Assembly: GCA_046704885.1 (NCBI GenBank)
Contig: JBJKRB010000158.1
Span: 46,400 to 110,399 of the forward strand
DNA: 64,000 nucleotides
Source of the DNA: Thermoanaerobaculia bacterium
GTDB taxonomy: Bacteria > Acidobacteriota > Thermoanaerobaculia > Multivoradales > JBJKRB01
Direction of reading: 5' to 3'
In this document: one piece after another, positions 1 through 64,000 of the stretch
Numbering within the stretch: the stretch's first letter is position 1
Layout: each line of letters opens with the position of its first letter
Notes under the pieces: generated by a model
Told to the model about the DNA's origin: nothing
The model's database searches: none
Seen by the model: the letters and a program-made list of their open reading frames with translations, nothing else
Position numbers and translations under genes: made by a program

Positions 1-124
1 TTTCAGCGAGAGCGGCCAGCATCTCCGCGCGCACGGTTTCGTTGAGCGCGTTCATCTTGTCTGGCCGGTTGACCGTGAGAATCGCTACGCGTCCTTCTCG
101 TTCCATCAGAATCGCTTCACCCAT
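1..124 (-). CDS. enoyl-CoA hydratase/isomerase family protein (N-terminal 41 aa only; rest lies beyond window start)
   Basis: Reverse-complement of 1-124 translates from ATG at 124 to MGEAILMEREGRVAILTVNRPDKMNALNETVRAEMLAALAE, a typical crotonase N-terminus. It lies directly downstream of the stop of the 165-965 gene. Not in the ORF track because it is shorter than 60 aa. Confidence 0.5.
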   Translation of the reverse strand, partial: MGEAILMEREGRVAILTVNRPDKMNALNETVRAEMLAALAE

Positions 125-164
125 GGGATCAATCTCCTTGATGTCAGTCTTGGGAGGGGGCTCT

Positions 165-965
165 TCAGCGGTGCTTCCAGTCGGGACTGCGTTTCTCGAT
201 AAAGGCCGAGAGCCCTTCCGTCATGTCTTCGGTCGCTAGCAGCTCTGTCAAATACAGTCTTTCCGCCGCATCGGTGGCGGCCGCTACGGAACGGTTGGCC
301 GCGGCCAGAACCGCGCGCTTCGCTAGCCGGGTTACGGCGGCACTGTTCGCGGTGATCTCGTCGATCCATTCGCCCAGGGCGCTCTCGAGCTCTGCCGCCG
401 GCACCACCCGGGTCACGAAACCGATGGCCTTGGCCTCTTGGGCGTCGAGCGTCTTTCCCGAGACGATGAGATCCAGGGTGGCGCCATAGCCGAGACGTTG
501 GGGGTAGACGGCGGCGGCGAAGGGTGGATAGCACCCCAGCTTGATCTCCGGTTGTCCGAACCGGGCGCGGTCCGAAGCCAGCACCCAGTCGCAGCTCGCC
601 GCGAGCTCCATGCCGCCGCCGAGGCAGGGTCCCTGGACGACGGCCAGGCTCAATGCCGGAAGAGCCATGAGTTGAAGGAGGGCGCGATGAAAGCGAGTCA
701 AGACCTCCTCCATCCTGTCGGGCGAATGGTCGTGCACGGAGACGCCGGCCGAGAAAACGCGGTCTCCCGCGCCCCGCAGCACCACGAGCTGCATCTCCGG
801 GTCTGCCGCCAGCGTATCGGTAACGCTTTCCAGCCGGCGCAGCGTGGAGAGATCGAGGATGTTGAGGGGCGGGGCGTCTACGGTGATGGTCGCGACCCGG
901 CCCTTCTTCTCCAAACGCACGGTATTCGAGGGCGGGGCGGAAGTCTCTTGCTCTTGTTCGTTCAT
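165..965 (-). CDS. enoyl-CoA hydratase/isomerase (crotonase family)
   Basis: 266 aa. Crotonase-fold oxyanion region (VVLRGAGDRVFSAGVSV ... GPCLGGGMELAASCD). C-terminal EGLSAFIEKRSPDW motif. ATGA overlap with the upstream gene. Confidence 0.85.
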   Translation of the reverse strand: MNEQEQETSAPPSNTVRLEKKGRVATITVDAPPLNILDLSTLRRLESVTDTLAADPEMQLVVLRGAGDRVFSAGVSVHDHSPDRMEEVLTRFHRALLQLMALPALSLAVVQGPCLGGGMELAASCDWVLASDRARFGQPEIKLGCYPPFAAAVYPQRLGYGATLDLIVSGKTLDAQEAKAIGFVTRVVPAAELESALGEWIDEITANSAAVTRLAKRAVLAAANRSVAAATDAAERLYLTELLATEDMTEGLSAFIEKRSPDWKHR

Positions 966-1711
966 CCTGCTCGCCTCCTGAGTTTCGTGTCGCGCATCGT
1001 TCCCGCGAGATCAGCCGCCGCTACGAAGTCGCGCCAGAGAGCCAATTCCAGTGGCCGCTCAACCAGGTTCTCGGGATGCCACTGTACGGCTCGTACCCAC
1101 CAGGGCCCGGAAGCCGGAAGAGTGATCGCCTCGATGACTTCGTCCGGGGCTTGCGCGACGGCGATCACGTCCTTGCCGAGCCGGCAGATGGCTTGATGGT
1201 GGCGGCTATTGACGGCGACTCGTTCGCTTCCCAGCCTTGCGCCGAGCGCCTCGTCGGTCGCGGTGACCGTGACGTCGTGAGCGATGCGGTCTTGCGGTTG
1301 CGGCACGTTGTGCTTGATGTCGCTGGGATGCTGGTGCGGCAGATCCTGCCACAAGGTGCCGCCGAGAAAGACGTTGATCATCTGACAGCCGCGGCAGATT
1401 CCCCAAACCGGCGTATGCCGCTCCTGGGCTCCGGTCAAGAGGCCCCATTCGAGCGCGTCGAGGGTGGGAGCGAGCTCGAGGTCGATACCCGCGATGGCCT
1501 CTTCTCCGTAGCGCCAGGGCTCGAGGTCCTCGCCGCCGCACAAGAGGAGCCCACGGGCCTGGGCGGCGAGCGCTTCTGGATCGAGGGACGGTTCGTCGTG
1601 GGGGGTAACGAGCACCAGATCGCCACTGTTCGCGCCCGCGGCCTTGAGGGCCTCGAGATAGGGCGTGGCGCGGGGACGATTCTCGCAAACGATGACGATC
1701 GAGCTTGTCAT
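962..1711 (-). CDS. class I glutamine amidotransferase-like hydrolase (peptidase C26 / gamma-glutamyl-GABA hydrolase PuuD family)
   Basis: 249 aa. GICRGCQ nucleophile-Cys motif and HHQ/WHPE histidine region typical of PuuD-like GATase1 hydrolases. ATG at 1711 with GAGG 7 nt upstream. Confidence 0.7.
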   Translation of the reverse strand: MTSSIVIVCENRPRATPYLEALKAAGANSGDLVLVTPHDEPSLDPEALAAQARGLLLCGGEDLEPWRYGEEAIAGIDLELAPTLDALEWGLLTGAQERHTPVWGICRGCQMINVFLGGTLWQDLPHQHPSDIKHNVPQPQDRIAHDVTVTATDEALGARLGSERVAVNSRHHQAICRLGKDVIAVAQAPDEVIEAITLPASGPWWVRAVQWHPENLVERPLELALWRDFVAAADLAGTMRDTKLRRRAG

Positions 1712-1725
1712 CCCGAGGAGCCTCT

Positions 1726-2943
1726 CTAGGCGGGGGATTCAGGCCGTTCGACGAGCGCCGCGAGTCCCATTCCACCGGAGACGCAGAGCGTGGCCAGTCC
1801 CCATCGTCCGCCCCTGGCTTCCAGGCCGTGGATCAGGGTGACCAGGATGCGAGCGCCGGTGCAGCCAATGGGATGACCGAGGGCGATCGCGCCACCGTCT
1901 GGATTGGTGAGCGCGCGATCGAAGGGAAGCTCCTTCAGGCAGGCGACGACTTGGCAGGCGAACGCTTCGTTGAGCTCCACCTGAGCGATCTGTTCGCTCA
2001 TGCCCGGCCACCGTTCGAGAAGGGCGCGCACGGCGGGCACGGGGCCGATACCCATGATCCTCGGTTCGACCCCGACCACTTGCCAGTCGTGGAGGTAGGC
2101 CGCCGGAGTGAGACCCAGCCGTTGCGCCGCTTCTTCGCTCGCGACGAGGATCGCGGCGGCCCCGTCGGTGATGCCGGAGGCGTTGCCGGCGGTGACCACG
2201 CCGTTCTCTCGGAAAACGGGCTTGAGCCGGCCGAGCTGCTCGAGGGTGACGTTGTCGCGCGGATGCTCGTCGCGATCCACCGTCGTCGTTCCCTTGCGGC
2301 CTGCCACCTCGACCGGCACGATTTCTCTTGCGAACCGTCCCGACTCGCGGGCCGCTTGACAGAACCGCTGGCTCTCGGCGGCATAGGTATCGGAAGCCGA
2401 GCGGTCGACTCCCGTCTCGCCGGCGAGCTCCTCGGCCGTCTCTCCCATCACCATCCCGGAGAGCGGGTCGTTGAAGCCATCGCGGTACATGCCATCGACG
2501 ATCTCGGCATGTCCGAGGCGATAGCCCCAACGCGCTCGCGGCAGCATGTAGGGAGTATTCGACATGCTCTCGGTTCCACCTGCGAGAACCACTTCCGCTT
2601 CGCCGAGAACAATGGCGCGAGCCGCTTCGAAGACCGCCTGCAGGCTCGATCCGCAGGCCTGATTCACGGTAAACGCGGGGCGCTCGACCGGGATGCCCGC
2701 CCGGTAGCCGATCTGACGGGCGGTGTTCGGACCGCCGCCGGCTTGGCGGCCGTGGCCGAAGATGGTCTGGTCGACCGCTTGGGGATCGAGGCCGGCCCGC
2801 TCGAGACAAGCAATCGCCGCGGCGCTCCCCAGATCCGCCGCTGAAAGGGTAGAGAGGCCGCCTCCGAACTTTCCGATCGGAGTGCGAACCGGAGCGATGA
2901 GGGCCAGCCGTCGGCCCCCGAGGGGTGATCTATTTTCCGACAT
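1726..2943 (-). CDS. acetyl-CoA C-acetyltransferase (thiolase II)
   Basis: Start re-set to the internal ATG (MSENRSPLGGRRLALIAPVRTPIGKFGG). The long N-terminal extension in the track is low-complexity. Thiolase signatures: NQACGSS (active Cys), GNASGITDGAAA, NEAFA, GHPIGCTGAR, C-terminal CVSGGMG. Confidence 0.9.
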   Translation of the reverse strand: MSENRSPLGGRRLALIAPVRTPIGKFGGGLSTLSAADLGSAAAIACLERAGLDPQAVDQTIFGHGRQAGGGPNTARQIGYRAGIPVERPAFTVNQACGSSLQAVFEAARAIVLGEAEVVLAGGTESMSNTPYMLPRARWGYRLGHAEIVDGMYRDGFNDPLSGMVMGETAEELAGETGVDRSASDTYAAESQRFCQAARESGRFAREIVPVEVAGRKGTTTVDRDEHPRDNVTLEQLGRLKPVFRENGVVTAGNASGITDGAAAILVASEEAAQRLGLTPAAYLHDWQVVGVEPRIMGIGPVPAVRALLERWPGMSEQIAQVELNEAFACQVVACLKELPFDRALTNPDGGAIALGHPIGCTGARILVTLIHGLEARGGRWGLATLCVSGGMGLAALVERPESPA

Positions 2944-4396
2944 AGACAGTCTTGGTCTCGGTGTAGTGGTCGAGCGCCTGGCGCCCGAGCTCGCGGCCGA
3001 AGCCGCTCTGCTTGTAGCCGCCGAAGGCGCCGGCCGAGTCGAACCAGTTGTACTGATTGATCCACACGGTGCCCGCCTGGAGGCGAGCAGCGACCCGGTG
3101 CGCTTTGCCAACGTCTCGCGTCCAGACCCCGGCGGCCAAGCCGTAGATCGAGTCGTTGGCCAAAGCTACCGCTTCGTCCGCGTCCTCGAAGGGGATGACC
3201 ACCAGCACGGGGCCGAAGATCTCTTCTTGCGCCACCCGCATCTGGTTGGAGACGCGGTCCAGGATCGTCGGGTTCATGAAGTAGCCGTGACCATCCACGT
3301 CCGCGGCTTCGCCGCCGATCGCGACCTCGGCCCCTTCCGATTTCCCGATCTCGACGTATCCCAGGACCGACTGACGTTGCTTGGCGGAGATCAGGGCTCC
3401 CATGCGGGTCTTGGGATCGAGGGGATCCGCGGGCACCAGTCGCTCGGTGCGAGCCACGAGCTTTTCCATCAGCTCGTCGTGTACGGCGCGCTCGACGAAA
3501 AGGCGCGAGCCCGCGGCGCAGACCTCTCCCTTGCCGTAGAAGATGCCGTTGTAGGCGCCCTTGACCGCGGCGTCGATGTCGGCATCGGCGAAGACGATGT
3601 TAGGGGACTTTCCCCCGAGCTCCAGGGTCACCCGCTTGATGGTTTCGGCCGCGTCGCGCATGATGCCGCGACCGACCTCGGTCGACCCGGTGAACGAAAC
3701 CTTGTTGACCAGCGGATGGCGAACCAGCGCCTCCCCGACCTCCGCCCCTCTCCCCGTGAGAACGTTGAGCACGCCGGCGGGCAGCCCCGCCTCGTGGGCG
3801 AGCTCGGCGAACTTGAGAGCGGTGAGCGAGGTGTAGCTCGCGGGTTTGTGAACCACCGTGTTGCCGCAAGCGAGGGCGGGAGCGATCTTCCAGATGGCTT
3901 GGATAAGAGGAAAGTTCCACGGTGTGATCGCCGCCACCACGCCCACCGGTTCGCGACGCGTATAAGCGTGGACGAAGGGCCCGGCGACGGGCAGCGTCTC
4001 GCCGCTGATCTTGTCGGTCCAGCCCGCGTAGTAGCGCAGGCACTCGATGACGGTGGGAAGGTCGACGTAGCGCGACTCGAAGATCGGCTTGCCGTTGTCC
4101 AGGGTCTCGACCAGAGCGAACTCGTCGATCCTCTCTTCCAGCCGGTCGGCGATTCGCCACATGATCAGGCCGCGTTCGCGCGGCGAGATCCTGCCACCCC
4201 AGTCGCCCGCGAGCGCCGCGCGCGCCGAGGCGACCGCCCGGTCGACGTCCGCGCCGGTGGCCGCGGCGATCGCTCCGAGCTCGGCTTCCGTCGCCGGGTT
4301 CTCGGTGGAAAGGGTTTCGCCGGTCTCGGCGGCCGTCCATTCCCCGTCGATGTACAGCTTTGCCGGGGGGAGATTGGGCTCGACTGCGCTCACCAC
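2930..4396 (-). CDS. NAD(P)-dependent aldehyde dehydrogenase
   Basis: The track ORF is 559 aa with an R/S-rich N-terminus. I set the start to GTG at 4396 (GGGAG RBS about 10 nt upstream, immediately after the TGA of the upstream gene), giving VVSAVEPNLPPAKLYIDGEW. ALDH motifs: ELGGKSP, FTGSTEVG, catalytic Cys in GEVCAAGSR. Confidence 0.88.
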   Translation of the reverse strand: MVSAVEPNLPPAKLYIDGEWTAAETGETLSTENPATEAELGAIAAATGADVDRAVASARAALAGDWGGRISPRERGLIMWRIADRLEERIDEFALVETLDNGKPIFESRYVDLPTVIECLRYYAGWTDKISGETLPVAGPFVHAYTRREPVGVVAAITPWNFPLIQAIWKIAPALACGNTVVHKPASYTSLTALKFAELAHEAGLPAGVLNVLTGRGAEVGEALVRHPLVNKVSFTGSTEVGRGIMRDAAETIKRVTLELGGKSPNIVFADADIDAAVKGAYNGIFYGKGEVCAAGSRLFVERAVHDELMEKLVARTERLVPADPLDPKTRMGALISAKQRQSVLGYVEIGKSEGAEVAIGGEAADVDGHGYFMNPTILDRVSNQMRVAQEEIFGPVLVVIPFEDADEAVALANDSIYGLAAGVWTRDVGKAHRVAARLQAGTVWINQYNWFDSAGAFGGYKQSGFGRELGRQALDHYTETKTVYVGK

Positions 4397-4397
4397 C

Positions 4398-5216
4398 TCA
4401 GGCTCCCTTGAACGAGGGAGTCCGCTTCTCGATGTAGGCGGTGAGGCCCTCCTTGGCGTCACCCGACTGGAAGAGCTGCTGCTGCAGCTCGCGCTCGAGG
4501 GCGAGAGCCGTCTCGAAGGGGATCTCGGCCCCGGTTTGGACCGAGCGCTTGATCCGGCCGACGGCACGCGCCGCGCGCGCCGGCGGGCAGAAGCCCTTGG
4601 CGAACGCATGGACCTGCTCGAGGAAGTCCTCCCCCTCGTAGATCTCGTTGATCACGCCGAGAGTCTGTGCCTGCTCGAAGCTCATGAGCTTGCCGGTGAC
4701 CATCATCTCGATGGCCCGGCTCTTTCCGACGAGGCGCGCTAGACGCTGGGTCCCACCGGTGCCGGGCAAGACGCCGAGACTGATCTCGGGCAATCCCACC
4801 TTTCCGGCGTCCTTCTTGGCGAGGCGCAAGTCGGCCGCCATGGCGATCTCGAGACCGCCACCAACCGTGTGACCGTTGAGCGCCGCGATCACCAGCTTGG
4901 GGGTCTGCTCGAGGCGATTGAGCGTTTCGTTGGCGTGCAGGCAGAAGTAGTACTTCCAGTTGGGGTCGGCCTTCTGCAGCATGCCGATATCGGCGCCGGC
5001 GCAGAAGAACTTCTGGCCGAGCCCGGTCAACACGAGAACGTGGACGTCGTCGTCGAAGCGCGCCTTGAGAATGGCCTCGTCGAGCTGGCGCATCATTTCG
5101 TGGGTGTAGCAGTTCGCGGGAGGGTCTGCCAGGGTGAAATAAGCGACCCCTTCCTTGACCTCGTAATGGACGAGGGTCTTCCGTTCGCTCGTATCTTGGA
5201 CTTCGGTCTGCGGCAT
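4398..5216 (-). CDS. enoyl-CoA hydratase/isomerase (crotonase family); first gene of operon
   Basis: 272 aa. FCAGADI ... GHTVGGGLEIAMAADLR. C-terminal EGLTAYIEKRTPSF. GGAGGA RBS upstream of ATG 5216. Confidence 0.85.
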   Translation of the reverse strand: MPQTEVQDTSERKTLVHYEVKEGVAYFTLADPPANCYTHEMMRQLDEAILKARFDDDVHVLVLTGLGQKFFCAGADIGMLQKADPNWKYYFCLHANETLNRLEQTPKLVIAALNGHTVGGGLEIAMAADLRLAKKDAGKVGLPEISLGVLPGTGGTQRLARLVGKSRAIEMMVTGKLMSFEQAQTLGVINEIYEGEDFLEQVHAFAKGFCPPARAARAVGRIKRSVQTGAEIPFETALALERELQQQLFQSGDAKEGLTAYIEKRTPSFKGA

Positions 5217-5372
5217 TAGCGATCCTCCAAATAACAGATTGCGGACGATTCAGCGGGATAGGAAGCCACGGTCGACCCACATCGGGGCGACGGTCACTTC
5301 GCAGGGATCCATTCTTTCACGGCGGCTGCCGGTGGTCAAAGAAGGTAGCCACGCCAAGGCGGGAAGTCGAGA

Positions 5373-7202
5373 CTAGTCCGCTTCTCGCTCGAGCGAACAA
5401 CAGTGGGGGGCCGAAGACGGCGATGTCTCGGCCTCGAGGACGCTGCCACGGGTTGGATTCGGGCGGAAGGTGGTGCAACCTTTGAGGCTGCGCTCGTAGG
5501 CGAGACGATAGAGGTTGCGGAAGCTTTCGAAGGGATAATTCTCGGGGATGTTGAGCGTCTTCGAGATCGCGCTGTCCACGAAGGGCTGAAGCGCCGCTTG
5601 CATGGCGAGGTGCTTCTCCGGTTCGATCTCGCGCGCGGTGGCGAAGATGTCGCCGGGAGGCGCTCCATTCCCGAGGTCGGCCCAACGCGCTACCGCGTCG
5701 TCCGTGACCTCGAACTGGCGAGGACCCGACACGCCGACGACTCGGCGCGTGTAGCGCCGGGCGAAGACCGGTTCGAGCCCGCTCGATACGTTGTTGGCCA
5801 GCACACTGATCGTCCCCGCCGGGGCGATCGCGGTGAGGTGGCTGTTGCGGATACCGTGCGTGGCGATCGCTTCTCGGACCGCTGCCGGGAGGGCGGCGAT
5901 GAATTCGCCTTCGAGATAGGGTTTTTGCTCGAATTCGGGAAAGGGTCCCTTCTCTTCGGCGATCTGGGTCGAGGCGAGGTAGGCGCTGTGGCAAATTGTT
6001 CGCATGGCCTGCGCCGCGATCTCTCGCCCTTCGGCGCTCGCATAACCGCGGCCGAGAAGGATCAGCGCGTCCCCGAGACCCGTGATCCCGAGTCCCACCC
6101 GCCGCGAGCGGCGGGCCCGTTGCGCCTGGTGCTCGAGCGGGAAATCCGAAGCGTCGATCACGTTGTCGAGCATGCGAACCGCGATCCTGGCGGTGGCGCG
6201 AATGCCCTCGAGGTCGAGACTTGCCGCAGGGCTGAACGGATTGCGCACGAAACGGGCGAGGTTGATCGATCCCAGGTCGCAGGCGCCGTACGGCGGCAGG
6301 GGGATCTCGCCGCATGGATTGGTCGCCGAGATCTGTTCCCGGTAGGCCAGGTTGTTGACTTCATTGATGCGATCGATGAAGAGGACGCCGGGCTCCGCAG
6401 TCTCGTAAGTCGAGCGCATCAAGCGATCCCAGAGGCGTCGCGCCGGGACCACGCGGATGACGCGGCAGGGTACCGGCTGGTCGGTTCCAGACCAACGCCG
6501 CCATAAGACCCTATCGTCGGCGGGCTGACTTCCTGCTTGCTCGCCGACGTCGGTCGAGAGCGGGAAGACAAGGGGCCACTCGTCGTCGCGTTCGATCGCC
6601 GCCATGAGCTCATCGGTCACCAGCAGCGACAGATTGAAGTTGACGAGCTCGCCGGGCGAGTGCTTGGCCGCAATGAACTCCTCGACGTCGGGATGGTCGC
6701 AGCGCAGGGTCGCCATCATGGCTCCGCGTCGCGCTCCGGTCGATAGCATGGTGGCGCACATGGCGTCCCACACCCTCATGAAGGACACCGGTCCGGAAGC
6801 CACGGTGCCGGCGCTCACGGCGGGGGCGCCGCGTGGCCGCAGGGTGGAGAAGTCGTACCCCACGCCGCCCCCTTGTTGCATCGTAAGAGCGCCTTCCTTG
6901 AGCGCCTGAAAGATGCCGTCCAGAGAGTCTTCGATCGTACCCATTACGAAGCAGTTGAAGAGGGTCACCCGGTGAGGGTTTCCGCATCCCGCGAGGATGC
7001 GGCCGCCGGGCAAGAAGCGGAAGTCGCGCAGGATGGAGAGGAACTCCTCTTCCCGCTGGGAGCGCCCGGCGGACTCCACGGCGGCCAGGGTGGTGGCCAC
7101 GCGTTGCCACGTCTCTTCGATCGAGGCTTCGCCGTCGAGCCGGTACTTGCTCTTCCAGATCTGCTCGGAGAGCTCGTTGGTGAAGGGGCCGCGGTCCGGC
7201 AC
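5373..7202 (-). CDS. nrdJ: adenosylcobalamin-dependent ribonucleoside-diphosphate/triphosphate reductase (class II RNR)
   Basis: 609 aa. ATNPCGEI active-site motif, glycine-rich GGGVGYDFS, C-terminal Cys pair (PHCCSLE). Start is GTG at 7202 with GGAGG 12-13 nt upstream. Confidence 0.88.
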   Translation of the reverse strand: MPDRGPFTNELSEQIWKSKYRLDGEASIEETWQRVATTLAAVESAGRSQREEEFLSILRDFRFLPGGRILAGCGNPHRVTLFNCFVMGTIEDSLDGIFQALKEGALTMQQGGGVGYDFSTLRPRGAPAVSAGTVASGPVSFMRVWDAMCATMLSTGARRGAMMATLRCDHPDVEEFIAAKHSPGELVNFNLSLLVTDELMAAIERDDEWPLVFPLSTDVGEQAGSQPADDRVLWRRWSGTDQPVPCRVIRVVPARRLWDRLMRSTYETAEPGVLFIDRINEVNNLAYREQISATNPCGEIPLPPYGACDLGSINLARFVRNPFSPAASLDLEGIRATARIAVRMLDNVIDASDFPLEHQAQRARRSRRVGLGITGLGDALILLGRGYASAEGREIAAQAMRTICHSAYLASTQIAEEKGPFPEFEQKPYLEGEFIAALPAAVREAIATHGIRNSHLTAIAPAGTISVLANNVSSGLEPVFARRYTRRVVGVSGPRQFEVTDDAVARWADLGNGAPPGDIFATAREIEPEKHLAMQAALQPFVDSAISKTLNIPENYPFESFRNLYRLAYERSLKGCTTFRPNPTRGSVLEAETSPSSAPHCCSLEREAD

Positions 7203-7209
7203 CGGGTGG

Positions 7210-8247
7210 TCAGCCTCCGATCTGGACGAAACTCTGTAGGTTGCCGCTGGATCCCTCGTGCAGCCGATGCTGCTCCGGTTTGACCCGCATCAGCTCGAGA
7301 ATGCGGCGACGCAGCGCCTCCTCGGGGTGATCCGTGCTCAGAAGGTGGCGCAGGGGATAGTCGCGCTCGGCGAAGAGGCAGAGCCGCGCCTCACCCCGGG
7401 CGGTGAGTCGCAGGCGGCTGCAAGTGCTGCAAAAGCTGTGAGACATGGGGCTGATGAAACCCAGCGTTCCGAGGAAGCCGGGAATCTGAAAGACCCGGGC
7501 CGGGCCGTTTCCGATCTTCTCGCTCGCCGGCATGAGACGTCCGAAGCGGGCCTCGATGCTGCTTCGCGCCGCAACCGCGGAGAGGAAGCCTCGAGCCGTC
7601 AACTCCTCGTTGGCCGGAGTCGCCATTAGCTCGATGAAGCGGACGGAAAGGGGAAGGCGGCGGGTGAGCTCCACCATCCGGTCGATGTCCGCTTCATTGA
7701 TGCCGGCCAGCAATACCATGTTGAGCTTCACGGGATCGAATCCGGCTTCGAGCGCGGCTCGAACCCCCCTCCAAACCCGCTCCATGTCGCCCCTGCGAGT
7801 CACGGCGAGGAAGGTTTCCGGATCCAGACTATCGAGGCTCACATTGACCCGTCGTATCCCTGCCGCGCGCAGTGCCGGCGCCATGCTCTCCAGAAGCATG
7901 CCGTTGGTCGAGAGGGCAAGGTCTTCGACACCCGGTATCCTCGCGACGCGGCGCGCGATCTCGAGAACGTCCTTGCGCACCAGGGGCTCGCCTCCGGTGA
8001 TCCGGAGGCGGCTGATGCCGAGGGAGACAAAGGCTCGAACCATCGTCTCGAGCTCGTCGGGAGCGAGAAATCTACGATCGCCGTAAGGAAACTCGGCGTC
8101 GGCCGGCATGCAGTACTGACAACGAAGGTTGCAGCGGTCGGTCACTGAGATCCGCAGGTAGTCGAGCCGGCGTCCGAAGGCGTCGATGAGGGCTGCGGGC
8201 TCAGTCGGCGCCGCCCGCTCCTCGGCGGCTGTGGCTACGGCGCTCAT
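7210..8247 (-). CDS. moaA: GTP 3',8-cyclase MoaA (radical SAM; molybdenum cofactor biosynthesis)
   Basis: 345 aa. CNLRCQYC radical-SAM cluster motif, C-terminal second-cluster cysteines (CSTCSRLRLTARGEARLC), GG C-terminus. Confidence 0.9.
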   Translation of the reverse strand: MSAVATAAEERAAPTEPAALIDAFGRRLDYLRISVTDRCNLRCQYCMPADAEFPYGDRRFLAPDELETMVRAFVSLGISRLRITGGEPLVRKDVLEIARRVARIPGVEDLALSTNGMLLESMAPALRAAGIRRVNVSLDSLDPETFLAVTRRGDMERVWRGVRAALEAGFDPVKLNMVLLAGINEADIDRMVELTRRLPLSVRFIELMATPANEELTARGFLSAVAARSSIEARFGRLMPASEKIGNGPARVFQIPGFLGTLGFISPMSHSFCSTCSRLRLTARGEARLCLFAERDYPLRHLLSTDHPEEALRRRILELMRVKPEQHRLHEGSSGNLQSFVQIGG

Positions 8248-8296
8248 CTGAGGGTTATTCTAGCCCGCTGGCGGACTCGTTTCCCTCGGGGCGCGC

Positions 8297-8348
8297 TTGA
8301 CCCCCCGCTCGTGGTGTCCGTACAATCCGATATTCTTCCGTACGGACA
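8297..8348 (+). promoter_or_regulatory. near-consensus sigma70 promoter (TTGACC-18nt-TACAAT) overlapped by a 9-bp perfect inverted repeat (TGTCCGTAC-N16-GTACGGACA)
   Basis: TTGACC 8297-8302, TACAAT 8321-8326. Inverted-repeat arms 8315-8323 and 8340-8348. ATG of the downstream ORF at 8352. Confidence 0.6.
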
Positions 8349-8351
8349 GTC

Positions 8352-9083
8352 ATGATCACGGGCTACAACACAGACGTCAAGCATGGTGAAGTGGTCTTTC
8401 ACGTTCAGACGGAAGACAAGGGGGAGTCCAATCCCTGGGTCGAGAGCCTGATCTACGTAGGTGGGAGGGTCGTTGCGTCGAAGCGAGCTAGTTACGCGGA
8501 ACTGCTCAAAGATAGCTCGGACACTCAGTTCATCATGGCGTTGATGGAGCGCCAGCACCGCCTGATGATCGCCGCGATCCGCAACGGTCGCCTCGACGGC
8601 AGGCTGCAGGAGCTCGGCTTGGCGCAAGCGGGGACCGGGCGGGCGGTGCAAGCCGTGGCGAGCTCCGGCTCGAGCCACGGTGCGGAGCTCGCGCCCGCGA
8701 CGAGTGGCGAAGATGGTGGTGGCGAGGAAGGCGCGGCCCCGAGCCTGGATCAGGTCATCCTCGATTACCTGACCAACGAGGCGAGTCAGGAACAGCTCGA
8801 GCTTCATCTAGATCTCGGCGCTGACCTGGCGCTGGGACAGCGGACGGAGCTCAAACTCTCGACAACGGCCAGCAAGTCGCAGCGGCCGGTCGCCGCCGCG
8901 ATGGTGATCGTCAAGATGATTTCGACGGTGCGCGAACCGGTGACGCTCGCCGAGGGTGCGACGGATGGCGACGGGCGCCTCGATTTGACCATCGAAGTTC
9001 CCGCTCTGGAGCGAGGCACGGCCGCCCTGATCATCACCGCGACGAGCGAGCTCGGCAACGCGGAGATGAAGCATCTCCTGTGA
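8352..9083 (+). CDS. conserved hypothetical protein (243 aa); no family recognised
   Basis: Long ORF in the coding-strand context immediately downstream of the strong promoter. Stop overlaps the RBS region of the ThiS/MoaD-like gene. N-terminal ITGYNTDVKHGEVVFHVQTEDKG. Acidic low-complexity middle. Beta-rich C-terminus. Confidence 0.6.
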   Translation: MITGYNTDVKHGEVVFHVQTEDKGESNPWVESLIYVGGRVVASKRASYAELLKDSSDTQFIMALMERQHRLMIAAIRNGRLDGRLQELGLAQAGTGRAVQAVASSGSSHGAELAPATSGEDGGGEEGAAPSLDQVILDYLTNEASQEQLELHLDLGADLALGQRTELKLSTTASKSQRPVAAAMVIVKMISTVREPVTLAEGATDGDGRLDLTIEVPALERGTAALIITATSELGNAEMKHLL

Positions 9084-9100
9084 AGGGAAGGAAGACGGCG

Positions 9101-9346
9101 ATGTCCGGGGATCAGGATTCAGTGGAAATTCAGCTCAACGGCGCGGCGCGGCACGTGCCTGCCGGTGTGACCGTGGCGGATCTCCTCGCGGATCTAGGGT
9201 TCGATTCCCGTACGGTGGCGATCGAACGCAACGGTTCGATCCTCGCGCGCGACCGGTTTGAAAAGGTGGATCTAGAGCCTGGCGATCGCCTCGAGATCGT
9301 GCGTTTCGTGCAGGGTGGACGCGGTTGCAGTCGCGAAGCCGATTGA
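9101..9346 (+). CDS. ThiS/MoaD-family sulfur-carrier (ubiquitin-like beta-grasp) protein with 8-residue extension after the Gly-Gly
   Basis: ATG 9101 preceded by GGAAGGAAG. 81 aa, VEIQLNG...VAIERNGSIL...GDRLEIVRFVQGG followed by RGCSREAD. Pattern matches ThiS (MQIxxNG...INQ.IV...GD.I...GG). Confidence 0.7.
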   Translation: MSGDQDSVEIQLNGAARHVPAGVTVADLLADLGFDSRTVAIERNGSILARDRFEKVDLEPGDRLEIVRFVQGGRGCSREAD

Positions 9347-9364
9347 GTATAGTTTGCGGCGCGT

Positions 9365-9440
9365 GGGCCGCTAGCTCAATTGGCAGAGCAGCAGACTCTT
9401 AATCTGCGGGTTCGGGGTTCGATTCCCTGGCGGCTCACCA
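9365..9440 (+). tRNA. tRNA-Lys (anticodon CTT)
   Basis: Hand-folded cloverleaf. Acceptor GGGCCGC/GCGGCTC. D-loop with GG. Anticodon stem GCAGA/TCTGC with loop CTCTTAA. T-arm CGGGG-TTCGATT-CCCTG. Encoded CCA. Confidence 0.85.
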
Positions 9441-9533
9441 CCTCAGGTATCCAGGAGCCACAAACACAAGAGGTTCGACGAAGCTCCTCATGAGGCTCGA
9501 TGAGGTTGAGAGTGCCGACCGAGCCGAACGACT

Positions 9534-9622
9534 CGCGAAAGTGGCGGAATTGGCATACGCGCTAGACTTAGGATCTAGTCCCGAGTGATCGGGTTGGGGG
9601 TTCGAGTCCCCCCTTTCGCACC
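9534..9622 (+). tRNA. tRNA-Leu (anticodon TAG), class II with long variable arm
   Basis: Acceptor GCGAAAG/CTTTCGC. Anticodon stem CTAGA/TCTAG with loop CTTAGGA. Long variable arm TCCCGAGTGATCGGG. T-arm GGGGG-TTCGAGT-CCCCC. Encoded CCA. Confidence 0.85.
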
Positions 9623-9672
9623 ATAGCGGCAACGCAACCATTCATCGCTTTCCGCAGCGCAACGAGGATTTC

Positions 9673-10968
9673 ATGGCAGTCATCGCTTCTCGAGAAGAAA
9701 TCGGACCGTGCCGGCAACGTTTGAAGATCGAAGTTCCCGAACCCGCAGTGAACGCGGAGAATCAGCGAATCGTCTCGGATCTGCGACGCCGTCGCCAGAT
9801 TCCTGGCTTCAGAAAGGGAAAGGTTCCCGCCGCGGTGATCGAAAAACGCTTCGCCAAGGACATTCGCGAAACGCTCATCGAGCGCCTCGTTCCCCGTTAT
9901 TGGCACCAGGCCGAGGCGGAGGGTGACCTGCACGCCCTCCTTCCGCCGACCATCGAATCGGTCGATGTCAACCCGGAGGGGATGACGTTCGTCGCCACCG
10001 TCGAGACTCGGCCCGAGATCACCCTCGGAGATCTCGACAACTTCGATCTGCCCGAGATGCCCCTCGAAGTGAGCGATGAAGAAGTGGAGAAGGCGCTGGA
10101 GGATCTGCGCCGCACCGTCTCCCCCTGGAAACAGACCGATCGTGCCGCGGCCAAGGGCGACCTGGTGACCGCCCATCTCTTCGAGATCGACGACGAGGGA
10201 GTGGAGGGCGAAGGGCAGGTCATCCAAGTCGAAGTCGGAGACGACTCGATATGGGACGAGGTCAATGAGGCTCTGACCGGAGCCAGCGCCGACCAAGAGG
10301 TCAAGTTCGAGCGCACCGAAGGAGAAGGAGCGGAAGCCAAGGTCCGTCACCTCCGGCTTCACGTGACCGCGGTCAAGGAGCGCGACCTGGCTCCTCTCGA
10401 TGACGAGTTTGCACAGAAGGTGAGCAGACTGGAGAGTCTTGAAGAGCTGAGAGTCGATTTCAAACGGCGGATCGAGCGGAGCAAGGAGGGCGAGCTTCGC
10501 CGCCGGCAAGAGCACGCCGTCCTCGATCAGCTGCGCGAGCGTCACGCCATTCCGCTACCGGGCGGCGTCGTGGATCACGAGACCGATCATCTCCTCCGGG
10601 AGTATGCTGAAACCCTGGCGCAACGCGGTGTGGATGTGGAGCACGCCGCGATCGATTGGGAGGATCTGGCGAAAGAGATGCGCCCGCAAGCCGAGCGCCG
10701 CGTGCACGCCCGCCTTCTGCTCGATGCCATCGCGGCCACTTGGGAGATCCAGATCGACGAGAACGAGTTCCAGGCGGTGCTCGCCAATATCGGAAGATCG
10801 AGCGGACGAGGCGCCGCGGAGGTGCGACAGATGCTCGATCAGGAAGGAAGGCTGGAGTCGCTTCGAACCCAGCTGCGTCGTGACAAGGTGCTCGATCGCC
10901 TTCTCGGGACGAGCGACAAGCTCGAAGCGGAGGCCAAACCAACAACGCCGGCCGAGCCAGAAGGCTGA
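9673..10968 (+). CDS. tig: trigger factor
   Basis: 431 aa. GFRKGKVP ribosome-binding signature. Position directly upstream of clpP-clpX-lon. Confidence 0.95.
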   Translation: MAVIASREEIGPCRQRLKIEVPEPAVNAENQRIVSDLRRRRQIPGFRKGKVPAAVIEKRFAKDIRETLIERLVPRYWHQAEAEGDLHALLPPTIESVDVNPEGMTFVATVETRPEITLGDLDNFDLPEMPLEVSDEEVEKALEDLRRTVSPWKQTDRAAAKGDLVTAHLFEIDDEGVEGEGQVIQVEVGDDSIWDEVNEALTGASADQEVKFERTEGEGAEAKVRHLRLHVTAVKERDLAPLDDEFAQKVSRLESLEELRVDFKRRIERSKEGELRRRQEHAVLDQLRERHAIPLPGGVVDHETDHLLREYAETLAQRGVDVEHAAIDWEDLAKEMRPQAERRVHARLLLDAIAATWEIQIDENEFQAVLANIGRSSGRGAAEVRQMLDQEGRLESLRTQLRRDKVLDRLLGTSDKLEAEAKPTTPAEPEG

Positions 10969-10992
10969 AGCGGGAAGAGGAGACCAGAAATC

Positions 10993-11574
10993 ATGTTGGT
11001 ACCGATGGTTGTCGAACAGACCAACCGGGGAGAACGCGCTTACGACATCTATTCGCGTCTGCTCAAGGACAACATCATCTTTATCGGGCGGCCGATCGAC
11101 GACGATCTCGCCAGTCTCGTCATCGCCCAGATGCTCTTCCTAGAGGCGGAGAATCCCGAGAAGGATATTGCCTTGTACATCAACTCTCCCGGCGGCGTGA
11201 TCAGCTCGGGTTTCGCGATCTACGACACGATGCAGTACATCAAGCCACAAGTGGCGACCTATTGCGTTGGCATGGCGGCCTCGTTCGCGGCTGTGCTCCT
11301 TGCCGCCGGTGCGCCCGGAAAGCGGTCGGTGCTGCCCAACAGCAGGGTCCTGATTCACCAACCCTGGGTCCAGGGCTTGGGTGGACAACAGACCGACATC
11401 GACATCCACGCCAAGGACCTGCTGCGGATGCGCGACCGCTTGGATGAAATCCTGGCGCAGCATTGCGGCAAGAGCAAAGAGGAGATCCACAGCGACACCG
11501 AGCGCGACCGGATCCTCTCGGCGGAGGAGGCCGTCGAGTACGGAATCGCCGATCAGATCATGCGACGGCGCTGA
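10993..11574 (+). CDS. clpP: ATP-dependent Clp protease proteolytic subunit
   Basis: 193 aa. Ser-His-Asp triad contexts GMAASFAA / LIHQP / ERDRIL. Confidence 0.95.
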
Positions 11575-11637
11575 GGGCAATTTGAGGTTGGCAAAGACGG
11601 ATCTGGTATTATGGCGTTGATTCCGATCATGGTTCGA

Positions 11638-11654
11638 AGGAAGCATTCACCTTC
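11638..11654 (+). terminator. short hairpin (GGAAG-cattcac-CTTCC) followed by a U-containing tract in the 250-nt clpP-clpX spacer; possible attenuator/partial terminator
   Basis: Seen in sequence. Stem only 5 bp, so weak. Confidence 0.3.
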
Positions 11655-11824
11655 CGTCTGTCGCGAACACACTCTCAATGTCCCGTTTCGGAATAGCTGG
11701 CGGAGAACGTCCTGTTTTAGTGAGCGGAGAAAGGACCGAGCATGGGCGGCGGCGCGCCGGAGCGCCATCGTCCGTGGAGTTGGGCCTGACAAGATGATCA
11801 CGCCAGCCAGCGAGCGGAGGAACG

Positions 11825-13060
11825 ATGCCTAAGAAAGAAAGCGGCGACGAAACCCTGCGCTGTTCGTTCTGCAACAAGAGCCAGCGAGAGGTCAAGAAGC
11901 TGATCGCCGGGCCCACGGTCTTCATCTGCGATGAGTGCGTCGACATCTGCCTCGACATCATCGCCGAGGACCGCATGCTCGAGCAGCAACAGGATACGTC
12001 GCTGCCCAAGCCCCGCGAGATCAAGGCCCTCCTTGACGAGTACGTCATCGGTCAGGAGCAGGCCAAGAAGAAGCTCGCCGTCGCTGTCTACAATCACTAC
12101 AAGCGCATCGACTTCGCCGAGCGTTCGCGCAACGAGGTAGAGCTGCAGAAGTCCAACATACTGCTGATCGGTCCCACCGGTACCGGCAAGACGCTCCTCG
12201 CGCAAACTCTCGCCAAGATCCTCTCCGTGCCCTTCACCATCGCTGACGCCACAACGCTGACCGAGGCCGGCTACGTCGGCGAGGACGTGGAGAACATCAT
12301 CCTCAAGCTCTATCAAGCGGCGGGGAACGACAAGGACAAGACGCAGCGGGGTATCGTCTACATCGACGAGATCGACAAGATTTCTCGCAAAGGGGACAAC
12401 CCCTCGATCACCCGAGACGTCTCCGGCGAAGGCGTGCAGCAGGCCCTGCTCAAGATCCTCGAGGGGACCCTGTGCAACGTACCGCCGCAGGGTGGTCGCA
12501 AGCACCCGCATCAGGAATTCCTGCAGATCGACACGACCAACATCCTCTTCATCTGTGGTGGCGCGTTCGTCGGCCTGGAAGAGCAGGTGGAGCGCCGGAT
12601 GAACGAGAAGTCCCTGGGATTCGGAGCCGAGGTCAAGGGGAAGAAGGAGCGCGATACTGGCAAGTTGCTCGAGCACGTCTTGCCCGAGGACCTGATCAAG
12701 TACGGTCTGATCCCCGAGTTCGTGGGGCGTTTGCCCGTCGTGGCCGGTCTGGAGGAGCTCGACGAGGCGGCCCTGATCCAGATTCTCAAGGAGCCCAAGA
12801 ACAGCTTGGTCAAGCAGTACCAGACGATTTTCGAGCTCGAGGACGTTGAGCTCAAGTTCACCGACGAAGCGCTCGCCGCGATCTCGCGAGAGGCGCTCAA
12901 ACGAAACGTCGGAGCTCGAGGTCTGCGCATCATCCTCGAGGAGCTCATGCTCGAGCTCATGTACAACATTCCATCGCAGCGTGATGTCTCCGAGTGCGTC
13001 ATCACTGAGGAAGTGGTCCTCAGCCGGATCGAACCCGTGACCTTGAAGAAGGCCGTTTGA
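11825..13060 (+). CDS. clpX: ATP-dependent Clp protease ATP-binding subunit ClpX
   Basis: 411 aa. N-terminal C4 zinc finger (CSFCNKS...CDEC). Walker A GPTGTGKT. Sensor/IGF-loop region. Confidence 0.97.
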
Positions 13061-13086
13061 TCCCCAGCGCTCGCCGCTAGATACTC

Positions 13087-15504
<2,418 letters not shown>

Positions 15505-15610
15505 GTATTTTTGCCGCTGGGCCTAGCCTCCTCAGCGTCGTTGATCAGCGCCGGCTCCGTTGAGCCTGTGAAGCCAGCACCCCAATTGGGGACATCTAGA
15601 GTCGAGGATC

Positions 15611-16246
15611 GTGTCACGGCCGCCGTCGAGGCGCGCCAGAGCGAATTTGAAAATCGATACTGCCCGCGTGTACCGAACCGCCTTCGAAGCGGCTGATCTG
15701 GTTCAGGACGAGCGTCCTCAGATCGCATTCGTTGGCCGATCGAATGTCGGGAAGTCGAGCTTGCTCAATCGCCTGCTGAGGCAGGACGGGTTGGCGAGAA
15801 CCAGCTCGACGCCGGGTCGGACGCGCTCGATCAACTTTTTTCTGATCGATGAGCGGTTCTTCTTCGTCGACCTTCCCGGTTACGGGTACGCGAAGGTTGG
15901 TAAGGAAGAGAGAAGCAAGTGGGCGAAGCTGATCGACGCCTACTTCACCCGTGCCCTGCCGGAAGCTTTGGTCGTGATGCTCGTCGATGCCAAGGTCGGG
16001 GCCACGCGACTGGACGAGCAAGCGTACGCGTTTTTCCACGACCAGGGGCTCGAACCCGTGATCGTGGCGACAAAGATCGATCGCGTGTCTCGGGGCAAGC
16101 GCATGACGGCAATGAAGCAGCTTCAGACCACCCTGGGTGGCTCGGAGGAGATCAGACCGATTCCGTTTTCGGCGAAGACTGGCGAAGGAGCCCAGAAGTT
16201 GTGGGCAGTGCTTGGCCGCTTTTTGGACGCCGAAAGAACAGCGTAG
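15611..16246 (+). CDS. engB: ribosome biogenesis GTP-binding protein YihA/EngB (YsxC)
   Basis: GRSNVGKSS G1 motif, DLPGYGY G3. Conserved position downstream of lon. Start is GTG at 15611 (alternative in-frame starts possible). Confidence 0.85.
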   Translation: MSRPPSRRARANLKIDTARVYRTAFEAADLVQDERPQIAFVGRSNVGKSSLLNRLLRQDGLARTSSTPGRTRSINFFLIDERFFFVDLPGYGYAKVGKEERSKWAKLIDAYFTRALPEALVVMLVDAKVGATRLDEQAYAFFHDQGLEPVIVATKIDRVSRGKRMTAMKQLQTTLGGSEEIRPIPFSAKTGEGAQKLWAVLGRFLDAERTA

Positions 16247-16264
16247 AAATAGAAGAGGGAAACG

Positions 16265-17557
16265 ATGGCCAAATCGACACAAGACCGTTCTCGTACCAAG
16301 CCTCACAACGGGCTCGACATCCGGACGCTTAAGGACATGCCGAGCTCCGAGCTCACCCAGATCGCGAAGGACCTGGGTGTCGAGGGCGCAACCGCTCTCC
16401 GCAAGCAAGAGTTGATTTTCAAGATCCTGCAGGCGCAAACGGAGAAGAGCGGTCTCATCTTCGCCGAGGGCGTTCTCGAGTGTCTGCCGGATGGCTTCGG
16501 GTTCCTTCGCGCTCCCGAGTACAACTATCTTCCCGGACCGGACGACATCTACGTTTCTCCATCGCAGATACGCCGCTTCGACCTGCGTACCGGCGACACG
16601 GTTTCGGGCCAGGTGCGTCAGCCCAAGGATGGCGAACGCTACTTCGCGCTCATCAAAGTGGAAGCGGTCAACTTCGAGCATCCGGAGGTGGCGCGAAACA
16701 AGATCTTTTTCGACAACCTGACGCCGCTCTATCCGCTCGAGCGCTTGAAGCTCGAGAATCCGGACGACATGTCCTCTCGTGTGCTCGACCTCGTCACCCC
16801 GATGGGCAAAGGGCAGCGCGCTCTGATCGTCGCCCCTCCGCGCACCGGCAAGACCATGTTGCTGCAGACGATCGCGCACTCGGTAGCGAAGAATCATCCC
16901 GAGGTCGCTCTGATCGTGCTGCTGATCGACGAGCGTCCCGAGGAAGTCACCGATATGCAGCGCTCGGTCCAGGGCGAGGTTGTTTCCTCGACCTTCGATG
17001 AGCCGGCCACGCGCCACGTGCAGGTGGCTGAGATGGTGATCGAGAAGGCGAAGCGTCTGGTCGAGCACAAGAAGGACGTGGTGATCCTGCTCGACTCGAT
17101 CACTCGATTGGCGCGGGCTTACAACACGGTACAGCCTCCGTCAGGCAAGGTCCTCTCCGGTGGTATCGACGCCAACGCGCTTCATCGTCCCAAGCGCTTC
17201 TTCGGGGCCGCCCGCAACATCGAAGAGGGCGGGTCGCTGACCATCATCGCAACTGCTCTGGTCGACACCGGAAGCCGGATGGACGACGTCATCTTCGAGG
17301 AGTTCAAGGGAACCGGCAACTGCGAGCTCCATCTTGACCGCAAGCTGGTAGACAAGAGAGTCTTCCCCGCGATCGACCTCAACAAGTCTGGGACCCGGAA
17401 AGAGGAGCTTCTGATGCCGGAGAACGAGCTCCATCGGGTTTGGGTGTTGCGCAAGGTGCTCAATCCTCTATCGACTGTCGAGTCGATGGAGCTCTTGCTG
17501 GACAAGTTGAGGAAAGCGAAGACCAATCTCGATTTTCTCAACGCCATGTCGAAGTAG
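16265..17557 (+). CDS. rho: transcription termination factor Rho
   Basis: 430 aa. N-terminal RNA-binding domain, Walker A (PPRTGKT), Q/R loops. GAAGAGGGAAAC RBS. Confidence 0.97.
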
Positions 17558-17623
17558 GGACAATCCTCTTGGTAAGGGGGAAGGCGGCAAGATCCCGCTG
17601 AATGGAGCCGTGGAAAAGCGCCC

Positions 17624-18433
17624 ATGAATGCCGGCCACAACGATATCGTGCGGGTAGGGGTCGTCGATTTTCTCAACAGCTGGCCACTCGCGTGGTCCTT
17701 CTTCAGAGGCGAGCCGCCGGAGGGCTTCGTGCCGCGTTTCGAGCCGCCGGCGAGAATCGCGGACCTTCTCGCCCGCGGCGAGCTCGACGTCGGGCTGATC
17801 CCCGCGATCGAAGTCCAGAGGATTCCCGACCTGCGAGTCATTCCGGGTCTGTGCATCGGTTCGATCCACGAGGTACGCAGCGTGTTGCTGGTCAGTCGCT
17901 GCCCGCTCGAAGAGGTGCGTCGAATCGCGCTGGACGAGAACAGCCGGACCTCGGCGGCTCTGGTTCGCATCCTCGCGGCCGATGCTTGGTCGCTCGATGC
18001 GGAATTCGTCGCACACCGCGCTGACGTCGGGCGGATGCTGGTGGACGCCGACGCCGCGTTGATCATCGGGGATCCGGCGCTCGCCGTCGACCACGAGCGC
18101 TACCGCGTTCTCGATCTCGCGGCTGAGTGGAGGAAGCTCTCCGGCTATCCTTTTGTCTTTGCGGTCTGGGCGGTGCGGCCTGGCGTCGAGCGCCAGGGGC
18201 TAACCGAGGTCTTTGCCACGAGCTTGCGCGAGGGTCTGAGCGAGCTCGACGGGGTTGTGGAACGGGCCAAGGCGGCGACGGGTCTCAGAGGTGACGTTCT
18301 GCGCCGCTACTTCACTGAAAACCTACACTATCGTCTCGAGGCCGAGCAGCGAGCGGGGCTCGCGGAGTACTTCCGGCGCGCTGCCGCTCGAGGTTTGATC
18401 GCGCGCCAGAGCGACATCCGATACGTTGGCTAG
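17624..18433 (+). CDS. mqnA: menaquinone biosynthesis protein of MqnA/MqnD family (likely chorismate dehydratase MqnA, futalosine pathway)
   Basis: 269 aa. N-terminal [12 protein letters not shown] resembles the MqnA G-x-I-x-YLN-x-xP motif. Periplasmic-binding-like fold family. Confidence 0.7.
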
Positions 18434-18972
18434 GGGCTTTGCCTCTGTGCCTTTGCGGGATCGGCCGGGGCCTTGGGCACGGGGGTCCAGACCGTGGTGC
18501 GGCCGAGCCACGAAAAGCCGATGTAGCCCCGGACGAAGAGGGTCCCGTCCGCTCTCAGGGTAATCTTGCAGCTGTAGGTCTTTCCCTTCTTTGGATCGTA
18601 GATCGTTCCGCCGCTCCAGACGCCATCTCCATCGTAACTAAAACCACGCAGAATCTGGAGGCCGATGATGGGGCGCGCCCGCAGGCTGGCATCGGGGTTG
18701 TTGCGGTCCACCTTCGGCTTCCCGACCCACTGGGGCCCTTCGCTAGCTGGATAGTCTGGTTGGTTCAGCCAAACGATCGTGCCGACGTAGGTGTTCCCCT
18801 CACGGGTTATCTTTACGTGCGCGAAGTCTTGTCCTTCCGGCTGGGTCTTCCACATGCCCAGCAGCCGGTCGGCAGGAGGGGTGGAAGGTGTGGGAGTGCT
18901 CTGCGAGAAGCCGCTCGTGCTCAAGGCGGCCAGGGCGAGAGAGATGAGCAAGGTGGAACGTAGGGTAGGCAT
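18430..18972 (-). CDS. secreted DUF2147-domain protein
   Basis: The track start is GTG 18981. ATG at 18972 gives MPTLRSTLLISLALAALSTSGFSQ signal peptide. DUF2147 pattern (GxWxT ... VxIxxxGNTYxGxIVW ... DxNNPD ... RxRPxxGLxIL ... GGxIYDPxxGKTYxCK). Confidence 0.75.
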   Translation of the reverse strand: MPTLRSTLLISLALAALSTSGFSQSTPTPSTPPADRLLGMWKTQPEGQDFAHVKITREGNTYVGTIVWLNQPDYPASEGPQWVGKPKVDRNNPDASLRARPIIGLQILRGFSYDGDGVWSGGTIYDPKKGKTYSCKITLRADGTLFVRGYIGFSWLGRTTVWTPVPKAPADPAKAQRQSP

Positions 18973-19266
18973 GTTGGACACAGAGACTATCGCAAGAAAC
19001 CGCCTCGAGCCCTCGTCCGTACCTAGAGATATGGAAGCGGATGCGGAACAGTCGCCGTCTCACACTCGCCGATTTGCATGGCGCTGGCCGATCCTTGGAG
19101 TTCTGGCCATTGTTGCCATCGTCGTGGGCTTCTTTCTGCAGATTGCGTCGGGGAGCTGTCCCGTTCCTTGAGTAGAGTGTCAAGCACGGGAGGGGCCCCG
19201 CCTCGTCGCGGGAAGGAAGCAGAGGCGCATGGAGGGTGGCTTGGGTGGTTTGGATAGACTGCCCGG

Positions 19267-21105
19267 ATGGGAGAATCGGATGCCTCTCCGGCCGGGGTCG
19301 AGCCCAGTAGATCTCGCCGGGGAGCCCTGATCTATGTCTTCATTGCGGCCCTGGTCGGCAAGCTCGCGTTTGTGGGTTGGGCCTTGCGACCGCGAGACCT
19401 GGTGCAGACCTATCCCTTCATGTTGGGCGATTCTCAGGACTGGGTCGCTTCGGGGCTGGCTCTAGCCGGCTTCCATGTACAAGACTCGGTTCGGCCTCCA
19501 GGTCTGCCTTTGTTGCTGGCTGCCCTCGACAAGGTCGGTGCCCTCACCGCTTTCCCGATCGTTCAGCAGGTTCTTCTGGCGGCCGCTGCGTGTCTCTTGT
19601 TCTTCCTGCTTCGAAAGCGTGCCGGATTGGAGCCGGCGTTCTTCGCTGCCGCGCTGCTCCTCCTTTCTTCCCTGCCCTTCACGCTCTCGCTCCCCGTCCA
19701 CGCGGATTCGCTCAGCGGCGTCTTGTTGCTGGCGGCTGTGAGCACGTTTCTCTATGCTCGTCGCTTCCCTTATGCCTACCTCCTTGCGGGTTTGATCGGC
19801 GCCCTGGCGGCCCTCACGCAGGGAGCCGCGTTTCTAGCGGCGCCAGCAGCGGCGTTGGTGCTCTTGGTCCGGCGTCGTCAGGACCTTCGGAATGTCTGGC
19901 TATTGGCGGGCGTAGTGATCTTCGGGTCCGGCGTAGCCGCGTGGTCTGTGATCAAGCTCATCAGGTACGGCACCGCAGGTGACGTGGTGACTCGGCATTG
20001 GAGCCTGTTGGGACTCCACCCGCAGAACCTGATTTTCTACGCTGCGGCCCTCCTTGCCATTCTGGGGCTTCCGGGCTTGCTCGTTGGACTCAAGGGGGCC
20101 GTCGCGATGAGCCGGCGCCGCGGCGAAGATGATCTGCTCGTGCTGGGCACAGTTGTGATGGTCCTTGGTTTTCTTGCGCTCGTGTACGGTTGGACGGCTG
20201 AACGCTTTCTTCTCGTAGTTCTTCCCCTTCTCGCTTGGGTCGTGGCGATGGGGCTAGCCACTCTTGGACGCAGGTCGCAAACGCTCTTCGGCGTCCTCAT
20301 CCTCGTGTTTGCCTTCCTGCCTCTCCCGGTTGCCAGCCCGCCCGTTTGGAGACTGTGGCCGTTTCCCAGCATTACGATTCAAGGGTTCGGGCGAGTGGTC
20401 CCCGCCGAGGGCCTGAGACAGGAGTGGATGCGGGGCCCTTGGGAGAGCATCTACCGAACGGCGGCGAATGAGCGGAGACATCCGGGAATCGATCGAGCGC
20501 TCTTCGCCGGCGCACCTTCCCGGGGCGTTTTGCTTTTCGCCCGAGGCGCCTACTCGAGGCCGAGCTATTTGGAGAGCAAGAGACTGGGCAATATTCTTCG
20601 GCGGCGGTTCACACCGGTACCGGCTGGGCTCTATCCCCTCGGGTGGTGGGGCTGGAGCTGGTCCCGTCGCCTTTCGCCCGTTGGTAGGTGGTGCGTCTTG
20701 GAACTCGATCTCCCTGCGCTGCCGGCGATTCTCGCACTTACCGAAGGCGGGGTATGCAATCACTCTGGATCGCCGAGAGTGCCGCCCGGGAGCTACGGTC
20801 GGTGGATCGCCGAATTCAGGGAGATTGCGAAGGAGGTGGGGCCTGGCGATCCCTTCATCGCTGTCGTTGGTTCGGAGCGAAGCGACTGGGTACGTCTCGC
20901 GCCACTGGCTCTCGAAAGCGCGAACTTGGTCGTTGTCGCCCCCGCCCGCCTACCAAAGTCACTCAACGTGGAAGGAAAGGAGGCGTCTTTCGGTGACTTC
21001 GCTCTAGCTCGCGGTGAAGCGGTGGGCCGCCCCGTCTGGGTCCTGCGGCGGAAGAGTGGGGCGCGGCCCGCTGATTATCAGAGATCAATTCACGACGAAA
21101 GGTAG
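19267..21105 (+). CDS. polytopic membrane protein, GT-C-like glycosyltransferase candidate (ArnT/PMT/arabinofuranosyltransferase-like) with C-terminal soluble domain
   Basis: 612 aa. About 11 predicted TM helices in the first ~350 aa. Acidic first-loop motif GDSQDW after TM1. Roughly 260-aa hydrophilic C-terminal domain. 9 nt upstream of the DprE1 homolog. Confidence 0.55.
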   Translation: MGESDASPAGVEPSRSRRGALIYVFIAALVGKLAFVGWALRPRDLVQTYPFMLGDSQDWVASGLALAGFHVQDSVRPPGLPLLLAALDKVGALTAFPIVQQVLLAAAACLLFFLLRKRAGLEPAFFAAALLLLSSLPFTLSLPVHADSLSGVLLLAAVSTFLYARRFPYAYLLAGLIGALAALTQGAAFLAAPAAALVLLVRRRQDLRNVWLLAGVVIFGSGVAAWSVIKLIRYGTAGDVVTRHWSLLGLHPQNLIFYAAALLAILGLPGLLVGLKGAVAMSRRRGEDDLLVLGTVVMVLGFLALVYGWTAERFLLVVLPLLAWVVAMGLATLGRRSQTLFGVLILVFAFLPLPVASPPVWRLWPFPSITIQGFGRVVPAEGLRQEWMRGPWESIYRTAANERRHPGIDRALFAGAPSRGVLLFARGAYSRPSYLESKRLGNILRRRFTPVPAGLYPLGWWGWSWSRRLSPVGRWCVLELDLPALPAILALTEGGVCNHSGSPRVPPGSYGRWIAEFREIAKEVGPGDPFIAVVGSERSDWVRLAPLALESANLVVVAPARLPKSLNVEGKEASFGDFALARGEAVGRPVWVLRRKSGARPADYQRSIHDER

Positions 21106-21114
21106 ACTCTGCGC

Positions 21115-22443
21115 ATGCGGCGTGACTCGGAGCAGCTCTCAGGGTGGGGAGGGATCTCGGTTCCCGGAAGGGAGATCCTTTCCGAGGATCTCTCGAGCGC
21201 CGCCGCCGGACAGCCGCTGACGCGTGGGCTCGGGCGAGCTTACGGCGACGCCGCGCTTCCGCCGCCGAAGGTGGGAAGCGTGGCGGGCTCGAGGCTGGCC
21301 GACCGCATTCTGGCTCTGGATCCAGAGAGCGGAGCCCTGCGCGCCGAGGCCGGACTCTCACTGCGGGAGATGGTCACGATGTTGCTGCCTCGCGGCTGGT
21401 TTGTCCCGGTGACGCCGGGGACCCAGTTCGTCACCCTAGGTGGGATGGTGGCGGCCGACGTGCACGGCAAGAATCATCACGTGAGCGGAACGATCGGGCG
21501 CCACGTCAACTCCTTGACCCTGCGCCTCGCCGGCGGTGAAATCGTACGCTGCTCGCGGGAGGGGCGCTCCGACTTGTTTCGGGCCACCCTGGGCGGCATG
21601 GGATTGACCGGCCATATCCTCGAGGTCGGGCTGACCTTGGAAAAGATCGAAACTCCATGGATCTATGGCGAGAGCGAGCGCTTCGGCGATCTGTCCGAGT
21701 TGCTCGCGGCGCTCGAGGCTGCGAGCGGCGAGTGGCCTTTCACCGCCGTTTGGGCGGATCTCATGGCGCCTGCCAGACGTCTGGGCCGCGGAATCCTCTT
21801 CCGAGGGCGCTGGGCCCGCTCCGCGGAAGCGCCGGCCGCAGCGCCGCGCCCGAAGCGCGTCTTCGAGGTTCCCGTGACCGCTCCGAATTGGCTGCTTGCG
21901 TCCCCCTTGGTCCGCGGTTTCAACCTAGCGACGTATCGCAAGCACGTTCCTCGCCGTAAGTCCGGGATCATTCATCCCGAGGCCTTCTTTTATCCACTCG
22001 ATTCTGTAGGCCACTGGAATCGCTTGTACGGCAAGCGCGGCTTCACGCAGTATCAGTGCGTTCTGCCCGCGGAGGCGGGTCGAGAAGGGGCCAAGGAGTT
22101 TCTTGCCGAGCTCAAGCGCCTGGGAGGTCGCTGCTTCTTGGCTGTGATCAAAGACTGTGGTGCCGAGGGAGAAGGAGTTCTCTCGTTCCCCCGCCCGGGA
22201 ATCTCGCTGGCTCTCGATCTCCCGGTCGACCGCCACACCCAGGAGCTCGTCGATCGTCTCAACGAGCGATTGCTCCACTATGGCGGCCGCATCTATTTGG
22301 CCAAGGACGCCTTCACCCGGGAGAGCCATTTCCGGAAAATGGAGCCGCGTCTCGAACGCTTTACCGAAATTCGGCGCAAGTTCGATCCCGAGGCGCGGCT
22401 GAGGAGCGCCCTCTCTGTGCGACTCTTTGGGGACGCGGCGTGA
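21115..22443 (+). CDS. FAD-dependent oxidoreductase of the DprE1 (decaprenylphosphoryl-beta-D-ribose 2'-oxidase) family
   Basis: 442 aa. LSGWGG, RGLGRAYGD, PGTQFVTLGGMVAADVHGKNHH, FFYPLDSVGHWNRLYGKRGFTQYQCVLP and GGRIYLAKD all align with M. tuberculosis DprE1 (Rv3790) signature blocks. Confidence 0.85.
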   Translation: MRRDSEQLSGWGGISVPGREILSEDLSSAAAGQPLTRGLGRAYGDAALPPPKVGSVAGSRLADRILALDPESGALRAEAGLSLREMVTMLLPRGWFVPVTPGTQFVTLGGMVAADVHGKNHHVSGTIGRHVNSLTLRLAGGEIVRCSREGRSDLFRATLGGMGLTGHILEVGLTLEKIETPWIYGESERFGDLSELLAALEAASGEWPFTAVWADLMAPARRLGRGILFRGRWARSAEAPAAAPRPKRVFEVPVTAPNWLLASPLVRGFNLATYRKHVPRRKSGIIHPEAFFYPLDSVGHWNRLYGKRGFTQYQCVLPAEAGREGAKEFLAELKRLGGRCFLAVIKDCGAEGEGVLSFPRPGISLALDLPVDRHTQELVDRLNERLLHYGGRIYLAKDAFTRESHFRKMEPRLERFTEIRRKFDPEARLRSALSVRLFGDAA

Positions 22444-23186
22444 GGGCGGCGATTCTGGGAGCGACGAAGGGAATCGGGCGTGCCGTGGCGCGCCGTCTGG
22501 CGGAGCGCGGCGACGCGCTCGTTCTGCTCGGGCGCGACCCCGACGACCTCGAACGCAGCGCCCGCGATCTCGAGGTGCGCGGCGACCGCGACGAGACGCG
22601 CACCGTGAGCACCGTGCGCTGCGACCTCGAGGATCGCGCGACGATCGCTCCGGCTTTGGACGCCGCGGTTCGAGAGCTGGGCGGCCTCGACCTGGTGTTG
22701 GTCACGGCTGGGGCCTTTGGGACGCAGGAAGATCTCGAGAACGACGTCTCGCAGGCCGAGCGGGTCCTCGACACAAACTTTACGGCTACCGTGCTCTTCC
22801 TCGAAGAGGCGCGCAAGCGTCTGCTAGCGGCGGGCGGCGGGACGCTCTGCGCCGTGAGCTCGGTGGCGGGGGAGCGCGGGCGCAAGCCGGTGATTCTCTA
22901 CGGTGCGAGCAAGGCGGGGCTCACCCGCTATCTCGAAGGGCTCGACCACAAGTTCCGGCGCCTCGGACTCAAGGTCGTGACCGTAAAGCCGGGATTCGTT
23001 CGGACCGGGATGACCGCCGGTCTTCCGGCTCCCCCCTTTGCCGGCGATCCCGAGGGAGTCGCGCGCGACATCGTGCGAGCGATCGATCGCGGTCGACCGG
23101 TGGTCTATACACCATGGCCTTGGCGCTACCTGATGTGGATCGTCCGCCGTCTGCCGCGGGCGGTCATGCGCCGCCTCTCCTTCTAG
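22440..23186 (+). CDS. short-chain dehydrogenase/reductase of the DprE2 (decaprenylphosphoryl-2-keto-ribose reductase) family
   Basis: GTG start at 22440 (GTGA overlap with the DprE1-like stop). 248 aa. AILGATKGIGRAVA Rossmann motif, SSVAGERGRKPVILYGASKAGL (YxxxK), C-terminal TPWPWRYLMWIVRRLPRAVMRRL matching the Rv3791 C-terminus. Confidence 0.85.
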   Translation: MRAAILGATKGIGRAVARRLAERGDALVLLGRDPDDLERSARDLEVRGDRDETRTVSTVRCDLEDRATIAPALDAAVRELGGLDLVLVTAGAFGTQEDLENDVSQAERVLDTNFTATVLFLEEARKRLLAAGGGTLCAVSSVAGERGRKPVILYGASKAGLTRYLEGLDHKFRRLGLKVVTVKPGFVRTGMTAGLPAPPFAGDPEGVARDIVRAIDRGRPVVYTPWPWRYLMWIVRRLPRAVMRRLSF

Positions 23187-23332
23187 TGTCGCCAAGAGAC
23201 ATTGTTTGTGCCAGGGGAGGAGTCGCCCCCGTGCGGCTAGCGCTCTTACCGGCAGATTCCTTCGGACGCAACCAGGCGCGAACGATTTCCGTAAGAGTTG
23301 ACAGCGCTCGATTCCGTGAAAGGAAGGTGAGA

Positions 23333-23830
23333 ATGCGGAAAGCTGCCGCCATACTTGTCGTCCTCATCGCCGCGGGGACGCTGCCGGTCGCCGGCACGGC
23401 GTCTTGCGCTGCGGCTCAGTACCACCAGTTCGATTTCTGGCTCGGGCACTGGAACGTCACCGGTAAACAAGACAAACCGGTGGGCATCGACACGGTCGTG
23501 AGCGAGGTGGGCGGGTGTGCGCTCATCGAAACGTGGAAGGGGAAAGGAGGGGGTTCCGGTGTGAGCCTCAACTACTACGACCCCGCGGACCGAATGTGGC
23601 ATCAGGAGTGGGTGGGTACGAGTGCTCGGCTCCACCTCAAGGGTGGCCTCGAGGGAAATAGGATGGTCTTAGTGGGCGGTTCCCGGTCGACACCGAAGGG
23701 AACGATCGAGGACCGCATCACCTGGGAGCCGAGAGCGGATGGTTCGGTTCTCCAGGTCTGGTGGGTGTCGAGCGATCAAGGAAAGAGCTGGAAGGTGCTC
23801 TTCTCGGGGACCTACCGTAAGGCAGAGTGA
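23333..23830 (+). CDS. small secreted/lipo-protein of unknown function (165 aa)
   Basis: GGAAGGTGAGA RBS then ATG 23333. Signal peptide MRKAAAILVVLIAAGTLPVAGTASC. W/G-rich beta-type mature part (FDFWLGHWNV...). Last gene of the GT-C/DprE1/DprE2 cluster. Confidence 0.55.
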   Translation: MRKAAAILVVLIAAGTLPVAGTASCAAAQYHQFDFWLGHWNVTGKQDKPVGIDTVVSEVGGCALIETWKGKGGGSGVSLNYYDPADRMWHQEWVGTSARLHLKGGLEGNRMVLVGGSRSTPKGTIEDRITWEPRADGSVLQVWWVSSDQGKSWKVLFSGTYRKAE

Positions 23831-23851
23831 GGAAGAGGGGGAAGAGTGGAT

Positions 23852-23886
23852 CGAGCCGGCTCCAGGGATAGCCCAGAGCCGGCTCG
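23852..23886. terminator. bidirectional stem-loop: 11-bp perfect stem CGAGCCGGCTC / GAGCCGGCTCG with 13-nt loop between convergent genes
   Basis: Seen in sequence. No clear U-tract on either side, so it may act as a Rho-independent-like or processing/stability hairpin. Confidence 0.45.
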
Positions 23887-23919
23887 AAGAGTCAGCATCT
23901 TCTGACGTTCGCGTCGGTT

Positions 23920-25476
23920 CTACACGTCGAACTCGACACCTTGCGCCAAGGGTAGCTCGGTGCCCCAGTTGATCGTGTTGGTCTGGCGGCGCATGTACGC
24001 CTTCCAGGCGTCAGAGCCGGCCTCGCGGCCGCCTCCCGTGTCCTTCTCACCACCGAAGGCGCCACCGATCTCGGCCCCCGAGGTGCCGATATTGACGTTG
24101 GCGATGCCGCAGTCACTACCCGTCGCCGAGAGGAAGCGCTCGGCGCTGCGCAGGTTGAGAGTGAAGATGGCGGACGACAGCCCCTGTGGCACACCGTTGT
24201 GGAGCGCGATCGCCTCGTCGAGGTTTTCGAACTCGAGCAGGTAGAGAATCGGGGCGAACGTCTCCTCGCAGGTAATGGGGAGCAGCGACGGCATGTCGAC
24301 CAGGGTCGGCTCGACGAAGAATCCGGGACCGTCGAGCGAATGGCCACCGTAGAGAACCTTCCCGCCCTGCTGATGGGCTTGATCCAAGGCCTTCATCATG
24401 TCTTCGACCGCCCCGTGGTCGATGAGCGGTCCCATCAAGGTCGAGGAGTCGAGAGGATCCCCGATGCGCACCGAGCCATAGGCCTCCACCAAGCGGCGTT
24501 TCATGTCGGCCGCGATTCCTTTCTGCAGGATCAGGCGGCGAGTCGTGGTACAGCGCTGCCCGGCGGTTCCGACCGCGGCGAACAGCACGGCACGTAGCGC
24601 CAGGTCGAGATCGGCGTCGTCCATGACTACGATCGCGTTGTTTCCTCCTAGCTCGAGCAGGGAACGACCGAGGCGGGCAGCGATCTCCTGTCCGATCGAC
24701 TGGCCCATGCGCACCGATCCGGTGGCGGAAATCAGCGGCAACCTGGGATCGGCGACGAGCGGCCGCCCGACCTGCGAGGAGTTGCCGACCAGAAGATTGA
24801 AGACCGGGGGCGCGTCATTTTCCTCCAGGACTCGCTGGGCGATGCGCGTAACCGCGATGGCCGTGAGCGGCGTCTTGCTCGATGGTTTCCAGATCATCGT
24901 GTCGCCGCAGACGGCCGCGACCGTGGCGTTCCATGCCCAAACGGCGACGGGGAAGTTGAACGCGGTGATGATCCCGATGGGCCCCAAGGGATGCCACTGC
25001 TCATACATGCGATGGTTGGGCCGTTCGGAATGCATGGTGAGGCCGAACAGCTGGCGGGAGAGTCCGACCGCGAGATCCGCCATGTCGATCATCTCCTGCA
25101 CCTCGCCGAGCCCTTCGGAGAGGATCTTGCCGGTCTCCAGAGTCACCAGACGTCCGAGCTCCTCCTTGTGCCGCCGTAGCTCGAGACCGAGTTGACGGAC
25201 GATCTCTCCGCGCCTGGGGGCCGGCCACAATCTCCATTCGTCGAAACCCGCCGCCGCCGCCGCTACCACGGAGTTGTACTCTTCGCGCGTTGCCGTCTTG
25301 ATGCTGGCTAGAGCCTCGCCGGTGCTGGGATCGACCGAGGAAAGGACGGGGCCGGTGCCCTTCAGCCACGAACCATTGAAGGCGCCCGGATTCTCTCCCG
25401 CGACGCCTAGCGCCTCGAGGATCTCCTGGCTCCGTTGTCTGTCTTTTGAAGTCATGGAACTCATTTGACTCTCCAT
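23920..25476 (-). CDS. pcd: ALDH7-family aldehyde dehydrogenase (alpha-aminoadipic semialdehyde / piperideine-6-carboxylate dehydrogenase)
   Basis: Start set to the internal ATG 25476 (AGGA 10 nt upstream; MESQMSSMTSKDRQ...). Motifs: FNFP, ELGGNNA, GTAGQRCTTTRR (catalytic Cys), EETFAPIL. Overall ALDH7A1-like length (518 aa) and sequence. Confidence 0.82.
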   Translation of the reverse strand: MESQMSSMTSKDRQRSQEILEALGVAGENPGAFNGSWLKGTGPVLSSVDPSTGEALASIKTATREEYNSVVAAAAAGFDEWRLWPAPRRGEIVRQLGLELRRHKEELGRLVTLETGKILSEGLGEVQEMIDMADLAVGLSRQLFGLTMHSERPNHRMYEQWHPLGPIGIITAFNFPVAVWAWNATVAAVCGDTMIWKPSSKTPLTAIAVTRIAQRVLEENDAPPVFNLLVGNSSQVGRPLVADPRLPLISATGSVRMGQSIGQEIAARLGRSLLELGGNNAIVVMDDADLDLALRAVLFAAVGTAGQRCTTTRRLILQKGIAADMKRRLVEAYGSVRIGDPLDSSTLMGPLIDHGAVEDMMKALDQAHQQGGKVLYGGHSLDGPGFFVEPTLVDMPSLLPITCEETFAPILYLLEFENLDEAIALHNGVPQGLSSAIFTLNLRSAERFLSATGSDCGIANVNIGTSGAEIGGAFGGEKDTGGGREAGSDAWKAYMRRQTNTINWGTELPLAQGVEFDV

Positions 25477-25587
25477 AGTGTTCGTCCTGGCCTGCGAACG
25501 CAGCGCCGCGACTGGATAGGGAACTGGCGACGGATGGTTCGCCAGGAATTCGGCTAAAGGATATCGCACGCGAGCTAAGATCGCGCG

Positions 25588-27540
25588 GTGCGAGCCCTTG
25601 CTCCTTCAGTCCTTCTCCTCGTCTTCGCCTTCGCGTGCGGCACGCTGGTAGGTGGAACGGGAGGGGTGACGACGCTGGTCGGCCACGCACTCATTCTCGC
25701 CTTCGCCGCGTGGGGCGCCTACGCTTGGCGGGATCCCCTCAGACTGGGCCGGAAATTAGCGTGGCTCGCCTGGGCGCCTCTAGCGATCGCCTTGCTCTCC
25801 GATCTGGTGTCGCCGGTTTCCCGTGCCGGCTGGACGGGGCTGGCTTTGGCCCCCGCGTTTCTCTTTCTTCCCGCGGCGGTCGACCGCTGCTGGCGCGAGG
25901 GCGAGGCCAGAGTCGGGGCAACCGGCGTTGCGCTCACGGTCCTCGCCGTGAGCTCATGGGCGCTCGTTACGTTGTTCTCGAAGGGGTTGTCGCGAGCCGC
26001 GCTGCCTCTCGGACATCACAACTTGTTGGCGGCTTTCTTGGTTCCGCTGCTCCCACTGGCCGCGGCAATCCTCGTCGAGCGTGACTGGCGGCGGTGGTTT
26101 GGGCTCCTAGCCGTGGTGCTCGGCGTGACCGCAATTCTTGCCACTCGGTCGCTTGACGCCGCTGCGGCGCTAGTGGTCGAGTCGATCGCCATCGGCGTGC
26201 TCTGGAAGCGGGCGCGCCCCTGGGCCCTGGCCACGGTCGTATTGGCCGCTCTCGTGGCGCTGCCCCGCGTCCCGCGGGTACTTGCCGGCTCGGACCCCTC
26301 GCTCCAGGCTCGGGCCACCTATGCCGAAGCTGGATTGGATGGGATCGCTCTTCGCCCTCTCCTGGGTTGGGGGCCGGGATCGGTTCCATGGACGGTAAGC
26401 ATGAACCTGAAGCCGCGATTGGGCGTCAATCCCGCGAGCCAGGTGATCGGCGATCTTCACTCGCTTCCCCTCCAGTGGACGTACGAGACCGGCCTTGCCG
26501 GACTAGCTGCTTTGCTTGCGCTTGGTTGGTTCTTTGCCCGAGCCCGCAGGCGCGAAGGTCCTTCTGGCGCAAGCGACTTCGAGCGCCGGTGCGTGCTGGT
26601 GGGGGCGGCCGGGCTTCTCGTCGTGACGCTCAGCAACTCCCAGGTCGAGGTCGTTGCCTTGCCGCTGATGGCCGCGGTCCTCGTCGGGGTGTGGATGGCC
26701 GAGGGCTCGGATCGCGAATGGCGGGAGCTGAGACAAACGAGCAAGTGGCGCTGGGGCTTGCTTCTCCTAGTGGTGGGCGCCCTGGCCCTCCTTCCCATGG
26801 ACTTGGCTCACCTCTCCTATGATTGGGCGCACCGTAGCGTTGGCGACACCCAGGTGCGCCGGTTGGCGTGGGCAACCCACCTAGATCCGCGCTTCCCCCT
26901 CTATCGATTTCGCTTGGCGTTGGCGCTGGAGAGGAGCCAGCCTCAGCAGGCGGCAAAGGAGGCGCTGGCCGCGGCGACTCGGGCGCGCGGCGTTGCGCCT
27001 TTGTGGCTCGAAGCTGGGCTCCTCGCTCGCAAGGCAGGCCTCGCGAGTGGGACCGAAGCGCTGGTCGCCGCCTGTCGACTCGATCGCCTTGCACCTCTTC
27101 CTCCCTTCTTCGCCGCGTTGAGCTCCCCGGACGACCGGCGCGGGGCGGAGCTGTTGGCGCATGCTCTCGCCCTCGAGCCTCGTTTGGCGGCGGCCATGGC
27201 TCTCGACAACCGGGGCTCGCTCATTGACGCGGCGCGCGCGCGAATCTTGGAAACGCGACAGCTGCCACTCCGCTGGAGGATCGACCTCGAGCGTTCGGTG
27301 GCCCTGGCGCGCAGCCAGCGCTCGGACGCGCGCTCCGCGCATCTCGTCTTGGATGCCGATCAGGAGTCCTATCTCTCCTTTTCCGTCTACGCCTTCCGTC
27401 GAAGCCCTTGGCCGGCCCGTCTCGCGTCGGTGATTTTGCGGCGATCCGGGGTCGACGTCATGAGCTCGGTGCCGCGGCTCGACGCTCTGCCGGGCTTGCC
27501 GCGATCCCTCGGTCGAGCGCTATCTTGCGGTAGCGATTGA
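25588..27540 (+). CDS. O-antigen ligase (Wzy_C/RfaL) family membrane protein fused to C-terminal TPR-like helical repeats
   Basis: GTG start. About 10 TM helices. Wzy_C periplasmic-loop signature (GHHNLLAAFL ... HSLPLQWTYETGLAGL). C-terminal ~250 aa Ala/Leu-rich helical repeats. Confidence 0.65.
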   Translation: MRALAPSVLLLVFAFACGTLVGGTGGVTTLVGHALILAFAAWGAYAWRDPLRLGRKLAWLAWAPLAIALLSDLVSPVSRAGWTGLALAPAFLFLPAAVDRCWREGEARVGATGVALTVLAVSSWALVTLFSKGLSRAALPLGHHNLLAAFLVPLLPLAAAILVERDWRRWFGLLAVVLGVTAILATRSLDAAAALVVESIAIGVLWKRARPWALATVVLAALVALPRVPRVLAGSDPSLQARATYAEAGLDGIALRPLLGWGPGSVPWTVSMNLKPRLGVNPASQVIGDLHSLPLQWTYETGLAGLAALLALGWFFARARRREGPSGASDFERRCVLVGAAGLLVVTLSNSQVEVVALPLMAAVLVGVWMAEGSDREWRELRQTSKWRWGLLLLVVGALALLPMDLAHLSYDWAHRSVGDTQVRRLAWATHLDPRFPLYRFRLALALERSQPQQAAKEALAAATRARGVAPLWLEAGLLARKAGLASGTEALVAACRLDRLAPLPPFFAALSSPDDRRGAELLAHALALEPRLAAAMALDNRGSLIDAARARILETRQLPLRWRIDLERSVALARSQRSDARSAHLVLDADQESYLSFSVYAFRRSPWPARLASVILRRSGVDVMSSVPRLDALPGLPRSLGRALSCGSD

Positions 27541-27756
27541 GGTTGTCGAGTTCTCCACAAAAACTGTGGAAAACCCTGTTGGAAACTTGTTCTCGAGCGC
27601 AGCCAGGAGTCGATTTGATAGGGGTTTGCTACAGAGTGCACAAGTTCTTGTGCAGAATATAAAGTGTTTGTTTACAGTTGTTTACGGAAGCGCGCCGCAC
27701 ACCAATGAGGGGCGCCTCTGGCGCCATTCGAGCGATTTCCGCAACGAGGGGCGAGG

Positions 27757-29100
27757 CTAGCCGACGCGAGCGATGGCGGAAGCGATGCGAGAGAGGCCCT
27801 CGCGAGCGGTTTCGCCATCGAGGGTCAGTGCGGGTCGGAAGCGAATCGCACGGAATCCCGAAGCCAATCCGAGGACATCGGCTTCGTTGAGGGCTTTGAG
27901 AACGCGATTTCTGCTTTCGGTGTCGGGAAGGTCGAAGGCCAGGAACAATCCGCGTCCGCGCGGGTTTGTGACCCTGTTCGGGAAGCGCTCGGCCAGCTCC
28001 TGGAGGCCGGTGAGCAGCTGTTGCCCGACGCGCGTGGCGTTGGCGAGGAGGTCGTCCTCCTCGATGATCTCGATGATCCGCCGGCAACGAACCATATCGA
28101 CGAGGTTCCCGCCCCAGGTCGAGTTGATTCGGCTCGACACCTTGAAGACCGAGTCCACTTGGTCGAGTCGATGGTTCGCGGCGATTCCGCAGACCTGGGT
28201 CTTCTTGCCGAAGCAGAAGATGTCGGGCTCGACGCCGAGGTGCTCGAAGCACCACCACTTGCCCGAAGTCCCGAAGCCGGTCTGGACCTCGTCGAAGATC
28301 AGGAGGAACTCGTTTTCATCGGCGAGGCGGCGAAGGGCTTGGAGAAACTCCGGTCGGAAATGATTGTCGCCTCCTTCGCCCTGGATCGGTTCGATGATCA
28401 GTCCAGCGATGTCGTGCGGATTGTCCGCGAGAGCTTGCTCGATCTCGCCGATTGCCGCCTCTTCGGCGCGGGCCACCCGCTCTTCCACCTCGGCGGTGAC
28501 GGGAAAGCTCAGGGCCGGGTTGGAGATGCGAGGCCAATCGAACTTGGGGAAGTACTGGGTCTTGCGCGGATCGGCTGTATTGGTAAGCGACAGAGTGTAG
28601 CCGCTGCGCCCGTGAAACGCTTGGCGGAAGTGGATGATCTGGCGGCCCAGCTCGCCCCGGCCGGCCGCGAGGTTCTTGCGCACCTTCCAGTCGAAGGCGG
28701 CCTTGAGAGCGTTCTCCACGGCGAGCGCTCCGCCTTCAATGAAGAACAAGTGCTCGCGGAAGGCCTCGGGCACCGTGCGCGAGAAAGCCTCCACAAAAGC
28801 CGCCATCTGCGGCGTGTAGATATCCGAGTTGCTCGGCTTGGTGAGGGCCGCGGGGACCAGGCGACTGAGAAACTCGGAGGTGTTCAGCTTCGGGTGGTTG
28901 TAACCGATCGCGATCGTCGAGAACGCGCCAAACAGATCCAGGACCTCGTGTCCCCGCAGGTCGTCGAAGAGGAAACTGTCGTGACTTTTCGTCAGATCCA
29001 TGACCAGGTGGAAGCCGTCAACGAGCATGTGGCGGCCGAGAACCTCGTGGACTTCTCGCGCGGAAACCTTGGGTGTGACGTCAGCGGACAGAGTGGTCAT
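27757..29100 (-). CDS. lat: L-lysine 6-aminotransferase (L-lysine-epsilon aminotransferase; class III PLP aminotransferase)
   Basis: Start set to ATG 29100 (GAGGAG RBS 6 nt upstream; MTTLSADVTPK...). Block-by-block similarity to M. tuberculosis LAT (Rv3290c): HEVLGRHMLVDG, KPSNSDIYT, LFFIEGGALAVENALKAAFDWK, FHGRSGYTLSLTNT, EPIQGEGGDNHFRPEF, FDEVQTG, FGKKTQVCG (PLP Lys), NSTWGGNL. Confidence 0.85.
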   Translation of the reverse strand: MTTLSADVTPKVSAREVHEVLGRHMLVDGFHLVMDLTKSHDSFLFDDLRGHEVLDLFGAFSTIAIGYNHPKLNTSEFLSRLVPAALTKPSNSDIYTPQMAAFVEAFSRTVPEAFREHLFFIEGGALAVENALKAAFDWKVRKNLAAGRGELGRQIIHFRQAFHGRSGYTLSLTNTADPRKTQYFPKFDWPRISNPALSFPVTAEVEERVARAEEAAIGEIEQALADNPHDIAGLIIEPIQGEGGDNHFRPEFLQALRRLADENEFLLIFDEVQTGFGTSGKWWCFEHLGVEPDIFCFGKKTQVCGIAANHRLDQVDSVFKVSSRINSTWGGNLVDMVRCRRIIEIIEEDDLLANATRVGQQLLTGLQELAERFPNRVTNPRGRGLFLAFDLPDTESRNRVLKALNEADVLGLASGFRAIRFRPALTLDGETAREGLSRIASAIARVG

Positions 29101-29255
29101 TGATTTCTCCTCATGCAACCGCTTCTGGCGGGGGTGACGCGGCATCGCCGGACGGGATCGATGCCTCACGCATCAGGACCTTTCGCATCGTACCAGGGCC
29201 CCAGAGCGACGGTCAATCGCTCGCGCCGCTCGGGCGGAGAGTCGGTGCCGGAGGG

Positions 29256-30392
29256 TTAGGTGCGGCGGCGAATCGGCTCGCCGGATATGGCCGTACGGTT
29301 GCGTCCGGTCTGCTTTGCCACGTACATGGCCGCGTCGGCAAGGCGGAGGAGCGTGCTCTTGTCGTCGCCAAGGGCGCCTTCGGCATTGAGGTGACGATTC
29401 AGACTGGCTACCCCGATCGAGCAGGTCTGTCCGGTGAGGTGAATCGGTTCGGGTTGAATCTCTCCCGGCTTGTCGCAGAAGACCGCCCCCAAGATCGTAT
29501 TGCGGATGGTCTCGGCGAGGTCTACCGCCTCGTCCAGCGAGATTCCCGGCAGAATCAGGACGAACTCGTCTCCACCGTAGCGCGCGGCCAGGGCTTCGCG
29601 ATAGGGAACCAGCTCGGACAGGATCTTTCCGACTTCGCGCAGGACTTGACTGCCCGCGAGATGTCCATGGGCGTCATTGACCCGTTTGAAGAAGTCCAGA
29701 TCGATGAATAGGAGGGAGAGGTCCCGGGACTCGTTGCGGCAGCTCTCGATCTCGTTGGCCAGGGCGATGTGCAAGTAGCGGTCGTTGAACAGTCCGGTGA
29801 GGTTGTCGCGCTTCGCCATCTCTTCGGCCCGGCGGCCATCCAGCACGTTTTGGATCGAGATCGAGATGTAGTCCGCGAAGATCTCGAGGAGCTCTCGATC
29901 CTTCTCGCCGTAGGCAGCGCTGCCCTGGCTGTTGATCAGCTCCAGAACACCACAGACAGCGTGCTCGATGCGGATGGGTATCGCGATCAGCGATTCGGTC
30001 TTGTAGCGGGTGCTTCGATCGACGTCGGGAAAGAAGTACGGGTCCTTGCGCACCTGCGAGGTGTAGTACGAGCGACCCGTGAGGTAGACGTGACCGGCGA
30101 TCCCTTGGTCCGCTGCGAGAGTGCGGCCGAGCAAATCCACGGCATGGGGACCGAAGGCGGCGACGAAAGTGAGGACATGCTGGCTACGATCCCCATTCTT
30201 GTCACGCGGCCGGTCCAGCAAGATCGAGCCGGAGTCCGAGGGGACAAACTCGTTCGCCTTGCGCAAGACCTCCATGAAGTTCTTGGTGAGGCTTGCTTCA
30301 AGGGGGAACGCGGGGCCCGCCCGATGCCGGTCGAGGAAGGTTTCGAGGGCATCCGGAGCGAGGCTGTGGACTTCCACCATTGCGATGCTCAC
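29256..30392 (-). CDS. GAF-domain diguanylate cyclase (GGDEF)
   Basis: 378 aa. N-terminal GAF-like domain. GGDEF domain with intact RYGGDEF active site and RxxD-like I-site context. The track start GTG 30392 may be ATG 30380. Confidence 0.85.
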   Translation of the reverse strand: MSIAMVEVHSLAPDALETFLDRHRAGPAFPLEASLTKNFMEVLRKANEFVPSDSGSILLDRPRDKNGDRSQHVLTFVAAFGPHAVDLLGRTLAADQGIAGHVYLTGRSYYTSQVRKDPYFFPDVDRSTRYKTESLIAIPIRIEHAVCGVLELINSQGSAAYGEKDRELLEIFADYISISIQNVLDGRRAEEMAKRDNLTGLFNDRYLHIALANEIESCRNESRDLSLLFIDLDFFKRVNDAHGHLAGSQVLREVGKILSELVPYREALAARYGGDEFVLILPGISLDEAVDLAETIRNTILGAVFCDKPGEIQPEPIHLTGQTCSIGVASLNRHLNAEGALGDDKSTLLRLADAAMYVAKQTGRNRTAISGEPIRRRT

Positions 30393-30438
30393 CAGCGCGC
30401 CTAACGATGAAAACTGCTTTCGCCGCTACACCATAGCA

Positions 30439-32235
30439 TCATGCGAGGCGACGGAGTAGCTTCCGGGAGCGCTGCACGAGCTCGGTACCGAGCTCATCGG
30501 AGGCGGAGAGCTGCGGCGCGTAGCGAAGAAAGTGCAGGTCCTCAGCGAGTTGCGAGAGCTCGTTGGTGGTTTCGGCTTCCACCCCCCGCCTTCTCAGGAG
30601 AGCTCCCCAACGAGCGCTGGGCGTGCCCATCGGTACCGCCCACTTCTCGTCGAGAAATTCGCGCCACAGCTCATCGAGGGCGTTGGCGGTCCTTCGCGGT
30701 GAGGCGCCAAGGGTGATGCCGGAGATGCGCCCGAGGTAGCGCTGAGCGATCTCGCTCTGCTGCGGATTGCGCCGCCCCCAATTGTGACGCCCAAGGATGG
30801 CGACGGCCCCCGCCGCGACGAGAAGACCGACGATCAATCCACCCCATTCCCAGGGATGCGCCCAAAGAGCACCCATCACTCCTCGCCGAGGCTGCGCGCT
30901 CCCCTCGTTCGGACCGCTGACCGTTGGGCGAGTAGGCGCCGGAGCGGGTGGCGGTGCGGGGACCGCGGTCAACTCGAGCGCTGGGGTCGTGGCCTTGGCA
31001 TAGGAGGCGGTCTGAGGGTCGAAGTAGGGAATCGTGACGGGCGGCAACGTCCAGTGCGCGCTCTTTTGAGGCACCAAGACGTAGGTCCAGGTGGCGCTCT
31101 CTCGAACCCGGGTGCCGATCAACTTGGTGTTGCTCTCGCTCTGGGGCGCAAAGCTCTCGAGACCCGGCAGGTTGGGCAGGGAAGGGGCGGAAAGGCCCTG
31201 CACATGGCCGAAACCGGCCAGAGTCAGGGTCAGGGTCGCGGCGTCTCCCACCTTGATCTGGCGGGGGGTGAGTGAGGCGTGGATCGACAGCGCCCCGACC
31301 GCCCCGTTGAAATCGGCGGGTGGTGCTGGCAACGCCCGTACCGAGATGGAAAGCGGCTGAACCTGCCGCCGAACCTCGACCGTTCTCTCGAAGAGCCCCC
31401 CAAAGCCTCCTTCCCCGGGAACGCTCAAGGTCAACCGGGCCTTGGCAGCCCCGATGGTCAGGGCACCTGAGTGAAGTGGGAAGAGCGCTCTCTGGAGCAG
31501 CACGACTCTCCCGAATTGCTGCCCGTGCACGGCCACCATGTCGGGCTGCAGGTGAGTTGGTTGCGGAATCTCCTTGACCCAGAAGCCGTGAAAGTCGGGG
31601 ATCTCTTGGGGATCGATATTGTCGACGTCACCCTGGGTATACAGGTAGAGGGTGTAGAGCACCTGTTGTCCGACATAAGGGTTTTGCGGATTGGCTACGG
31701 CTTGGAGGAACACACCGGGCATCGTTTGCGGCGGAGAGGCGGGGGCCGCGAACGGTGAGCTCGGAGCTGAGAAAGGCTGCATCAAAGCGCCGAAAGGCGA
31801 GAGGCTCTGATTTTGCGCCGCCCCCGGATGAAGAGTTGCGGTGTTCTCCACATCGATGGTCTGGTCGGGGATCTCGATCTGGCGGCCGCGGGCCTTGACG
31901 ACGATGCTCTTGACCCGCGCCGGACCCGGATGCAAGGGGTGAAGCTGCCACGTCAAGCTGATGCTGCGCGAGGTGAACCCGTTGACGAAGCGAACTTGAT
32001 CCGAGCGAAACGGCCCCGCCACCGCCTCGAGGTTGTCGAGCTTGAAACCCGGGTGCAGGTCGATTCCCCCGAATCCCTGAGCTCGCGCGGTGATGGTGAA
32101 GGTGACGAGCTCATTGAGCCCGATCCGCGTCGGACTGATCTGAGCGTTGACCTGGACGGATGGCGCGCTCCACGCCGCCAGGCTCGAGGCGACGGCGACC
32201 ACTACGGCAATGGAAAGGGCTCGCGGCCACCTCAC
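30439..32235 (-). CDS. batD: BatD-family protein (Bacteroides aerotolerance operon protein D homolog)
   Basis: 598 aa. GTG start overlapping the batC stop (GTGA). Signal peptide, large beta-rich periplasmic region, C-terminal TM segment (WGGLIVGLLVAAGAVAILG). Position after batC. Confidence 0.75.
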   Translation of the reverse strand: MRWPRALSIAVVVAVASSLAAWSAPSVQVNAQISPTRIGLNELVTFTITARAQGFGGIDLHPGFKLDNLEAVAGPFRSDQVRFVNGFTSRSISLTWQLHPLHPGPARVKSIVVKARGRQIEIPDQTIDVENTATLHPGAAQNQSLSPFGALMQPFSAPSSPFAAPASPPQTMPGVFLQAVANPQNPYVGQQVLYTLYLYTQGDVDNIDPQEIPDFHGFWVKEIPQPTHLQPDMVAVHGQQFGRVVLLQRALFPLHSGALTIGAAKARLTLSVPGEGGFGGLFERTVEVRRQVQPLSISVRALPAPPADFNGAVGALSIHASLTPRQIKVGDAATLTLTLAGFGHVQGLSAPSLPNLPGLESFAPQSESNTKLIGTRVRESATWTYVLVPQKSAHWTLPPVTIPYFDPQTASYAKATTPALELTAVPAPPPAPAPTRPTVSGPNEGSAQPRRGVMGALWAHPWEWGGLIVGLLVAAGAVAILGRHNWGRRNPQQSEIAQRYLGRISGITLGASPRRTANALDELWREFLDEKWAVPMGTPSARWGALLRRRGVEAETTNELSQLAEDLHFLRYAPQLSASDELGTELVQRSRKLLRRLA

Positions 32236-33059
32236 CAGTCCTTCTCCGTTGACGACCGGCGCTCAGCCCGCTTGAGAGCGGCCTCGCGACGCTGTTGACG
32301 CTCGAGGTTCTCTACCGCATTGAGGATGGCGGCCGCTTGCGCGGCGCTCATGTTCGGCTGGTCTTTGAACTGGGGAAGAACTGACCCGTGCTTCGGAGCG
32401 TTCTTCAGCGCCTTCGGTTCGCCGGTTGCCGCCTGGCGCTTCCCGGACGCCTGGCTCTGCGCCTCGCGTGGAGCCTTTCGCTCCGGAGGGCGCTGAGCTC
32501 CGGTGGAGCGTCCTTGCTCCCTGCCGCCCGGTTTTTGCTGCTGGCTCGCTTCCTTCTGCTCCCGGCGGCGCTCTTCCTTGCGCTGCTTCTCGAGCTGGCG
32601 CAGGGCGAGCTCCAGGTTGTACTTAGCGTCGGGTTGATGAGGATCGGCGAGCAGGCTCTTCTCGAAAGCCGAGACCGCGCCAGCCGGGTTCCCGGAGGCC
32701 AGCAGAGCGTTGCCCAAGTTGTACTCAGCCTCGGGCAGCAACCTGGGAGGCGCCTTTCCAGATGCCTTCTCGAGGAGCTGGGCGGCTCCGAGTCCATCCT
32801 TCGCAACGAGATGCGCGGTGCCCGAGTTGTAGAGAACAGCAGGGTCTTTCGGCGCCAGTCGTTGGGCGCTGTCGAAGTCGCGAACGGCGGATTTGACGTC
32901 GCCCTTGTCGAGTGCGTCGAGACCCCGATCGGTGCGCTCACGCGGGTTGTAGAGCCAGCGCTCCACGGCGCGGGGCCAGTGCAGGAAGCTGTCGACAGCC
33001 TGGCGTAGCGGGAGGCTTGCGGGGAGGAGGAGCAGGGCGGCCAGAACGATCGCTTTCAT
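32232..33059 (-). CDS. batC: BatC-like TPR-repeat protein
   Basis: Start set to ATG 33059 (MKAIVLAALLLLPAS signal peptide; ATGA overlap with the batB stop). TPR repeats. K/E/R-rich C-terminal tail. Confidence 0.7.
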   Translation of the reverse strand: MKAIVLAALLLLPASLPLRQAVDSFLHWPRAVERWLYNPRERTDRGLDALDKGDVKSAVRDFDSAQRLAPKDPAVLYNSGTAHLVAKDGLGAAQLLEKASGKAPPRLLPEAEYNLGNALLASGNPAGAVSAFEKSLLADPHQPDAKYNLELALRQLEKQRKEERRREQKEASQQQKPGGREQGRSTGAQRPPERKAPREAQSQASGKRQAATGEPKALKNAPKHGSVLPQFKDQPNMSAAQAAAILNAVENLERQQRREAALKRAERRSSTEKDW

Positions 33060-34069
33060 GGTTCCAGCCCCTTTCGAGCCGCGGGCATGGCGCTCATGGA
33101 GAGCCAGAGGATGAGAGCGGCGACGGCCGCGGCCAGTGGCCATTGGAAGCGGGGGGCGTGGGTGGTGATCGTCTCGCTCGAGAAGCGGCGTCCGCTCAAA
33201 CTGCTGAGCCGGTGAAGGATGGGCTGCGGATCGGTGGCCAGAGATGTGGCGCGGAGGTAGACCCCGCCGGTACCACGGGTTAGCTCTTCGAGGTTTCCTT
33301 CCTCGAGGCGAGAGATCACGATCTTGCCACTCTCGTCGCGCTTGTAGTCGCCGGGTGCTCCCCCAGGGATGGGGATCGGCGCGCCTTGCGGCGTACCCAC
33401 CCCGATGGCGCTGACCATGACGTCGGCATCCTTGAGCTTGCGCAAGGTGCGCTCGAGTCCGCCCTCATGATCCTCCCCGTCGGAGACGATGATGATCGCC
33501 CGGTGCTCCTTGCTGTTCTCGGGGAAGAGCTTCAATGCCTGGTCGATTCCGGCCGCCAGGTGGGTCCCCGGGCTCGGCATCGAGCCTGGTTGGGCGGTTT
33601 CCAAGAGCAGGTCGATGGCTTCCGAGTCCGTCGTCAGCGGGGTCATCACGACCCCGTCCCCTGCGGCGAAGACGAGACCGACCCTATTGTTCGGCATGCT
33701 CTGGGTCAGGCGGCGGATCATTGTCTTGGCGACCGCCATACGGGATGGATAGACGTCCGGGGTGGCCATGGAGAGGGAGGCATCGAGAACGAAGACGATA
33801 TCGAGTCCCCGCCGGTGTACCTCCTCCTTCACGACGCCCCAGCGGGGCTCGGCAAGGCCGAGTGCCGTGCCGAGCACGGCGATTCCCAGGAAGAAGAGGG
33901 ACAGCATCCAGCGCCGCCCGTCGAGATGCACTCCCAGGCGTCTCCACAGCCGGGGCGCGGCCCACGCTCGCATGGCCGCCAGGCGTTGGCGCCAGAAGAA
34001 AGCGGCAACCAAGGCGGCGGCGGGCGCCAGAAGAGTGAGCCAGAGCAGGGCGGGGTGACCGAAGCTCAT
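33056..34069 (-). CDS. batB: BatB-like von Willebrand factor A domain membrane protein
   Basis: Start set to ATG 34069 (ATGA overlap with the batA stop). N-terminal TM pair. vWA MIDAS motif DIVFVLDASLSM ... TDGE. Confidence 0.8.
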   Translation of the reverse strand: MSFGHPALLWLTLLAPAAALVAAFFWRQRLAAMRAWAAPRLWRRLGVHLDGRRWMLSLFFLGIAVLGTALGLAEPRWGVVKEEVHRRGLDIVFVLDASLSMATPDVYPSRMAVAKTMIRRLTQSMPNNRVGLVFAAGDGVVMTPLTTDSEAIDLLLETAQPGSMPSPGTHLAAGIDQALKLFPENSKEHRAIIIVSDGEDHEGGLERTLRKLKDADVMVSAIGVGTPQGAPIPIPGGAPGDYKRDESGKIVISRLEEGNLEELTRGTGGVYLRATSLATDPQPILHRLSSLSGRRFSSETITTHAPRFQWPLAAAVAALILWLSMSAMPAARKGLEP

Positions 34070-35061
34070 GGTTCGACGCTCACCCGCGTCGCGGTCGTGG
34101 CGAGAGGTAGAAGCAATAGCGCCAGCGCGGTCCAAGCGAGGGGCTGGAACGCTTCGCGGTAGCGAACGTATTGCTTGACCTTGATCCGACTCTTTTCGAG
34201 CCTGTCGATCTGAGCGAAGATCTGGCGCATCTCTTCGCTGTCGGTGGCCCGGTAGAAGTGCCCGCCGGTCAGGTCCGCGATCTTCTCGAGGAGGTTGTCG
34301 TCGACTTGCACGTTCATCATTACGCGGCGAGTTTCAGGCTGTCCGGTGAAGGGGTTTTGCATCGTTACCGGCACCGGCACACGGCCCGTGGTACCCACAC
34401 CGACGGTGTAGACCTTGATGCCCAGCCCCTTGCAGACGGTTGCGGCGGACAGCGGGTCGATCGCCCCAGCGTTGTTGACCCCGTCGGTAACCAGGACCAC
34501 GACCTTCGATTTGGCCTTAGAGTCCCTGAGCCGCGCCGCCGCATCCGCGAGAGCGATCCCGATGGCGGTTCCGTCCGGCAAGCTGTTGAGACGCACTCCA
34601 TTGAGGAGTTGGGTAAGCATCTCGTGATCCGTAGTCAACGGCGCCCGAGTCAAGGCGGCGCCCGCGAAGACCACGAGCCCGATCCGGTCCGCGGGGCGGT
34701 GCTCGACAAAGTTCTCGACCACCTGCTTGGCGACGGTCAGTCGATTGCGCGGATGGAAGTCCTCAGCGCCCATGCTTCCCGAAATGTCGAGAGCGATCTC
34801 GATGTCGATTCCTTGAGTAGAGCTCTCTTGCCATCGATAACCGAGCTGGGGCCGAGCCAGAGCGATGATGAGGAGAGCGCAGGCCGCGAGCCGGGAGTAG
34901 AAGGGCAGGTGAAGCCGCCAGCGACCGAGGGCGTGCTGCTTGGGCAGCGCGCCGATGGTCAGAGCGCCGCTTCGGTCGCGGCGGTGGTGCCACCAGGCGA
35001 GCGCTGGGAGAGCGAGAAGGAGCAGCAGGAGCCACGGATTGTTGAAGTGAGCCAGGCTCAT
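34066..35061 (-). CDS. batA: BatA-like von Willebrand factor A domain membrane protein
   Basis: 331 aa. Two N-terminal TMs. vWA MIDAS DIEIALDISGSM ... LVTDGVNNAG. C-terminal TM. Confidence 0.85.
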   Translation of the reverse strand: MSLAHFNNPWLLLLLLALPALAWWHHRRDRSGALTIGALPKQHALGRWRLHLPFYSRLAACALLIIALARPQLGYRWQESSTQGIDIEIALDISGSMGAEDFHPRNRLTVAKQVVENFVEHRPADRIGLVVFAGAALTRAPLTTDHEMLTQLLNGVRLNSLPDGTAIGIALADAAARLRDSKAKSKVVVLVTDGVNNAGAIDPLSAATVCKGLGIKVYTVGVGTTGRVPVPVTMQNPFTGQPETRRVMMNVQVDDNLLEKIADLTGGHFYRATDSEEMRQIFAQIDRLEKSRIKVKQYVRYREAFQPLAWTALALLLLPLATTATRVSVEP

Positions 35062-35990
35062 GCGCTCTTCTCGACGTCGGCGGGTACAGGCCGTAGCCGC
35101 GTTTCGAGAGCGCGGCCGACCTCAAGGGCTCGGGCGATTCGGTCCTCAGCTACGCTGCGCTCCGCCCGGTGGCGGGCGAACTTCACCTGATCGCAATCGA
35201 GAAGCAGCTGCACGCACGAGCGAGACCAGACTTCCGGCTGGCGCCGGTTTCGCAGCTCGTCCCGGATTTCCCGCGTGGTCCGATCGCAAGCAGAAAAAGA
35301 AAGAACGCGTCCCAAGTAGCCCCGCAAGGCGAGGCTGACGGCGGTATGAAGGCGATCGAGATCCGTCTCTCGCCGGGCCTCATTCAGCCTTGCCTCGAGC
35401 TCCTCTAGGGGCGGCTTTAGAGGTCGCGTAAGTCCCTCCGCGCCGGCTCGGCGCCGGCGCCGGTAGAGAAGCGCGAGGGCGGCCAGGACCATGAGAGAGC
35501 CGGCGGCGCCAGTCCACCAGAAAGCGGCGCCGAGACCGAGGGGACGGGGTGGCGCTGGGGGCTTGGGAACTAGCTTCGTACCCTTCTCTTCGGCTGATGG
35601 CAACACCGAGCGCACATGAAGGGCGAGCTCGTCCGGAGTCGCGACCTCGGCCGTACTGGAATGGAACGGTACGGCGATCTGGCGCGGGGGCAGGGGAATC
35701 TTCCCGGTGGAGAAGGGGACGAGGGTGACGCTCTGCTCGAAGACCTGTTCGCCGTTCTTCTTCGACACTTTTCGCACGGGCCCGGCTTTGAGAACTCGGG
35801 CGTTTCCCCAGCTGTCCTTCCACACCGGAAAGCGAGGGGGGCCGGCGAGCTGGTCGGCCGCGACCGTAAGGCTGAGGGTGACCTCGGTTCGATCGCCGAC
35901 CGTGAGCTGGTCGGGCTGAATGGAGACCGAAAGGTGAGCAGGCACCGGAGGTAGCACCGCGGCCGCCAGAAGCAAGGAGGCAAGCATCAT
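35058..35990 (-). CDS. Bat-operon membrane protein (DUF4381-like), function unknown
   Basis: 310 aa. Signal peptide, periplasmic beta region, a TM near the middle (AAFWWTGAAGSLMVLAALALLYRRRRR), C-terminal helical domain. Conserved position between DUF58 and batA. 4-nt overlaps on both sides. Confidence 0.55.
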   Translation of the reverse strand: MMLASLLLAAAVLPPVPAHLSVSIQPDQLTVGDRTEVTLSLTVAADQLAGPPRFPVWKDSWGNARVLKAGPVRKVSKKNGEQVFEQSVTLVPFSTGKIPLPPRQIAVPFHSSTAEVATPDELALHVRSVLPSAEEKGTKLVPKPPAPPRPLGLGAAFWWTGAAGSLMVLAALALLYRRRRRAGAEGLTRPLKPPLEELEARLNEARRETDLDRLHTAVSLALRGYLGRVLSFSACDRTTREIRDELRNRRQPEVWSRSCVQLLLDCDQVKFARHRAERSVAEDRIARALEVGRALETRLRPVPADVEKSA

Positions 35991-36916
35991 CGGCTGAGCC
36001 TCCGTCGCCGCTGCTCGAAGAAAGCAACGAGCGGGCTCAAATAGGGGCGGTCGGTGCGCAATTCCAGGTGGTCGATGCCGAGCCGGCGGGTCAGTCGCAA
36101 GAGCTCGGAACGCTGATGGCGCCTCCTTGCGCGGTGCTCCGTTGCGAGCTTCTTGCCGGAGACGATCGCGAGGGCGCCGGTCTCCGCATCGCGCAGCACG
36201 GTGGGACCGACCGATGGGAGGATCGTCTCGCGCGGATCGACGATCTCGACCGCGATGACGTCGTGACGGCCGGCCGCGGTCTTCAGCGCTGCGGCATAGG
36301 AAGTGTTGAGAAAGTCGGAGATCACGAAGACCACCGATCGCCTCTTGAGATTGCGCAGAACGGCGGGGATGGTGCCGTCGAGATCGGTCCCGCCGTGTGC
36401 CGGCCGGCCGAGAATCTCACGCACGAGACGCAAGACGTGGTTTCGTCTTTGCTGGGGCGCGAGCCAGAGCTCGAGACGATCGCTCACCAGAGCGGCCCCC
36501 ACCCGGTCCTGATTGCGCAGTGCCGCGAAAGCCAAGAGGGCGGCGACCTCGGCGGCGAGATCGCGTTTGAGGATCGAGCGCGAGCCGAAGGAGAGGGAAC
36601 CCGAAACATCGACGATCAGGAAGACCGTGAGGTCCCGCTCTTCGACATATTGCTTGACGTAGGGGTGCCCCATGCGCGCGGTGACGTTCCAATCGATGGC
36701 TCGGATCTCGTCGCCCGGCTGGTAGGGGCGAACCTCCGTGAACTCGACGCCGCGTCCGCGGAAGACCGAGTGGTAGTCGCCGGCCACGCCCTGGTCTACA
36801 AGCCGCTTGGTGGCGATCTCGATGCGGCGGACCTTGCGCATCAATTCGCCGGGGAGAGCCGCGGCGCGCGCCGGCTCCGGGTCAGGCGGCGCTACTGAGG
36901 GGAAACGGAGCAGCAT
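35987..36916 (-). CDS. DUF58-domain protein (MoxR-associated, vWA-like)
   Basis: 309 aa. DUF58 hallmark GDExRAIDWNVTARMGHPYVKQYVEERDLTVFLIVDVSGSLSFGS. Confidence 0.85.
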   Translation of the reverse strand: MLLRFPSVAPPDPEPARAAALPGELMRKVRRIEIATKRLVDQGVAGDYHSVFRGRGVEFTEVRPYQPGDEIRAIDWNVTARMGHPYVKQYVEERDLTVFLIVDVSGSLSFGSRSILKRDLAAEVAALLAFAALRNQDRVGAALVSDRLELWLAPQQRRNHVLRLVREILGRPAHGGTDLDGTIPAVLRNLKRRSVVFVISDFLNTSYAAALKTAAGRHDVIAVEIVDPRETILPSVGPTVLRDAETGALAIVSGKKLATEHRARRRHQRSELLRLTRRLGIDHLELRTDRPYLSPLVAFFEQRRRRLSR

Positions 36917-36937
36917 GAGATCCCCGCCGTATCGAGG

Positions 36938-37957
36938 TCAGGGAACCTCCAGGCGGTCGAGCAAGCGACGCACCAGGTCGTCGCTCGAGATCTCCTCTGC
37001 TTCAGCCTCGTAGGTGGGGACAAGCCGATGACGGAGAACGTCCGCCGCAATCTCTTTGACGTCTTCGGGGATCACGTAGCCTCGCCCCCGAACCAGGGCC
37101 ATCGCCTTCGCGGCGCGCGCCAGGAAGATGGTCGCCCGGGGCGAGGCGCCGAAAGAGATGAGATCCTCGAGCTCTGGAAGGCCCGCGCTCTTGGGTTGGC
37201 GGGTGGCGGAGACCAGGTCCAAGATGTACTTCTTGATCTTCGGGTCCAAGTAAACCGAGTCGGCGACGTGGCGAAGGGCGAGCAACCGGGCTCCGTCGAT
37301 GACTCTGTGCACCTCGATCTTGTGCTCGACCAGCATCCGGTCGAGGATCGCCTGCTCTTCGCTCCGCGTCGGGTAGTCGAGCTTCAGCTTCATCAGGAAG
37401 CGATCGACTTGCGCTTCGGCGAGGGGGTACGTACCTTCCTGTTCGATCGGATTCTGAGTCGCCAGCACCATGAATGGCTCATTCAAGAGGTAGGTCGTAT
37501 CGCCCAGGGTGACCTGCCTCTCCTCCATGGCCTCGAGGAGCGCCGACTGCACCTTGGCTGGCGCTCGGTTGATCTCGTCGGCGAGTAGAAGTTGAGTGAA
37601 GATGGGCCCCTTGCGCGGGACGAAATCACCCGATCGCTGGTCGTAGATCAACGTTCCGAGGAGATCGGCTGGAAGCAGATCGGGGGTGAATTGGATGCGC
37701 TGGAAGTCCACGGTGAGGACTCGCGCGAGAGTCTTGACGGCGAGCGTCTTGGCTAATCCGGGTACGCCTTCGATCAAGAGGTGCCCGTGTGAGAGAAGAC
37801 CCACTAAGAGGCGATCGATCAAGTAATCCTGCCCGACGATGACCTTGTGGAGCTCGGCTTCGACCTGCCGCAGGGTGAGAGCTTCTCGCTCCACCTTCTG
37901 ACTCAGCTCCTCGAGGTCGGGCGCCTCGCTGTCGATCGGCTTCGTTGTCGGTTCCAT
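36938..37957 (-). CDS. moxR: MoxR-family AAA+ ATPase
   Basis: Start set to ATG 37957 (GGAGGGAGG RBS; MEPTTKPID...). Walker A GVPGLAKT, Walker B LLADEINRA, sensor regions. Confidence 0.9.
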   Translation of the reverse strand: MEPTTKPIDSEAPDLEELSQKVEREALTLRQVEAELHKVIVGQDYLIDRLLVGLLSHGHLLIEGVPGLAKTLAVKTLARVLTVDFQRIQFTPDLLPADLLGTLIYDQRSGDFVPRKGPIFTQLLLADEINRAPAKVQSALLEAMEERQVTLGDTTYLLNEPFMVLATQNPIEQEGTYPLAEAQVDRFLMKLKLDYPTRSEEQAILDRMLVEHKIEVHRVIDGARLLALRHVADSVYLDPKIKKYILDLVSATRQPKSAGLPELEDLISFGASPRATIFLARAAKAMALVRGRGYVIPEDVKEIAADVLRHRLVPTYEAEAEEISSDDLVRRLLDRLEVP

Positions 37958-37963
37958 ACAGTG

Positions 37964-38026
37964 CCTCCCTCCACACTCCCCGATGTGCAAGCGAAATGCC
38001 AGTGAACACCACGAATTGGAGGGAGG
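37964..38026 (-). promoter_or_regulatory. 5' leader element: 9-nt anti-SD (CCUCCCUCC) about 45 nt upstream of the perfectly complementary moxR SD (GGAGGGAGG); predicted RBS-sequestering hairpin
   Basis: On the minus strand the 38026-38018 segment is the exact reverse complement of the 37972-37964 segment. The latter is the RBS 6 nt before moxR ATG 37957. Confidence 0.45.
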
Positions 38027-38138
38027 ATTCCGCCGTTTTCGAAGCCCCGAGGCGGGAGCCGCGGCGCTTGGCGCGTCATTCTGGCACGCCAGGGCGCAAG
38101 CTCGTGGCGGTCGATCCTTTCCCTGCTAGCCTAGAGCG

Positions 38139-38933
38139 ATGCGTGAGCCTCGGCTCAAGAAGCGGTTGGGTCAGCATCACCTGATCCGCGGCGACGCCTT
38201 GCAACCCCTCTTGAAATACCTCGATCCAGGCGGCAAACGAGTTCTCGAGATCGGCTCTGGAGGCGGCGCTCTGACCCGCGAGCTCGCGCGCCTCGGTGCG
38301 TTGGTGACCGCTTGGGAGATCGATCTCTCGTGGGTCTTCGCCCTGCGTTGCGCCGGCCTCCCGGAGAGCGTGCGACTCGTGGCCGGCGATGCTCTCGCCA
38401 TCGAGTGGTCGCTCCTGCCGGCCGGGACCTTGGTCGCTGGCAATCTTCCGTACAACATCGCCAGCGCGGTCCTCGACTCGATTCTCTCCCACCCGGAAGC
38501 CGTTGCACGGATTGCGGTCCTGATTCAGCGCGAGGTCGCGCTACGCCTGGTCGCCGCCCCCGGGGATTCCTCGTACGGAGCGCTCAGCGTCCTCACCCAG
38601 GCGCGGGCCCAGGTCGAGCTCTTGGGAACCGTCGAACCGGCGGCGTTTCGCCCGCGACCGCGGGTCGTCAGTGCCTTCGTCGGGCTCGTGCCCCGGCCGC
38701 TTGGATTCTCCGCTGGGGACGGGGGCTGGCCTCAGCTTCGCGCCACCGTCTTGCAGGCATTTGCTCACCGGCGCAAGACCCTGATCAATTCGTTGGCCAT
38801 CGCCTGGGGGCGGCAGAAGGCGGCAACCCTTGCCGAGAGGGCGGGATTTGCGCCGAACCTGCGTGCCGAGGAGATGGGGATCCTAGATTTCGCTCGGCTC
38901 GCCCGCCTCGAGCACGAGAGCCGAGCCTTCTGA
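38139..38933 (+). CDS. rsmA: 16S rRNA (adenine1518-N6/adenine1519-N6)-dimethyltransferase
   Basis: 264 aa. LGQHHL (LGQHFL-type) N-terminus, SAM motif VLEIGSGGGALT, NLPYNI. Confidence 0.9.
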   Translation: MREPRLKKRLGQHHLIRGDALQPLLKYLDPGGKRVLEIGSGGGALTRELARLGALVTAWEIDLSWVFALRCAGLPESVRLVAGDALAIEWSLLPAGTLVAGNLPYNIASAVLDSILSHPEAVARIAVLIQREVALRLVAAPGDSSYGALSVLTQARAQVELLGTVEPAAFRPRPRVVSAFVGLVPRPLGFSAGDGGWPQLRATVLQAFAHRRKTLINSLAIAWGRQKAATLAERAGFAPNLRAEEMGILDFARLARLEHESRAF

Positions 38934-39141
38934 GCCCCCGGACCAGAGCCTGGTCTCTTAGGGAGAACGTACTGACAATGCTAAGCTTTCCTTATCTTCG
39001 GGTTGGCCAAACAATGGTGGAGAAGGCGAACTTTCTGACTCGTGAACTCGATGGAGAAGAATCAGCGCTCACGCTCGCCGGACGCCCTCTGGTCGGGAGG
39101 GAGCGACCTGCCGGCATGAGCACGAGGAGGAGGGTAGGGAT

Positions 39142-41523
39142 TTGAGCTCACCCGGCCCGAGCAACCCGAGCAAGGCGAAGGAGCCGAGAACGTTTCTGCC
39201 GGAGAAGAAGGGACGCGAGGTGCTCGGCATTTTGCTGCTCCTCTTGGCTCTGCTACTCGCCGCCAGCCTGATCAGCTTTCACCCTTCCGATCCGAGCATC
39301 CTGCACCAGAGCACCCAGCCGGCCCGGGTGCACAACGTCATCGGAGCCTACGGCGCGGACGCGGCGGCGATTCTCTTCGGCAGCCTCGGGCTCACCGCGT
39401 TTCTCGTGCCGCTTCTTCTCTTGGTCACCGCGATCCGCAAGGTGCGCCTGCGCACGCCATCGCGGGTCGTCGGGCGCGGCCTCGGCGCGATCGTCATTCT
39501 CGGTTCGTTGCCGGCTCTCCTTCAGCTGACCCTGGGCGAGATGCACTGGATGGGATCCGGCTTGGCGGCGGGAGGAGCGGTCGGGGATCTTCTGGCGGAG
39601 AGCTTGCGCCATCACCTCGGCACGACCGGGGCGCTCTTCGTGGCGCTCGGTGCCGTGGTGATCGGCTCCACGCTTCTCGTCCAGGCCACCTTGGGCGAGA
39701 TGCTGGCGCAGTGGAATCGCCGCCTGCGTGCCTTCTGGGAGAGCTGGCGACTCGCGCGCGAGCGGCGACGTGAGCGGCGTCACAAAGAGCGCGCCCGCAA
39801 ACGCGTGGTGGCGCGACAGCTGGAGCGGGCCCGCGAGGCCGAGCCGCGGATCGTTGCTGGGGCCGAGGCGGACCCGACTTCGGCCGGCGGAGGCGAGCTC
39901 GATCTGCCGCTCCGGGTGGAAGCCAAGCCCGGGGTAGGAAGCTTCGCGGTGCGCCGGGTCGCGCCGGCTGCTGAGGAGAAGGCGAAGGCCAAGCGCAAGA
40001 GCGGGCCGCAGGCGCCGCTACCGTTCAGCGAGCAACCGCAGCTCGGCGCGAAGCTCCCTCCCCTCAATCTCTTACAGCTCGAGGCTCCACGCCCGTCGAT
40101 CGAGGAGAACGATCTCGTTCGCTTGGCGGAGACCATCCGTAGCCGCTGCGCCGAGTTCGGAGTGGAGGGAACCATAGAGGGCATCAGCCCGGGGCCGGTG
40201 ATCACCGTCTTCGAGTTTCAGCCGGCGCCGGGGGTCAAGGTCAGCCAGATCGTCAACTTGCAGGACGACTTGGCGCTGGCGCTCAAGGCCGAATCGGTGC
40301 GTATCGATCGGATTCCGGGGCGCTCGACCCTGGGCATAGAGGTTCCCAACCGCAAGCGACAGATCATTCGTCTCGGCCATCTCCTCGAGCAAGACGAGTT
40401 CCGCAAGTCGCCGTCGCTGCTGACCATGGCGATCGGAACAACGGTCGAGGGCAGGCCCTATTTCGCCGATCTCGCTTCGATGCCGCACCTGCTCGTCGCC
40501 GGCGCCACGGGCTCGGGCAAGAGCGCCGGTCTGCAGACGATGATCACCTCGATCCTCTACAAGGCGACCCGCGATCAGGTGCAGTTCATCATGATCGATC
40601 CCAAGCGCATCGAGCTCGGGGTATACGCCGATATTCCCCATCTCAAGGCAGAGGTCGTGGTGGAGCCGAAGAAGGCGGCCAACGCGCTACGCTGGGCCGT
40701 CGCCGAAATGGAACGCCGCTACCGGTTGCTGGCCGAGGTGCATGTGCGATCGATCGAGTACTACAACCGCGCCATCCTCGACCCTGAGGTCCAACAGCGC
40801 CTCTCCCTCAACGAAGAGGAGAGCCCCTTCGCGGCCGAAGACTTGAAGCCCTTGCCGTATTACGTGGTGATCATCGACGAGCTCGCCGACCTCATGGTGG
40901 TGGCGTCGGCCGAGGTCGAGTCATCGATCGCGCGCTTGGCGCAAATGGCGCGCGCGGTCGGGATTCACCTGATCGTGGCCACGCAACGCCCTTCGGTTGA
41001 TGTTCTCACCGGCACAATCAAGGCCAACTTTCCCTGCCGCATCTCGTTTGCGACCGCCAGCCGCCACGATTCACGGACGATCCTCGACCAGGTCGGATCG
41101 GAGAAGCTCTTGGGCAAGGGCGACATGCTCTTCATGCCCCCTGGGACCGCGCGCATGATGCGGCTTCATGGCGCTTACGTAAGCGAGCAGGAGACCGCGG
41201 CTCTCATTCGCTGGCTCAAGAAGCAGGGCAGGCCGGCGCTGGACCCCACGGTCGTGCAACCGCCCGAGGACGAGAGGAGCGCGACCGGGGGCGCCGCGGA
41301 CTACGACGAGCTTTTCGACGAGGCCGCGCGTCTCGTCGTTGCTGAGCGCCAGGCATCCGCCAGCTTCTTGCAGCGGCGCATGCGCATCGGATTTTCTCGC
41401 GCCGCACGCCTGATCGACATGATGGAGCAGGATGGGCTCCTAGGTCCTCCTCAAGGGAGCAAGCCGCGGGACGTCCTAGTGGGCGCCGACTATTTCGCCG
41501 AGATCGACCGCGCCCGTACCTGA
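39142..41523 (+). CDS. ftsK: DNA translocase FtsK/SpoIIIE
   Basis: TTG start 39142 with GGAGGAGGG RBS. N-terminal TM segments, Pro/Ala-rich linker, motor domain with Walker A GATGSGKS and Walker B, C-terminal gamma (winged-helix) domain. Confidence 0.9.
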   Translation: MSSPGPSNPSKAKEPRTFLPEKKGREVLGILLLLLALLLAASLISFHPSDPSILHQSTQPARVHNVIGAYGADAAAILFGSLGLTAFLVPLLLLVTAIRKVRLRTPSRVVGRGLGAIVILGSLPALLQLTLGEMHWMGSGLAAGGAVGDLLAESLRHHLGTTGALFVALGAVVIGSTLLVQATLGEMLAQWNRRLRAFWESWRLARERRRERRHKERARKRVVARQLERAREAEPRIVAGAEADPTSAGGGELDLPLRVEAKPGVGSFAVRRVAPAAEEKAKAKRKSGPQAPLPFSEQPQLGAKLPPLNLLQLEAPRPSIEENDLVRLAETIRSRCAEFGVEGTIEGISPGPVITVFEFQPAPGVKVSQIVNLQDDLALALKAESVRIDRIPGRSTLGIEVPNRKRQIIRLGHLLEQDEFRKSPSLLTMAIGTTVEGRPYFADLASMPHLLVAGATGSGKSAGLQTMITSILYKATRDQVQFIMIDPKRIELGVYADIPHLKAEVVVEPKKAANALRWAVAEMERRYRLLAEVHVRSIEYYNRAILDPEVQQRLSLNEEESPFAAEDLKPLPYYVVIIDELADLMVVASAEVESSIARLAQMARAVGIHLIVATQRPSVDVLTGTIKANFPCRISFATASRHDSRTILDQVGSEKLLGKGDMLFMPPGTARMMRLHGAYVSEQETAALIRWLKKQGRPALDPTVVQPPEDERSATGGAADYDELFDEAARLVVAERQASASFLQRRMRIGFSRAARLIDMMEQDGLLGPPQGSKPRDVLVGADYFAEIDRART

Positions 41524-41555
41524 GAGCCCCGTCCGGGCTCTGCTAGCATCCCGGC

Positions 41556-42506
41556 ATGCCTTCGATCAAGCGTCTGATCTTCTTCGGTACTCCGGAGTTT
41601 GCCGTCCCCACTCTCGCCGCTCTCCAGGAGGCGAGCTTCGTTCCGGTGCTGGTTGTCTCTCAGCCAACTCGGCGGGCGGGCCGCGGGCGTAAGCCGAAGG
41701 ATCCGCCTGTAGTGGCGTGGGCGCGGGAGCATGAGCTGGAAGTTGAGCAGACGGAGAGCGTAAAGTCCGAGGAATTTCTCGTCAAGGTCGCCACTCTCAA
41801 GCCGGATCTCGCGGTGGTCGTCGCCTTCGGGCAGATCTTTCCGCAAGCGTTGCTCGATATTCCGAAGCTCGGGGCGATCAACCTTCATGCGTCGCTTCTC
41901 CCCAAGTACCGCGGCGCCGCCCCCATCGCCGCGGCGCTTGTCGCGGGCGAGAAGAAGACCGGGGTGACCACGATGCAAATGGAAGCCGGCCTCGATAGCG
42001 GCCCGATCCTATTGCAGGAGGAAACCGAGATCTACGACTACGAGAGCGCCGGAGATCTCGCCGAGCGTCTGGCCGGTTTGGGAGCCGAGCTCATGGTCGA
42101 GACCCTGCACCAGCTGCAGAAGGGATCACTCAAGCCTCGCAAACAGCGCGATGACGCGGCGACCTACGCTCCGCGGCTATCGTCTGGAGACGGGAAGATC
42201 AATTGGGCCTTGAGCGCCGAAGAGATCGCGAACCGGATTCGGGCCTACACTCCCTGGCCTGGCGCGCATGCTCTGCTCAAGGCGACCAAGGTAAAGATCC
42301 TCTGGGCGGTGCCGATGGCTTGGGAGACGGCTCCTTTCGGACGTGCGGGCACCGTGCTCGGCGTTCGACAGGGGCGGCTCGCGGTTCTCTGCGGCGACAA
42401 CACGATCCTCGGGATCGACTCGCTCCAGCGGCCCGGCAAGCGGTCGTTACGCGCCACCGAATTCGTGAATGGAGAGAGGCTGCGGGTGGGCGACCGATTT
42501 GCTTGA
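41556..42506 (+). CDS. fmt: methionyl-tRNA formyltransferase
   Basis: 316 aa. IFFGTPEFAVP N-terminus, SLLPKYRGAAPI, HxxD formyl-transferase motif region. Confidence 0.95.
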   Translation: MPSIKRLIFFGTPEFAVPTLAALQEASFVPVLVVSQPTRRAGRGRKPKDPPVVAWAREHELEVEQTESVKSEEFLVKVATLKPDLAVVVAFGQIFPQALLDIPKLGAINLHASLLPKYRGAAPIAAALVAGEKKTGVTTMQMEAGLDSGPILLQEETEIYDYESAGDLAERLAGLGAELMVETLHQLQKGSLKPRKQRDDAATYAPRLSSGDGKINWALSAEEIANRIRAYTPWPGAHALLKATKVKILWAVPMAWETAPFGRAGTVLGVRQGRLAVLCGDNTILGIDSLQRPGKRSLRATEFVNGERLRVGDRFA

Positions 42507-42509
42507 GTC

Positions 42510-43916
42510 ATGACTCGTAATCGTCCGAGCTCGGTAGCTCCCAGAGGCAAATCTAGGCCGATCGGAAGACCGACCAGCCGAACCCCCCAGGACAACGTGC
42601 GGGTAGCGGCATGTTGGGTCATCGAGCGTTCCCTGGCGGCGTCTGCCCCCGTCGACACCTTCCTCGCGGGGGTCCTCGAACGATTCGACGAGCGCGATCG
42701 CGGACTTCTTCAAGAGCTCGTATTCGGGACCCTGCGTTGGCTCCGGCGCATCGACGACGTGTTGACGCGCGCAAGCCACCGGCCCTTCGAGAATATTGCT
42801 CCGGAGCTCAAGGCGCCGCTCCGAGTAGCCGCTTATCAGCTGCTCTTTCTCGATCGCGTGCCGGCGCACGCCGCCGTCAATGAGGCGGTGGAGGAGGCGT
42901 CGCGTCTCACCCATCGCGGCGGCGCGAGCTTCGTCAATGCCGTGTTGCGCCGCATCGCCCGCTCGCCTCGCCTGAGCGAGTGGCCAGTGAGGGAATCGGA
43001 TCCGGTTCGTCGCGCGGCGATCGAAATGAGCGCACCCGACTTCTTGGTGCGGCGCTGGGTGGCTCAGTTCGGCGAGGAGCGGACGAGACGAATCCTCGTC
43101 GCGAACAATCGCCCCAAGCCGTTCCACTTGCTGGCATTTCGGGATCGCGGTGGTCGCGAGCTTCTCGCCGAGCGCCTCATCGACGAGGGTTTCGAGGTGG
43201 AGCCATCCCTCGTTTCGCCGGTCGGTCTCACCGTTCTTTCAGGCAACCCCCTGACTTCGCCGCTCTATGACGCGGGCGAGTTCTACATCCAAGATGAGGC
43301 GAGCCAGGCGGCCGCCCTCGTCCCTCCCCCCGCTCCGCGGCAGATGGTGCTGGACGCGGCAGCCGCGCCCGGGGGCAAGAGCTTTGCCCTGTTGGCGGTG
43401 GAGCCCTCGCTCGAGCTCGTGCTCGCGGATGCGGCTCCGGCGCGGCTCGCTACCCTGCGTCAAAACCTCCACCGTCTCGGTCGCGCCCTGCCCACCGTCG
43501 CCGCGGATGCGGGCCTGCCACCTTTCGCCCGCGAGCCTCGCGCCTTCGACCGGGTCGTGATCGACCTCCCCTGCACCGGCACCGGCACCCTGCGCAAGCA
43601 CCCGGAGCTCAAATGGCGAATCAACGAGCGCGAGATCGGCCGCCTGTCGCGTCAGGCGCTTCGCCTCCTTTCCGGCGTTGCGCCGCTGGTCAAGAGTCGC
43701 GGTATCCTGGTCGCGATCACGTGCTCGCTTGAACGCGAGGAGAACGAGGACGTTGCGCGCGAGTTCCTCCAGGCTCATGGTGATTTCACCCCCGCGGAGC
43801 TCGAGGGCGATATACCGTCCGAGTATCGCGAGGGAGTCGAGGCAAAGGGAAGATGGCGGCTCTTCCCCGAGCAAGACCACGACGGTTTCACGGTTCATGT
43901 CTTCACTCGCCGTTGA
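42510..43916 (+). CDS. rsmB: 16S rRNA (cytosine967-C5)-methyltransferase RsmB (NusB-like N-domain + Fmu methyltransferase)
   Basis: 468 aa. ATGA overlap with fmt. SAM-binding DAAAAPGGKS, catalytic DLPCTGTGTLRKHPE and TCSL Cys motifs. Confidence 0.9.
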   Translation: MTRNRPSSVAPRGKSRPIGRPTSRTPQDNVRVAACWVIERSLAASAPVDTFLAGVLERFDERDRGLLQELVFGTLRWLRRIDDVLTRASHRPFENIAPELKAPLRVAAYQLLFLDRVPAHAAVNEAVEEASRLTHRGGASFVNAVLRRIARSPRLSEWPVRESDPVRRAAIEMSAPDFLVRRWVAQFGEERTRRILVANNRPKPFHLLAFRDRGGRELLAERLIDEGFEVEPSLVSPVGLTVLSGNPLTSPLYDAGEFYIQDEASQAAALVPPPAPRQMVLDAAAAPGGKSFALLAVEPSLELVLADAAPARLATLRQNLHRLGRALPTVAADAGLPPFAREPRAFDRVVIDLPCTGTGTLRKHPELKWRINEREIGRLSRQALRLLSGVAPLVKSRGILVAITCSLEREENEDVAREFLQAHGDFTPAELEGDIPSEYREGVEAKGRWRLFPEQDHDGFTVHVFTRR

Positions 43917-43995
43917 CACGAAAACCTCATTGGCGTAACGTTCGCGGCCGAGGAAACGCCCGCGTATTTCGGATCCAAACTCTGGAGGAGAATAG

Positions 43996-44286
43996 ATGGC
44001 TGGCAAAGCTGAGATTGTAGACAAGATCGCTACCACCGTAGACGGCATGACCAAGAAGCAGGCTGCCGAAGCGTTTGACTGCGTGTTCGACACGATGCGC
44101 AAGACGCTCAAGAAGGGCGATCGAGTTCAGGTTCCCGGGTTCGGTAGCTTTTCGGTTTCCAAGCGTGCCGCGCGCAAGGGACGCAACCCAGCGACGGGCG
44201 AGAAGATCACCATCAAGGCTTCGAAGAACGTTCGCTTCAAGGCTGGAGCTACGCTCAAGTCGGCACTGAATCCTGGTCGCAAGTAG
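43996..44286 (+). CDS. hup: HU-family nucleoid-associated DNA-binding protein
   Basis: 96 aa. GFGSFSV and RNPATGEKI arm signature. GGAGGAG RBS. Confidence 0.9.
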   Translation: MAGKAEIVDKIATTVDGMTKKQAAEAFDCVFDTMRKTLKKGDRVQVPGFGSFSVSKRAARKGRNPATGEKITIKASKNVRFKAGATLKSALNPGRK

Positions 44287-44311
44287 ACGACAGCTCGTCG
44301 ATCGCGCCAAG

Positions 44312-44345
44312 AACCCCGATGCATCCGCGTCGGGGTTTTCTGTCT
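44312..44345 (+). terminator. Rho-independent terminator (AACCCCGA-10nt loop-TCGGGGTT followed by TTTCTGTCTT)
   Basis: Seen in sequence immediately after the hup stop. Confidence 0.7.
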
Positions 44346-44350
44346 TCCCC

Positions 44351-45040
44351 TCAGCGCACCTGGCGATAGAGCGGAGCCAGGCGGTGCGGGGACACTCCGA
44401 AGAAGTAGAGAGCCCAGATGAGCCAATTCGTGGCGACCGTCCGTAGTACCCCGCGCTCGACGAAGCGGCGCGCGGAGGTCGTCGCGCGCATCTCGAGAAT
44501 CACGACTCGGCCCGCGCGCTTGAGACGGCGACCGAGATCCAGGTCCTCCAGGACGGGCCACTCCCGGTAGCCGCCGAGCTGATCGAAGACCGATCGCGAG
44601 ACGAATTGGGCCTGGTCGCCGAGCGGCAAGCGCGTTGCGCGCGTGCGCAGATTGACGAGGCTCTCTGCCAGACGCATGAGGCGCCCGCCGCCCTCGAACC
44701 TGACCAGGAAACCTCCGCCTACGGCACCGGCGCCGATCACTCGCCGGATGGACTCGAAGGCGCCGGATGGCAAGGCGCTGTCGGCGTGGAGGAAGAGGAG
44801 GATCTCGCTGGAAGAGGCAGCGGCACCACGATCGAGCTGGATCCCGCGACCAGACGAGCCGCTGATTACGGGGACTCCGAGGGTCTGGGCCACTTCCTTG
44901 GTCCGGTCCTGGCTGCCTCCGTCACTGACCGTGACCGAGACGCGAGCGTCGCACAAGGCCAGCAGTGCGGGCAGGCTTCGTTTGAGTGCTTCTTCTTCGT
45001 TGAGAGTAGGAACGATGACCGCTATTCGAGCTTCGGTCAA
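44351..45040 (-). CDS. family 2 glycosyltransferase (small single-domain GT-A)
   Basis: TTG start. AVIVPTLNEEE N-terminus, DGGSQDRT (DxD-like region), C-terminal amphipathic segment. Confidence 0.7.
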   Translation of the reverse strand: MTEARIAVIVPTLNEEEALKRSLPALLALCDARVSVTVSDGGSQDRTKEVAQTLGVPVISGSSGRGIQLDRGAAASSSEILLFLHADSALPSGAFESIRRVIGAGAVGGGFLVRFEGGGRLMRLAESLVNLRTRATRLPLGDQAQFVSRSVFDQLGGYREWPVLEDLDLGRRLKRAGRVVILEMRATTSARRFVERGVLRTVATNWLIWALYFFGVSPHRLAPLYRQVR

Positions 45041-45071
45041 GACGGTTGGATGCTAGCATAGCGATTCATCG

Positions 45072-45545
45072 ATGCCGACCTCGGACGACTTCTCCCATCT
45101 CGATCTCGCCGGTCGTCTGCGCATGGTCGATGTCTCCGAAAAGGAGGTCACCAGGCGGGTCGCCGAAGCCTCATGCAAAGTCTTGCTGGCGCCTGAGGTC
45201 GTGGCGCGGATCGAGGATCTTCCCAAGGGAGACGCCCTTGCCGCGGCACGATTGGCGGGAGTCCAGGGAGCGAAGCGCACCGCCGAGCTCATTCCGCTGG
45301 CCCATCCGTTGCCGCTCGAGCAGATCGTGATCGAGATCGAGCCGGGCGACGATGGCGTGACGATCCGCAGCAGGGTGGTCGTTACCGGCAAGACGGGCGC
45401 TGAGCTCGAGGCTCTCGTCGCGTGCAGCACCGCGGCCCTCACCCTCTACGACATGGTGAAAGCGGTGGAGCGGGGTGCGGTAATCACTGATCTGCGCTTG
45501 GACGCCAAGAGTGGCGGAAGAAGCGGCGACTACCGGCGCCCCTGA
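45072..45545 (+). CDS. moaC: cyclic pyranopterin monophosphate synthase MoaC
   Basis: 157 aa. HLD...MVDVSEKEVTRRVA N-terminus, GDALAAARLAG(V/I), TGKTG and CSTAALTLYDM blocks typical of MoaC. Confidence 0.9.
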   Translation: MPTSDDFSHLDLAGRLRMVDVSEKEVTRRVAEASCKVLLAPEVVARIEDLPKGDALAAARLAGVQGAKRTAELIPLAHPLPLEQIVIEIEPGDDGVTIRSRVVVTGKTGAELEALVACSTAALTLYDMVKAVERGAVITDLRLDAKSGGRSGDYRRP

Positions 45546-45552
45546 GCCGAAG

Positions 45553-46731
45553 ATGCTCCTTACTGGCCTCGATCGCTTGCTGAGCGCTCCTCGCGAGCTT
45601 GCGGGCCGCCGTTTCGGCGTCCTCGCGCACGCCGCCTCGCTGAGCTCGGAGCTCACTCCGATTCATCTCGCCCTGGTAGCTGCCGACGTGGCGCCGGCCG
45701 TCCTCTTCGGTCCCGAGCACGGTTTCTACGGCGTCGAGCAGGACATGGTGCCGCTCGGCGACCTGAGGGATCCGTGGACCGGCGTGACTATCCGTTCCCT
45801 TTATGGCAACCACGAGGCGAGCCTCCGTCCCTCTCCGGATGCATTCGCTGACCTTGAGCTGTTGATCATCGACCTGCAGGACATCGGATCCCGTTATTAC
45901 ACTTTCGCGGCGACCGCGGTGTGGAGCGCGGCGGTGGCGCTCGAGTCGGGGGTCGAGGTCTGGGTTCTGGACCGTCCCAACCCACTCGGCGGGATGGTCA
46001 TCGAAGGAAATCTGCGCCGCCCGGACTACCAATCCTTCGTCGGCGCCTTCGCCGTTCCAGTTAGGCACGGCCTCACTCTTGGAGAGCTCGTGCTGCTCGA
46101 GGCGAAGCGCCAAGGCTGGGAGGAGCGGCCCCGGGTCTTCACCGTCGAGGGGTGGAGCCGCGAAGCGCTTTGGCCCGAGCTCGGGCGTCCCTGGGTTGCG
46201 CCCTCGCCCAACATGCCGACGTTCGATACCGCCCTCGTCTATCCGGGGAGCTGCCTCGTCGAGGCGACGGAGCTCTCGGAGGGACGGGGAACGACACGGC
46301 CCTTCGAGCGGATCGGAGCGCCTGGGCTCGAGCCGCGGCCGCTTGCGGAGCGGCTGAACAGCGCCGAGCTTCCCGGCGTCCGCTTCGTTCCGGTCTACTT
46401 CAAGCCGCAGTATCAAAAGCACTCCGGCGTGACCTGTGGTGGCATCGAGGTCGTGGTCACGGATCCCGCTGGCTTCCGATCCTTTCGCACCGGCGTCGAG
46501 CTTCTGACCGCCATCGCCGAGCTCCAGCCCGAGGCTCTCGCCTGGCGGCGGGATCCCTACGAGTTTGTGAGCGATCGTCCGGCCATCGATCTGCTCTCTG
46601 GCGACGTCAAGCTGCGGCGGGGGCTTGAAGGCCGCGAGCAGCTCTCCGCCTGGATCGAATCGTGGGAGGAGGACGAGGCGGCGTTTCGCGAGGAGCGGCG
46701 CTCGATCCTCCTCTATCCGGAGGAAGCGTGA
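45553..46731 (+). CDS. DUF1343-family protein (exo-beta-N-acetylmuramidase NamZ/YbbC-like)
   Basis: Start set to ATG 45553 just after the moaC stop. DLQDIGSRYYTF and downstream blocks characteristic of DUF1343. Confidence 0.78.
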   Translation: MLLTGLDRLLSAPRELAGRRFGVLAHAASLSSELTPIHLALVAADVAPAVLFGPEHGFYGVEQDMVPLGDLRDPWTGVTIRSLYGNHEASLRPSPDAFADLELLIIDLQDIGSRYYTFAATAVWSAAVALESGVEVWVLDRPNPLGGMVIEGNLRRPDYQSFVGAFAVPVRHGLTLGELVLLEAKRQGWEERPRVFTVEGWSREALWPELGRPWVAPSPNMPTFDTALVYPGSCLVEATELSEGRGTTRPFERIGAPGLEPRPLAERLNSAELPGVRFVPVYFKPQYQKHSGVTCGGIEVVVTDPAGFRSFRTGVELLTAIAELQPEALAWRRDPYEFVSDRPAIDLLSGDVKLRRGLEGREQLSAWIESWEEDEAAFREERRSILLYPEEA

Positions 46732-47207
46732 AGCGCCCGCACCTGTGGGCGGTCGACGGCCCGCCCGGTGACTACGAGTCTCTGATGAGGGCCGCATCCA
46801 TCCAGGATCTGCGCGTCGGCTGGCTGCGGATGGCCGAGGAGGCAACGCCTCCGGCGGCGCTCGCCGATGCGGCTTCTTCGGGGGCGCGGCGCGCCGTCGC
46901 CGTCGCTCCCGGTTGGACGGTGAGCGCCAAGAGGCGCAAGGGAGAGGCGGTGCTCGACGATCTCTTGCGCGAGCACTTTCTCGGCTGCCGTCTCGTTCTG
47001 ATTGCGGGCACTCCGCCACCGGAGACGCCGGAGCTCCCTCGCCTGAGCCGGGTGAACGCGTCCTCCCAGGGTGGAGCGCCCGATATCGCCTCCCCCGACG
47101 CTGCCCTCTGGCGCCTCGCTTCGCCTCATGAGGCCAGTGACTCCAGCGCGAGCGCCACCCTCACCACCGAAGACCTCCTCGCCCGCCTCCGCCGACCCAC
47201 TCGTTGA
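46728..47207 (+). CDS. hypothetical protein (159 aa), GTG start overlapping upstream stop
   Basis: In-frame GTGA overlap with the DUF1343 gene. Fills the gap before the serC-like gene. No recognisable motifs, Ala/Pro-rich. Could be non-coding. Confidence 0.3.
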   Translation: MKRPHLWAVDGPPGDYESLMRAASIQDLRVGWLRMAEEATPPAALADAASSGARRAVAVAPGWTVSAKRRKGEAVLDDLLREHFLGCRLVLIAGTPPPETPELPRLSRVNASSQGGAPDIASPDAALWRLASPHEASDSSASATLTTEDLLARLRRPTR

Positions 47208-47282
47208 GACCGGTCCCGTTTGACCGCGCTCGCGGCCGGTGCCACAATCCGGGCCGAGAATGATCGGCTTCGAGAGGGCGAC

Positions 47283-48356
47283 ATGAGCGACACCATCCAC
47301 TTCTTTCTCCCTGGCCCCACCTTCGTGCCGGACGACGCCCGCGAGGCCCTCGGCCGGCCGCTCATGGGGCACCGGTCGACGGCCTTTCGCGAGCTCTACG
47401 AGCGGGTGACTCCGCGTCTCGCCAAGGTCTTTCGCACCGAGGGGCCGGCGATGCTCGAGACCGGGAGCGCCACCCTGGTGATGGAGAGCGCCATCCTCTC
47501 GATGGTGGAGGAGAGCGTCCTGAACCTGACCTGCGGCGCTTTCTCGGAGCGTTGGCACGAGATCAGCCGAGCCTGCGGCAAAGACGCTGATCGAATCGCC
47601 GTCCCTTGGGGGCAGGCGGTCACCCCCGATCTGGTTCGTAGCGCTCTGCGCCGCAAACGCTACGAGGCCGTGACCGTGGTGCACAGCGAGACTTCGACCG
47701 GAGTCCTCAATCCACTCGAAGAGATCGCTGCGGTGATTCACGAGGAGAGCGACGCTCTGGTCCTGGTCGACACCGTATCCTCGCTCGCCGGAGCGCGGGT
47801 GGAGACCGATGGTTGGGGTCTCGACGTCGTTCTCGCGGGAGCGCAGAAGGCCCTGGCCGTTCCCCCCGGCCTCGCGGTCTTCGCGCTTTCGGCGCGCGCC
47901 GCTGAGCGCGCTTCGAAGGTCCGGCGGCGCGGGTTCTACACCGATCTGCTGCGGGCCCGCGACGAGCACCTGAAAGGGGGTACGCTCGCCACTCCCGCCA
48001 TGCCCCAGATCTTCGCGCTCGACGTCCAGCTCGAGCGCATTCTGGCGGAGGGGCTCGAAGCGCGCTGGAGCCGTCACCTCGCACTTCGCGACCAGCTTGC
48101 CGAGTGGGCCGAGGACCACGGATTCACCATTCCCGCCGCCGAAGGTTTCCATTCCCCCACCGTAACGTGTCTCGAGCCTCCGGAAGGCTGGCAGGCACTC
48201 GACCTCGTCACTCGCCTGGCGGAGCGCGGTTGGACCGTAGCGAGCGGCTACGGCGAGTGGCGTACCAAGACCTTTCGCATCGGACACATGGGCGAGATTC
48301 AGCCCACCGACCTCGGCGCCCTCCTGGACGCGCTCGAAACCGTCGTCGCGAGCTGA
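47283..48356 (+). CDS. class V PLP aminotransferase (serine-pyruvate/alanine-glyoxylate AT family); probable phosphoserine aminotransferase given position upstream of serA
   Basis: Start set to ATG 47283 (GAGAGGG RBS). PLP-lysine context AGAQKALAVPPG. Overall AGXT-like architecture. Functional call is inference from synteny. Confidence 0.75.
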   Translation: MSDTIHFFLPGPTFVPDDAREALGRPLMGHRSTAFRELYERVTPRLAKVFRTEGPAMLETGSATLVMESAILSMVEESVLNLTCGAFSERWHEISRACGKDADRIAVPWGQAVTPDLVRSALRRKRYEAVTVVHSETSTGVLNPLEEIAAVIHEESDALVLVDTVSSLAGARVETDGWGLDVVLAGAQKALAVPPGLAVFALSARAAERASKVRRRGFYTDLLRARDEHLKGGTLATPAMPQIFALDVQLERILAEGLEARWSRHLALRDQLAEWAEDHGFTIPAAEGFHSPTVTCLEPPEGWQALDLVTRLAERGWTVASGYGEWRTKTFRIGHMGEIQPTDLGALLDALETVVAS

Positions 48357-48370
48357 CGGGAGCGACGGCG

Positions 48371-50014
48371 ATGCCCGACCTTCGGTACCGCGTCCTTCTC
48401 GCGGACTCCCTCGACGAACCGGGGCTCGAGGTGTTGCGCCGCGGTGGCTGCGAGTTGGTCGATGCGAGCTCGGAGGAACGTACCCACTTGCAGGAACGGA
48501 TCGCTCGCTGTCACGGCTTGGTGGTACGTAGCCGCACCAAGGTCGATCGGGCGCTCCTCGCCGCCGCGGTGGACCTGCGCGTGATCGGGTGCTCTGGGAT
48601 CGGCGTCGACAACGTCGACATCGAGGCTGCCACCGAGAGAGATATCGCGATCGTAAATACCCCTACCGCCAACGTCGTCGCAGCGGCCGAGCTGACCCTG
48701 GCTCTGATCCTCTCCTTGGCGCGTAATCTGATGCCGGCGGTCGCCTCGGTAGTCGCCGGCGAGTGGGAGCGGCGAAGATTTCGCGGCATCGAGCTCGCTG
48801 GCAAGACCTTGGGGGTCATCGGATTCGGACGCATCGGGCGGCAGGTCGCGGCGCGTGCCGCGGCCTTTGGCATGAAGGTCGTGGCCACCGACCCCTATCT
48901 CGAGCCGGAGGTCGGACGCCGCTTCACGGTGGAGTTTCTCTCCCTCCACGAGCTCCTGGCGGCCGCGGACGTAGTGACGGTTCACACGCCGCGGACCCCC
49001 GAGACTCGTCATCTGATCGATGCCGAGCGTCTCGGATGGATGAAACCGGGAGCTCTTCTAGTCAACTGTGCGCGAGGTGGCATCGTGGATGAAGGAGCGG
49101 TGCTCGCGTCCCTCGAAGCGGGGATTCTGGCCGGCTTCGGCATGGACGTCCATGAGCAGGAGCCGCCCCGGGATCTGCGCCTGGTGCGCGATCCGAGGGT
49201 GGTGGCGACGCCGCATATCGGGGCCCAGACGGAAGAGGCGCAGCGGCGAGTGGCGGTGGAAGTGGCGGAGCGGCTGGTCGCGGTGCTCGATGGATCGCGG
49301 GCCGTCGATACGGTCAATCTTCCGGCGCGGACCATCGATCGGCGTCTACGGGCCTTGCGCGGTTTGGCGGATCGGCTGGGAGCGCTAGCCGGGGCTCTCC
49401 TTGGCGCGAAGCCCTCGCTCGAGGCGGAAGAGGTCGCTCTCGTGCTCGAGACAAGGGGCATCGAGGAAGGGTTGGCGCAGGCTCTCGCAAGTGGGGCGCT
49501 GGCCGGCTTCGTCCGTGCTCATGAGGAAGGCGAAGCGAGCGACGCGAATGCTCCCCCCCTTTCCGCGCTGGGGGGCGTTTCCGTTTCTCACCACTCAACT
49601 CCCGCCCTGGCGGAAGGGGAGGAGACCGTGACCGTCGAGGTCAGGCGGAGCTCCGGCCCGGTCTGCGTGGTGGGCTCCCTAGGCCCGACTGGGGAGGCCC
49701 GGCTCATGAAGGTCGGCGACGCGGCCGTCGATGCTCCCCTCGCTGGCCCTCTCCTATTGGTCCACATGAGTGCGGAATCCTCTCCGCTCGCGGTCGTTCT
49801 AGGGGAGTTGGAGCGAGCCGCATGCGAGCTCGTGGCGGTTGCCACCTGGCAGCAAGCGGACGGTGGCGGCCGCTCGCTGCTCTTCGCGTTGAAGGTGCCT
49901 GCAGGCGGGGAGCCAGCGCGGAGCATTAGAGCCCTTGCGGGCGTTGCGAGCGCGGTGATGGTGCCTTTCGGCGGCGGCCGGAAGGGAGTGACGGAAGAAG
50001 GGGAGGAGGCCTGA
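48371..50014 (+). CDS. serA: D-3-phosphoglycerate dehydrogenase (long form with ASB and ACT domains)
   Basis: Start set to internal ATG 48371 (MPDLRYRVLLADS). NAD motif GVIGFGRIGRQVA. Catalytic R/H/E region. C-terminal ~200 aa regulatory domains. Confidence 0.9.
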   Translation: MPDLRYRVLLADSLDEPGLEVLRRGGCELVDASSEERTHLQERIARCHGLVVRSRTKVDRALLAAAVDLRVIGCSGIGVDNVDIEAATERDIAIVNTPTANVVAAAELTLALILSLARNLMPAVASVVAGEWERRRFRGIELAGKTLGVIGFGRIGRQVAARAAAFGMKVVATDPYLEPEVGRRFTVEFLSLHELLAAADVVTVHTPRTPETRHLIDAERLGWMKPGALLVNCARGGIVDEGAVLASLEAGILAGFGMDVHEQEPPRDLRLVRDPRVVATPHIGAQTEEAQRRVAVEVAERLVAVLDGSRAVDTVNLPARTIDRRLRALRGLADRLGALAGALLGAKPSLEAEEVALVLETRGIEEGLAQALASGALAGFVRAHEEGEASDANAPPLSALGGVSVSHHSTPALAEGEETVTVEVRRSSGPVCVVGSLGPTGEARLMKVGDAAVDAPLAGPLLLVHMSAESSPLAVVLGELERAACELVAVATWQQADGGGRSLLFALKVPAGGEPARSIRALAGVASAVMVPFGGGRKGVTEEGEEA

Positions 50015-50016
50015 AG

Positions 50017-51087
50017 ATGGCGAGAGTGGGCTTGATCTTCGGGGGTAGGAGCGTCGAGCATCGCGTCTCGATCGTTTCGGCGCGAACGGTGGCCTCGGCG
50101 CTCGGCGAGGCGGGACACGAAGTCGTCCCGCTGGGTATCGCCGAGGATGGATGCTGGGTGGATCCCGAGGCGGCGAAGGCGGCGCTCGATGGTGGTGTCG
50201 AAGCGCTGCCGCCGCTGGCCCGCCCGGTGGTGCCTACCTTGCGTCATCTCCTGGCGGCGGAGGCGGAAGTTCTCTTCCCGATGGTTCACGGAACCTGGGG
50301 CGAGGACGGAAGCCTCCAGGGACTGTGCGAGATGCTCGACCTCCCATTCGTGGGGGCCGGGGTCACGGCGAGCGCCTTGGCCATGGACAAGGCGCAATCG
50401 AAGATGGTGCTGCGCGCATCGGGGATTCCGGTCGTCGACTTCGAGGTCGTTCATCGCCGGGATCTGGAAAGAGCCCAAACGGCGGTCTTGAGCCGCCTGG
50501 CCCGTCTCGAGCCGCCGGTATTCGTCAAGCCGAGCGTGGGAGGTTCGAGCGTTGGAATTCGCAAGGCCGGGCAGCGCTGCGAGCTGGTCGCGGCGCTGGC
50601 TTTCGCCCTACAGTTCGACGACGTGGCCATCGTCGAGCAAGGTATATCAGGGCGTGAGCTCGAGTGCGGCGTTCTCGGTGGCGATCAGCTCGAGGCCTCG
50701 GAAATCGGCGAGATCGTGCCCGGCGGAGAGTTCTACGACTACGCGGAGAAGTACCTGACCGATAGCGCGGAGCTGATCGCCCCCGCCAAGCTCGCGATCG
50801 AGCTTCGCGCCAAGATCCGACGGCTCGCGGTCGCCGCATTCGCCGCGATCGGCGGTCATGGAATGGCGCGCGTCGATTTCCTTCTAGACGAGGAGGGATC
50901 TCTCTACGTCAACGAGCTCAACACCATTCCCGGCTTTACTCGGATCTCCATGTATCCGCGACTCTGGGATCTCTCCGGTGTTCCCCTTCCCGACCTCGTC
51001 GATCGTCTCGTCGCTCTGGCTCTCGAGCGCCACGAGCAGCAAACGCAGGTCGATCGTTCTATCCGCGAGTGGTTGGAATCGCTCTAA
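50017..51087 (+). CDS. ddl: D-alanine--D-alanine ligase
   Basis: 356 aa. ATP-grasp. N-terminal MARVGLIFGGRSVEHRVSIVSA and C-terminal NELNTIPGFT blocks. Confidence 0.95.
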   Translation: MARVGLIFGGRSVEHRVSIVSARTVASALGEAGHEVVPLGIAEDGCWVDPEAAKAALDGGVEALPPLARPVVPTLRHLLAAEAEVLFPMVHGTWGEDGSLQGLCEMLDLPFVGAGVTASALAMDKAQSKMVLRASGIPVVDFEVVHRRDLERAQTAVLSRLARLEPPVFVKPSVGGSSVGIRKAGQRCELVAALAFALQFDDVAIVEQGISGRELECGVLGGDQLEASEIGEIVPGGEFYDYAEKYLTDSAELIAPAKLAIELRAKIRRLAVAAFAAIGGHGMARVDFLLDEEGSLYVNELNTIPGFTRISMYPRLWDLSGVPLPDLVDRLVALALERHEQQTQVDRSIREWLESL

Positions 51088-51125
51088 CGAGCCTTGGAGA
51101 GAGGGCCGCGGCCCTCAGGGCTCGG
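51088..51125. terminator. palindromic GC-rich hairpin (core GAGGGCCGCGGCCCTC, flanked by CGAGCC/GGCTCG) between convergent ddl and rlpA
   Basis: Seen in sequence. Perfect 16-nt palindrome. Confidence 0.4.
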
Positions 51126-51861
51126 CCACGACAAGGGCGGTGAGGCCGTCGGCGACGAGGTGCCGGGCGAGCGCGGTAGCCTGGTCGCGGTCGGCGAAGG
51201 GCCCAATTTGGACCCGGTTCCAGACGCCGTCTGAAGTGACCTGCACGGACGGGTAATTGGGACGGAGCTTGTCCGAGAGCGCTTGCGCAAGGCTGCGCTC
51301 GCGAAATGCGCCGAGCTGCACCGCGTAGCTGGAAATTCGCTCGATCGGTGGCTGGCTGCCCGGATGTCCGTGGACGATGCGCAGGGCGACGCGCGCCGTC
51401 CCGGGTCCGATCATCCCCAGGGCCTGTGCCGCTCCATAAGAGAGGTCGATGATGCGGTGGCGGACGAATGGGCCGCGGTCATTGATGCGCACGGTGATCT
51501 TGCGGCCATTGTCGAGATCTGTTACCTCGACCCAGGTTCCGAAAGGAAGCGTGCGGTGCGCCGCGGTCAAGGCGTGCATGTCGAAGACCTCGCCGCTCGC
51601 CGTCAGTCTGCCGTTGAACTTGGGCCCGTACCAAGAAGCGTACCCGCGCTGCACGCCATGAAATGCCTGGCTGCGGGGATGGGCGCTAACGCAGGCGCCA
51701 ATGGCGACGGCGGCGAGCAGCACGATCACGAGAAGGGGCCGGTTCACCACCGGCCACAAAGAGAAATGGAGATCGAGGTCGAGCGCGGGAAGGTGGTCCG
51801 CCGGCGTGAGAGGGGGCGAGACGCGCTGGGATCGTGAGCTGCTGGCTGGCGGACGTGGCAT
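51115..51861 (-). CDS. rlpA: septal ring lytic transglycosylase RlpA-family protein (DPBB domain) with C-terminal SPOR domain
   Basis: RGYASWYG...TASGEVFD...LTAAHRTLPFGTWVEVTDLDNGRKITVRINDRGPF DPBB signature. C-terminal YAVQLGAFRERSLAQAL SPOR-like. True start may be an internal GTG before the TM segment. Confidence 0.82.
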   Translation of the reverse strand: MPRPPASSSRSQRVSPPLTPADHLPALDLDLHFSLWPVVNRPLLVIVLLAAVAIGACVSAHPRSQAFHGVQRGYASWYGPKFNGRLTASGEVFDMHALTAAHRTLPFGTWVEVTDLDNGRKITVRINDRGPFVRHRIIDLSYGAAQALGMIGPGTARVALRIVHGHPGSQPPIERISSYAVQLGAFRERSLAQALSDKLRPNYPSVQVTSDGVWNRVQIGPFADRDQATALARHLVADGLTALVVAEP

Positions 51862-51869
51862 CGCCGGCC

Positions 51870-53294
51870 TCAGACGGGGGGCTCCTCTATGGCCGCCGCT
51901 TCCAGTTGGCCGAGCGCCGCCTCCGCCACCTCGGACAGAAACTCATCGACCTGGTCGGCGGCCCTTCCGGTGAAGGCGCGAGGATCGAGCCAAGACTGGA
52001 CCTCTTCCCGCTCTAGATGAAAATCGGGGTCCGCCACGATCGCGTCGACAAGAGGGTTGTCGCCACCTCTCTCGACCTCCGCTCGAGCTTCGAAGCTGAG
52101 CTTGCGAATGCGCTCGTGCAGCTTCTGGCGGTCGCCGCCCCGCAGCACCGCCTCCATCAACAGAGTCTCCGTCGCCATGAAGGGCAGCTCGTCACCGACG
52201 CGGCGCTCGATGACGGGCTCGTGAACGCGCAATCCCCCCGCGATGTGCGCCGCCAGGCTCAAGATGGCGTCGGCGGAGAGAAACGCGTCGGGCAGAACGA
52301 GGCGGCGGTTGGCCGAATCGTCGAGGCTGCGCTCGAGCCACTGGGTCGATGCGTTGAGGGGACCGTTGAGGCTGTCCGAGATCAACCTGCGAGACAAGCC
52401 GCACATGCGCTCGCTCCGCACCGGATTGCGCTTGTAAGCCATCGCCGAGGACCCCACTTGCGTTTCGTCGAATGGCTCCGAGAGCTCGCCTAGACCCTGG
52501 AGTAGCCGGATGTCGGTTCCCATCTTGTGACAGCTCTCCGCCAAGCCGGAAAGCAGGGCGAGAATCTGGGAGTCCTGCTTTCGAGGGTAGGTCTGCCCCG
52601 AGACCGCCACCGGATGCCGGAACCCCAAACGCTCGGCGAGCATCTGGTCGAGCCGCCGGACCTTTTCCCGCTCGTCGCCAAAGAGGGTGAGGAAGCTCGC
52701 TTGCGTGCCGGTCGTGCCCTTGACCCCGCGGCAAGCTAGGGTTTCCAGGCGATGCCGGAGCTCCCTGAGGTCGAGCAGGAAGTCTTGGAGCCAGAGACAG
52801 GCTCGTTTGCCTACCGTGGTGAGCTGAGCGGGTTGCAAGTGGGTATAGGCGAGGGTCGGGAGGTCGCGATAGCGACGGGCAAAATCGGAAAGCGCTCCCC
52901 CCACCGCCGCGAGCCGCCGCTCGAGGATCAACAAGGCCTCGCGCGTCAGGAGAATGTCGGTGTTGTCAGTGATGAAGGCGCTGGTCGCTCCAAGGTGGAG
53001 GATGCCGCCCGCCTCTCCCGCCTGCTCGGCGAAGTGGCGCAGGTGGGCGACGACGTCGTGACGCGTCTGGCGCTCGATTTCGGCGACCCGAGCGAGATCG
53101 ATCTTGCCCTCGACACGCTCGAGAGCGACGATCTGGTCGTCCGTGATCGGGATCCCTAGCTCTTTCTCGCACCGGGCCAGAGTGATCCACAGATGGCGCC
53201 ACAGGCTAAATCGGTGTTGGGCCGTGAAAAGGGCGGCCATCTGGGGTGAGGCATAGCGCTCGTGAAGCGCGTTTTGCGGCCGATCGGAGGGCAT
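51870..53294 (-). CDS. purB: adenylosuccinate lyase (eukaryote-like long form)
   Basis: 474 aa. RYASPQMAALF N-terminus, fumarate-lyase signature GSSAMAYKRNP, block-wise similarity to human ADSL. Confidence 0.9.
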   Translation of the reverse strand: MPSDRPQNALHERYASPQMAALFTAQHRFSLWRHLWITLARCEKELGIPITDDQIVALERVEGKIDLARVAEIERQTRHDVVAHLRHFAEQAGEAGGILHLGATSAFITDNTDILLTREALLILERRLAAVGGALSDFARRYRDLPTLAYTHLQPAQLTTVGKRACLWLQDFLLDLRELRHRLETLACRGVKGTTGTQASFLTLFGDEREKVRRLDQMLAERLGFRHPVAVSGQTYPRKQDSQILALLSGLAESCHKMGTDIRLLQGLGELSEPFDETQVGSSAMAYKRNPVRSERMCGLSRRLISDSLNGPLNASTQWLERSLDDSANRRLVLPDAFLSADAILSLAAHIAGGLRVHEPVIERRVGDELPFMATETLLMEAVLRGGDRQKLHERIRKLSFEARAEVERGGDNPLVDAIVADPDFHLEREEVQSWLDPRAFTGRAADQVDEFLSEVAEAALGQLEAAAIEEPPV

Positions 53295-53306
53295 GATTTG
53301 ATCGCG

Positions 53307-53344
53307 ATTCTAGCAGAGCGGGCGGCTCGAGCTGCTGCTAGAAT
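53307..53344. promoter_or_regulatory. 10-bp perfect inverted repeat ATTCTAGCAG-N18-CTGCTAGAAT in the purB/arcA divergent intergenic region; candidate operator for the arc operon
   Basis: Seen in sequence. About 60 nt upstream of arcA ATG 53403. Confidence 0.45.
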
Positions 53345-53402
53345 GGCGCCCTGATCGCGTCGGCAGCCCGAAACTTCCCAAGGCTTGGCTGGCAGTTCGC
53401 TT

Positions 53403-54698
53403 ATGACGATCCGCGTGAATTCTGAAGTCGGTCGTTTGCGTCGCGTGCTCGTGCATCGGCCGGGGCTTGAGATCGAGCGTATGGTCCCTAGTCGCATGGG
53501 GGAGCTGCTCTTCGACGACATCCTCTATGGCGAACAGGCGCGGCAGGAGCACGAGCGCTTCACCGCAATCCTGGCGGGAGCGGGGGTGGAAGTTCTCGAC
53601 TCGGAGCGCCTGCTGGCGGAGATCCTGGAAGAAGACGGGCCGCGGGAAGCGCTTTTCGCCGATCTCGGCCGTGAGTACGGAGTACGCGAAGGAACCCTTG
53701 CCACCTTGCGCGATCTTGGCGCCGAGGAGCTCGCCGGCGCGCTGATCGGCGGCGTTCGCTCAGCCGGTCCGACCTCGCCGCGACCGTCGGAGCTGTTCGA
53801 CCTCGCGCCTCTTCCCAATTACTTCTTTCAACGGGATCCCCAATCGGTCATCGGTGGGCGCGTCGTCATCGCCTCGATGGCGACCGAGGCGCGGGAACGC
53901 GAACCGCTCTTGGCCCGGATGGTCTTTCAGCATCATCCCGCGCTCTCCGGTCATAAGGCGATGTTCGAGATCGATCGTCCGCCCTCTGGAGCTCCCGAGC
54001 ACGATCCGAGACGCGAGTATCCAACGCTCGAGGGCGGAGACGTTCTCGTCGGCTCCCCCGACACGTTGATAGTGGGAATCAGTCAGAGGACGAACCGCCG
54101 CGGAGTCGAGGTGCTGGCCGAGTACCTGCGCCGCGAGCCGACGCCCTTCCGCCACTTGCTCCTGGTCGAGTTGCCCGTGCGGCGTTCCTATATGCACCTC
54201 GACACGGTCTTTACCTTTATCGACAAGGGCTTGGCGCTCGCGTATGCGCCCATCCTCGACCCCGGAAGCGCTGAGGTGGCGAGGATCTACCGGGTGGACC
54301 TCACCGCCGAGGAGCTCGCATTTCGCATCTCGGGTTCGTTGCAGTCGGCGCTCGCGGCGGTTGGGATCGAGCTCTCGGTGATCTCTTGCGGTGGAACCAG
54401 CGACCCCATCGATCAAGAGCGGGAGCAGTGGACCGATGGGGCCAACGCCTTCGCCGTGGCGCCGGGAGTGGTTCTGCTCTACCGGCGCAACCGGCGAACG
54501 ATCGACTCTCTCGCCGAGCATGGGTTTCGCGTCGTCTCGGAGGATGAGGTCCTGGAGGATGGGGTGCCCATCTTGGGTCGAGGCCGGACGGTGGTGACGA
54601 TCGCCGGGGACGAGCTCTCGCGGGCGCGTGGAGGGCCGCGCTGTATGACGATGCCGATCGAGCGTGACTCCCTCGACGAAATCGAGAGCGGAACATGA
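53403..54698 (+). CDS. arcA: arginine deiminase
   Basis: Start set to ATG 53403 (MTIRVNSEVGRLRRVLVHRPG...). C-terminal catalytic Cys context GGPRCMTMPIERD. Confidence 0.9.
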   Translation: MTIRVNSEVGRLRRVLVHRPGLEIERMVPSRMGELLFDDILYGEQARQEHERFTAILAGAGVEVLDSERLLAEILEEDGPREALFADLGREYGVREGTLATLRDLGAEELAGALIGGVRSAGPTSPRPSELFDLAPLPNYFFQRDPQSVIGGRVVIASMATEAREREPLLARMVFQHHPALSGHKAMFEIDRPPSGAPEHDPRREYPTLEGGDVLVGSPDTLIVGISQRTNRRGVEVLAEYLRREPTPFRHLLLVELPVRRSYMHLDTVFTFIDKGLALAYAPILDPGSAEVARIYRVDLTAEELAFRISGSLQSALAAVGIELSVISCGGTSDPIDQEREQWTDGANAFAVAPGVVLLYRRNRRTIDSLAEHGFRVVSEDEVLEDGVPILGRGRTVVTIAGDELSRARGGPRCMTMPIERDSLDEIESGT

Positions 54699-55723
54699 AC
54701 CAGCCGGTTCAGACCTCCCTTCTGCACCCTTTGACTCTCGTCGCCTTTGGCGGCAATGCCTTATTGCAGCCGGAGGACCTGGGTCGCGTCGAAGAACAGA
54801 AGGAGCGCGCTGAGCGCGCCTCGCGGACCCTGTGCGATCTAGTGACTGGAGACCGCGATTTGGTGGTGGTTCACGGTAACGGTCCGCAAGTCGGTCAAGT
54901 TCTCATTCAAATGGAGGAGGCCGCGACCAAGGTCCCACCGGGCACCCTCGACGTCGCGGTGGCTCAAACCGAGGGAAGCATGGGGTTCTTGCTCGAGCTG
55001 GCTCTTCGCAATTGCATGCGGGAGCGTGGCCTCACTCGCGAGGTCGCGACCGTTCTCTCCCTCGTGGTGGTGGATCGCGAGGATCCCGCTTTCGCTACGC
55101 CTTCGAAGCCGATCGGTCCGTTCTTCTCGCGCTACCGGGCGCACGTCCTCGAGCGCGAGCAAGGTTGGCAGATGGTCGAGGATTCGGGGCGCGGCTGGCG
55201 CAAGGTCGTAGCGAGCCCGCGACCGTTGGAGATCGAGGGACTCGCGCCGGTTCGGCAGTTGCTTTCCAACGGGGTAGTCGTGATCGCGGGCGGTGGCGGG
55301 GGCATTCCCGTGATTCGTCAGGAGGACGGTTCATTGGTCGGCGTCGAGGCGGTTATCGACAAGGACCGTACCGCCTCCCTGCTGGCGTGCGAGCTCAGAG
55401 CCGAGCTCTTGGTTATCCTCACAGGGGTGCCCCAGGTGAGCAAGAATTTCGGCAAGAAGGGCGAGGAGCCTTTGGCTGCTCTCGGCCTGCGAGCCGCCCG
55501 CCGCATGCTCGAGCACGGCCAGTTTCCACCTGGAAGCATGGGGCCCAAGATCGAAGCTGCCATGGATTTCGTCGCCAGGAGCGGGAATCCCGCAGTCATC
55601 ACTGATATCGACCATTTGAGCGCGGCGGTAGCCGGTGAGGCCGGCACCGTGATCCGATCCGATCCGGTGGCGCGCAAATCACGGACGCCGCGAGGCTCTA
55701 GAGGAGTAGAGAAGAGATCATGA
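54695..55723 (+). CDS. arcC: carbamate kinase
   Basis: ATGA overlap with arcA. VAFGGNALL ... VVVHGNGPQVG and amino-acid-kinase fold blocks. Confidence 0.9.
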   Translation: MNQPVQTSLLHPLTLVAFGGNALLQPEDLGRVEEQKERAERASRTLCDLVTGDRDLVVVHGNGPQVGQVLIQMEEAATKVPPGTLDVAVAQTEGSMGFLLELALRNCMRERGLTREVATVLSLVVVDREDPAFATPSKPIGPFFSRYRAHVLEREQGWQMVEDSGRGWRKVVASPRPLEIEGLAPVRQLLSNGVVVIAGGGGGIPVIRQEDGSLVGVEAVIDKDRTASLLACELRAELLVILTGVPQVSKNFGKKGEEPLAALGLRAARRMLEHGQFPPGSMGPKIEAAMDFVARSGNPAVITDIDHLSAAVAGEAGTVIRSDPVARKSRTPRGSRGVEKRS

Positions 55724-56646
55724 CCGTACGGCACCTGCTGACCCTGCATGACTGGAGTGCGACCGAGATCCAAGCGCTGTTCCAACGCGCGGCCGCGCTC
55801 AAAGAGGACCCCGATCGCTTTCGCCAGTCGCTCGCCGGCAAGAGCCTAGCGATGATATTTCAGAAGTCATCGACGCGAACCCGAGTGAGCTTCGAAGTCG
55901 GCATGTTCCAGCTCGGCGGCCATGCGCTCTTTCTTTCGGCGCGCGACATTCAGCTCGGGAGGGGTGAGACGATCGCTGATACCGCGCGGGTTCTCTCTCG
56001 CTACGTGGACGGGATCATGGCCCGGACCTTCGCTCACCAGGACGTTCTCGACCTGGCTCAATACGGGTCCGTTCCCGTGATCAATGGTCTGACCGACGAT
56101 CTGCACCCCTGCCAGGTATTGGCCGACTTCTTCACGTTGCGCGAGCGCTTCGGCGATCTCGCCGGACGCAAGATCGCGTACGTCGGGGACGGCAACAACA
56201 TGGCGCGCTCCCTGATGTTCGGGGCCGCCAAGGTCGGAATGTCCATCGCCATCGCCTCTCCCAAGGGGTATGAGGTGTCCGGCCCCTATCTCGAGCTCGC
56301 GCGGCAGGACGCCAGCGAAGCGGGGACGACGATCACTGTCACCGACAGCCCGGATGAGGCGGTGGCGGAAGCCTCGGCGGTCTATACCGACGTCTGGGCT
56401 TCGATGGGGCAGGAAGACGAATCGGCGGCGCGCAAGAAGAAGTTCCAAGGATTCACCGTCGATCAGGCGTTAATGGCGAAGGCGCTTCCCGAAGCGGTCT
56501 TTCTTCATTGCTTGCCGTGTCACCGGGGCGAGGAGGTGACGGCGGAGGTCGCCGACGGTGCCCAGAGCGCCATCTTCGACGAAGCGGAGAATCGTCTTCA
56601 CGTGCAAAAAGCCGTTCTCTTGTCCCTCTTGACCGAGCCCATCTAG
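55720..56646 (+). CDS. arcB: ornithine carbamoyltransferase
   Basis: ATGA overlap with arcC. STRTR, HPCQ and HCLP motifs. Confidence 0.9.
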   Translation: MTVRHLLTLHDWSATEIQALFQRAAALKEDPDRFRQSLAGKSLAMIFQKSSTRTRVSFEVGMFQLGGHALFLSARDIQLGRGETIADTARVLSRYVDGIMARTFAHQDVLDLAQYGSVPVINGLTDDLHPCQVLADFFTLRERFGDLAGRKIAYVGDGNNMARSLMFGAAKVGMSIAIASPKGYEVSGPYLELARQDASEAGTTITVTDSPDEAVAEASAVYTDVWASMGQEDESAARKKKFQGFTVDQALMAKALPEAVFLHCLPCHRGEEVTAEVADGAQSAIFDEAENRLHVQKAVLLSLLTEPI

Positions 56647-56673
56647 AGGACGCGGAGGTCGGCGAAACGCGCC

Positions 56674-58383
56674 ATGCTCGAGCTCAGCACCCAAGTCGAG
56701 GGCCAACCGCGAACCTTCCCGCTCAGCGGTGAACGTTTGGCGCTCGGGCGAGGCAACGACAACGACATCGTCCTCTCTGACTACTCCGTCTCCCGTCACC
56801 ACGCGCTCTTTCGGCTCGATGGTGAAACCTGGCTCGTCGAAGATCTGGGTAGCACTAACGGCATCGAGCACAACGGACGCCCGATCGCACGGGCGGCGCT
56901 CGCGGTTGGCGATGAGCTGAAGATCGGCATCTTTAAGCTCAAGGTCGAGGAGGCGGACGAAACCGTCGGCCTCGGAGCGAAACACGCGGAACCGACGCCG
57001 GCCCCGGGACCAAGCCCTGGAGGAACGGAGCCCCTCCTCGGGACCGCCACCATCGTGCGTTCGCTGGCGGATTTCTCAGCCGACTACGGCCTCGGCGGGG
57101 TGGTGAGCGAGGCCCGGGTGGAGAAGGTCAAGGCCGTCGACCAGGAGTACGGCACGAAGGTCTTCGGCCTCTTGACCCGCCTGCCTCGTCTTCTCACCCA
57201 AGCCGATAGCGTCGATGAGATTCTCGACCGGGTGATGAGCATTGCCTTTGAGGCGCTTCCGGTCGAACGCGGCCTCATCCTGCTCAAGCCCGAGGGCGAC
57301 GTCGAGCCGGTCTGCGAGCTCTTGAGGACGCGCGAGCGAGTCGAGACCCGGCCTCAAGGCGAGCTGCCGATTTCGCAGACGATGATCGAAACGGTGATGC
57401 GCGATCGCGTGGCGCTCCTCACTTACGACGCGCAGGCCGACCAGAGGTTGACCGGAGGCGAGTCCATTCGTATTCATCAGATTCGCGCCGCCATGTGCGC
57501 GCCCTTATGGTCCGGCGATCGCATCATCGGCGTCATGCAGGTGGACTCCCCATTCAAGGTCGGCGTGTTCGGCGAGCAGGACCTGGACCTGTTTACCGCT
57601 CTCGCGAACTTCGCGGCCGTCGCCGTCGAGCGCATCCGCTATGCGCAGAGCGCGGAGTACGAGCGGCAGATACGCAGCCGGTTGGAGCGCTATCACTCGC
57701 CAGCGGTCATCGAGGCGGTGATGCACCGCGATCAGGAAGCCGAAGAAGAGGGACTGCGCCGGTTGCGCCAGGGGGAAGCCACCGTGATGTTCGCCGATCT
57801 CGTCGGCTTCACGGCCTTTTCCGAGCTGGCGTCGCTCGACGAGGTGGCCGAGCTGCTACGCATCTTCTTCAGCCATTCGGCGGCGGTGATCTTCGAGCGC
57901 GGAGGAACCTTGGACAAGTTCATCGGCGACTGCGTCATGGCGTTTTTCGGCGCCCCCATGCCGCAGCCGGACCACGCAGAGCGGGCGGTGCGAGCGGCGC
58001 TCGATATCCAGCGCGCGTTGGCGCGCTGGAACACGGAGCGGGAGAGCGAATCCCTGCCGCCGTTGTCGATCAGGATCAGCCTGAACAGCGGCCCGGTGGT
58101 GGTGGGAGACATTGGCAGCGATCGGCGCGTCGACTATACGGTGCTCGGCAACACGGTCAACGTGGCGGCGCGCCTCGAGCAGGCGGTCGCCAAGCCTGGC
58201 GACATCGTGATCGGGGCTGAGACCCACCGCTTGCTTGCCGATGCGCTACCCACCGAGGCTCTTGGAGAGTTCCGACTCAAGGGATTGAAACAGCAGGTAG
58301 GAGCCTTCCGGGTCATCGACCCCCAGGATGGGGACAAAGGGAAAGCCAAGGGCCAGACACGGAGAAAGGGTCAGGTCTCTTGA
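56674..58383 (+). CDS. FHA-domain / GAF-domain / class III adenylate(guanylate) cyclase
   Basis: 569 aa. N-terminal FHA (GRGNDNDIVLSDYSVSRHHALF ... TNGIEHNG). Central GAF. C-terminal cyclase homology domain (VMFADLVGFT ... FIGDCVMAFFGAP, metal Asp and transition-state residues present). Confidence 0.85.
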   Translation: MLELSTQVEGQPRTFPLSGERLALGRGNDNDIVLSDYSVSRHHALFRLDGETWLVEDLGSTNGIEHNGRPIARAALAVGDELKIGIFKLKVEEADETVGLGAKHAEPTPAPGPSPGGTEPLLGTATIVRSLADFSADYGLGGVVSEARVEKVKAVDQEYGTKVFGLLTRLPRLLTQADSVDEILDRVMSIAFEALPVERGLILLKPEGDVEPVCELLRTRERVETRPQGELPISQTMIETVMRDRVALLTYDAQADQRLTGGESIRIHQIRAAMCAPLWSGDRIIGVMQVDSPFKVGVFGEQDLDLFTALANFAAVAVERIRYAQSAEYERQIRSRLERYHSPAVIEAVMHRDQEAEEEGLRRLRQGEATVMFADLVGFTAFSELASLDEVAELLRIFFSHSAAVIFERGGTLDKFIGDCVMAFFGAPMPQPDHAERAVRAALDIQRALARWNTERESESLPPLSIRISLNSGPVVVGDIGSDRRVDYTVLGNTVNVAARLEQAVAKPGDIVIGAETHRLLADALPTEALGEFRLKGLKQQVGAFRVIDPQDGDKGKAKGQTRRKGQVS

Positions 58384-58934
58384 GCCGGATCCCCGTGTAA
58401 GCGGCGCAGCAGCTCGCGCCAGGCGCGGCCGCGATGGCCGAGGCGATCCTTCTCCGCTCCGCCGAGCTCTCCAAACGTGCGGGCCGATCCCTCTGGCTGG
58501 AAGACGGGATCCCAGCCGAAACCACCCTCGCCGCGAGGCGGCAGCACCAAGGTGCCGGAGCAAACGCCTTCGGCCAAGACCGCGTCCTCTTGGTCGCGAT
58601 AGAGGAGAAGGCAGCGGGCCGTTACGCGCGCATCGCCCAACGAAAGAGCGGTGTTCGCCAGTCCCTCGGCCCCGACTGCGGCCAGCATCCACTTGACGAG
58701 GGGGCCGGGGAAACTGTTCAACGCGGCCAGCTCGAGCCCGGTCTCCTCGACGATCAAGGGCCTTCCGACCCGTCGCCAGGCCTCTTCCGCCTTGGCCCGG
58801 ACCACCTCTTCGAGATCGAGGGATTGAATCTCCGGAAGATCGATGGCGACCGAGTCGAGGTCTCCGGCGAAGATGCGACGGGCTTCGGCCAGCTTGCCCG
58901 GATTGGCGGTGACCAGCACCGGCGCGACCGTCAT
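58371..58934 (-). CDS. rdgB: dITP/XTP pyrophosphatase (non-canonical purine NTP pyrophosphatase, Ham1/RdgB family)
   Basis: 187 aa. LVTANPGKLAE N-terminus, FGWDPVF motif. 13-nt convergent overlap with the cyclase gene. Confidence 0.85.
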   Translation of the reverse strand: MTVAPVLVTANPGKLAEARRIFAGDLDSVAIDLPEIQSLDLEEVVRAKAEEAWRRVGRPLIVEETGLELAALNSFPGPLVKWMLAAVGAEGLANTALSLGDARVTARCLLLYRDQEDAVLAEGVCSGTLVLPPRGEGGFGWDPVFQPEGSARTFGELGGAEKDRLGHRGRAWRELLRRLHGDPAQET

Positions 58935-59554
58935 CCATCTCCCCGGCGTGAGCCGGCTCTCTCCAAGATCACCGCGATCAGCTCGTCGCTTGCGATCCGC
59001 AAATCATCCAGAGTGCCGACGTTGTCGATGACGAGCGCCGCGCCTTCCCGGCGCGCGGTCCCGTTCCCCTGCGCCGCCAGCCGGGCCAGCGCTTCTTTCC
59101 GTCCGAGTCCACGAGCGACGGCCCGCTCTAGGCAGGCGCTTCGAGGCGCTTCCACGGAGACGATGAGGTCGAAGTCCGGGGCGTAGCCAGCCTCGACCAG
59201 GAGGGTCGCCTCGAGCACCACGACCGGCGCGGTGCTGGCGCGCGCGAGTTCGCGGAAGCGATCGCGCACGAGAGGATGGACGAGCGCTTCGAGACGGCGC
59301 CGGGCCTTGGGGTCCGAGAAGACGCGGGTGGCGAGCCGCTCGTGGTCGACGCTTCCGTCTTCTTCGATGAACTTGGGACCGAACATCGCACCTACGGCCC
59401 GAGCTCCCGCTCCTCCCGGCCGGTAGAGCTCGGCGACGAGACGGTCGGCGTCGACGACCTCGAATCCAGCCGCCTCGAGCTGCCGCGACACGGTGCTCTT
59501 GCCGGACGCCAGGGGTCCGGTGAGGCCGACGAGATAAGGGATTTTAGAGGACAT
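58931..59554 (-). CDS. coaE: dephospho-CoA kinase
   Basis: Start set to internal ATG 59554 (MSSKIPYLVGLTGPLASGKST Walker A). The track N-terminal extension is R/S-rich junk. Confidence 0.85.
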   Translation of the reverse strand: MSSKIPYLVGLTGPLASGKSTVSRQLEAAGFEVVDADRLVAELYRPGGAGARAVGAMFGPKFIEEDGSVDHERLATRVFSDPKARRRLEALVHPLVRDRFRELARASTAPVVVLEATLLVEAGYAPDFDLIVSVEAPRSACLERAVARGLGRKEALARLAAQGNGTARREGAALVIDNVGTLDDLRIASDELIAVILERAGSRRGDG

Positions 59555-59600
59555 CGAGGGTTCTCGAGAGGCGTCGACGGGTCGTCGAGCCGGACCCTCG

Positions 59601-60521
59601 CTAGAGGCCCTGTCGGCGGCGCGAGGCGCGCAGGGTGTTGACCATGAGCATGGCCACGGTGAGCGGACCGACGCCCCCGGGCACCGGAGTGATGAAGCTC
59701 GCGCGCGGAGCGACGCGGACAAAGTCGACATCGCCGGTGAGAACGGAGCCTTTGCGCCCGAGCTGCTCGCGCCGCTTCTCGTCTCCCGGGAACAGCCGTT
59801 CGACTTCCGCCGGATCGGACACCCGGTTCATCCCCACGTCCACCACCACGGTACCAGGAGTGACGTGATTCTCGCTGATGATTCCGGCGCGACCGACGGC
59901 CGCGACAAGAAGGTCGGCGCCGCGGCACACCGAGTCGAGGTCTTTCGTCCGTGAGTGGCAGACGGTGACCGTGGCGTTTTCGCGAAGCAGGAGCGCCGCC
60001 ATCGGCTTGCCCACGATCTTGCTGCGACCGACGATGACGGCGTGCTTTCCGGCCAGGGGGATGTCGTAGCGATGAAGGAGCTCGATGATTCCGGAGGGAG
60101 TCGCGGGGACGAATCCCTCCTGGTCGAGCCACAGGCGGCCTACGTTCATTGGGTGGAAACCGTCGGCATCCTTGGTTGAATCGATCCGTTCCAGGATCTC
60201 CCGTTCGGGGAGGCCGCGGGGCAGAGGCAGCTGGACGAGGTATCCATCCACCGCGTCGTCGCGATTGAGGCGATCGACGGTGGCGAAGAGCTCGTCGGCG
60301 CTCACGCTTTCGGGGAAGCGAATGGTCTGACTGACGATCCCGACTTCCTCGGAGGCTCGCATCTTGGCCCCCACGTAGATCTGGGATGCTGGGTCTTCGC
60401 CGACCAGAACGGCGACGAGACCGGGAGGGCGTCCGCCGGCTTTGAGCAGGGCCGAAACTTGCGTGGCCACCTCACGGCGGAGCTCGGCCGCCGTCGCCTT
60501 GCCGTCGAGGATCGTGGTCAT
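59601..60521 (-). CDS. folD: bifunctional methylenetetrahydrofolate dehydrogenase/methenyl-THF cyclohydrolase
   Basis: Start set to ATG 60521 (MTTILDGK; ATGA overlap with the ubiE stop). YVGAKMRASEE, DGYLVQLPLP, GRSKIVGKPMA, PVPGGVGPLTVAML. Confidence 0.95.
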   Translation of the reverse strand: MTTILDGKATAAELRREVATQVSALLKAGGRPPGLVAVLVGEDPASQIYVGAKMRASEEVGIVSQTIRFPESVSADELFATVDRLNRDDAVDGYLVQLPLPRGLPEREILERIDSTKDADGFHPMNVGRLWLDQEGFVPATPSGIIELLHRYDIPLAGKHAVIVGRSKIVGKPMAALLLRENATVTVCHSRTKDLDSVCRGADLLVAAVGRAGIISENHVTPGTVVVDVGMNRVSDPAEVERLFPGDEKRREQLGRKGSVLTGDVDFVRVAPRASFITPVPGGVGPLTVAMLMVNTLRASRRRQGL

Positions 60522-61345
60522 GAGCGATCCCCCGGTACGTTTCCCGTGTAGAGACAGACAATGCCGGCGGAGAGATCGCGCCACTGCGCCTCGGTGTAGC
60601 CAGCCGCGTTCATCTCCGCGACGAACGCGGCGCGCTGGGGAAAGGAGAGAACGGAGTCCCGCAGGTACCCATAGGCTGATCCTCGCGGAGACAACCAGCG
60701 GGCGATTGCCGGTAGGAGGTGCTTGAAGTAGACCAGATAGAGACCGCGTAGCGGTTGGCGAGCCGGTGTTGCGAACTCGAGGAAGGCCACCCTCCCTCCC
60801 GGCTTCAGGATACGGGCGATCTCGATCAGGGCGGTAGAGAGATTGGAAACGTTGCGCAAGCCGAAGGCCACGGTGGCACCGTCGAACGACTGCTCCCGGA
60901 AGGGTAGGCAAAGGGTATCGCCAGCCGCCCCCAAGGGGGCCGTCTTGCCCTTCCGCCGATACTTCCGAGAGGCCATGGCCAGCATGGGAAGGCAGAAATC
61001 CGTCCCCGTCACCCGCAGACCCTGGCCTTGGAGCGCCAAGGCTTGGTCTCCGGTGCCGCAGCACAGATCGAGCACTGTGCTGCCGGACGCGAGCCCGAGA
61101 TCCTTCGCGGCACGCCTGCGCCATACCCGGTCGAGCGAGGCCGAGAGCAGATGATTGAGGAGGTCATAGCGCGGTGCGACACCCGCGAACATGTCGCGGA
61201 TTGTCTTGCCCCTCTTGTCCAGCTCTTCGATTCGTGCGACGCTCTCCACAGGCGGTAGTCTATCGGACCCGAGAGCAGCGTGGCCGCCCGGTCCCCGGCC
61301 GGCAAGCACGTATCGACCATCGCATGAGAGGAGCACGAATGGCAC
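60518..61345 (-). CDS. ubiE: demethylmenaquinone / ubiquinone-menaquinone C-methyltransferase
   Basis: YDLLNHLLS (YDxMN), SAM motif VLDLCCGTGD, C-terminal blocks. The true start is probably internal (e.g. GTG 61249), because ATG 61345 overlaps the divergent hydrolase start. Confidence 0.8.
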   Translation of the reverse strand: MPFVLLSCDGRYVLAGRGPGGHAALGSDRLPPVESVARIEELDKRGKTIRDMFAGVAPRYDLLNHLLSASLDRVWRRRAAKDLGLASGSTVLDLCCGTGDQALALQGQGLRVTGTDFCLPMLAMASRKYRRKGKTAPLGAAGDTLCLPFREQSFDGATVAFGLRNVSNLSTALIEIARILKPGGRVAFLEFATPARQPLRGLYLVYFKHLLPAIARWLSPRGSAYGYLRDSVLSFPQRAAFVAEMNAAGYTEAQWRDLSAGIVCLYTGNVPGDRS

Positions 61346-62082
61346 GGATGGAGAGAAGAGCCCGGTACGGTCAGTGGTCGCGCTCGCTGTGTTGCGCGGC
61401 CGCAGTGTTGGCGATCGCCTTGCCGCAAACGTTGCAGGCTGCGTCCTCCGCCGCGAGCTCCGCGAAGCCTGGTTTTTCGCCCGTGACGTTCAAGACGGGA
61501 GACGGCGGCACGATCGACGGCTCCTTCTTCAAGGCCAAGGGGCCTCTTGCCGTTGTGTTCGCCCATGGCGCCGTCTTCAACAAGGAAAGCTGGTATCCGT
61601 TGGCGAGTCGTCTCGCCAAGGCGGGTATCGCGGCGCTCCCCTTCGACTTTCGTGGCTACGGCGCGAGCCGGGCAGGTCGCGACGGCAGGAACGCGCGCTA
61701 CCAGGACGTCCTCGGCGCTATCCGCTTTCTCGAGAGCCGCGGGTTCAAGCAGATCGCTCTGGTCGGAGGGAGCATGGGGGGCGCGGCGGTCCTGGTGGCG
61801 CTTGCTCATAGTGAAGATGCCGCGATCGTCAAGGCCCTCTTGCTCGCTCCTGCGGGGGGACCACCGGTCAAGCAGGGGACGATCGAGAAGCTGTTCGTGG
61901 TCTCCAAGGGCGACCGCTTGCACCCTCGGGTCGCCAAGATCTACGAAGAGTCGGCCCTGCCCAAGAGCATGGTGGTCCTTCCTGGCTCGGCGCACGCCCA
62001 GAACATCTTCGCCACCGCCGAAGGGCCTCGGTTAACCGACCTCATCCTTCGTTTCCTGTCGGCGGCGGCTCCCGGGCACTGA
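61339..62082 (+). CDS. secreted alpha/beta-hydrolase fold protein (dienelactone hydrolase-like)
   Basis: Start set to ATG 61339 (GAGAGGAG RBS). Signal peptide MARMERRARYGQWSRSLCCAAAVLAIALPQTLQA. Nucleophile elbow GGSMGG. Confidence 0.65.
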   Translation: MARMERRARYGQWSRSLCCAAAVLAIALPQTLQAASSAASSAKPGFSPVTFKTGDGGTIDGSFFKAKGPLAVVFAHGAVFNKESWYPLASRLAKAGIAALPFDFRGYGASRAGRDGRNARYQDVLGAIRFLESRGFKQIALVGGSMGGAAVLVALAHSEDAAIVKALLLAPAGGPPVKQGTIEKLFVVSKGDRLHPRVAKIYEESALPKSMVVLPGSAHAQNIFATAEGPRLTDLILRFLSAAAPGH

Positions 62083-62118
62083 GCTCGGCGCGGGTCTGGA
62101 CGGGACCGCCGTCAGGTC

Positions 62119-62147
62119 TTGACACAAGAGGCTTCGGCGCCTAAGAT
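62119..62147 (+). promoter_or_regulatory. sigma70-type promoter TTGACA-17nt-TAAGAT upstream of rplM-rpsI, followed by ~100-nt structured leader
   Basis: Seen in sequence. Leader contains the CTTTGC...GCAAAG hairpin. Confidence 0.5.
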
Positions 62148-62253
62148 CATAGGCCCTTTGCTTGGCGAAGGCCGGGCAAAGTATGCCGAGCGTCAGTTTT
62201 AGCACCTTGAAGCTCTCGGTTCGACAATTTGAGCTTGAGTGAAGGAAGGCGAG

Positions 62254-62688
62254 ATGAGGACCTATAGTCCGAAGAGTTCGGATATTGACCATCAGTGGTA
62301 TGTGGTGGACGCAGACGGGCAGACCCTGGGGCGCTTGTCGACCGAGATCGCGCGCCTGCTTATGGGCAAGCACAAGCCCACCTACGCGCCGCATATGGAC
62401 AGCGGTGATTTCGTGATCGTGGTCAACGCCGAGAAGGCGGTCCTGACCGGGAAGAAGGAGCAGGACAAGATCTACTACCGACAGAGTGGCCGTCCAGGTG
62501 GCCTGAAGAGCCAGCGGGCTGCAGAGATACGCGCCCGTCATCCGGAGCGCCTGGTTGAGTACGCGGTCAAGGGAATGCTCCCCAAGAACAAGCTTGGGCG
62601 CCAGCAATTTCGCAAGCTCAAGGTCTATGCCGGCGGCGAGCACCCGCATCAGGCACAGCAACCGATGCCGTATCCGCTTGGCGCGTGA
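62254..62688 (+). CDS. rplM: 50S ribosomal protein L13
   Basis: Start set to ATG 62254 (GAAGGAAGG RBS). 144 aa matching L13 throughout. Confidence 0.95.
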
Positions 62689-62713
62689 TCCGGGTCGACC
62701 AGAGGAGAGCTCA

Positions 62714-63106
62714 GTGAGCGACGTTCAATACTACGGAACCGGCCGACGCAAGACAGCGACCGCCAGGGTCTTCCTGCGACCGGGATCGGGAGTGGTGGAA
62801 GTCAATGGCCGAACGCTCGACGATTACTTCCCGAGCGAGGTCTTGAAGATGATCATCAAACAGCCGCTGCTCTTGACCGAGACCGCCGAGAAGTTCGACA
62901 TCGTGGCGACGGTCATTGGCGGTGGTATGTCGGGACAAGCGGGGGCCATTCGCCACGGCTTGACCCGGGCACTGGTGCAATACAACGCCGAGCTGCGTGA
63001 ACGCTTGAAGAGCGCGGGCTTGCTGACGCGTGATCCGCGCAAGAAGGAACGCAAGAAGTACGGTCAGAAGGGCGCGCGAGCGCGCTTCCAATTCAGCAAG
63101 CGCTAA
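62714..63106 (+). CDS. rpsI: 30S ribosomal protein S9
   Basis: GTG 62714 with AGAGGAGAG RBS. 130 aa. [10 protein letters not shown] start, C-terminal [18 protein letters not shown]. Confidence 0.95.
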
Positions 63107-63116
63107 GGAGAGTTTC

Positions 63117-63917
63117 TTGGTCGAAATCACCATGAAGGACCTGCTTGAGGCTGGCGTCCATTTCGGGCATCAGACTCGCCGCTGGAATCCGAAGATGAAG
63201 CGCTACATTTTCGGTAAGCGCAATGGCATCTACATCATCGACCTGCAGAGAACCCTCAAGCTTTTCCGTCAAGCGGCTGACTTCGTTGGCCAGCTCGGCC
63301 GCGAGGGCAGGCGTATCCTCTTCGTCGGCACCAAGCGGCAGGCGCGCGAGGTCATCGCCGAGGAGGCCCAGCGGAGCGGCCAGTTTCACATGACCAACCG
63401 ATGGTTGGGAGGGACGCTGACCAACTTCGTGACCATCCGCGCCTCGATCGAGCGCCTACGGGACCTCGAGGAGCGGCTCGCCGAAGAGGACAGCCCACTG
63501 ACCAAGAAGGAGCGTCTTCGCATCGATCGCGAGCGCTTGAAGATCGACCGCAACCTGGCCGGTATTCGCGACATGGAAGAGCTTCCCGACGCGCTGTTCG
63601 TCGTGGACCCGAAGAAAGAGGAGATTGCCGTCGCGGAAGCCAACAAGCTCGGGATCCCGGTGATCGCGATCGTCGATACCAATTGCGACCCGGAGCTGAT
63701 CGACTACATCATTCCGGGCAACGACGACGCGATTCGCACGATCCGGCTGTTCGCCTCAAAGGTCGCCGACTCTTATCTCGCGGGTGCGGCCGAGCTTCAG
63801 CGTGCCGTGGCGGCGGCGAAAAAGGAGGAAGCGGCAGAAGCGGCACAAGCGGAGGCTGCAGCGGTCACCTCGGAAGAGGTCGACGCTCCCTCCGAGAGCA
63901 CGGCGCCGGCGCAGTAG
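63117..63917 (+). CDS. rpsB: 30S ribosomal protein S2
   Basis: TTG 63117 six nt after AAGGAGAG (ATG 63132 would leave a 21-nt spacer). [19 protein letters not shown] signature. Acidic Ala/Glu-rich C-terminal tail. Confidence 0.93.
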
Positions 63918-64000
63918 CCGTAGGAGCCGCGCAACCCTTTACCCTCAGTCGAAGGGCGACCCCGGCGCCCAGTTCTCTAGCTACCGGGTGGGGAAGAGGT

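Follow-up and report, generated by a model that had tools for sequence, protein, structure and literature searches.

A conserved Thermoanaerobaculia operon that joins a Peptidase_C26 hydrolase to crotonase-fold and thiolase genes

PuuD of E. coli and SpuA of P. aeruginosa (PDB 6vtv, 7d4r) are hydrolases of gamma-glutamyl-GABA and gamma-glutamyl-polyamines and belong to MEROPS family C26. In the C26 enzymes of solved structure the S1 residue of a Cys-x3-Gln motif binds the alpha-carboxylate of the gamma-glutamyl group; in GGP1 this glutamine is the sole side chain to do so (PMC12958103). The Puu, Pau and Ipu gene clusters are defined by an ATP-dependent gamma-glutamyl ligase, encode a C26 hydrolase and often an aldehyde dehydrogenase (ALDH), and carry neither enoyl-CoA hydratase (ECH) nor thiolase genes. 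A further described arrangement is that of the class I amidotransferases (GuaA, CarA/CarB, PabA/PabB), in which a GATase-like domain with an S1 glutamyl site is paired with, or fused to, a second catalytic domain.

The locus described here shares elements of both. The window (the whole stretch of DNA analysed, 64,000 nucleotides) comes from an uncultured Acidobacteriota, Thermoanaerobaculia-like bacterium, and its first 5216 positions hold six genes read from the minus strand:

5311..5339, minus strand: candidate sigma-70-like promoter, TTGACC-17-AAGAAT with TG upstream, called by consensus match alone
5223..5228, minus strand: GGAGGA ribosome-binding site, 6 nt 5′ of the ECH1 ATG
4398..5216, minus strand: ECH1, ATG start, 272 aa
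2930..4396, minus strand: ALDH, GTG start, 488 aa
1726..2943, minus strand: thiolase, 405 aa
962..1711, minus strand: C26 hydrolase, 249 aa
165..965, minus strand: ECH2, 266 aa
1..124, minus strand: 5′ part of ECH3, 41 codons, cut by the window edge

The original prediction of a tightly coupled six-gene operon behind a GGAGGA site is borne out: neighbouring genes overlap or lie no more than 40 nt apart. ALDH starts 1 nt past the ECH1 stop (ribosome-binding site AAGGGAG), the thiolase start overlaps the end of ALDH by 14 nt, and a further 14 nt separate thiolase from the C26 gene. ECH2 begins within the stop of C26, the two codons sharing ATGA (ribosome-binding site AGGAGG), and ECH3 follows ECH2 after 40 nt (AAGGAG). 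GC content is even across the operon (0.63–0.68). The 156-nt leader before ECH1 holds the promoter candidate and no terminator-like site on the operon strand; it has no Rfam match, and its structure is not unusual (z = 0.11). Two public contigs from the same organism, L001 (100% identical to the window over 4299 nt) and L002 (99.8% over 2100 nt), supply the full ECH3, a 258-aa crotonase, and independent gene calls on them agree with ours.

The predicted families (three ECHs, an ALDH, a thiolase II and a C26 hydrolase) were each recovered by Pfam. Like Crt, M. tuberculosis EchA8 and rat ECH, all three ECHs keep both catalytic glutamates (Pfam ECH_1: 184 bits for ECH1, 156 for ECH2, 23 for the part of ECH3 in the window); for these calls we take rat ECH Glu144/Glu164 and, for the thiolase, Zoogloea Cys89/His348/Cys378 to be the relevant references. 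ECH1 is a crotonase-fold enoyl-CoA hydratase with its glutamates in GGGLE and GLPE; its best NCBIfam match is PRK07658 (218 bits, cutoff 313) and its best PDB match 2ppy (237 bits), followed by 5zai, a 3-hydroxypropionyl-CoA dehydratase. ECH2 is a divergent crotonase-fold protein (glutamates in GGGME and GQPE) that matches best the dienoyl-CoA hydratase model TIGR03189 (166 bits, cutoff 292.5) and, in the PDB, EchA8 (144 bits); an unusual segment, CYPPFAAAV, lies past its second glutamate. ECH3 is a canonical short-chain crotonase whose orthologue in L003 scores 285 bits on PRK05809, the short-chain-enoyl-CoA hydratase model.

The gene between ALDH and C26 encodes a thiolase II (acetyl-CoA C-acyltransferase; Pfam Thiolase_N/C 285/138 bits), which like members of the BktB/PhaA/PcaF class keeps the Cys/His/Cys motifs (NQACGSS, GHPIGCTG, CVSGGMG) and passes subfamily TIGR01930 (437 bits, cutoff 241). 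The more specific identities PcaF/PaaJ, BktB and PhaA miss their equivalog cutoffs. The ALDH is an NAD(P)-dependent enzyme of generic ALDH1/2 type with its motifs present (Pfam Aldedh 617 bits; best PDB match the Bacillus cereus ALDH 4qf6, 500 bits); BADH (584 bits against a cutoff of 669), StyD (582 against 800) and PuuC (494 against 850) all fall short. Unlike the crotonases and thiolases named above, the window enzymes obtain no equivalog-level assignment, and although all Pfam assignments hold, no gene of the operon reaches a function-specific curated cutoff.

The hydrolase belongs to Peptidase_C26 (PF07722, 149 bits, versus 32 bits for GATase, PF00117) and has no TrpG/PabA NCBIfam match; a TrpG/PabA-type subunit, the anthranilate or PABA synthase component against which the original prediction had to be checked, is thus rejected. 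Its triad is intact (Cys106-His212-Glu214, invariant in alignment A1), as is the invariant S1 residue Gln110, four residues past the nucleophile. The predicted likeness to PuuD therefore stands for family, fold, triad and S1 motif, which PuuD and SpuA share, and gamma-glutamyl thioester chemistry is likely as in those enzymes; it fails for identity, since the PuuD equivalog scores 61.6 bits, far below its cutoff of 266. Similarity to PuuD and SpuA amounts to just 62 and 68 bits, and the nearest solved protein in sequence and structure is the uncharacterised Lin1909 of Listeria innocua (PDB 3fij, 96 bits). Also unlike PuuD and SpuA, the hydrolase is partnered with crotonase-fold and thiolase genes rather than with a glutamine-synthetase-like ligase, oxidase or transaminase.

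Chance does not explain the arrangement: no fewer than 29 species-representative genomes carry it. Across the 29 species-level Thermoanaerobaculia genomes of group 1 the core ECH1-thiolase-C26-ECH2...ECH3 is conserved, so that the co-conservation expected of the hydrolase, thiolase and ECH genes is found. The thiolase lies directly upstream of C26, at 8–50 nt, in 27 of these 29 genomes; C26 to ECH2 spacing is −19 to 71 nt in all 24 of 24, and where ECH2 is lacking ECH3 comes straight after C26. In group 1 the thiolase–C26 and C26–ECH2 junctions showed no insertions, while the stretch from ECH2 to ECH3 and the region upstream of ECH1 do contain them. Group 2, a second clade, comprises 12 genomes and keeps thiolase-C26...ECH2 amid wholly different neighbours, and the ECH beside C26 there is sister to the window ECH2, the two forming one clade in the tree. 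The ALDH, which had been predicted to be a central step, is in contrast present in only 5 of the 29 group-1 genomes, and additionally in L048 (where it immediately precedes C26), L088 and L089; its occurrence is scattered over the thiolase tree.

In a third clade the two activities are joined in a single protein of ∼505 aa, C26::crotonase-fold, found as one open reading frame in five genomes and in 110 of the 120 protein clusters listed. AF2 models the fusion with confidence as a rigid protein (pLDDT 90.9, pTM 0.90), and the best Foldseek match of its C26 domain is again 3fij. That domain is 39–42% identical to the window hydrolase and falls in a different C26 subclade, where it is intermingled with proteins of other phyla. 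The crotonase part of the fusion forms a lineage of its own, has neither catalytic glutamate, and matches best alternative oxepin-CoA hydrolase and PaaG. Since the C26 stop and ECH2 start share ATGA, the split genes of the window are one small indel from a single frame. The fact that the pairing is kept in two clades and fused in a third suggests that C26 and a crotonase-fold partner act together on CoA thioesters.

Together these analyses lead us to a best reading of the operon as an amino-acid-derived acyl-CoA catabolic module with coupled hydrolysis of a gamma-glutamyl or glutamine amide. In full, and tentatively, at a little under an even chance, we see a lineage-conserved Thermoanaerobaculia operon in which a beta-oxidation-like module (three hydratases and a thiolase II) is translationally coupled to amide hydrolysis by C26. 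Cys106 would form a gamma-glutamyl thioester, with release of glutamate if the substrate is a gamma-glutamyl amide, or of ammonia if it is glutamine; this step would be coupled functionally, and probably physically, to a crotonase-fold partner binding a CoA thioester. The hydratases and thiolase would then turn the resulting enoyl- or 3-oxoacyl-CoA into acetyl-CoA, and the ALDH, lost in many relatives, may be an optional entry that oxidises an aldehyde precursor. Gene order and coupling, the protein families with their intact active sites, the co-conservation and the fusions are observed; the catabolic direction, the acyl group, the physical partnership and the class of substrate are what we infer. 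Several observations count against this reading: C26 and ECH2 evolve much faster (43–58% identity to relatives) than ECH1 (70–84%), thiolase (70–76%) and ECH3 (74–82%); the fusion proteins are not the nearest relatives of the window genes, and their crotonase domain has lost both glutamates; and, no gamma-glutamyl ligase having been found, the source of a gamma-glutamyl amide is unaccounted for. The missing cycle enzymes and the regional synteny set out below weigh against it as well.

A ligase is not required if C26 supplies the glutaminase activity of a new amidotransferase, with the crotonase-fold protein as its acceptor ('synthase') half and the ammonia of glutamine added to a thiolase-made enoyl- or 3-oxoacyl-CoA to give a 3-aminoacyl- or enaminoacyl-CoA. 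The fusion, with its N-terminal GATase-like and C-terminal acceptor domain, mirrors the class I enzymes, the S1 site suits both glutamine and gamma-glutamyl amides, the water-activating glutamates are gone from the fused crotonase domain, and the thiolase is immediately upstream. However, the crotonase fold of the partner is not known to serve as an acceptor in amidotransferases, and we know of no crotonase-fold aminase; the characterised members of the C26 branch (PuuD, SpuA, GGP1) are stand-alone hydrolases, and ECH2 keeps both glutamates as a normal hydratase does. We regard this alternative as unlikely, though not negligible.

The surroundings of the operon bear on the pathway first proposed, polyamine or omega-amino-acid degradation. 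Beyond position 1, where a ligase or dehydrogenase had been anticipated, the gene left of ECH3 encodes instead a 350-aa nicotinamidase-like amidase; in the closest relative the genes that come after the amidase encode an Amidohydro_2 protein and a kynureninase-like enzyme. A kynureninase-family PLP enzyme lies 5–70 nt past ECH3 in eight of nine relatives (137–143 bits, kynureninase cutoff 246), and elsewhere in the window L-lysine 6-transaminase and piperideine-6-carboxylate dehydrogenase exceed their equivalog cutoffs. We count this amino-acid catabolism context in favour of the catabolic module. Neither the operon nor four annotated relatives contain an acyl-CoA dehydrogenase, 3-hydroxyacyl-CoA dehydrogenase, CoA ligase or CoA transferase, and a low-sensitivity signature scan of the window returned none; unlike the beta-oxidation cycle, the operon is without its two dehydrogenases, and the module cannot complete a full cycle alone.

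In a Puu/Pau-like scheme the ALDH would oxidise a gamma-glutamyl-aminoaldehyde, C26 would deglutamylate the product, and the skeleton would be degraded via CoA esters. Hydrolase and ALDH do share one operon (directly adjacent in L048), and homology to PuuD, SpuA and PuuC is detectable, but the PuuD and PuuC cutoffs are both missed and most relatives do without the ALDH. No PuuA/GlnA-like (glutamine-synthetase-like gamma-glutamyl) ligase, PuuB-type amine oxidase or transaminase was found in the operon, by the signature scan of the window, or within 10 kb on either side in four Pfam-annotated relatives, and the invariant partners of C26, crotonase-fold and thiolase genes, are absent from Puu/Pau pathways. 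We consider such a scheme distinctly doubtful.

Could C26 simply be a passenger (a glutaminase or a gamma-glutamyl peptidase with a housekeeping role, say) lodged among central crotonase and thiolase genes with no direct functional link? Group-1 synteny spans the whole region from ClpX (with Tig) through MoaA to Obg, so part of the conservation of gene order may be inherited; the distinct evolutionary rate of C26 fits this, as do its homologues in other phyla, which lack ECH or thiolase neighbours (none was seen around those of Firmicutes). Against it, the association is found in three separate C26 subclades with differing flanks and goes as far as gene fusion, insertions spare both C26 junctions in group 1, and the C26 and ECH2 stop and start codons overlap. 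A passenger role appears improbable.

Still less probable is direct action of the C26-fold enzyme on the thioester: with a glutaryl- or glutamyl-like CoA ester as substrate, it would be an acyl-CoA thioesterase or an acyltransferase that proceeds by way of an acyl-Cys intermediate. The gene does sit among CoA-ester enzymes and is fused to a CoA-binding fold in relatives; the structurally related homoserine O-succinyltransferase, which performs acyl-Cys chemistry with succinyl-CoA, offers a model, and GATase-like folds with acyl-CoA chemistry are among the structural homologues of C26 enzymes (PMC12958103). The sequence is nevertheless PF07722 and not of the HTS family, and the conserved Cys-x3-Gln indicates an alpha-amino-acid (Glu) acyl group. 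To our knowledge, no thioesterase has been described among C26 proteins.

Least credible is a lower aromatic or alicyclic CoA pathway (phenylacetate, benzoyl-CoA or 2-aminobenzoyl-CoA type; kynureninase-derived anthranilate, ring hydration or hydrolysis by ECH, ALDH on a ring-opened semialdehyde, thiolysis), for although the best equivalog match of ECH2 is cyclohexa-1,5-dienecarbonyl-CoA hydratase, the fused crotonase domain resembles ring-pathway enzymes, relatives carry a kynureninase-like gene within the operon and the ECH-ALDH-thiolase order resembles that of Paa variants without PaaZ, every relevant equivalog is missed (Dch 166/292.5, PaaG 150/345, PaaF 174/371, oxepin_alt 136/300, PcaF/PaaJ 374/597, and kynureninase as above) and no locus examined yielded a ring oxygenase, ring reductase or CoA ligase.

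Were the amidotransferase alternative true, the pathway would be biosynthetic, or would shuttle amino groups, rather than catabolic. Under the preferred reading of a catabolic module with coupled amide hydrolysis, its physiological role is most likely to break down a nitrogen-bearing acid derived from amino acids, in an organism that degrades protein.

Sequence reading and Pfam searches bore out a six-gene, co-directional minus-strand operon at positions 1-5216, and Pfam upheld all six gene-family assignments: three crotonase-fold proteins (ECH1, ECH2 and ECH3), an aldehyde dehydrogenase (ALDH), a thiolase and a gamma-glutamyl-type hydrolase (C26).

5216-4398, minus strand: ECH1, 272 aa; GGAGGA at 5228-5223
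4396-2930, minus strand: ALDH, 488 aa, GTG start; begins 1 nt past the ECH1 stop
2943-1726, minus strand: thiolase, 405 aa; 14-nt overlap with ALDH
1711-962, minus strand: C26 hydrolase, 249 aa; 14-nt gap from thiolase
965-165, minus strand: ECH2, 266 aa; ATGA overlap with the C26 gene
124-<1, minus strand: ECH3, 41 codons inside the window; 40-nt gap from ECH2

ECH3 is cut by the window edge; its full length (258 aa) comes from L001 and L002, public contigs from this organism that match the window at 100% identity over 4299 nt and 99.8% over 2100 nt, respectively. Upstream of ECH1 a sigma-70-like consensus match at 5339-5311 marks a candidate promoter. A search of the operon strand for terminator-like sites returned none, base composition is uniform across the operon region, and the 156-nt leader before ECH1 carries no Rfam match, riboswitch or unusual fold (z = 0.11).

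Details of the hydrolase place it within a well-defined family. It scores 149.2 bits on PF07722 (cutoff 20.5) and just 31.9 bits on the generic GATase model PF00117; a 100%-identical copy is present in the databases (P0001). The triad Cys106 (CRG), His212 and Glu214 (WHPE) is invariant across 32 sequences, and a Cys-His-Glu triad is completely conserved in C26 (PMC12958103). Also invariant is the S1 motif: C106-x3-Q110 in the C26 alignment (A1) and C96-x3-Q100 in an alignment of the fusion proteins discussed below (A2). The GGP1 equivalents of the nucleophile and S1 glutamine are C100 and Q104; in GGP1 crystal structures no side chain other than this glutamine binds the alpha-carboxylate of gamma-Glu, and the structure authors regard the S1 site as conserved in C26 enzymes and class I glutaminases (PMC12958103). 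Our test of S1 from sequence covers the glutamine side chain, the remaining contacts being main-chain. Profile, triad and S1 glutamine all assign the hydrolase to the C26 family.

The same profile evidence indicates that it is not PuuD. The PuuD-type assignment of the original prediction fails at the equivalog model NF008471 (61.6 bits against a cutoff of 266), and among solved structures PuuD itself (6vtv) scores 62 bits, SpuA 68 and the uncharacterised Lin1909 96. Identity as a canonical anthranilate or PABA synthase component, which would have counted against the original prediction, was rejected: there is no TrpG/PabA NCBIfam match at E <= 1e-5, and PF07722 leads PF00117 by 149 to 32 bits. 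The only NCBIfam matches are weak ones to PuuD, gamma-glutamyl-CDP-amidate hydrolase and GuaA-A.

None of the operon genes reaches a function-level (equivalog) cutoff, and the thiolase alone passes a subfamily model (TIGR01930, 437.3 bits against 240.55). Its catalytic Cys/His/Cys motifs are present (NQACGSS, GHPIGCTG, CVSGGMG), and in all three crotonase-fold proteins the two catalytic glutamates are retained, within GGGxE and xPE motifs. ECH1 is nearest to 2ppy and a 3-hydroxypropionyl-CoA dehydratase, ECH2 to EchA8 (top NCBIfam match dienoyl-CoA hydratase, 166.2 against 292.5 bits) and the ECH3 orthologue to short-chain crotonases. By these scores, nothing sets the ECH and thiolase genes apart within their families, and no specificity can be assigned to them. 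The ALDH is of generic ALDH1/2 type (top PDB match 4qf6); BADH and StyD identities were rejected on scores under the equivalog cutoffs. A complete beta-oxidation cycle is not encoded: hydratases and thiolase are present, and both dehydrogenases are absent from the operon and from annotated relatives.

Members of the C26 family number in the thousands and come mostly from Acidobacteriota. When species-representative genomes were scanned, 80 loci came up, none of them from a near-identical genome (highest C26 identity 52%); operon proteins were mapped onto these loci by tblastn, and a home-made gene caller was used for clustering only. Operon-like loci (group 1) occur in 29 genomes labelled Thermoanaerobaculia, Holophagales or Acidobacteriota, in the order ECH1-(ALDH)-thiolase-C26-ECH2-(0-6.5 kb insert)-ECH3-(kynureninase-like gene), parentheses marking variable elements. 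Thiolase and C26 are separated by 8-50 nt in 27 of the 29, C26 and ECH2 by -19 to 71 nt in 24/24, and ECH3 and the kynureninase-like gene by 5-70 nt in 8/9; where ECH2 is missing, ECH3 comes after the C26 gene. The neighbourhood comparison called for earlier hence finds thiolase, C26 and crotonase-fold genes co-conserved at tight spacing. Identity to the window is 70-84% for ECH1, thiolase and ECH3 and just 43-58% for C26 and ECH2. The 70-84% of ECH1, thiolase and ECH3 is similar to the value for Obg, 67-72% against the copy in L003, the closest relative.

The ALDH is less constant. It holds the same position in 5/29 group-1 genomes, and is also found in L048 (a locus without thiolase) and in two metagenome loci, L088 and L089. 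The loci that carry it are dispersed on the thiolase tree, and repeated loss is therefore the simplest history. In L088 (11597-19840) about 8 kb of unrelated genes, which encode a CHAT/nSTAND protein and a pair of radical SAM proteins, of which one carries a B12-binding domain, lie between ECH2 and the ECH3-kynureninase-like pair; the insertion splits the operon into two blocks, ECH1 through ECH2, and ECH3 plus the kynureninase-like gene.

In most relatives a kynureninase-family PLP enzyme (L089:12412-13560, L003:5627-6799 and orthologues) follows ECH3 within 5-70 nt. It falls under the equivalog cutoff (137-143 against 246 bits); its PLP lysine aligns with Lys227 of Pseudomonas fluorescens kynureninase, and the preceding Tyr226 is replaced by Val. 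The enzyme may be no true kynureninase.

Extension to the left of the window revealed a seventh gene. It lies 62 nt past ECH3 on L002 (2920-3708, just left of window position 1), where its 263 available residues are identical to the first 263 of P0243, a database protein of 350 aa. P0243 is encoded on an NCBI contig of 115,425 bp, and the contig recorded for P0001 has this length too. P0243 has no Pfam, NCBIfam or PDB sequence match. Its family is very large (62-69% conserved) and bears the JGI name "nicotinamidase-related amidase"; the AF2 model (pLDDT 83) most closely resembles isochorismatase-like cysteine hydrolases and nicotinamidases, and Asp57 and Cys270 are invariant in the family. In L003 this amidase is followed by an Amidohydro_2 protein and the kynureninase-family enzyme, and further on by convergent M28, sigma-54 activator, RsfS, NadD and Obg genes. 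The extension thus supplied a nicotinamidase-like amidase; the CoA ligase or dehydrogenase that had been expected beyond position 1 does not occur there in L003.

Two further sets of loci bear on the pairing of C26 with crotonase-fold proteins. Group 2 (12 genomes) has the order thiolase (57-61% identity)-C26 (39-44%)-(secreted metallo-beta-lactamase-fold protein)-ECH in an entirely different neighbourhood of response regulator, D-amino-acid transaminase-like, QueF-like and PLP decarboxylase genes; its ECH forms the sister clade of the window's ECH2 in an NJ tree without support values. In group 3 (five genomes) C26 and crotonase-fold domains are joined in a single ORF of ~505 aa:

L054:10004-11533: C26::crotonase fusion, one ORF
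L063:8193-9713: C26::crotonase fusion, one ORF
L071:9998-11506: C26::crotonase fusion, one ORF
L085:9971-11512: C26::crotonase fusion, one ORF
L042:10001-11494: C26::crotonase fusion, one ORF

A database search recovered the PF07722 plus PF00378 architecture in 110 of the 120 best clusters, the named ones among them being Thermoanaerobaculia or Acidobacteriota. The AF2 model of the fusion is that of a confident, rigid two-domain protein (pLDDT 90.9, pTM 0.90), and no solved structure spanning both domains was found (TMq <= 0.46). The fused crotonase domain lacks both catalytic glutamates and is nearest to the PaaG and alternative oxepin-CoA hydrolase type (119-153 against 300 bits). Orthology to ECH2 is not supported, the fused domain forming a separate, long-branched clade in an NJ tree without support values.

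Flanking genes of the fusions differ: those of L071 and L085 are directly preceded by a lipid A acyltransferase-family gene, and those of L054 and L063 have a FabF-like ketosynthase divergently upstream. P0235 (536 aa), a relative of the L063 fusion, was considered and rejected as a functional fusion of C26 and metallo-beta-lactamase. Its C26 domain continues without a break through the signal peptide of the lactamase-fold protein encoded next to it and on into that protein's body, and the crotonase domain is missing; P0235 is taken to be a deletion/read-through product.

Phylogenetic placement of C26 gave a divided answer. In an NJ tree of C26 domains (no support values) group 1 forms one clade; group 2 and the fusions fall in other subclades, interleaved with other phyla, which contradicts a single clade for all ECH-associated C26 proteins. 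It follows that the association either is old and has been lost in places or arose by repeated recruitment, and each of these histories favours a functional link. With the fusions outside the group-1 clade, the fusion evidence is indirect for the window's own C26 gene. Thermoanaerobaculum aquaticum has a locus of related type. No ECH or thiolase genes adjoin the C26 homologues of Bacteroidales, Firmicutes, Gemmatimonadota and Chloroflexota.

Other genes in the window are as follows.

5373-7202, minus strand: NrdJ, adenosylcobalamin-dependent ribonucleotide reductase (TIGR02504, 569 bits against 400)
8352-9083, plus strand: RomY N-terminal-domain regulatory protein (101 bits against 50)
9365-9440: tRNA-Lys(CTT), after the RomY-domain gene
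9535-9623: tRNA-Leu(TAG), after tRNA-Lys(CTT)
19267-23186, plus strand: 612-aa polytopic membrane protein, then DprE1-like FAD oxidase, then short-chain dehydrogenase
23920-25476, minus strand: piperideine-6-carboxylate dehydrogenase (776 bits against an equivalog cutoff of 730)
25588-27540, plus strand: O-antigen-ligase-like polytopic membrane protein, between the two lysine-route genes
27757-29100, minus strand: L-lysine 6-transaminase (629 bits against an equivalog cutoff of 521)

NrdJ sits between MoaA (7210-8247) and the operon; MoaA lies ~0.1-7 kb upstream of ECH1 across relatives, and L088 and L089 have no ribonucleotide reductase between the two. No cobalamin riboswitch was detected in window positions 1-10000. 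A Tig-ClpP-ClpX-Lon block comes after tRNA-Leu(TAG). The layout at 19267-23186 is like that of a decaprenyl-phosphoribose epimerase-type glycan module, and such a module would not be expected of Acidobacteriota; its DprE1-like oxidase scores 354 bits, under the cutoff of 500. The transaminase and the piperideine-6-carboxylate dehydrogenase indicate, by their profile scores, that the organism has a route from lysine to 2-aminoadipate.

The stable core of the operon is the set of thiolase, C26 hydrolase and crotonase-fold proteins, with active sites intact by sequence. Three features tie C26 to a crotonase fold: the genes are adjacent, their stop and start codons overlap and, in relatives, the two are fused. 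In the role that we propose, the C26 enzyme would cleave either glutamine or a gamma-glutamyl amide, and this step would be coupled to a crotonase-fold partner that binds a CoA ester; the product would pass by way of hydratases and thiolase to acetyl-CoA, with the ALDH as an optional feeder step. Three contextual facts fit an amino-acid catabolic role, for which the case is circumstantial: a kynureninase-family gene is co-operonic in relatives, the two lysine-route enzymes are encoded elsewhere in the window, and lysine and tryptophan degradation converge on glutaryl-CoA, which leads through crotonyl-CoA to acetoacetyl-CoA. What speaks against a self-contained pathway is that neither the operon, nor four annotated relatives, nor a signature scan of the window yielded a gamma-glutamyl ligase, a CoA ligase or a dehydrogenase for acyl-CoA or 3-hydroxyacyl-CoA.

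One alternative would make C26 the glutaminase of a new amidotransferase whose acceptor is a crotonase-fold protein. Class I holoenzymes combine a glutaminase domain with an acceptor, an ammonia channel and a partner-dependent glutaminase, and coupling of that type is compatible with the modelled crotonase fusion (pTM 0.90); the window's own C26 is a separate gene outside the fusion subclades. A second alternative makes C26 a passenger within a syntenic block. The whole region is syntenic (ClpX/ClpP/Tig, MoaA through Obg, and L27/L21), and gene-order conservation alone is therefore no proof of coupling; group 2 keeps thiolase, C26 and ECH together in other surroundings. A thioesterase or acyltransferase role for C26 would suit its CoA-handling partners and sits less easily with the invariant S1 glutamine.

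The original prediction read the operon as a Puu-like pathway of polyamine or omega-amino-acid degradation, and automatic annotation, which tags the hydrolase "PuuD family", likewise hints at polyamine catabolism. A Puu/Pau cluster would be expected to encode a glutamine-synthetase-like gamma-glutamyl ligase along with the hydrolase, and a co-conserved, PuuC-like ALDH partner. Here no Gln-synt family member occurs within +/-10 kb in L003, L007, L088 or L089, a low-sensitivity scan detected no GS ATP-site signature in the 64-kb window, and the ALDH, besides its patchy occurrence, scores 494 on the PuuC model against a cutoff of 850. Because both ligase and conserved ALDH partner are wanting in the regions covered, the operon is not a Puu/Pau cluster; of that interpretation the operon and the C26 family stand, and the polyamine reading is not supported by the comparative evidence. 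An aromatic or alicyclic CoA pathway, suggested by the top match of ECH2, is weakest: Paa, Box, Dch and PcaF identities all miss their equivalog cutoffs (PaaG 149.9/345, PaaF 173.9/371, oxepin_alt 135.6/300, PcaF 374.3/597, Dch 166.2/292.5), and by these scores the operon encodes neither a Paa nor a benzoyl-CoA pathway.

What makes the operon unusual is that C26 is conserved together with thiolase and crotonase-fold proteins; in the open-access literature searched, neither an operon of this C26-ECH-thiolase type nor a fusion of C26 to a crotonase was found described. A bolder version of the proposed role, which we hold to be rather improbable, is that C26 and crotonase-fold protein form an undescribed two-component CoA-thioester enzyme (single-chain in relatives): either a glutamine amidotransferase that aminates enoyl- or 3-oxoacyl-CoA, or an amidase of gamma-glutamylated aminoacyl-CoA, the crotonase providing CoA binding and enolate stabilisation. 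If true, GATase-type enzymes would gain a new class of acceptor and the crotonase superfamily a new type of reaction, and such an enzyme would be widespread in soil and sediment Thermoanaerobaculia.

Thermoanaerobaculia are Acidobacteriota that abound in soils, sediments and groundwater and have hardly been cultured, and their carbon and nitrogen metabolism is mostly inferred from annotation. The operon is among their best-conserved metabolic gene sets. The placement of C26 beside crotonase-fold proteins, up to fusion in >100 clusters, offers a concrete, testable enzyme pair; should the two proteins cooperate on CoA esters, the chemistry known for each superfamily would be extended, and models of amino-acid and nitrogen turnover for Thermoanaerobaculia would change.

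Follow-up and report, generated by a model that had tools for sequence, protein, structure and literature searches.

Repressors of the LacI, TetR and LexA types bind palindromic operators that overlap promoters, and an operator with a long spacer is found in the E. coli BirA/bioO system. Where the half-sites of an operator lie on one face of the helix, their centres are about 10-11 or 21 bp apart. RomY of Myxococcus xanthus is a co-GAP of the MglA/MglB polarity switch, and its N-terminal domain is the part with which it stimulates MglB, the GAP of the small GTPase MglA (PMC9481161). A gene for a protein with this domain lies divergently from moaA in the stretch of Thermoanaerobaculia DNA analyzed here (64 kb, termed the window), and the region between the two genes had been read as a near-consensus σ70 promoter overlapped by a 9-bp perfect inverted repeat that serves as an operator. 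We found that the description of the DNA is accurate, in that the positions of both hexamers, the 18-nt spacer between them, both arms of the repeat and the ATG at 8352 were all confirmed, and that the feature is an ordinary, well-conserved σ70-type promoter. With a probability of about 0.72, positions 8296-8327 are the genuine promoter of a two-gene romY-like/thiS operon and the 9-bp repeat is most likely non-functional, a reading that rests on sequence comparison. The features are collected in Table 1.

Table 1. Features of the romY-like/thiS and moaA region of the window, and of the corresponding regions of relatives (L numbers denote orthologous loci)
Feature	Positions	Strand	Remarks
Class II-type ribonucleotide reductase gene	5373-7202	-	
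moaA (GTP 3',8-cyclase)	7210-8247	-	TIGR02666, 357.8 bits (cutoff 284); Radical_SAM and Mob_synth_C
Likely moaA -10 box, TAGAAT	8266-8261	-	13 nt from the moaA ATG (8247); no good -35
-35 block, CTTGACCCC	8296-8304	+	hexamer TTGACC, 8297-8302; romY-like/thiS promoter
Left arm of the repeat, TGTCCGTAC	8315-8323		8 of 9 bases equal the family promoter consensus tGTYCnTAS
Spacer element TGTCCG	8315-8320	+	directly 5' of the -10; family consensus t-G-T-(T/C)-C-n
-10 block, TACAAT and a conserved C	8321-8327	+	hexamer 8321-8326; romY-like/thiS promoter
Predicted transcription start	8332-8334	+	6-8 nt past the -10, from σ70 geometry; leader of 18-20 nt
10-bp palindrome, TCCGTACGGA	8337-8346		overlaps the right arm
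Right arm of the repeat, GTACGGACA	8340-8348		exact reverse complement of TGTCCGTAC (9/9); in the leader
romY-like gene	8352-9083	+	243 aa; RomY N-terminal domain, disordered linker, C-terminal macroglobulin-like β-sandwich
thiS (sulfur-carrier protein)	9101-9346	+	second gene of the operon; TIGR01683, 73.1 bits (cutoff 37.45); PF02597
Promoter-like TTGCAG-17-TATAGT	9325-9353		directly upstream of tRNA-Lys
tRNA-Lys(CTT)	from 9365	+	
tRNA-Leu(TAG)	from 9535	+	
tig, clpP, clpX		+	downstream of the tRNA genes
Right arm in L081, GCTCGGACA			81% protein identity; 6/9 complementary to its own left arm
Right arm in L082, GTTTGGACA			81% protein identity; 7/9; contig-end bases, not relied on
Right arm in L083/L084, CCCAAGAGT			79% protein identity; no complementarity
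Moco riboswitch, L008	2698-2824		between moaA and the romY-like gene
Moco riboswitch, L067	2777-2905		between moaA and the romY-like gene
Moco riboswitch, L018, L052, L040 and others			between moaA and the romY-like gene

The first 82 residues of the 243-aa protein match NF053858, the NCBIfam model 'RomY N-terminal domain-containing regulatory protein' (E = 4e-29; 100.9 bits, cutoff 50). The AlphaFold2 model has a mean pLDDT of 81, the disordered linker spans residues 93-127, and the C-terminal domain gave Foldseek matches to MG/Ig-like domains of the PDB library. The protein has 1928 homologues, which, where named, come from metagenome-assembled genomes of Thermoanaerobaculia (Acidobacteriota), and the succession of RomY N-terminal domain, linker and β-sandwich is conserved across this class. 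The label 'Ubl operon' given to the locus in the original prediction thus holds for its second gene, thiS, and not for its first, which codes for the RomY N-terminal-domain protein.

Two observations concern the flanking genes. A sulfur carrier requires a free GG end. The ThiS of the window has eight residues past its C-terminal GG (RGCSREAD; CSCRREAL in L081 and L082), and many relatives end at GG; this survey followed a crude longest-ORF rule, and its results can be trusted only within the window clade and for ORFs that end in GG. Because of the requirement for a free GG end, either ThiS needs processing or the tail is a quirk of annotation or sequence. The tail overlaps the -35 of the tRNA-Lys promoter. 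On the opposite strand, 7 nt separate moaA from the class II-type ribonucleotide reductase gene behind it, an unusual pairing, and in L081 moaA also has a close downstream gene. This arrangement suggests that moaA and the ribonucleotide reductase gene are co-transcribed.

The TTGACC/TACAAT pair in front of the romY-like gene has a consensus score of 10/12, and the end of its -10 lies 25 nt from the ATG, on the same strand. Sites that score at least 10/12 occur three times on the two strands of the window, against 0.47 ± 0.76 in random sequence, and the more specific pattern TTGAYY-N16-18-TASAAT occurs once in the window and was absent from 100 shuffled versions. The ATG at 8352 is the true start, since the N-terminus MITGYNTDV is invariant among homologues (31 were compared). 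A literature search for an Acidobacteria promoter consensus or for start-site maps returned nothing relevant.

The promoter was then compared with its counterparts in 80 loci from GTDB species genomes, 80 from metagenomes and four contigs of the window clade. A TTGNNN-16..19-TANA[AC]T pattern was present in 114 of 143 distinct orthologous upstream regions, with a spacer of 17 nt in 81 regions and of 18 nt in 23, and the sequence of the spacer was variable. The consensus of the 114 regions is C-TTGA(T/C)(T/C)-CC ... C-t-G-T-(T/C)-C-n-TA(G/C)AAT-C. Of the positions directly before the -10, -5 is a G in 78 of these loci, -4 a T in 93, -3 a T or C in 106 and -2 a C in 90. When both strands of the 669 kb of fetched DNA were searched with TTG[AC]YY-N16-18-TASAAT, 111 of 113 matches fell 0-200 nt upstream of an orthologous ATG. 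Within the window clade, CGCTTGACCC at the -35 and TACAATCC at the -10 are invariant, and the adjacent bases vary. A constant distance between two conserved blocks, combined with a spacer that is free to vary, indicates purifying selection on the promoter. The call of a near-consensus σ70 promoter is therefore borne out by its score, by its rarity relative to chance in the window, and by the blocks and spacing found upstream of orthologues. That this promoter is conserved class-wide upstream of the orthologous romY-like gene is strongly supported by the alignments. The promoter at 8296-8327 appears to be of the housekeeping type (σ70/σA class), the sigma factor and the transcription start being predictions. 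RNA polymerase holoenzyme would recognize CTTGACC as the -35 and TACAAT as the -10, 18 nt apart, and transcription would begin near 8332-8334. The resulting leader would be about 20 nt long, and its only motif for ribosome binding is a weak GGA.

The conserved bases outside the hexamers (C-TTGAYY-CC and C-tGTYC-n-TASAAT-C) raise the question of whether the block pair is recognized by a conserved regulator or an alternative sigma factor, in which case the left arm of the repeat would be part of an older site. These non-hexamer positions are conserved in 78-95 of the 114 loci, the motif is almost exclusive to the romY-like gene in the 669 kb, and in many relatives a GATTC...GAATC dyad lies between the -35 and -10 blocks. 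The window clade, with TTGACC and TACAAT, however, lacks this dyad, no regulator is known, and a conserved pair of blocks with a variable spacer is normal for a promoter that is inherited by descent. The promoter of tRNA-Lys in the same genomes provides a comparison: it is equally conserved but of a different flavour (GTTGTCAcC-N17-TATGATCC in relatives). The difference in flavour favours a special site at the romY-like gene, but the flanks of the tRNA promoter are conserved in the same manner as those of the romY-like promoter. On balance we consider a conserved-regulator or alternative-sigma site quite unlikely, and the plain housekeeping-type promoter remains our reading.

We then turned to the inverted repeat. 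Its arms, TGTCCGTAC and GTACGGACA, are separated by 16 nt, with three bases (8349-8351) between the right arm and the ATG, and they span the -10 and the predicted start region, thereby overlapping the contacts of RNA polymerase. Relative to the -10 hexamer, the left arm extends from -6 to +2, and the TGTCCG spacer element forms its outer two thirds. The GGACA of the right arm contains GGA (8344-8346), the weak and only Shine-Dalgarno-like motif of the leader. The inner GTAC is self-complementary, and TCCGTAC is also present as a direct repeat (8317-8323 and 8337-8343). Complementarity between the two arms is made easier by this self-complementary GTAC and by the Shine-Dalgarno-like GGACA.

The window contains 16 distinct perfect inverted repeats whose arms measure at least 9 bp and whose spacer is 0-30 nt; Markov-1 random sequence gives 15.4 ± 4.0, and 10 of 615 tiles of 104 nt contain one. 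The frequency in the window is that of random sequence, and a reader who scans 64 kb would expect to meet several such repeats. Taken locally the repeat is unusual, with P = 0.0012 in the -35-to-ATG stretch (58 nt) and P = 0.0064 in the 104-nt intergenic region, and a 10-bp perfect palindrome such as TCCGTACGGA has, by simple arithmetic, a chance of about 9% of occurring in the 104-nt region. Neither the full site nor TCCGTACGGA occurs a second time in the 64-kb window. The half-site with at most one mismatch was detected 12 times, against 6.3 expected, which is a borderline enrichment, and these half-sites were never paired. The regulon that had been envisaged, in the form of further TGTCCGTAC-N16-GTACGGACA copies, did not materialize in the window, which was the DNA searched. 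The centres of the half-sites are 25 bp apart, or about 2.4 helical turns, which places the half-sites on different faces of the helix; the geometry had been called typical of a dimeric repressor, but this spacing is unusual for a simple dimeric repressor of the helix-turn-helix type.

The window clade consists of only two independent close lineages, L081/L082 and L083/L084, which were found through homologous proteins; a scan of metagenome contigs yielded no closer relatives, the best having 57% identity. As listed in Table 1, the right arm is not preserved in either lineage. In L081 the outer TGTCC/GGACA pairs are retained. Over the 114 orthologous promoter regions, the longest inverted repeat averaged 5.3 bp, against 5.0 bp after shuffling, and no recurrent motif was found. 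The original prediction had named conservation upstream of orthologous operons as a check, and the repeat does not have it, with 6/9 in L081, no complementarity in L083/L084 and no recurrent repeat in the 114 regions.

Some further observations were made on the leaders of relatives. L081 (1358-1423) and L082 (1-66) differ at 8 of 66 upstream bases, and their 732-nt coding sequences are identical; the discrepancy reflects either errors at a contig end or a hypervariable promoter-proximal segment. A CCGTAC that follows the -10 by 8-15 nt in one distant clade (L008, L013, L024, L050 and others) was considered as a right-arm element shared with the window, and was rejected because intermediate clades lack it and its positions differ. 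In several distant romY-like orthologues (L002, L026, L045, L046, L089 and L133) the leader has inverted repeats of 7-8 bp that start 4-10 nt after the -10. They may form stabilizing stem-loops at the 5' terminus of the predicted mRNA, and their sequence is unrelated to that of the window repeat.

These data bear on an operator confined to this lineage, where a dimeric or tetrameric repressor would bind TGTCCGTAC-N16-GTACGGACA, or just the palindrome TCCGTACGGA (about +5 to +15), and would block the binding of RNA polymerase or its escape from the promoter. A perfect dyad over the -10 and the start region is in the right place for a repressor to act, its local probability is low (P = 0.001-0.006), its outer pairs persist in L081, and dyads with long spacers do exist, as general knowledge of the E. 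coli BirA operator attests. With only two independent close lineages compared, a recent species-specific operator is possible, and it may postdate a possible loss, in this lineage, of the Moco riboswitch described below; the absence of that riboswitch here and its presence in relatives make another control of the region conceivable. Against such an operator, the repeat is unconserved in relatives of 79-81% identity and elsewhere in the family, and its left arm is fixed by promoter function, so that only the right arm is informative. The window-wide frequency is at the level of chance, the palindrome alone has the 9% chance given above, there is no second site in 64 kb, and the 25-bp spacing of the centres puts the arms on different faces. 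The genes examined in the neighbourhood code for metabolic enzymes, the RomY-like protein, ThiS, MoaA and ribonucleotide reductase, and no DNA-binding regulator is among them. We therefore regard a lineage-specific operator as unlikely. The promoter-occluding dimeric-repressor operator of the original prediction is not supported by a repeat that is unconserved, whose left arm is the promoter core, whose frequency equals chance and which has no second copy in the window. Our preferred reading is that the repeat is probably a chance by-product of promoter plus leader sequence: the left arm would be the conserved promoter core tGTYCnTAS, and the right arm a piece of fast-evolving leader that happens to be complementary to it in this lineage.

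On the opposite strand, TAGAAT at 8266-8261 is likely to be the -10 of moaA, an assignment derived from position and conservation: the box is conserved as TATT(C/G)TAGC in L081 and L083 (in the form TACAAT). At distant loci, a Moco riboswitch immediately follows ATTGTA or ATTCTA, which is 16-31 nt away from the plus-strand -35. Of 20 distant loci tested, 17 have the riboswitch (RF01055, 48-61 bits) on the minus strand beside the divergent moaA, and its core motif was found in 47 of the 71 loci where moaA is divergent. The window gave no RF01055 match at the gathering threshold (36 bits), and no match with E ≤ 10 was found in 8150-8450, and the idea of a riboswitch remnant was rejected; no other Rfam family matched at the repeat. 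The window, L081 and L083 lack the riboswitch. All three have the same -10 on the minus strand at a distance of only 10-13 nt from the moaA ATG, so that their moaA would be nearly leaderless.

The repeat is located about 61-94 bp upstream of the inferred moaA start, outside the core promoter, and a protein bound to it could therefore not occlude the moaA promoter. The proposal that one regulator gates both genes is not supported, as moaA has a likely -10 of its own and, in distant relatives, its own riboswitch. The romY-like gene and moaA would each have a separate promoter, the two lying back-to-back, and the minus-strand one would drive moaA with almost no leader. For most family members, moaA is controlled in cis by its own Moco riboswitch, back-to-back with the romY-like promoter, and the intergenic region of the window is best described as two separate promoters. 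Elsewhere in the window, at 53307-53344, a 10-bp perfect inverted repeat, ATTCTAGCAG-N18-CTGCTAGAAT, consists of two outward-facing TAGAAT -10-like boxes and may represent another divergent promoter pair.

The absence of the riboswitch from the window allows a bolder version of the operator, in which the riboswitch was lost in this lineage and a newly evolved protein operator (the 34-bp dyad or TCCGTACGGA) took over the divergent region. If true, this would be a replacement of RNA-based by protein-based control caught in the act. We consider it very unlikely.

The repeat might also function in RNA, as a hairpin, if one transcript included both arms. Such a transcript could be plus-strand read-through, in which an extended stem (8310-8354) would sequester the start codon, or a long moaA leader, transcribed from a minus-strand site, TTGACG-17-GATCAT (8380-8352), inside the romY-like gene. 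Folding of the plus-strand segment 8310-8355 gives -17.7 kcal/mol (z = -3.0), with the AUG region paired; for the minus-strand leader the value is -41.1 kcal/mol (z = -2.8), and the minus-strand site is promoter-like with a score of 9/12. These folds are stable, however, only for assumed transcripts that lack support. The left arm contains the -10, so that an mRNA from the conserved promoter would not include it, and neither a co-directional upstream gene nor a promoter is available for read-through, moaA being divergent. The minus-strand site falls within the invariant MITGYNTDV codons, which makes its conservation uninformative, its own -10 is poor, and a better, conserved -10 adjoins moaA. 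The arms are unconserved and show no compensatory changes in relatives, and the repeat has no Rfam match. An intrinsic terminator is not indicated either, since no T-run follows the stem on its 3' side and the terminator scan lists none at the repeat. A functional RNA hairpin is in our view highly improbable, and the repeat is better regarded as fortuitous.

The analysis provides a well-supported promoter annotation for an uncultured lineage of Acidobacteriota, a finding of little weight in itself, and illustrates that a textbook-looking "operator" can arise where a conserved promoter core meets an unconstrained leader. A more useful by-product is the class-wide conserved promoter motif of the RomY-like gene. 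Another is the contrast at moaA, where the Moco riboswitch of more distant relatives is missing from the close ones, whose moaA would be almost leaderless. The ThiS tail beyond the GG motif ranks with these two among the most interesting side observations.

Among the known systems, operators of the LacI, TetR, LexA and BirA kinds share with the window a perfect dyad over the -10 and the start, in a divergent region beside a cofactor-biosynthesis gene. The window repeat differs from them in being unconserved, in having no further copy in 64 kb and no cognate regulator among its neighbours, in the 25-bp distance between its centres, and in that one arm is the promoter itself and only one of the two promoters is covered. 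With ModE-type operators, which the original prediction had brought up and which are known at moaA promoters of E. coli, the only shared feature is the moaA neighbourhood: the window repeat lies upstream of, and not over, the likely moaA core promoter, and no ModE-like gene was present among the neighbours examined. The region also corresponds to the genomic place of the Moco riboswitch, which in most distant Thermoanaerobaculia relatives is found between moaA and the romY-like promoter, but the riboswitch is absent from the window and its close relatives, and the repeat is unrelated to it. The resemblance to σ70 group 1 promoters extends to the hexamers, the 18-nt spacer, the position 25 nt upstream of a verified start codon and a spacer that varies among orthologues. 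The extra bases (a C before and CC after the -35, GTYC at -17 to -14, and a C after the -10) are family-specific here, and there is no essential difference from σ70-class promoters. As in other back-to-back divergent promoters, the divergent gene would be served by a second -10, which lies 30 nt from the -35 on the opposite strand.

Follow-up and report, generated by a model that had tools for sequence, protein, structure and literature searches.

Organization of the locus

We describe here a pair of closely spaced genes, with products of 243 aa and 81 aa, that lies between a divergently transcribed moaA gene and two tRNA genes. The pair is part of a 64-kb stretch of DNA, referred to below as the window, that was analysed over its whole length. 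The features of the locus are as follows.

7210-8247, minus strand: moaA (GTP 3',8-cyclase; TIGR02666, 357.8 bits), the divergent neighbour, outside the pair
8297-8326, plus strand: putative promoter TTGACC-18-TACAAT, 5' of the romY-like gene (consensus scan)
8352-9083, plus strand: romY-like gene, ORF of 243 aa
8352-8615, plus strand: RomY N-terminal domain, residues 1-88, within the romY-like gene
8631-8726, plus strand: predicted disordered acidic/Gly-rich linker, residues 94-125, within the romY-like gene
8736-9080, plus strand: conserved helix 'LDQVILDYL' and predicted seven-strand Ig-like beta-sandwich, residues 129-243, within the romY-like gene
9086-9094, plus strand: purine-rich Shine-Dalgarno-like GGAAGGAAG, read from the sequence, 6 nt 5' of the thiS ATG
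9101-9346, plus strand: thiS ORF of 81 aa (core, tail and stop)
9101-9319, plus strand: thiS core, residues 1-73, with Gly72-Gly73 last (GG codons 9314-9319)
9320-9346, plus strand: 8-codon tail RGCSREAD (9320-9343) and TGA (9344-9346)
9325-9353, plus strand: inferred tRNA-Lys/tRNA-Leu promoter (-35 TTGCAG at 9325-9330, 17-nt spacer, -10 TATAGT at 9348-9353)
9365-9440, plus strand: tRNA-Lys (CTT) (ARAGORN; Rfam RF00005, 64.3 bits)
9535-9623, plus strand: tRNA-Leu (TAG) (ARAGORN; Rfam, 59.1 bits)

The product of the first ORF (8352-9083) has the N-terminus MITGYNTDVKHGEVVFHVQTEDKG, and that of the second (9101-9346) ends in GDRLEIVRFVQGG-RGCSREAD-stop. Only 17 nt separate the stop codon of the romY-like gene (9081-9083) from the ATG of thiS. 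The original prediction, which had described two tightly coupled reading frames flanked by a divergent moaA and by two tRNA genes, is borne out on each point: both ORFs are genuine genes, moaA scores 358 bits against TIGR02666 and the tRNA genes are recovered by ARAGORN. That prediction also had the ribosome-binding site of thiS overlapping the upstream stop codon; the site is present, but at 9086-9094 it lies just past the stop. Translation of thiS starts at ATG 9101 and not at GTG 9080; in the nearest relative, locus L170, an in-frame stop precedes the gene, which is likewise 81 codons long. The frame, length and ribosome-binding site of thiS are kept in both L170 and L171. Our consensus scan of the 104-nt divergent intergenic region between moaA and the romY-like gene found two putative promoter sites, compared with 0.2 expected in shuffled sequences.

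The upstream gene encodes a RomY-like protein

The 243-aa protein had at first seemed unassignable to any family. It belongs to the RomY family: residues 1-82 match positions 1-82 of the 83-position profile NCBIfam NF053858 (RomY_Nterm) with a score of 100.9 bits, twice the cutoff of 50. From its sequence, the protein is a long-form RomY homologue, apparently composed of the RomY N domain, a disordered linker, a short conserved helix and an Ig-like beta-sandwich. Any suspicion that this ORF might be non-conserved or non-coding is dispelled by its 1928 homologues, which share two strongly conserved domains, and by dN/dS values, relative to L170, of 0.03 for the N domain and 0.055 for the C domain. 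The N domain is predicted with high confidence (AF2 pLDDT 90.8), and its sequence identity is 46-77% across Acidobacteriota classes and ~51% to P0244, a short-form family member of 188 aa.

In Myxococcus, RomY is the co-GAP of MglB in the MglA polarity module, stimulating the GAP activity of MglB on MglA-GTP (Szadkowski et al. 2022, PMC9481161). Like M. xanthus RomY (MXAN_5749), whose conserved N domain spans residues 8-89, the protein described here has an N domain of ~85 residues in which the invariant motifs GxNTD, HVQTEDKG and QH are retained. The RomY family also has a C-terminal motif of partial conservation. After the linker, the 'LDQVI-DYL' helix recalls the C-terminal end of the short form, with 'LDQVILDYLTNEA' resembling NFDQVIADHLKRN of P0244, the one short-form protein used for this comparison. 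The protein differs from RomY in being 243 rather than 188 aa long, with an additional beta-sandwich of ~95 residues that ends in AE(M/L)KHLL. Its genetic context is also different, since the romY-like gene heads a thiS(-thiG) operon and Pfam scans of the ~58 ORFs in the 64-kb window detected no mglA, mglB, romR or romX. Because the window holds neither mglA nor mglB, a RomY-type role is argued from homology only. By that homology to Myxococcus RomY, the N domain would most likely bind MglA-GTP and MglB and boost MglB GAP activity, and so act in cell polarity and surface motility. The RomY family has already been recorded in Acidobacteria, other members of which carry the Mgl/Rom module (PMC9481161, S1 Table). 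Neither domain of the romY-like protein has an enzyme-like fold, and neither resembles a peptidase or an E1.

The downstream gene encodes a ThiS-type sulfur carrier

The 81-aa protein passes the ThiS equivalog model TIGR01683 (73.1 bits; cutoff 37.45), which it matches over its full length, and also matches PF02597 (50.4 bits; cutoff 22.5). It has a core of beta-grasp size that aligns with B. subtilis ThiS from the ThiS-ThiG complex (1TYG_B) up to the C-terminal Gly-Gly of the latter, and it retains all invariant ThiS positions together with the C-terminal motif E-I-V-x-F-V-x-G-G. Its Blastocatellia counterparts adjoin thiG. We thus assign the protein, on the strength of these matches, as a canonical ThiS, the sulfur carrier of the thiazole pathway. 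ThiS is adenylated at its C-terminus and then converted to a thiocarboxylate, and this chemistry needs a free Gly-Gly end. In the predicted product here, the Gly-Gly is not the C-terminus but occupies residues 72-73 and is followed by the eight residues RGCSREAD, as the original prediction had noted. The gene departs from the known ThiS system also in its surroundings, being translationally linked to the romY-like gene and abutting tRNA genes, while a TPP riboswitch is lacking and thiG, thiF, thiH and thiO are all missing from its vicinity. The nearest ThiS proteins from outside the phylum come from operons of the types thiE-thiS-thiG and thiG-thiH-thiS and terminate at Gly-Gly. The expectation that the window would lack JAMM, E1 and ThiG genes holds: Pfam scans of its ~58 ORFs found no JAMM/MPN+ peptidase, thiF or other E1, and no ThiG was detected in the same scans or by tblastn. 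Moco riboswitches excepted, neither a TPP riboswitch nor any other Rfam element besides tRNAs was found in the window or in 14 related loci. Moco riboswitches were seen 5' of moaA in four Holophagae-type loci.

The divergent moaA raises the alternative that the 81-aa protein is a MoaD-type or dual ThiS/MoaD carrier, and it is in keeping with this that moaC is present in the window and that neither a separate moaD nor a moaE was detected there. This reading is nonetheless very improbable. The protein passes the ThiS model by a wide margin, and the MoaD-related models SAMP2 and HgcC match it far below their cut-offs. The adjacency to moaA is not conserved, as moaA is upstream in L003 and L170 but L002 has other genes in its place and Blastocatellia have nuoABCD; the Blastocatellia counterparts of the protein are paired with thiG. 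The absence of moaE from the Pfam scans of the window also counts against it. Of the earlier suggestion of a Moco- or thiamine-type carrier requiring proteolytic activation, the ThiS type and the internal Gly-Gly therefore stand, while a Moco role is unlikely given 73 bits for ThiS and sub-threshold scores for SAMP2 and HgcC.

The residues beyond Gly-Gly overlap a putative tRNA promoter

We examined the DNA into which the thiS frame extends. tRNA-Lys lies downstream of thiS in the Thermoanaerobaculia and Holophagae loci examined. When the 75 nt 5' of tRNA-Lys from 67 loci were aligned to the tRNA start and compared by eye, a conserved GTTGTCA-17/18-TATGAT/TATAGT was apparent, ending ~10 nt 5' of the tRNA. 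By this comparison, positions 9325-9353 are probably the tRNA-Lys/tRNA-Leu promoter, overlapping the thiS tail and stop codon. The corresponding tail in L170, CSCRREAL, also has eight residues and uses the same stop. The tail and the DNA downstream of it are 80% identical to L170, a value equal to that for thiS overall, with no change in either TTGCAG or TTGAGTATAGTTTGCG. The distance from Gly-Gly to the tRNA is 45 nt here, compared with 58-293 nt in relatives ending right after Gly-Gly.

Tails are widespread in the phylum. Of 121 ThiS genes from the Acidobacteriota, 47 are tailed, the QGG type contributing 17 of its 70 genes and the GGG type 30 of its 51; the majority of relatives stop at Gly-Gly. 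The tails, of which 41 are distinct, are unrelated in sequence, and the 47 include two ThiS-ThiG fusions. These counts were taken from DNA loci because only 23 proteins were recovered when close homologues of ThiS were sought with a word index. In L169 and in the related ThiS P0134 the reading frame continues into the tRNA gene proper. Loci L002, L003, L005 and L008 are tailed, yet have 121-268 nt between Gly-Gly and the tRNA; their tails miss the tRNA promoter, so promoter overlap accounts for RGCSREAD and not for tails generally. Point mutation of a stop to a sense codon was considered as a general origin, but 14 of the 41 distinct tails start one mutation from a stop codon, against a background of 28%, and in the absence of enrichment we rejected it.

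RGCSREAD is not a conserved pro-peptide. From the sequence comparison it appears instead to be what results when the thiS frame is read on into the promoter of tRNA-Lys; the idea of a dedicated pro-sequence is at odds with its lack of conservation in relatives as well as with the promoter overlap. In the scenario we envisage, the thiS/tRNA-Lys spacer would have shrunk to 45 nt in this lineage, so that the thiS frame would now run across the tRNA promoter, through its -35 box and spacer, and end at a TGA inside the conserved promoter element TTGAGTAT. A peptidase whose gene lies elsewhere would presumably remove the tail from the translated protein; JAMM/MPN+ enzymes, for which there is precedent, are possible candidates. 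Trimming is presumed because ThiS needs a free Gly-Gly carboxylate and because the core has stayed under purifying selection, which predates the split from L170 with its tail of the same length. The frequency of tails across Acidobacteriota ThiS genes likewise leads us to infer a trimming activity that is not genetically linked, and the same tolerance could explain why so many unrelated tails, as well as two ThiS-ThiG fusions, are found across the phylum.

An internal Gly-Gly, with the logical need for its proteolytic exposure, is shared with QbsE/QbsD, CysO/Mec+ and the Deinococcus MoaD-MoaE fusion, the last of which is cleaved by DRJAMM (PMC8832034) and is paralleled by the ThiS-ThiG fusions of relatives. 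Unlike those carriers, the protein described here has no linked JAMM gene, and its tail lacks both conservation and a short, fixed form. The survey of Iyer, Burroughs and Aravind in 2006 did not turn up JAB genes in the operons for thiamine or Moco (PMC1779556), which makes frequent tails on a housekeeping ThiS atypical. Residues past Gly-Gly, which QbsE and other carriers processed by JAMM enzymes also have, could alternatively mark a tailed ubiquitin-like modifier of a bacterial Ubl-conjugation or JAMM-dependent secondary-metabolite system. We consider this extremely improbable, since E1, E2 and JAB genes are absent from the window and from the Pfam-annotated genes of related loci, the tail is unconserved and seemingly promoter-derived, and both sequence and context are those of a housekeeping ThiS. 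A Ubl with a dedicated, uncharacterized partner, as first proposed, is similarly disfavored, because the partner is a RomY family protein, the window holds no E1, E2 or JAB gene and thiS is followed by thiG in Blastocatellia.

A further alternative is that thiS is decaying or already non-functional here, with loss of the stop codon having capped the Gly-Gly on the way to the deletions seen in sister lineages. Some sister Thermoanaerobaculia loci indeed lack thiS or keep just a C-terminal fragment, neither thiG nor thiF is present in the 64 kb, and the dN/dS of the thiS core, 0.32 relative to L170, is 6-10 times higher than that of the adjacent romY-like domains. These observations are offset by others. 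The dN/dS value is well under 1 at a dS of ~1.1, no invariant ThiS position has been lost, the match to the ThiS model clears its cutoff by far, and frame, length and ribosome-binding site are preserved in L170 and L171. Tails are, moreover, common in Blastocatellia too, where thiS-thiG operons look intact. On balance, decay is unlikely.

The romY-like and thiS genes form a conserved operon

The gene order seen in the window recurs across the phylum. A thiS gene lies directly 3' of the romY-like gene, on the same strand, at 119 of 135 loci (88%) from three Acidobacteriota classes, the 135 being the romY-like loci with enough sequence in Thermoanaerobaculia, Holophagae-type and Blastocatellia genomes. 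The two genes are a short distance apart or overlap in most related loci, usually lying within a few tens of nucleotides. At 44 Blastocatellia loci thiS follows the romY-like gene and is itself followed directly by thiG (PF05690, 356 bits). The pair is thus a conserved Acidobacteriota operon in which romY-like is followed by thiS and, in some cases, by thiG. Our scan of a genome collection for romY-like genes gave matches in Acidobacteriota only; one RomY_N-like gene was seen outside the phylum, a divergent ORF carried by a plasmid of Trichlorobacter lovleyi, without ThiS in its surroundings. The co-occurrence of the 243-aa family with ThiS-like genes, which the original prediction had proposed to check, accordingly holds as a conserved linkage but not as an obligate one: at eight loci or more the romY-like gene is intact while the thiS next to it has been deleted or survives just as a remnant, and the retention of romY-like in several lineages that lost thiS argues against obligate coupling.

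We also found an in-frame RomY_N-ThiS fusion ending in Gly-Gly, represented by four sequence clusters from independent assemblies of one lineage. It originated when an in-frame deletion took out the beta-sandwich, and it is confined to a single narrow clade. The 308-aa 'RomY-ThiS' protein P0302 was not counted as a fusion, being a deletion chimera of a truncated beta-sandwich and the last third of ThiS.

Relationship between the two proteins

Conserved order in three classes, tight spacing and a RomY_N-ThiS fusion are classic signs of functional coupling, and they run counter to the view that the two proteins have unrelated jobs. Coupling could take two forms. In one, ThiS with its beta-grasp fold could be a partner of the RomY domain within the MglA/MglB module, in the manner of ubiquitin-fold Ras-binding domains; in the other, the RomY-like protein could aid the maturation, tail tolerance or sulfur loading of ThiS. 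Also pointing this way are the occurrence of tails beside romY-like genes, with none among ~10-12 aligned ThiS sequences from outside the Acidobacteriota, and the lack of a TPP riboswitch at the thiS(-thiG) loci. We nevertheless judge coupling in the Acidobacteriota to be distinctly unlikely. The loss of thiS next to intact romY-like genes is difficult to reconcile with it, as is the Blastocatellia arrangement of thiS then thiG, which is that of ordinary thiazole synthesis. Experiments have shown the RomY N domain to have an activity that is independent of ThiS (PMC9481161), and neither domain of the RomY-like protein resembles a peptidase or an E1. The fusion has the narrow, deletion-derived origin described above, the correlation between tails and RomY is confounded by phylogeny, and the Trichlorobacter gene is without a ThiS neighbour. 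We found no publication that joins RomY with thiG, thiamine or a sulfur carrier, or that explains the romY-like/thiS association. Taken as a specific proposal, that ThiS moonlights in the MglA/MglB polarity module or that the RomY-like protein is needed for ThiS maturation or use, we hold the idea to be a shade more doubtful still.

We therefore favor, as the probable though by no means secure explanation, a conserved operon whose two products do different jobs, with a tail that arose by read-through into a promoter and is presumably trimmed by an unlinked peptidase.

Implications

For annotation, what had been a hypothetical protein beside an odd Ubl becomes two nameable genes, and the eye-catching tail is apparently incidental, produced because thiS extends into a tRNA promoter. 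What was not expected is the phylum-wide order, in which a romY-like gene heads a thiS(-thiG) operon. A functional association would connect a small-GTPase regulator with a bacterial protein of ubiquitin fold; and if the RomY-like protein is needed for ThiS, this would explain why tails and ThiS-ThiG fusions are tolerated exactly where thiS is translationally coupled to romY-like. More generally, frequent arbitrary tails and ThiG fusions on a housekeeping ThiS suggest that Acidobacteriota possess an activity that trims its C-terminus.

Organization of the locus

The romY-like/thiS pair lies in a window of 64.5% G+C, with moaA divergent from it and two tRNA genes behind it, after which come tig, clpP, clpX and lon in an order identical to that in relatives. 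The original prediction described both ORFs and their surroundings, and re-reading of the sequence bears this description out.

Features of the locus (window coordinates, strand)
7210-8247, minus: moaA, divergent (TIGR02666, 358 bits)
8352-9083, plus: romY-like gene, 243 aa (ORF)
9086-9094, plus: Shine-Dalgarno-like purine-rich run (read from the sequence)
9101-9346, plus: thiS, 81 aa (ORF), C-terminal end LEIVRFVQGG-RGCSREAD
9365-9440, plus: tRNA-Lys(CTT), 3' of thiS
9535-9623, plus: tRNA-Leu(TAG), after tRNA-Lys

The start of thiS is ATG 9101 and not GTG 9080, since the nearest relative has an upstream in-frame stop and the same 81-codon gene. Neither ThiF/MoeB, JAMM, MoaD/MoaE, MglA nor MglB was found among the ~58 window ORFs scanned and tblastn detected no thiG in the window, in agreement with the earlier statement that JAMM, E1 and ThiG are lacking here. 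A moaC gene is present at 45072-45545. Four Holophagae-type loci carry a Moco riboswitch (RF01055, 45-60 bits) 5' of the divergent moaA (L108 4713-4835, L120 4740-4863, L122 4750-4874 and L130 4322-4444, all minus strand); none was found in the window's 104-nt moaA/romY-like spacer.

Elsewhere in the window, a row of genes at 30439-37990 (minus) encoding BatD, TPR, VWA, VWA-BatA, a 310-aa ORF, DUF58 and MoxR AAA+ proteins is a Bat-type "aerotolerance" operon, in which the 310-aa ORF (35061-35990) has no Pfam match. A GAF-GGDEF protein is encoded at 29259-30392 (minus). On the plus strand are a 612-aa ORF of coding-like composition with no Pfam family at E <= 1e-6 (19267-21105) and a cluster of arginine deiminase, carbamate-kinase-like and ornithine carbamoyltransferase genes (53385-56646), followed by an FHA-GAF-adenylate/guanylate cyclase protein (56674-58383).

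Both proteins fall into known families

The small protein is, as judged from its sequence, a canonical ThiS. It scores 73.1 bits against the ThiS equivalog TIGR01683 (cutoff 37.45), also matches PF02597, and aligns with Bacillus subtilis ThiS from the ThiS-ThiG complex (1TYG_B) up to the C-terminal Gly-Gly of the latter. The closest ThiS sequences from outside the phylum lie in thiE-thiS-thiG operons (Gemmatimonadaceae) and thiG-thiH-thiS operons (Dadabacteria).

The 243-aa protein, originally placed in no family, has no significant Pfam match but is a RomY homologue: its residues 1-82 score 100.9 bits (cutoff 50) with the NCBIfam model NF053858, "RomY N-terminal domain-containing regulatory protein". 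Myxococcus xanthus RomY is a 188-aa co-GAP that boosts the action of MglB, a GAP with a Roadblock domain, on MglA, a Ras-like GTPase; RomY activity resides mostly in the N-terminal domain, and homologues have been catalogued in Acidobacteria, Geobacter, Deferribacteres, Aquificae and Myxococcales (PMC9481161). We found 1928 homologues of the 243-aa protein in a 90%-clustered database, predominantly from Thermoanaerobaculia MAGs, and 2645 representatives of the N domain alone (E <= 0.001).

Alignment and AlphaFold models predict an N domain of four strands and helices (residues 1-88, pLDDT ~91), followed by a disordered linker that varies among homologues (94-125), the conserved "LDQVILDYL" helix and a seven-strand beta-sandwich ending AE(M/L)KHLL (149-242, pLDDT 96-98). 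Selection differs sharply along the gene, with dN/dS against the nearest relative (L170) of 0.03 for the N domain and 0.055 for the C domain, the two folded parts, and 0.56 for the linker, whose length ranges from ~30 to >150 residues among homologues.

A divergent RomY_N-like ORF, 38% identical to the consensus of the family, occurs on Trichlorobacter lovleyi plasmid pIAE1 (NZ_CP058410.1 26035-26460; L172 6001-6426). Its neighbors are plasmid DNA-processing genes (rdgC, RNB ribonuclease, VRR-NUC, topoisomerase IA, UvrD-like and SSB), among which the domain of a polarity regulator would not be expected.

The pairing is widespread and probably not obligate

Of the 135 RomY-like loci whose 3' flanking sequence reaches 330 nt or more, 119 (88%) have thiS immediately 3' on the same strand, mostly within a few tens of nucleotides and in some cases overlapping. 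The pairing occurs in Thermoanaerobaculia, Holophagales-labelled MAGs, Pyrinomonadaceae and Chloracidobacterium. In the Blastocatellia (the latter two groups) the gene order is nuoABCD (divergent), romY-like, thiS and thiG, with thiG downstream in 44 such loci by tblastn and its product scoring 356 bits in Pfam. In one narrow Blastocatellia-like lineage RomY_N is joined in-frame to ThiS, giving proteins of 186-195 aa (P0257 and P0299-P0301; locus L164 5549-6109) that form four clusters at 90% identity and come from Logan, JGI and ENA assemblies. In this fusion the beta-sandwich is deleted and the ThiS part is complete, with Gly-Gly at the end; the gene is divergent from nuoABCD and has no thiG downstream.

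Some Thermoanaerobaculia lineages have lost thiS while the romY-like and tRNA genes remain intact: in five loci (L018, L049, L061, L067 and L068) the romY-like gene is followed directly by tRNA-Lys, and in three (L064, L069 and L071) only a C-terminal thiS remnant of the last ~25 codons persists. Another clade has a different gene downstream. These losses, remnants and replacements count against an obligate coupling. No ThiS is encoded near the single RomY_N-like gene examined outside the phylum (the T. lovleyi plasmid), no TPP riboswitch was detected at 14 related loci or in the window, and a literature search found no published link between RomY and thiS or thiamine. We consider a real functional link between RomY and ThiS unlikely.

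The ThiS tail overlaps a putative tRNA-Lys promoter

ThiS could be read to the stop codon in 121 of 164 RomY-like loci gathered from metagenomes and GTDB species genomes. Thermoanaerobaculia/Holophagae-type proteins (xQGG) end at Gly-Gly in 53/70 loci, the remaining 17 having tails of 2-26 residues. Tails of 1-34 residues are present on 28 of 51 Blastocatellia-type proteins (VGGG). Two further VGGG-type loci (L137 and L150, from Pyrinomonadaceae/Acidobacteriota genomes) have thiS and thiG fused in-frame, with the ThiS region at ~5800-6900, Gly-Gly internal and linkers LQLGSRGPREYNSIMSTAAPAQSESFRIGNRTF... and NVSDEK..., respectively. No motif is common to the 41 distinct tails.

Comparison of the 75 nt 5' of tRNA-Lys in loci L002-L169 and the window identified a putative sigma-70-like promoter, GTTGTCA-17/18-TATGAT/TATAGT. 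Nearly all Thermoanaerobaculia/Holophagae loci conserve it, and it ends ~10 nt 5' of tRNA-Lys(CTT). The Gly-Gly codons lie 45 nt from the tRNA in the window versus 58-293 nt in relatives whose ThiS stops at Gly-Gly. The thiS coding 3' end and the tRNA promoter thus overlap at 9325-9353, and the promoter spacer is also encoded within the tail codons.

Promoter elements at the thiS 3' end (window coordinates, strand)
9325-9330, plus: putative -35 box TTGCAG, within the thiS tail codons (promoter comparison)
9344-9346, plus: thiS stop TGA, part of the conserved "TTGAGTAT" element just 5' of the -10 box
9348-9353, plus: putative -10 box TATAGT (promoter comparison)

In L169 and P0134, a related ThiS, the reading frame extends further, into the tRNA itself. 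The nearest relative (L170/L171), whose RomY-like protein is 81% identical to that of the window, has an 8-residue tail, CSCRREAL, and the same stop; protein identity across the ThiS core (up to Gly72-Gly73) is only 56%. The tail-plus-promoter DNA is 80% identical (36/45), no more and no less than thiS as a whole, and its TTGCAG and TTGAGTATAGTTTGCG elements are unchanged. Promoter constraint could therefore account for what similarity the tails retain, and a peptide function would not be required. The original prediction proposed either a Moco/thiamine-type sulfur carrier in need of proteolytic activation or a Ubl with a dedicated partner protein. The capped Gly-Gly is best explained by read-through of thiS into the tRNA promoter, within a phylum where such tails are tolerated, and not as a dedicated pro-peptide or part of a Ubl-conjugation system. 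The absence of a motif among the tails and the promoter overlap argue against a pro-peptide.

Probable retention of function and presumed tail removal

The ThiS core has a dN/dS of 0.32 at dS ~1.1 against L170, which argues that a tailed ThiS has long been maintained under selection. Established ThiS chemistry requires a free Gly-Gly carboxylate, and so the tail would have to be taken off by a peptidase encoded at an unlinked site. A JAMM precedent exists in the cleavage of MoaD-MoaE by DRJAMM (PMC8832034), and Iyer et al. 2006 (PMC1779556) both proposed JAMM-type cleavage for fused ThiS/MoaD and observed that thiamine operons lack JAB genes. The ThiS-trimming activity thereby implied in Acidobacteriota is mildly interesting, as is the phylum-wide romY-like/thiS(/thiG) operon, one fusion included; a functional link between RomY and ThiS, if true, would be notable.

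Follow-up and report, generated by a model that had tools for sequence, protein, structure and literature searches.

In mycobacteria, the decaprenyl-phospho-arabinose pathway comprises Rv3806c, Rv3807c, DprE1/DprE2, Rv3789 and the Emb/Aft GT-C transferases. The concept of pairing a lipid-linked pentofuranose with a GT-C enzyme has been published for Pseudomonas pilin, for rhizobial noeCHOP and for O-antigen three-component systems (PMC11127046, PMC5080398, bioRxiv 10.1101/2020.04.19.049825), and P. aeruginosa DprE1 shares 33% identity with its M. tuberculosis counterpart (bioRxiv 10.1101/2020.04.19.049825). Here we compare these systems with a locus in a 64-kb stretch of DNA (the window), whose host is an uncultured soil-type acidobacterium.

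The locus resembles the mycobacterial pathway in its adjacent pair of genes for a predicted two-subunit FAD oxidase and SDR reductase that keep the pathway's catalytic residues, and in the GT-C fold transferase encoded beside this pair. In contrast to the mycobacterial pathway, it has no nearby synthase, phosphatase or flippase, encodes Ala in place of Cys387, belongs to a Gram-negative acidobacterium and lies in a housekeeping region rather than a cell-wall gene cluster. The Gram-negative O-antigen three-component systems (Kelly et al. 2024, PMC11127046; GT136) share with it the lipid-linked pentofuranose donor logic, an epimerase that is optional (DprE1/E2 homologues in those systems that add Araf) and a GT-C in which ~11 TM helices are joined to an additional C-terminal domain in the periplasm. 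Their defining synthase and MATE flippase, however, are absent from the window locus, and the GT-C gene is not surrounded by an O-antigen cluster; the likeness noted between its product and GT136 is one of architecture.

The pilin D-Araf system of P. aeruginosa Pa5196/PA7 (PsPA7_6245-6249 plus TfpW) has Gram-negative DprE1/DprE2 homologues feeding a GT-C, TfpW is similar in size to the window protein (646 aa, 11 TM, large periplasmic C-terminus), and there too transferase and sugar genes can be unlinked. The C-terminal domain of TfpW is of the TPR type and its gene adjoins pilA, whereas the window GT-C has a mixed alpha/beta domain and neither a TPR nor a pilin gene beside it; unlike the window locus, the Pseudomonas cluster also holds a synthase, a phosphatase and a GtrA-like protein. 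ArnT (GT83, undecaprenyl-phospho-L-Ara4N:lipid A transferase) differs from the window GT-C in sequence (identity only 13-15%) and in its C-terminal domain, which is different and larger in the window protein, and arn genes are not near the window GT-C.

Gene layout and flanking genes

An ORF check confirmed the four ORFs that the earlier note had placed on the + strand, and both of the tight junctions it described were found in the sequence. The features of the locus are as follows.

19267-21105, + strand: 612-aa polytopic membrane protein with a GT-C glycosyltransferase fold
21106-21114, + strand: 9-nt spacer, ACTCTGCGC, from the GT-C stop codon to the DprE1-homologue start codon
21115-22443, + strand: DprE1 homologue, 442 aa, putative FAD-dependent polyprenyl-phospho-ribofuranose 2'-oxidase (family models, PDB matches, residues)
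22440-23186, + strand: DprE2 homologue, 248 aa, putative SDR 2'-keto reductase (family models, PDB match, GTG start)
23333-23830, + strand: 165-aa secreted protein, predicted calycin/nitrobindin-like beta-barrel (inside the studied span; membership of the system is not implied)
25588-27540: Wzy_C protein, downstream of the cluster

The TAG stop codon of the 612-aa ORF (21103-21105) is followed by the spacer and then by the ATG at 21115, and the GTG start codon of the DprE2 homologue at 22440 overlaps the TGA of the DprE1 homologue (22441-22443) by 4 nt (GTGA). The GT-C and epimerase genes are thus tightly spaced, and this spacing is conserved: an identical 9-nt spacer is kept in the relative L085, although its overall DNA identity to the window is only ~76%. 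Such conservation suggests constrained co-expression of the GT-C and the DprE1 homologue, and because the spacer is also too short for a promoter, it implies co-transcription.

The rest of the 64-kb window is housekeeping. No UbiA-family phosphoribosyltransferase was found in it, either by tblastn with 22 neighbours of DprE1 homologues or by Pfam searches of all large ORFs, and Pfam revealed neither a PAP2/HAD phosphatase nor a GtrA/SMR/MATE flippase among the ORFs of the 64 kb. The gene for the 165-aa protein starts 146 nt past the DprE2 homologue and has its own ribosome-binding site (AGGAAGG). Only 4 homologues of this protein were present among 5.8 billion proteins, and its gene never adjoined the epimerase genes in 80 loci from other species. 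Its AF2 model (pLDDT 81.6) matched OssO (1.4e-4), THAP4 nitrobindin and FABPs in Foldseek. The small secreted protein is present downstream as previously described, but it gives the envelope-system reading no real support. An "O-antigen-ligase/TPR fusion" further downstream had also been taken to fit an envelope-glycan role. It too gives no real support. Pfam detected no TPR in the Wzy_C protein even at E<=5, and an opposite-strand aldehyde dehydrogenase gene separates it from the cluster.

Identity of the three proteins

Judged by its sequence, the 442-aa protein is a full-length DprE1 homologue with the catalytic His/Lys/Gln residues intact. All the diagnostic blocks (RGLGRAYGD, GGMVAADVHGKNHH, FFYPLD...WNRLYG...FTQYQCVLP and GGRIYLAKD) were found in the translation. 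The NCBIfam DprE1 model NF053785 matched over its full length with an E value of 1.8e-105, against 2.6e-14 for the next-best family model; the score of 353.7 bits is under the NCBI equivalog cut-off of 500, which by our own reasoning appears to be tuned to actinobacterial sequences. The protein is 36% identical to M. smegmatis DprE1, and in the PDB it matched DprE1 at 5e-75 and the next family at 5e-6, which groups it with DprE1 and not with other VAO-family enzymes, the alternative that had been raised against the assignment. His132, Lys134, Gln334, Gln336 and Lys418 (M. tuberculosis numbering), which are catalytic or substrate-site residues, all occur in the window protein, and 80-81 of 81 DprE1 homologues share them; at the position of Asn385, every non-mycobacterial homologue compared carries Ser or Thr. 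Cys387, the covalent benzothiazinone site, marks drug sensitivity and not membership of the DprE1 family. It is Ala in the window protein, as in 76 of the 81 homologues, so that the benzothiazinone sensitivity previously tied to an active-site Cys is not expected here.

The 248-aa SDR is, by the same kind of comparison, a full-length DprE2 homologue. M. tuberculosis DprE2 was its sole PDB match below 1e-20 (2e-34, residues 4-246), and the match spans the full length and takes in the membrane-associated helix at the C-terminus; as had been noted, the protein carries the DprE2-like C-terminal sequence TPWPWRYLMWIVRRLPRAVMRRL. NCBIfam DprE2 model NF053786 matched with an E value of 2.8e-49 and 168 bits, under its equivalog cut-off of 250, and was outscored by the generic SDR model PRK07102 (233 bits), whose own cut-off of 267 was also missed.

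For the membrane protein, the structure model bore out the proposed architecture of ~11 TM helices, a GDSQDW motif after TM1 and a large C-terminal domain, and it demonstrated a GT-C fold, the feature whose absence had been named as decisive against the original reading. The protein's membrane domain is polytopic, its first outside loop holds juxtamembrane helices, and a mixed alpha/beta domain follows in the periplasm (~residues 355-600), for which no match to a recognised family was found. D55, within YPFxxGDSxDW, belongs to the first extracytoplasmic loop, after TM1 (residues 15-39) and before a helix at 56-66, and is conserved in >=90% of 62 family sequences; together with D147 it is near-invariant in the family. 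This family counts ~220 cluster representatives and has no CAZy-type assignment beyond a marginal Pfam match to PMT_2. The suggested structural comparison with AftA, EmbC, TfpW, ArnT and PMT yielded a GT-C fold (best matches ArnT, ALG12 and PMT) but no link to Araf transferases: neither sequence nor closest fold linked the protein to Emb, AftA, AftB, AftD or TfpW.

Linkage of the GT-C gene to the epimerase pair

Homologues of DprE1/DprE2 were counted in at least 599 species representatives, among them members of Acidobacteriota, Myxococcota, Bacteroidota, Cyanobacteriota and Bradyrhizobium, which removes the novelty that had been seen in a pair outside the mycolata. Since such pairs are common across phyla and nearly all have Ala where the drug-target Cys would be, finding such a pair is in itself unremarkable. 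Adjacency of the two epimerase genes recurs in ~70 of 80 loci from other species. Large polytopic membrane proteins are encoded near them in 22 of these 80, including a PMT_2 GT-C in locus L017. The closest DprE1 homologue (L008, 60% identity) is encoded in an operon of the order UbiA-E1-E2, where E1 and E2 are the epimerase genes. Its UbiA protein scores 285.5 bits and passes the NCBI cut-off of 234 for decaprenyl-phosphate phosphoribosyltransferase, as does that of L046; we count both as support for a lipid-ribose substrate.

Conservation of the GT-C/DprE1/DprE2 gene order, which had been proposed as a check, does not extend beyond close relatives. The GT-C gene stands beside the epimerase only in L085 and L086 (75-81% identity). 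Five more distant members of the GT-C family (29-34% identity) had no epimerase gene nearby (0/5), their neighbours being EamA, hydrolase, MFS or radical-SAM genes; DprE1 was likewise absent from the flanking sequence examined in 25 further metagenomic relatives (0/25). Conversely, none of the 80 DprE1 loci from other species contained a member of the GT-C family, profile search included. In sister acidobacteria the epimerase directly follows rho, without the GT-C gene (order tig-clpP-clpX-lon-engB-rho-E1 in L011, L013 and L014), whereas the window has mqnA, DUF2147 and the GT-C gene between rho and E1. The epimerase pair looks ancestral and independent of the GT-C gene. For a functional link between them, the only evidence is tight spacing in one narrow lineage.

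Proposed mechanism and competing readings

In our proposal, the locus would be a three-gene operon of a Thermoanaerobaculia-like acidobacterium. The DprE1 homologue (FAD oxidase) and the DprE2 homologue (NAD(P)H-dependent SDR) would invert C2' of polyprenyl-phosphate-linked beta-D-ribofuranose via a 2'-keto intermediate, forming polyprenyl-phospho-D-arabinofuranose at the cytoplasmic membrane face. The lipid-linked arabinofuranose would then be flipped, and the upstream GT-C, acting through its conserved Asp55 loop and periplasmic C-terminal domain, would arabinosylate a periplasmic acceptor; lipid-ribose synthase, 5'-phosphatase and flippase would be encoded elsewhere in the genome. We infer the lipid-ribose substrate, the use of the epimerase product by the GT-C, and the acceptor. 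That the genes form an operon for envelope arabinosylation, a type for which other Gram-negative bacteria offer published examples, is plausible but unproven, and we give the complete scheme, from epimerase product to transfer by the GT-C, slightly less than an even chance. The original claim of an operon that makes and transfers a lipid-linked pentofuranose is partly supported: it keeps the identity of the epimerase and the GT-C fold but loses linkage beyond close relatives.

A serious competitor, to which we assign a substantial though minority probability, is that the adjacency is incidental. The pair would then be an ancestral, self-contained module supplying lipid-linked arabinofuranose to a transferase encoded elsewhere, and the GT-C an unrelated ArnT/PMT-like enzyme using another polyprenyl-phosphate sugar (e.g. 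hexose or aminoarabinose), placed upstream by a local rearrangement that also brought mqnA and DUF2147. The GT-C-free rho-E1(-E2) order of sister acidobacteria and the empty searches in both directions favour this reading, as does the window's own DprE1 clade, in which the pair is usually alone: a large polytopic protein lies within 5 kb in 7 of 43 loci, and UbiA near the pair in 4 of 43. The closest folds and the PMT_2 match point the same way; the donors of ArnT, ALG12 and PMT are non-furanose. Against it stands the promoterless 9-nt spacer kept in L085, which implies co-transcription; genes transcribed together tend to be related in function. Nor does a GtrB/ArnC-type GT2 or other alternative donor-synthesis gene adjoin the GT-C; the sole GT2 in the window, a member of the arsenosugar family TIGR04283, is encoded at a distance of 23 kb.

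We regard it as improbable that the pair of this Acidobacteriota/Myxococcota clade uses a substrate different from polyprenyl-phospho-ribose (some other sugar, whether lipid-linked or soluble, or a polyol), in which case the cluster would make no arabinofuranose. The missed equivalog cut-offs of both proteins, the low identity to M. smegmatis DprE1, the Ser/Thr at position 385 and the lack of an adjoining phosphoribosyltransferase in most clade members are consistent with such a substrate. However, every catalytic residue is retained, the DprE2 match extends through the membrane-associated helix, four members of the clade, the nearest homologue included, adjoin a phosphoribosyltransferase, and experimentally studied homologues of similar distance, such as that of P. 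aeruginosa, produce D-Araf (bioRxiv 10.1101/2020.04.19.049825).

Returning to the arabinosylation operon, a broader form of the proposal holds that the 612-aa protein defines a new GT-C family, distinct in sequence and recruited in Thermoanaerobaculia as a D-arabinofuranosyltransferase, and that Acidobacteriota thus have core-genome, DprE1/DprE2-dependent envelope arabinosylation; we consider this rather unlikely. Acidobacteriota are abundant in soil, yet hardly anything is known, to our knowledge, of their surface chemistry. Should the coupling prove genuine, the locus would provide this phylum's first candidate arabinofuranosyltransferase and a first indication that its envelope glycans contain D-arabinofuranose, and a new GT-C family would join the known lipid-linked pentofuranose transferases.

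The DprE1/DprE2 homologues and their gene cluster

The open reading frames and motifs on which the earlier note had based its candidate operon were all present in the sequence, and its observation was thereby confirmed.

Genes of the cluster in the window
19267-21105, + strand: membrane protein with a predicted GT-C fold, 612 aa
21115-22443, + strand: DprE1 homologue (the oxidase), 442 aa
22440-23186, + strand: DprE2 homologue (the reductase), 248 aa, GTG start
23333-23830, + strand: secreted protein, predicted beta-barrel, 165 aa

A spacer of 9 nt separates the membrane-protein gene from the oxidase gene (TAG - ACTCTGCGC - ATG), and the oxidase and reductase genes share a GTGA overlap, which together imply one transcript for the three genes. 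The 165-aa gene lies 146 nt beyond the reductase gene and is preceded by a ribosome-binding site of its own (AGGAAGG). A promoter and terminator scan of positions 18400-25700 was uninformative, returning no promoter and one terminator at chance level.

The oxidase matched the NCBI DprE1 model from end to end (E 1.8e-105, 353.7 bits, under the equivalog cut-off of 500). Grouping with other VAO-family enzymes, the alternative raised in the earlier note, was set aside because the DprE1 structures of M. smegmatis and M. tuberculosis in the PDB scored far above the next flavoenzyme family (E 5e-75 to 4e-70 versus 5e-6). His132, Lys134, Gln334, Gln336 and Lys418 were all kept, Asn385 was replaced by Ser, and the benzothiazinone-target Cys387 was replaced by Ala, as in 76 of 81 aligned homologues. 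Judged from its sequence, the enzyme would not be expected to be sensitive to benzothiazinones. The reductase had a single strong match in the PDB, M. tuberculosis DprE2 (E 2e-34, over residues 4-246 of the 248-aa SDR), and scored 168 bits on the NCBI DprE2 model, under the cut-off of 250. The pair is probably a lipid-linked ribose 2'-epimerase.

A search of 5.8 billion proteins recovered only four homologues of the secreted 165-aa protein, each from a Thermoanaerobaculia-type source. Two of its Cys residues are invariant. Its model (pLDDT 81.6, good in only one of five models) predicted a 10-stranded barrel like OssO, nitrobindin/THAP4 and fatty-acid-binding proteins. Nothing in its homologues, neighbours or predicted fold tied it to glycosylation; its association with the cluster was not conserved beyond close relatives, and it was rejected as a member of the system.

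The GT-C membrane protein

Pfam gave a marginal PMT_2 match to the 612-aa protein (28.9 bits versus a cut-off of 26.1), and a single-sequence search of the PDB found no match to any solved structure. A profile search of its family for known GT-C enzymes retrieved PIG-M alone (E 0.0035); because sequence searches gave nothing beyond this, a fold search was needed for the assignment. The family is uncharacterised and of modest size: an exhaustive HMMER search gathered 219 cluster representatives at E<=1e-3, of which 48 reached E<=1e-30. In a 62-sequence alignment, Y49, P50, F51, G54, D55, W59, D147, Q185 and R204 were near-invariant.

The AlphaFold model built on this alignment was of high confidence (pLDDT 90.9, pTM 0.91). 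In it, about 11 helices cross the membrane, the loop that follows TM1 contains two short helices, and the C-terminal domain mixes alpha and beta elements. The top 18 Foldseek matches in the PDB were all GT-C enzymes (AglB, ALG9, ArnT, STT3, EmbC, ALG3 and PimE). Structure comparison gave scores of 22.8 for ALG12, 22.7 for ArnT, 21.0 for AglB, 20.0 for Pmt4, 16.3 for AftB, 15.8 for AftD, 15.4 for AftA and 9.6 for EmbA, with 7.5 as the best match from any non-GT-C fold. The two comparisons establish a GT-C fold for the predicted structure, as the earlier note had proposed, and we have high confidence that the protein is a GT-C glycosyltransferase. On the model it lies nearer to ArnT, ALG and PMT enzymes than to known arabinofuranosyltransferases, and the predicted fold does not indicate the donor sugar.

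Distribution of the pair and its linkage to the GT-C gene

When one genome was scanned for each species, at least 599 species had a relative of the oxidase, including Acidobacteriota, Myxococcota, Bacteroidota, Planctomycetota, Cyanobacteriota, Chlorobiota, Verrucomicrobiota and Bradyrhizobium. Among the matches listed, those of highest identity (57-60%) came from Thermoanaerobaculia and Vicinamibacterales. Among the 80 loci kept, the reductase adjoined the oxidase in about 70, as counted by tblastn, and a UbiA-family gene did so in 22. By NCBI models, these UbiA neighbours are decaprenyl-phosphate phosphoribosyltransferases, two of them (at loci L008 and L046) scoring over the curated cut-off. 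With the L008 enzyme as query, more than 5390 homologous proteins were found at E<=1e-30, very abundantly in environmental bacteria; those named by NCBI were in Vicinamibacterales, Aminicenantes and Methylomirabilota, and none could be traced to the genome of the window.

In a neighbour-joining tree, the window oxidase fell inside a large Acidobacteriota/Myxococcota clade, with L008 as its nearest neighbour. L008 carries a UbiA-oxidase-reductase operon, which supports the same chemistry, conversion of lipid-linked ribose to arabinose, for the window oxidase. Within this clade the pair mostly stands alone: within 5 kb, UbiA was found at 4 and a large polytopic protein at 7 of its 43 loci, compared with 18 and 15, respectively, of 37 loci in the more distant group.

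Several loci showed other arrangements. Seven Bacteroidota loci (L057, L060, L061, L067, L071, L077 and L080, at about 7000-12700) share a conserved cluster of UbiA phosphoribosyltransferase, oxidase, reductase and HAD-IB phosphatase; all except L061 and L067 also have a divergently transcribed 540-600-aa polytopic membrane protein without a Pfam family. This cluster looks like a complete candidate arabinofuranose system in which the HAD phosphatase replaces PAP2. In a Polyangiales MAG (L017:12964-14622), a 552-aa PMT_2 GT-C (61.5 bits) lies two genes past the pair on the same strand and is followed by a second, DprE2-related SDR; this is an independent case of linkage between the epimerase and a GT-C, the latter from another family. 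In an acidobacterial MAG, the oxidase homologue after rho (L014:9854-11311) has no DprE2 homologue in 21 kb (tblastn, E<=1e-5), and the oxidase loci L027, L038 and L047 likewise lack one by tblastn. Either the reductase is encoded elsewhere in these four or the oxidase acts alone.

That the GT-C uses the product of the epimerase pair is possible, at slightly less than even chance. Counted in its favour are the single transcript implied by spacer and overlap and the following synteny: L085, a locus from another metagenome, keeps the order mqnA, DUF2147, GT-C, oxidase, reductase and the identical 9-nt spacer, and contigs of the same and related samples run on into the 165-aa protein, an aldehyde dehydrogenase and a Wzy_C protein. 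L085 is 75-77% identical to the window in protein and 76% in DNA, and synteny at this distance says little about coupling. The gene order claimed by the earlier note was kept in L085 but not farther out. None of five more distant GT-C relatives (29-34% identity overall) lay beside the pair, their neighbours being EamA transporters, hydrolases, MFS transporters, a methyltransferase and a radical-SAM enzyme, and a GT-C family profile found no member at any of the 80 oxidase loci. A metagenome scan with a degenerate DNA motif for YPFxxGDSxDW gave 63 loci, of which 25 were recognisably similar to the window GT-C; none of the 25 had a DprE1 homologue alongside, a weak negative as many contigs were short. 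Three Acidobacteriota loci (L011, L013 and L014) share tig, clpP, clpX, lon, engB and rho synteny with window positions 9673-17557, with Rho 89-91% identical. In these the oxidase directly follows rho, while in the window lineage mqnA, DUF2147 and the GT-C gene lie in between; the pair is therefore ancestral at this site and the GT-C a lineage-specific neighbour. The epimerase looks like a core-genome resident in the part of Acidobacteriota represented by these loci and the window.

Surroundings and comparison with known systems

According to Pfam scans of large ORFs, the 64 kb are housekeeping DNA throughout, with genes for trigger factor, ClpP/X, Lon, Rho, ribonucleotide reductase, MoaA/C, a Bat/MoxR operon, KsgA, FtsK, Fmt, RsmB, Ddl, PurB, arginine deiminase genes, FolD and RpsB. 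The same scans found no UbiA, PAP2, HAD phosphatase, GtrA, SMR or MATE protein, and tblastn of the window with UbiA and HAD neighbours from other oxidase loci found nothing. The sole other glycosyltransferase is a 229-aa GT2 (44351-45040, - strand) between rsmB and moaC, which passes the NCBI cut-off for TIGR04283 (231 bits versus 182), named by NCBI as an arsenosugar biosynthesis glycosyltransferase. The 650-aa Wzy_C protein (25588-27540, + strand) lies beyond an opposite-strand gene from the cluster. The earlier note had described it as an O-antigen-ligase/TPR fusion; the Wzy_C domain (O-antigen ligase/polymerase-like) is present, and Pfam recognised neither TPR nor any other family in the C-terminal 250 residues of the protein. 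In two relatives (L089 and L090) it likewise follows the aldehyde dehydrogenase.

Elsewhere in the window, a complete Bat/MoxR-type operon (30439-37990, - strand) encodes a MoxR AAA ATPase, DUF58, a BatD-like protein, BatA (VWA), BatB (VWA), a TPR protein and BatD, and an arginine deiminase pathway set (53385-56646, + strand) comprises arginine deiminase, a carbamate-kinase-type amino acid kinase and ornithine carbamoyltransferase. In a 507-aa ORF (59601-61124, - strand) the FolD domains start only at residue 206, and in a 636-aa D-2-hydroxyacid dehydrogenase ORF (48104-50014, + strand) the domain starts near residue 97; both either have N-terminal extensions or are over-extended to an upstream start codon.

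In P. aeruginosa, DprE1/DprE2 homologues supply D-arabinofuranose for pilin glycosylation by the GT-C TfpW (bioRxiv 10.1101/2020.04.19.049825), and in rhizobia such homologues serve Nod-factor arabinosylation via noeCHOP (PMC5080398). Kelly et al. (2024) described a widespread pathway with three components, namely synthase, flippase and GT-C, joined by DprE1/DprE2 homologues wherever arabinofuranose is added (PMC11127046). The window cluster conforms to this scheme but supplies only epimerase and GT-C out of five functions, the others being synthase, phosphatase and flippase, and a relationship of its GT-C to GT136, Emb, Aft or TfpW could not be demonstrated. The arabinofuranose-glycosylation system proposed in the earlier note is partly supported: the identity of the epimerase pair and the GT-C fold held up, linkage of the GT-C to the pair was not conserved beyond close relatives, and no partner genes were found in the 64-kb window. 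The host belongs to the phylum Acidobacteriota, whose envelope chemistry is almost unknown.
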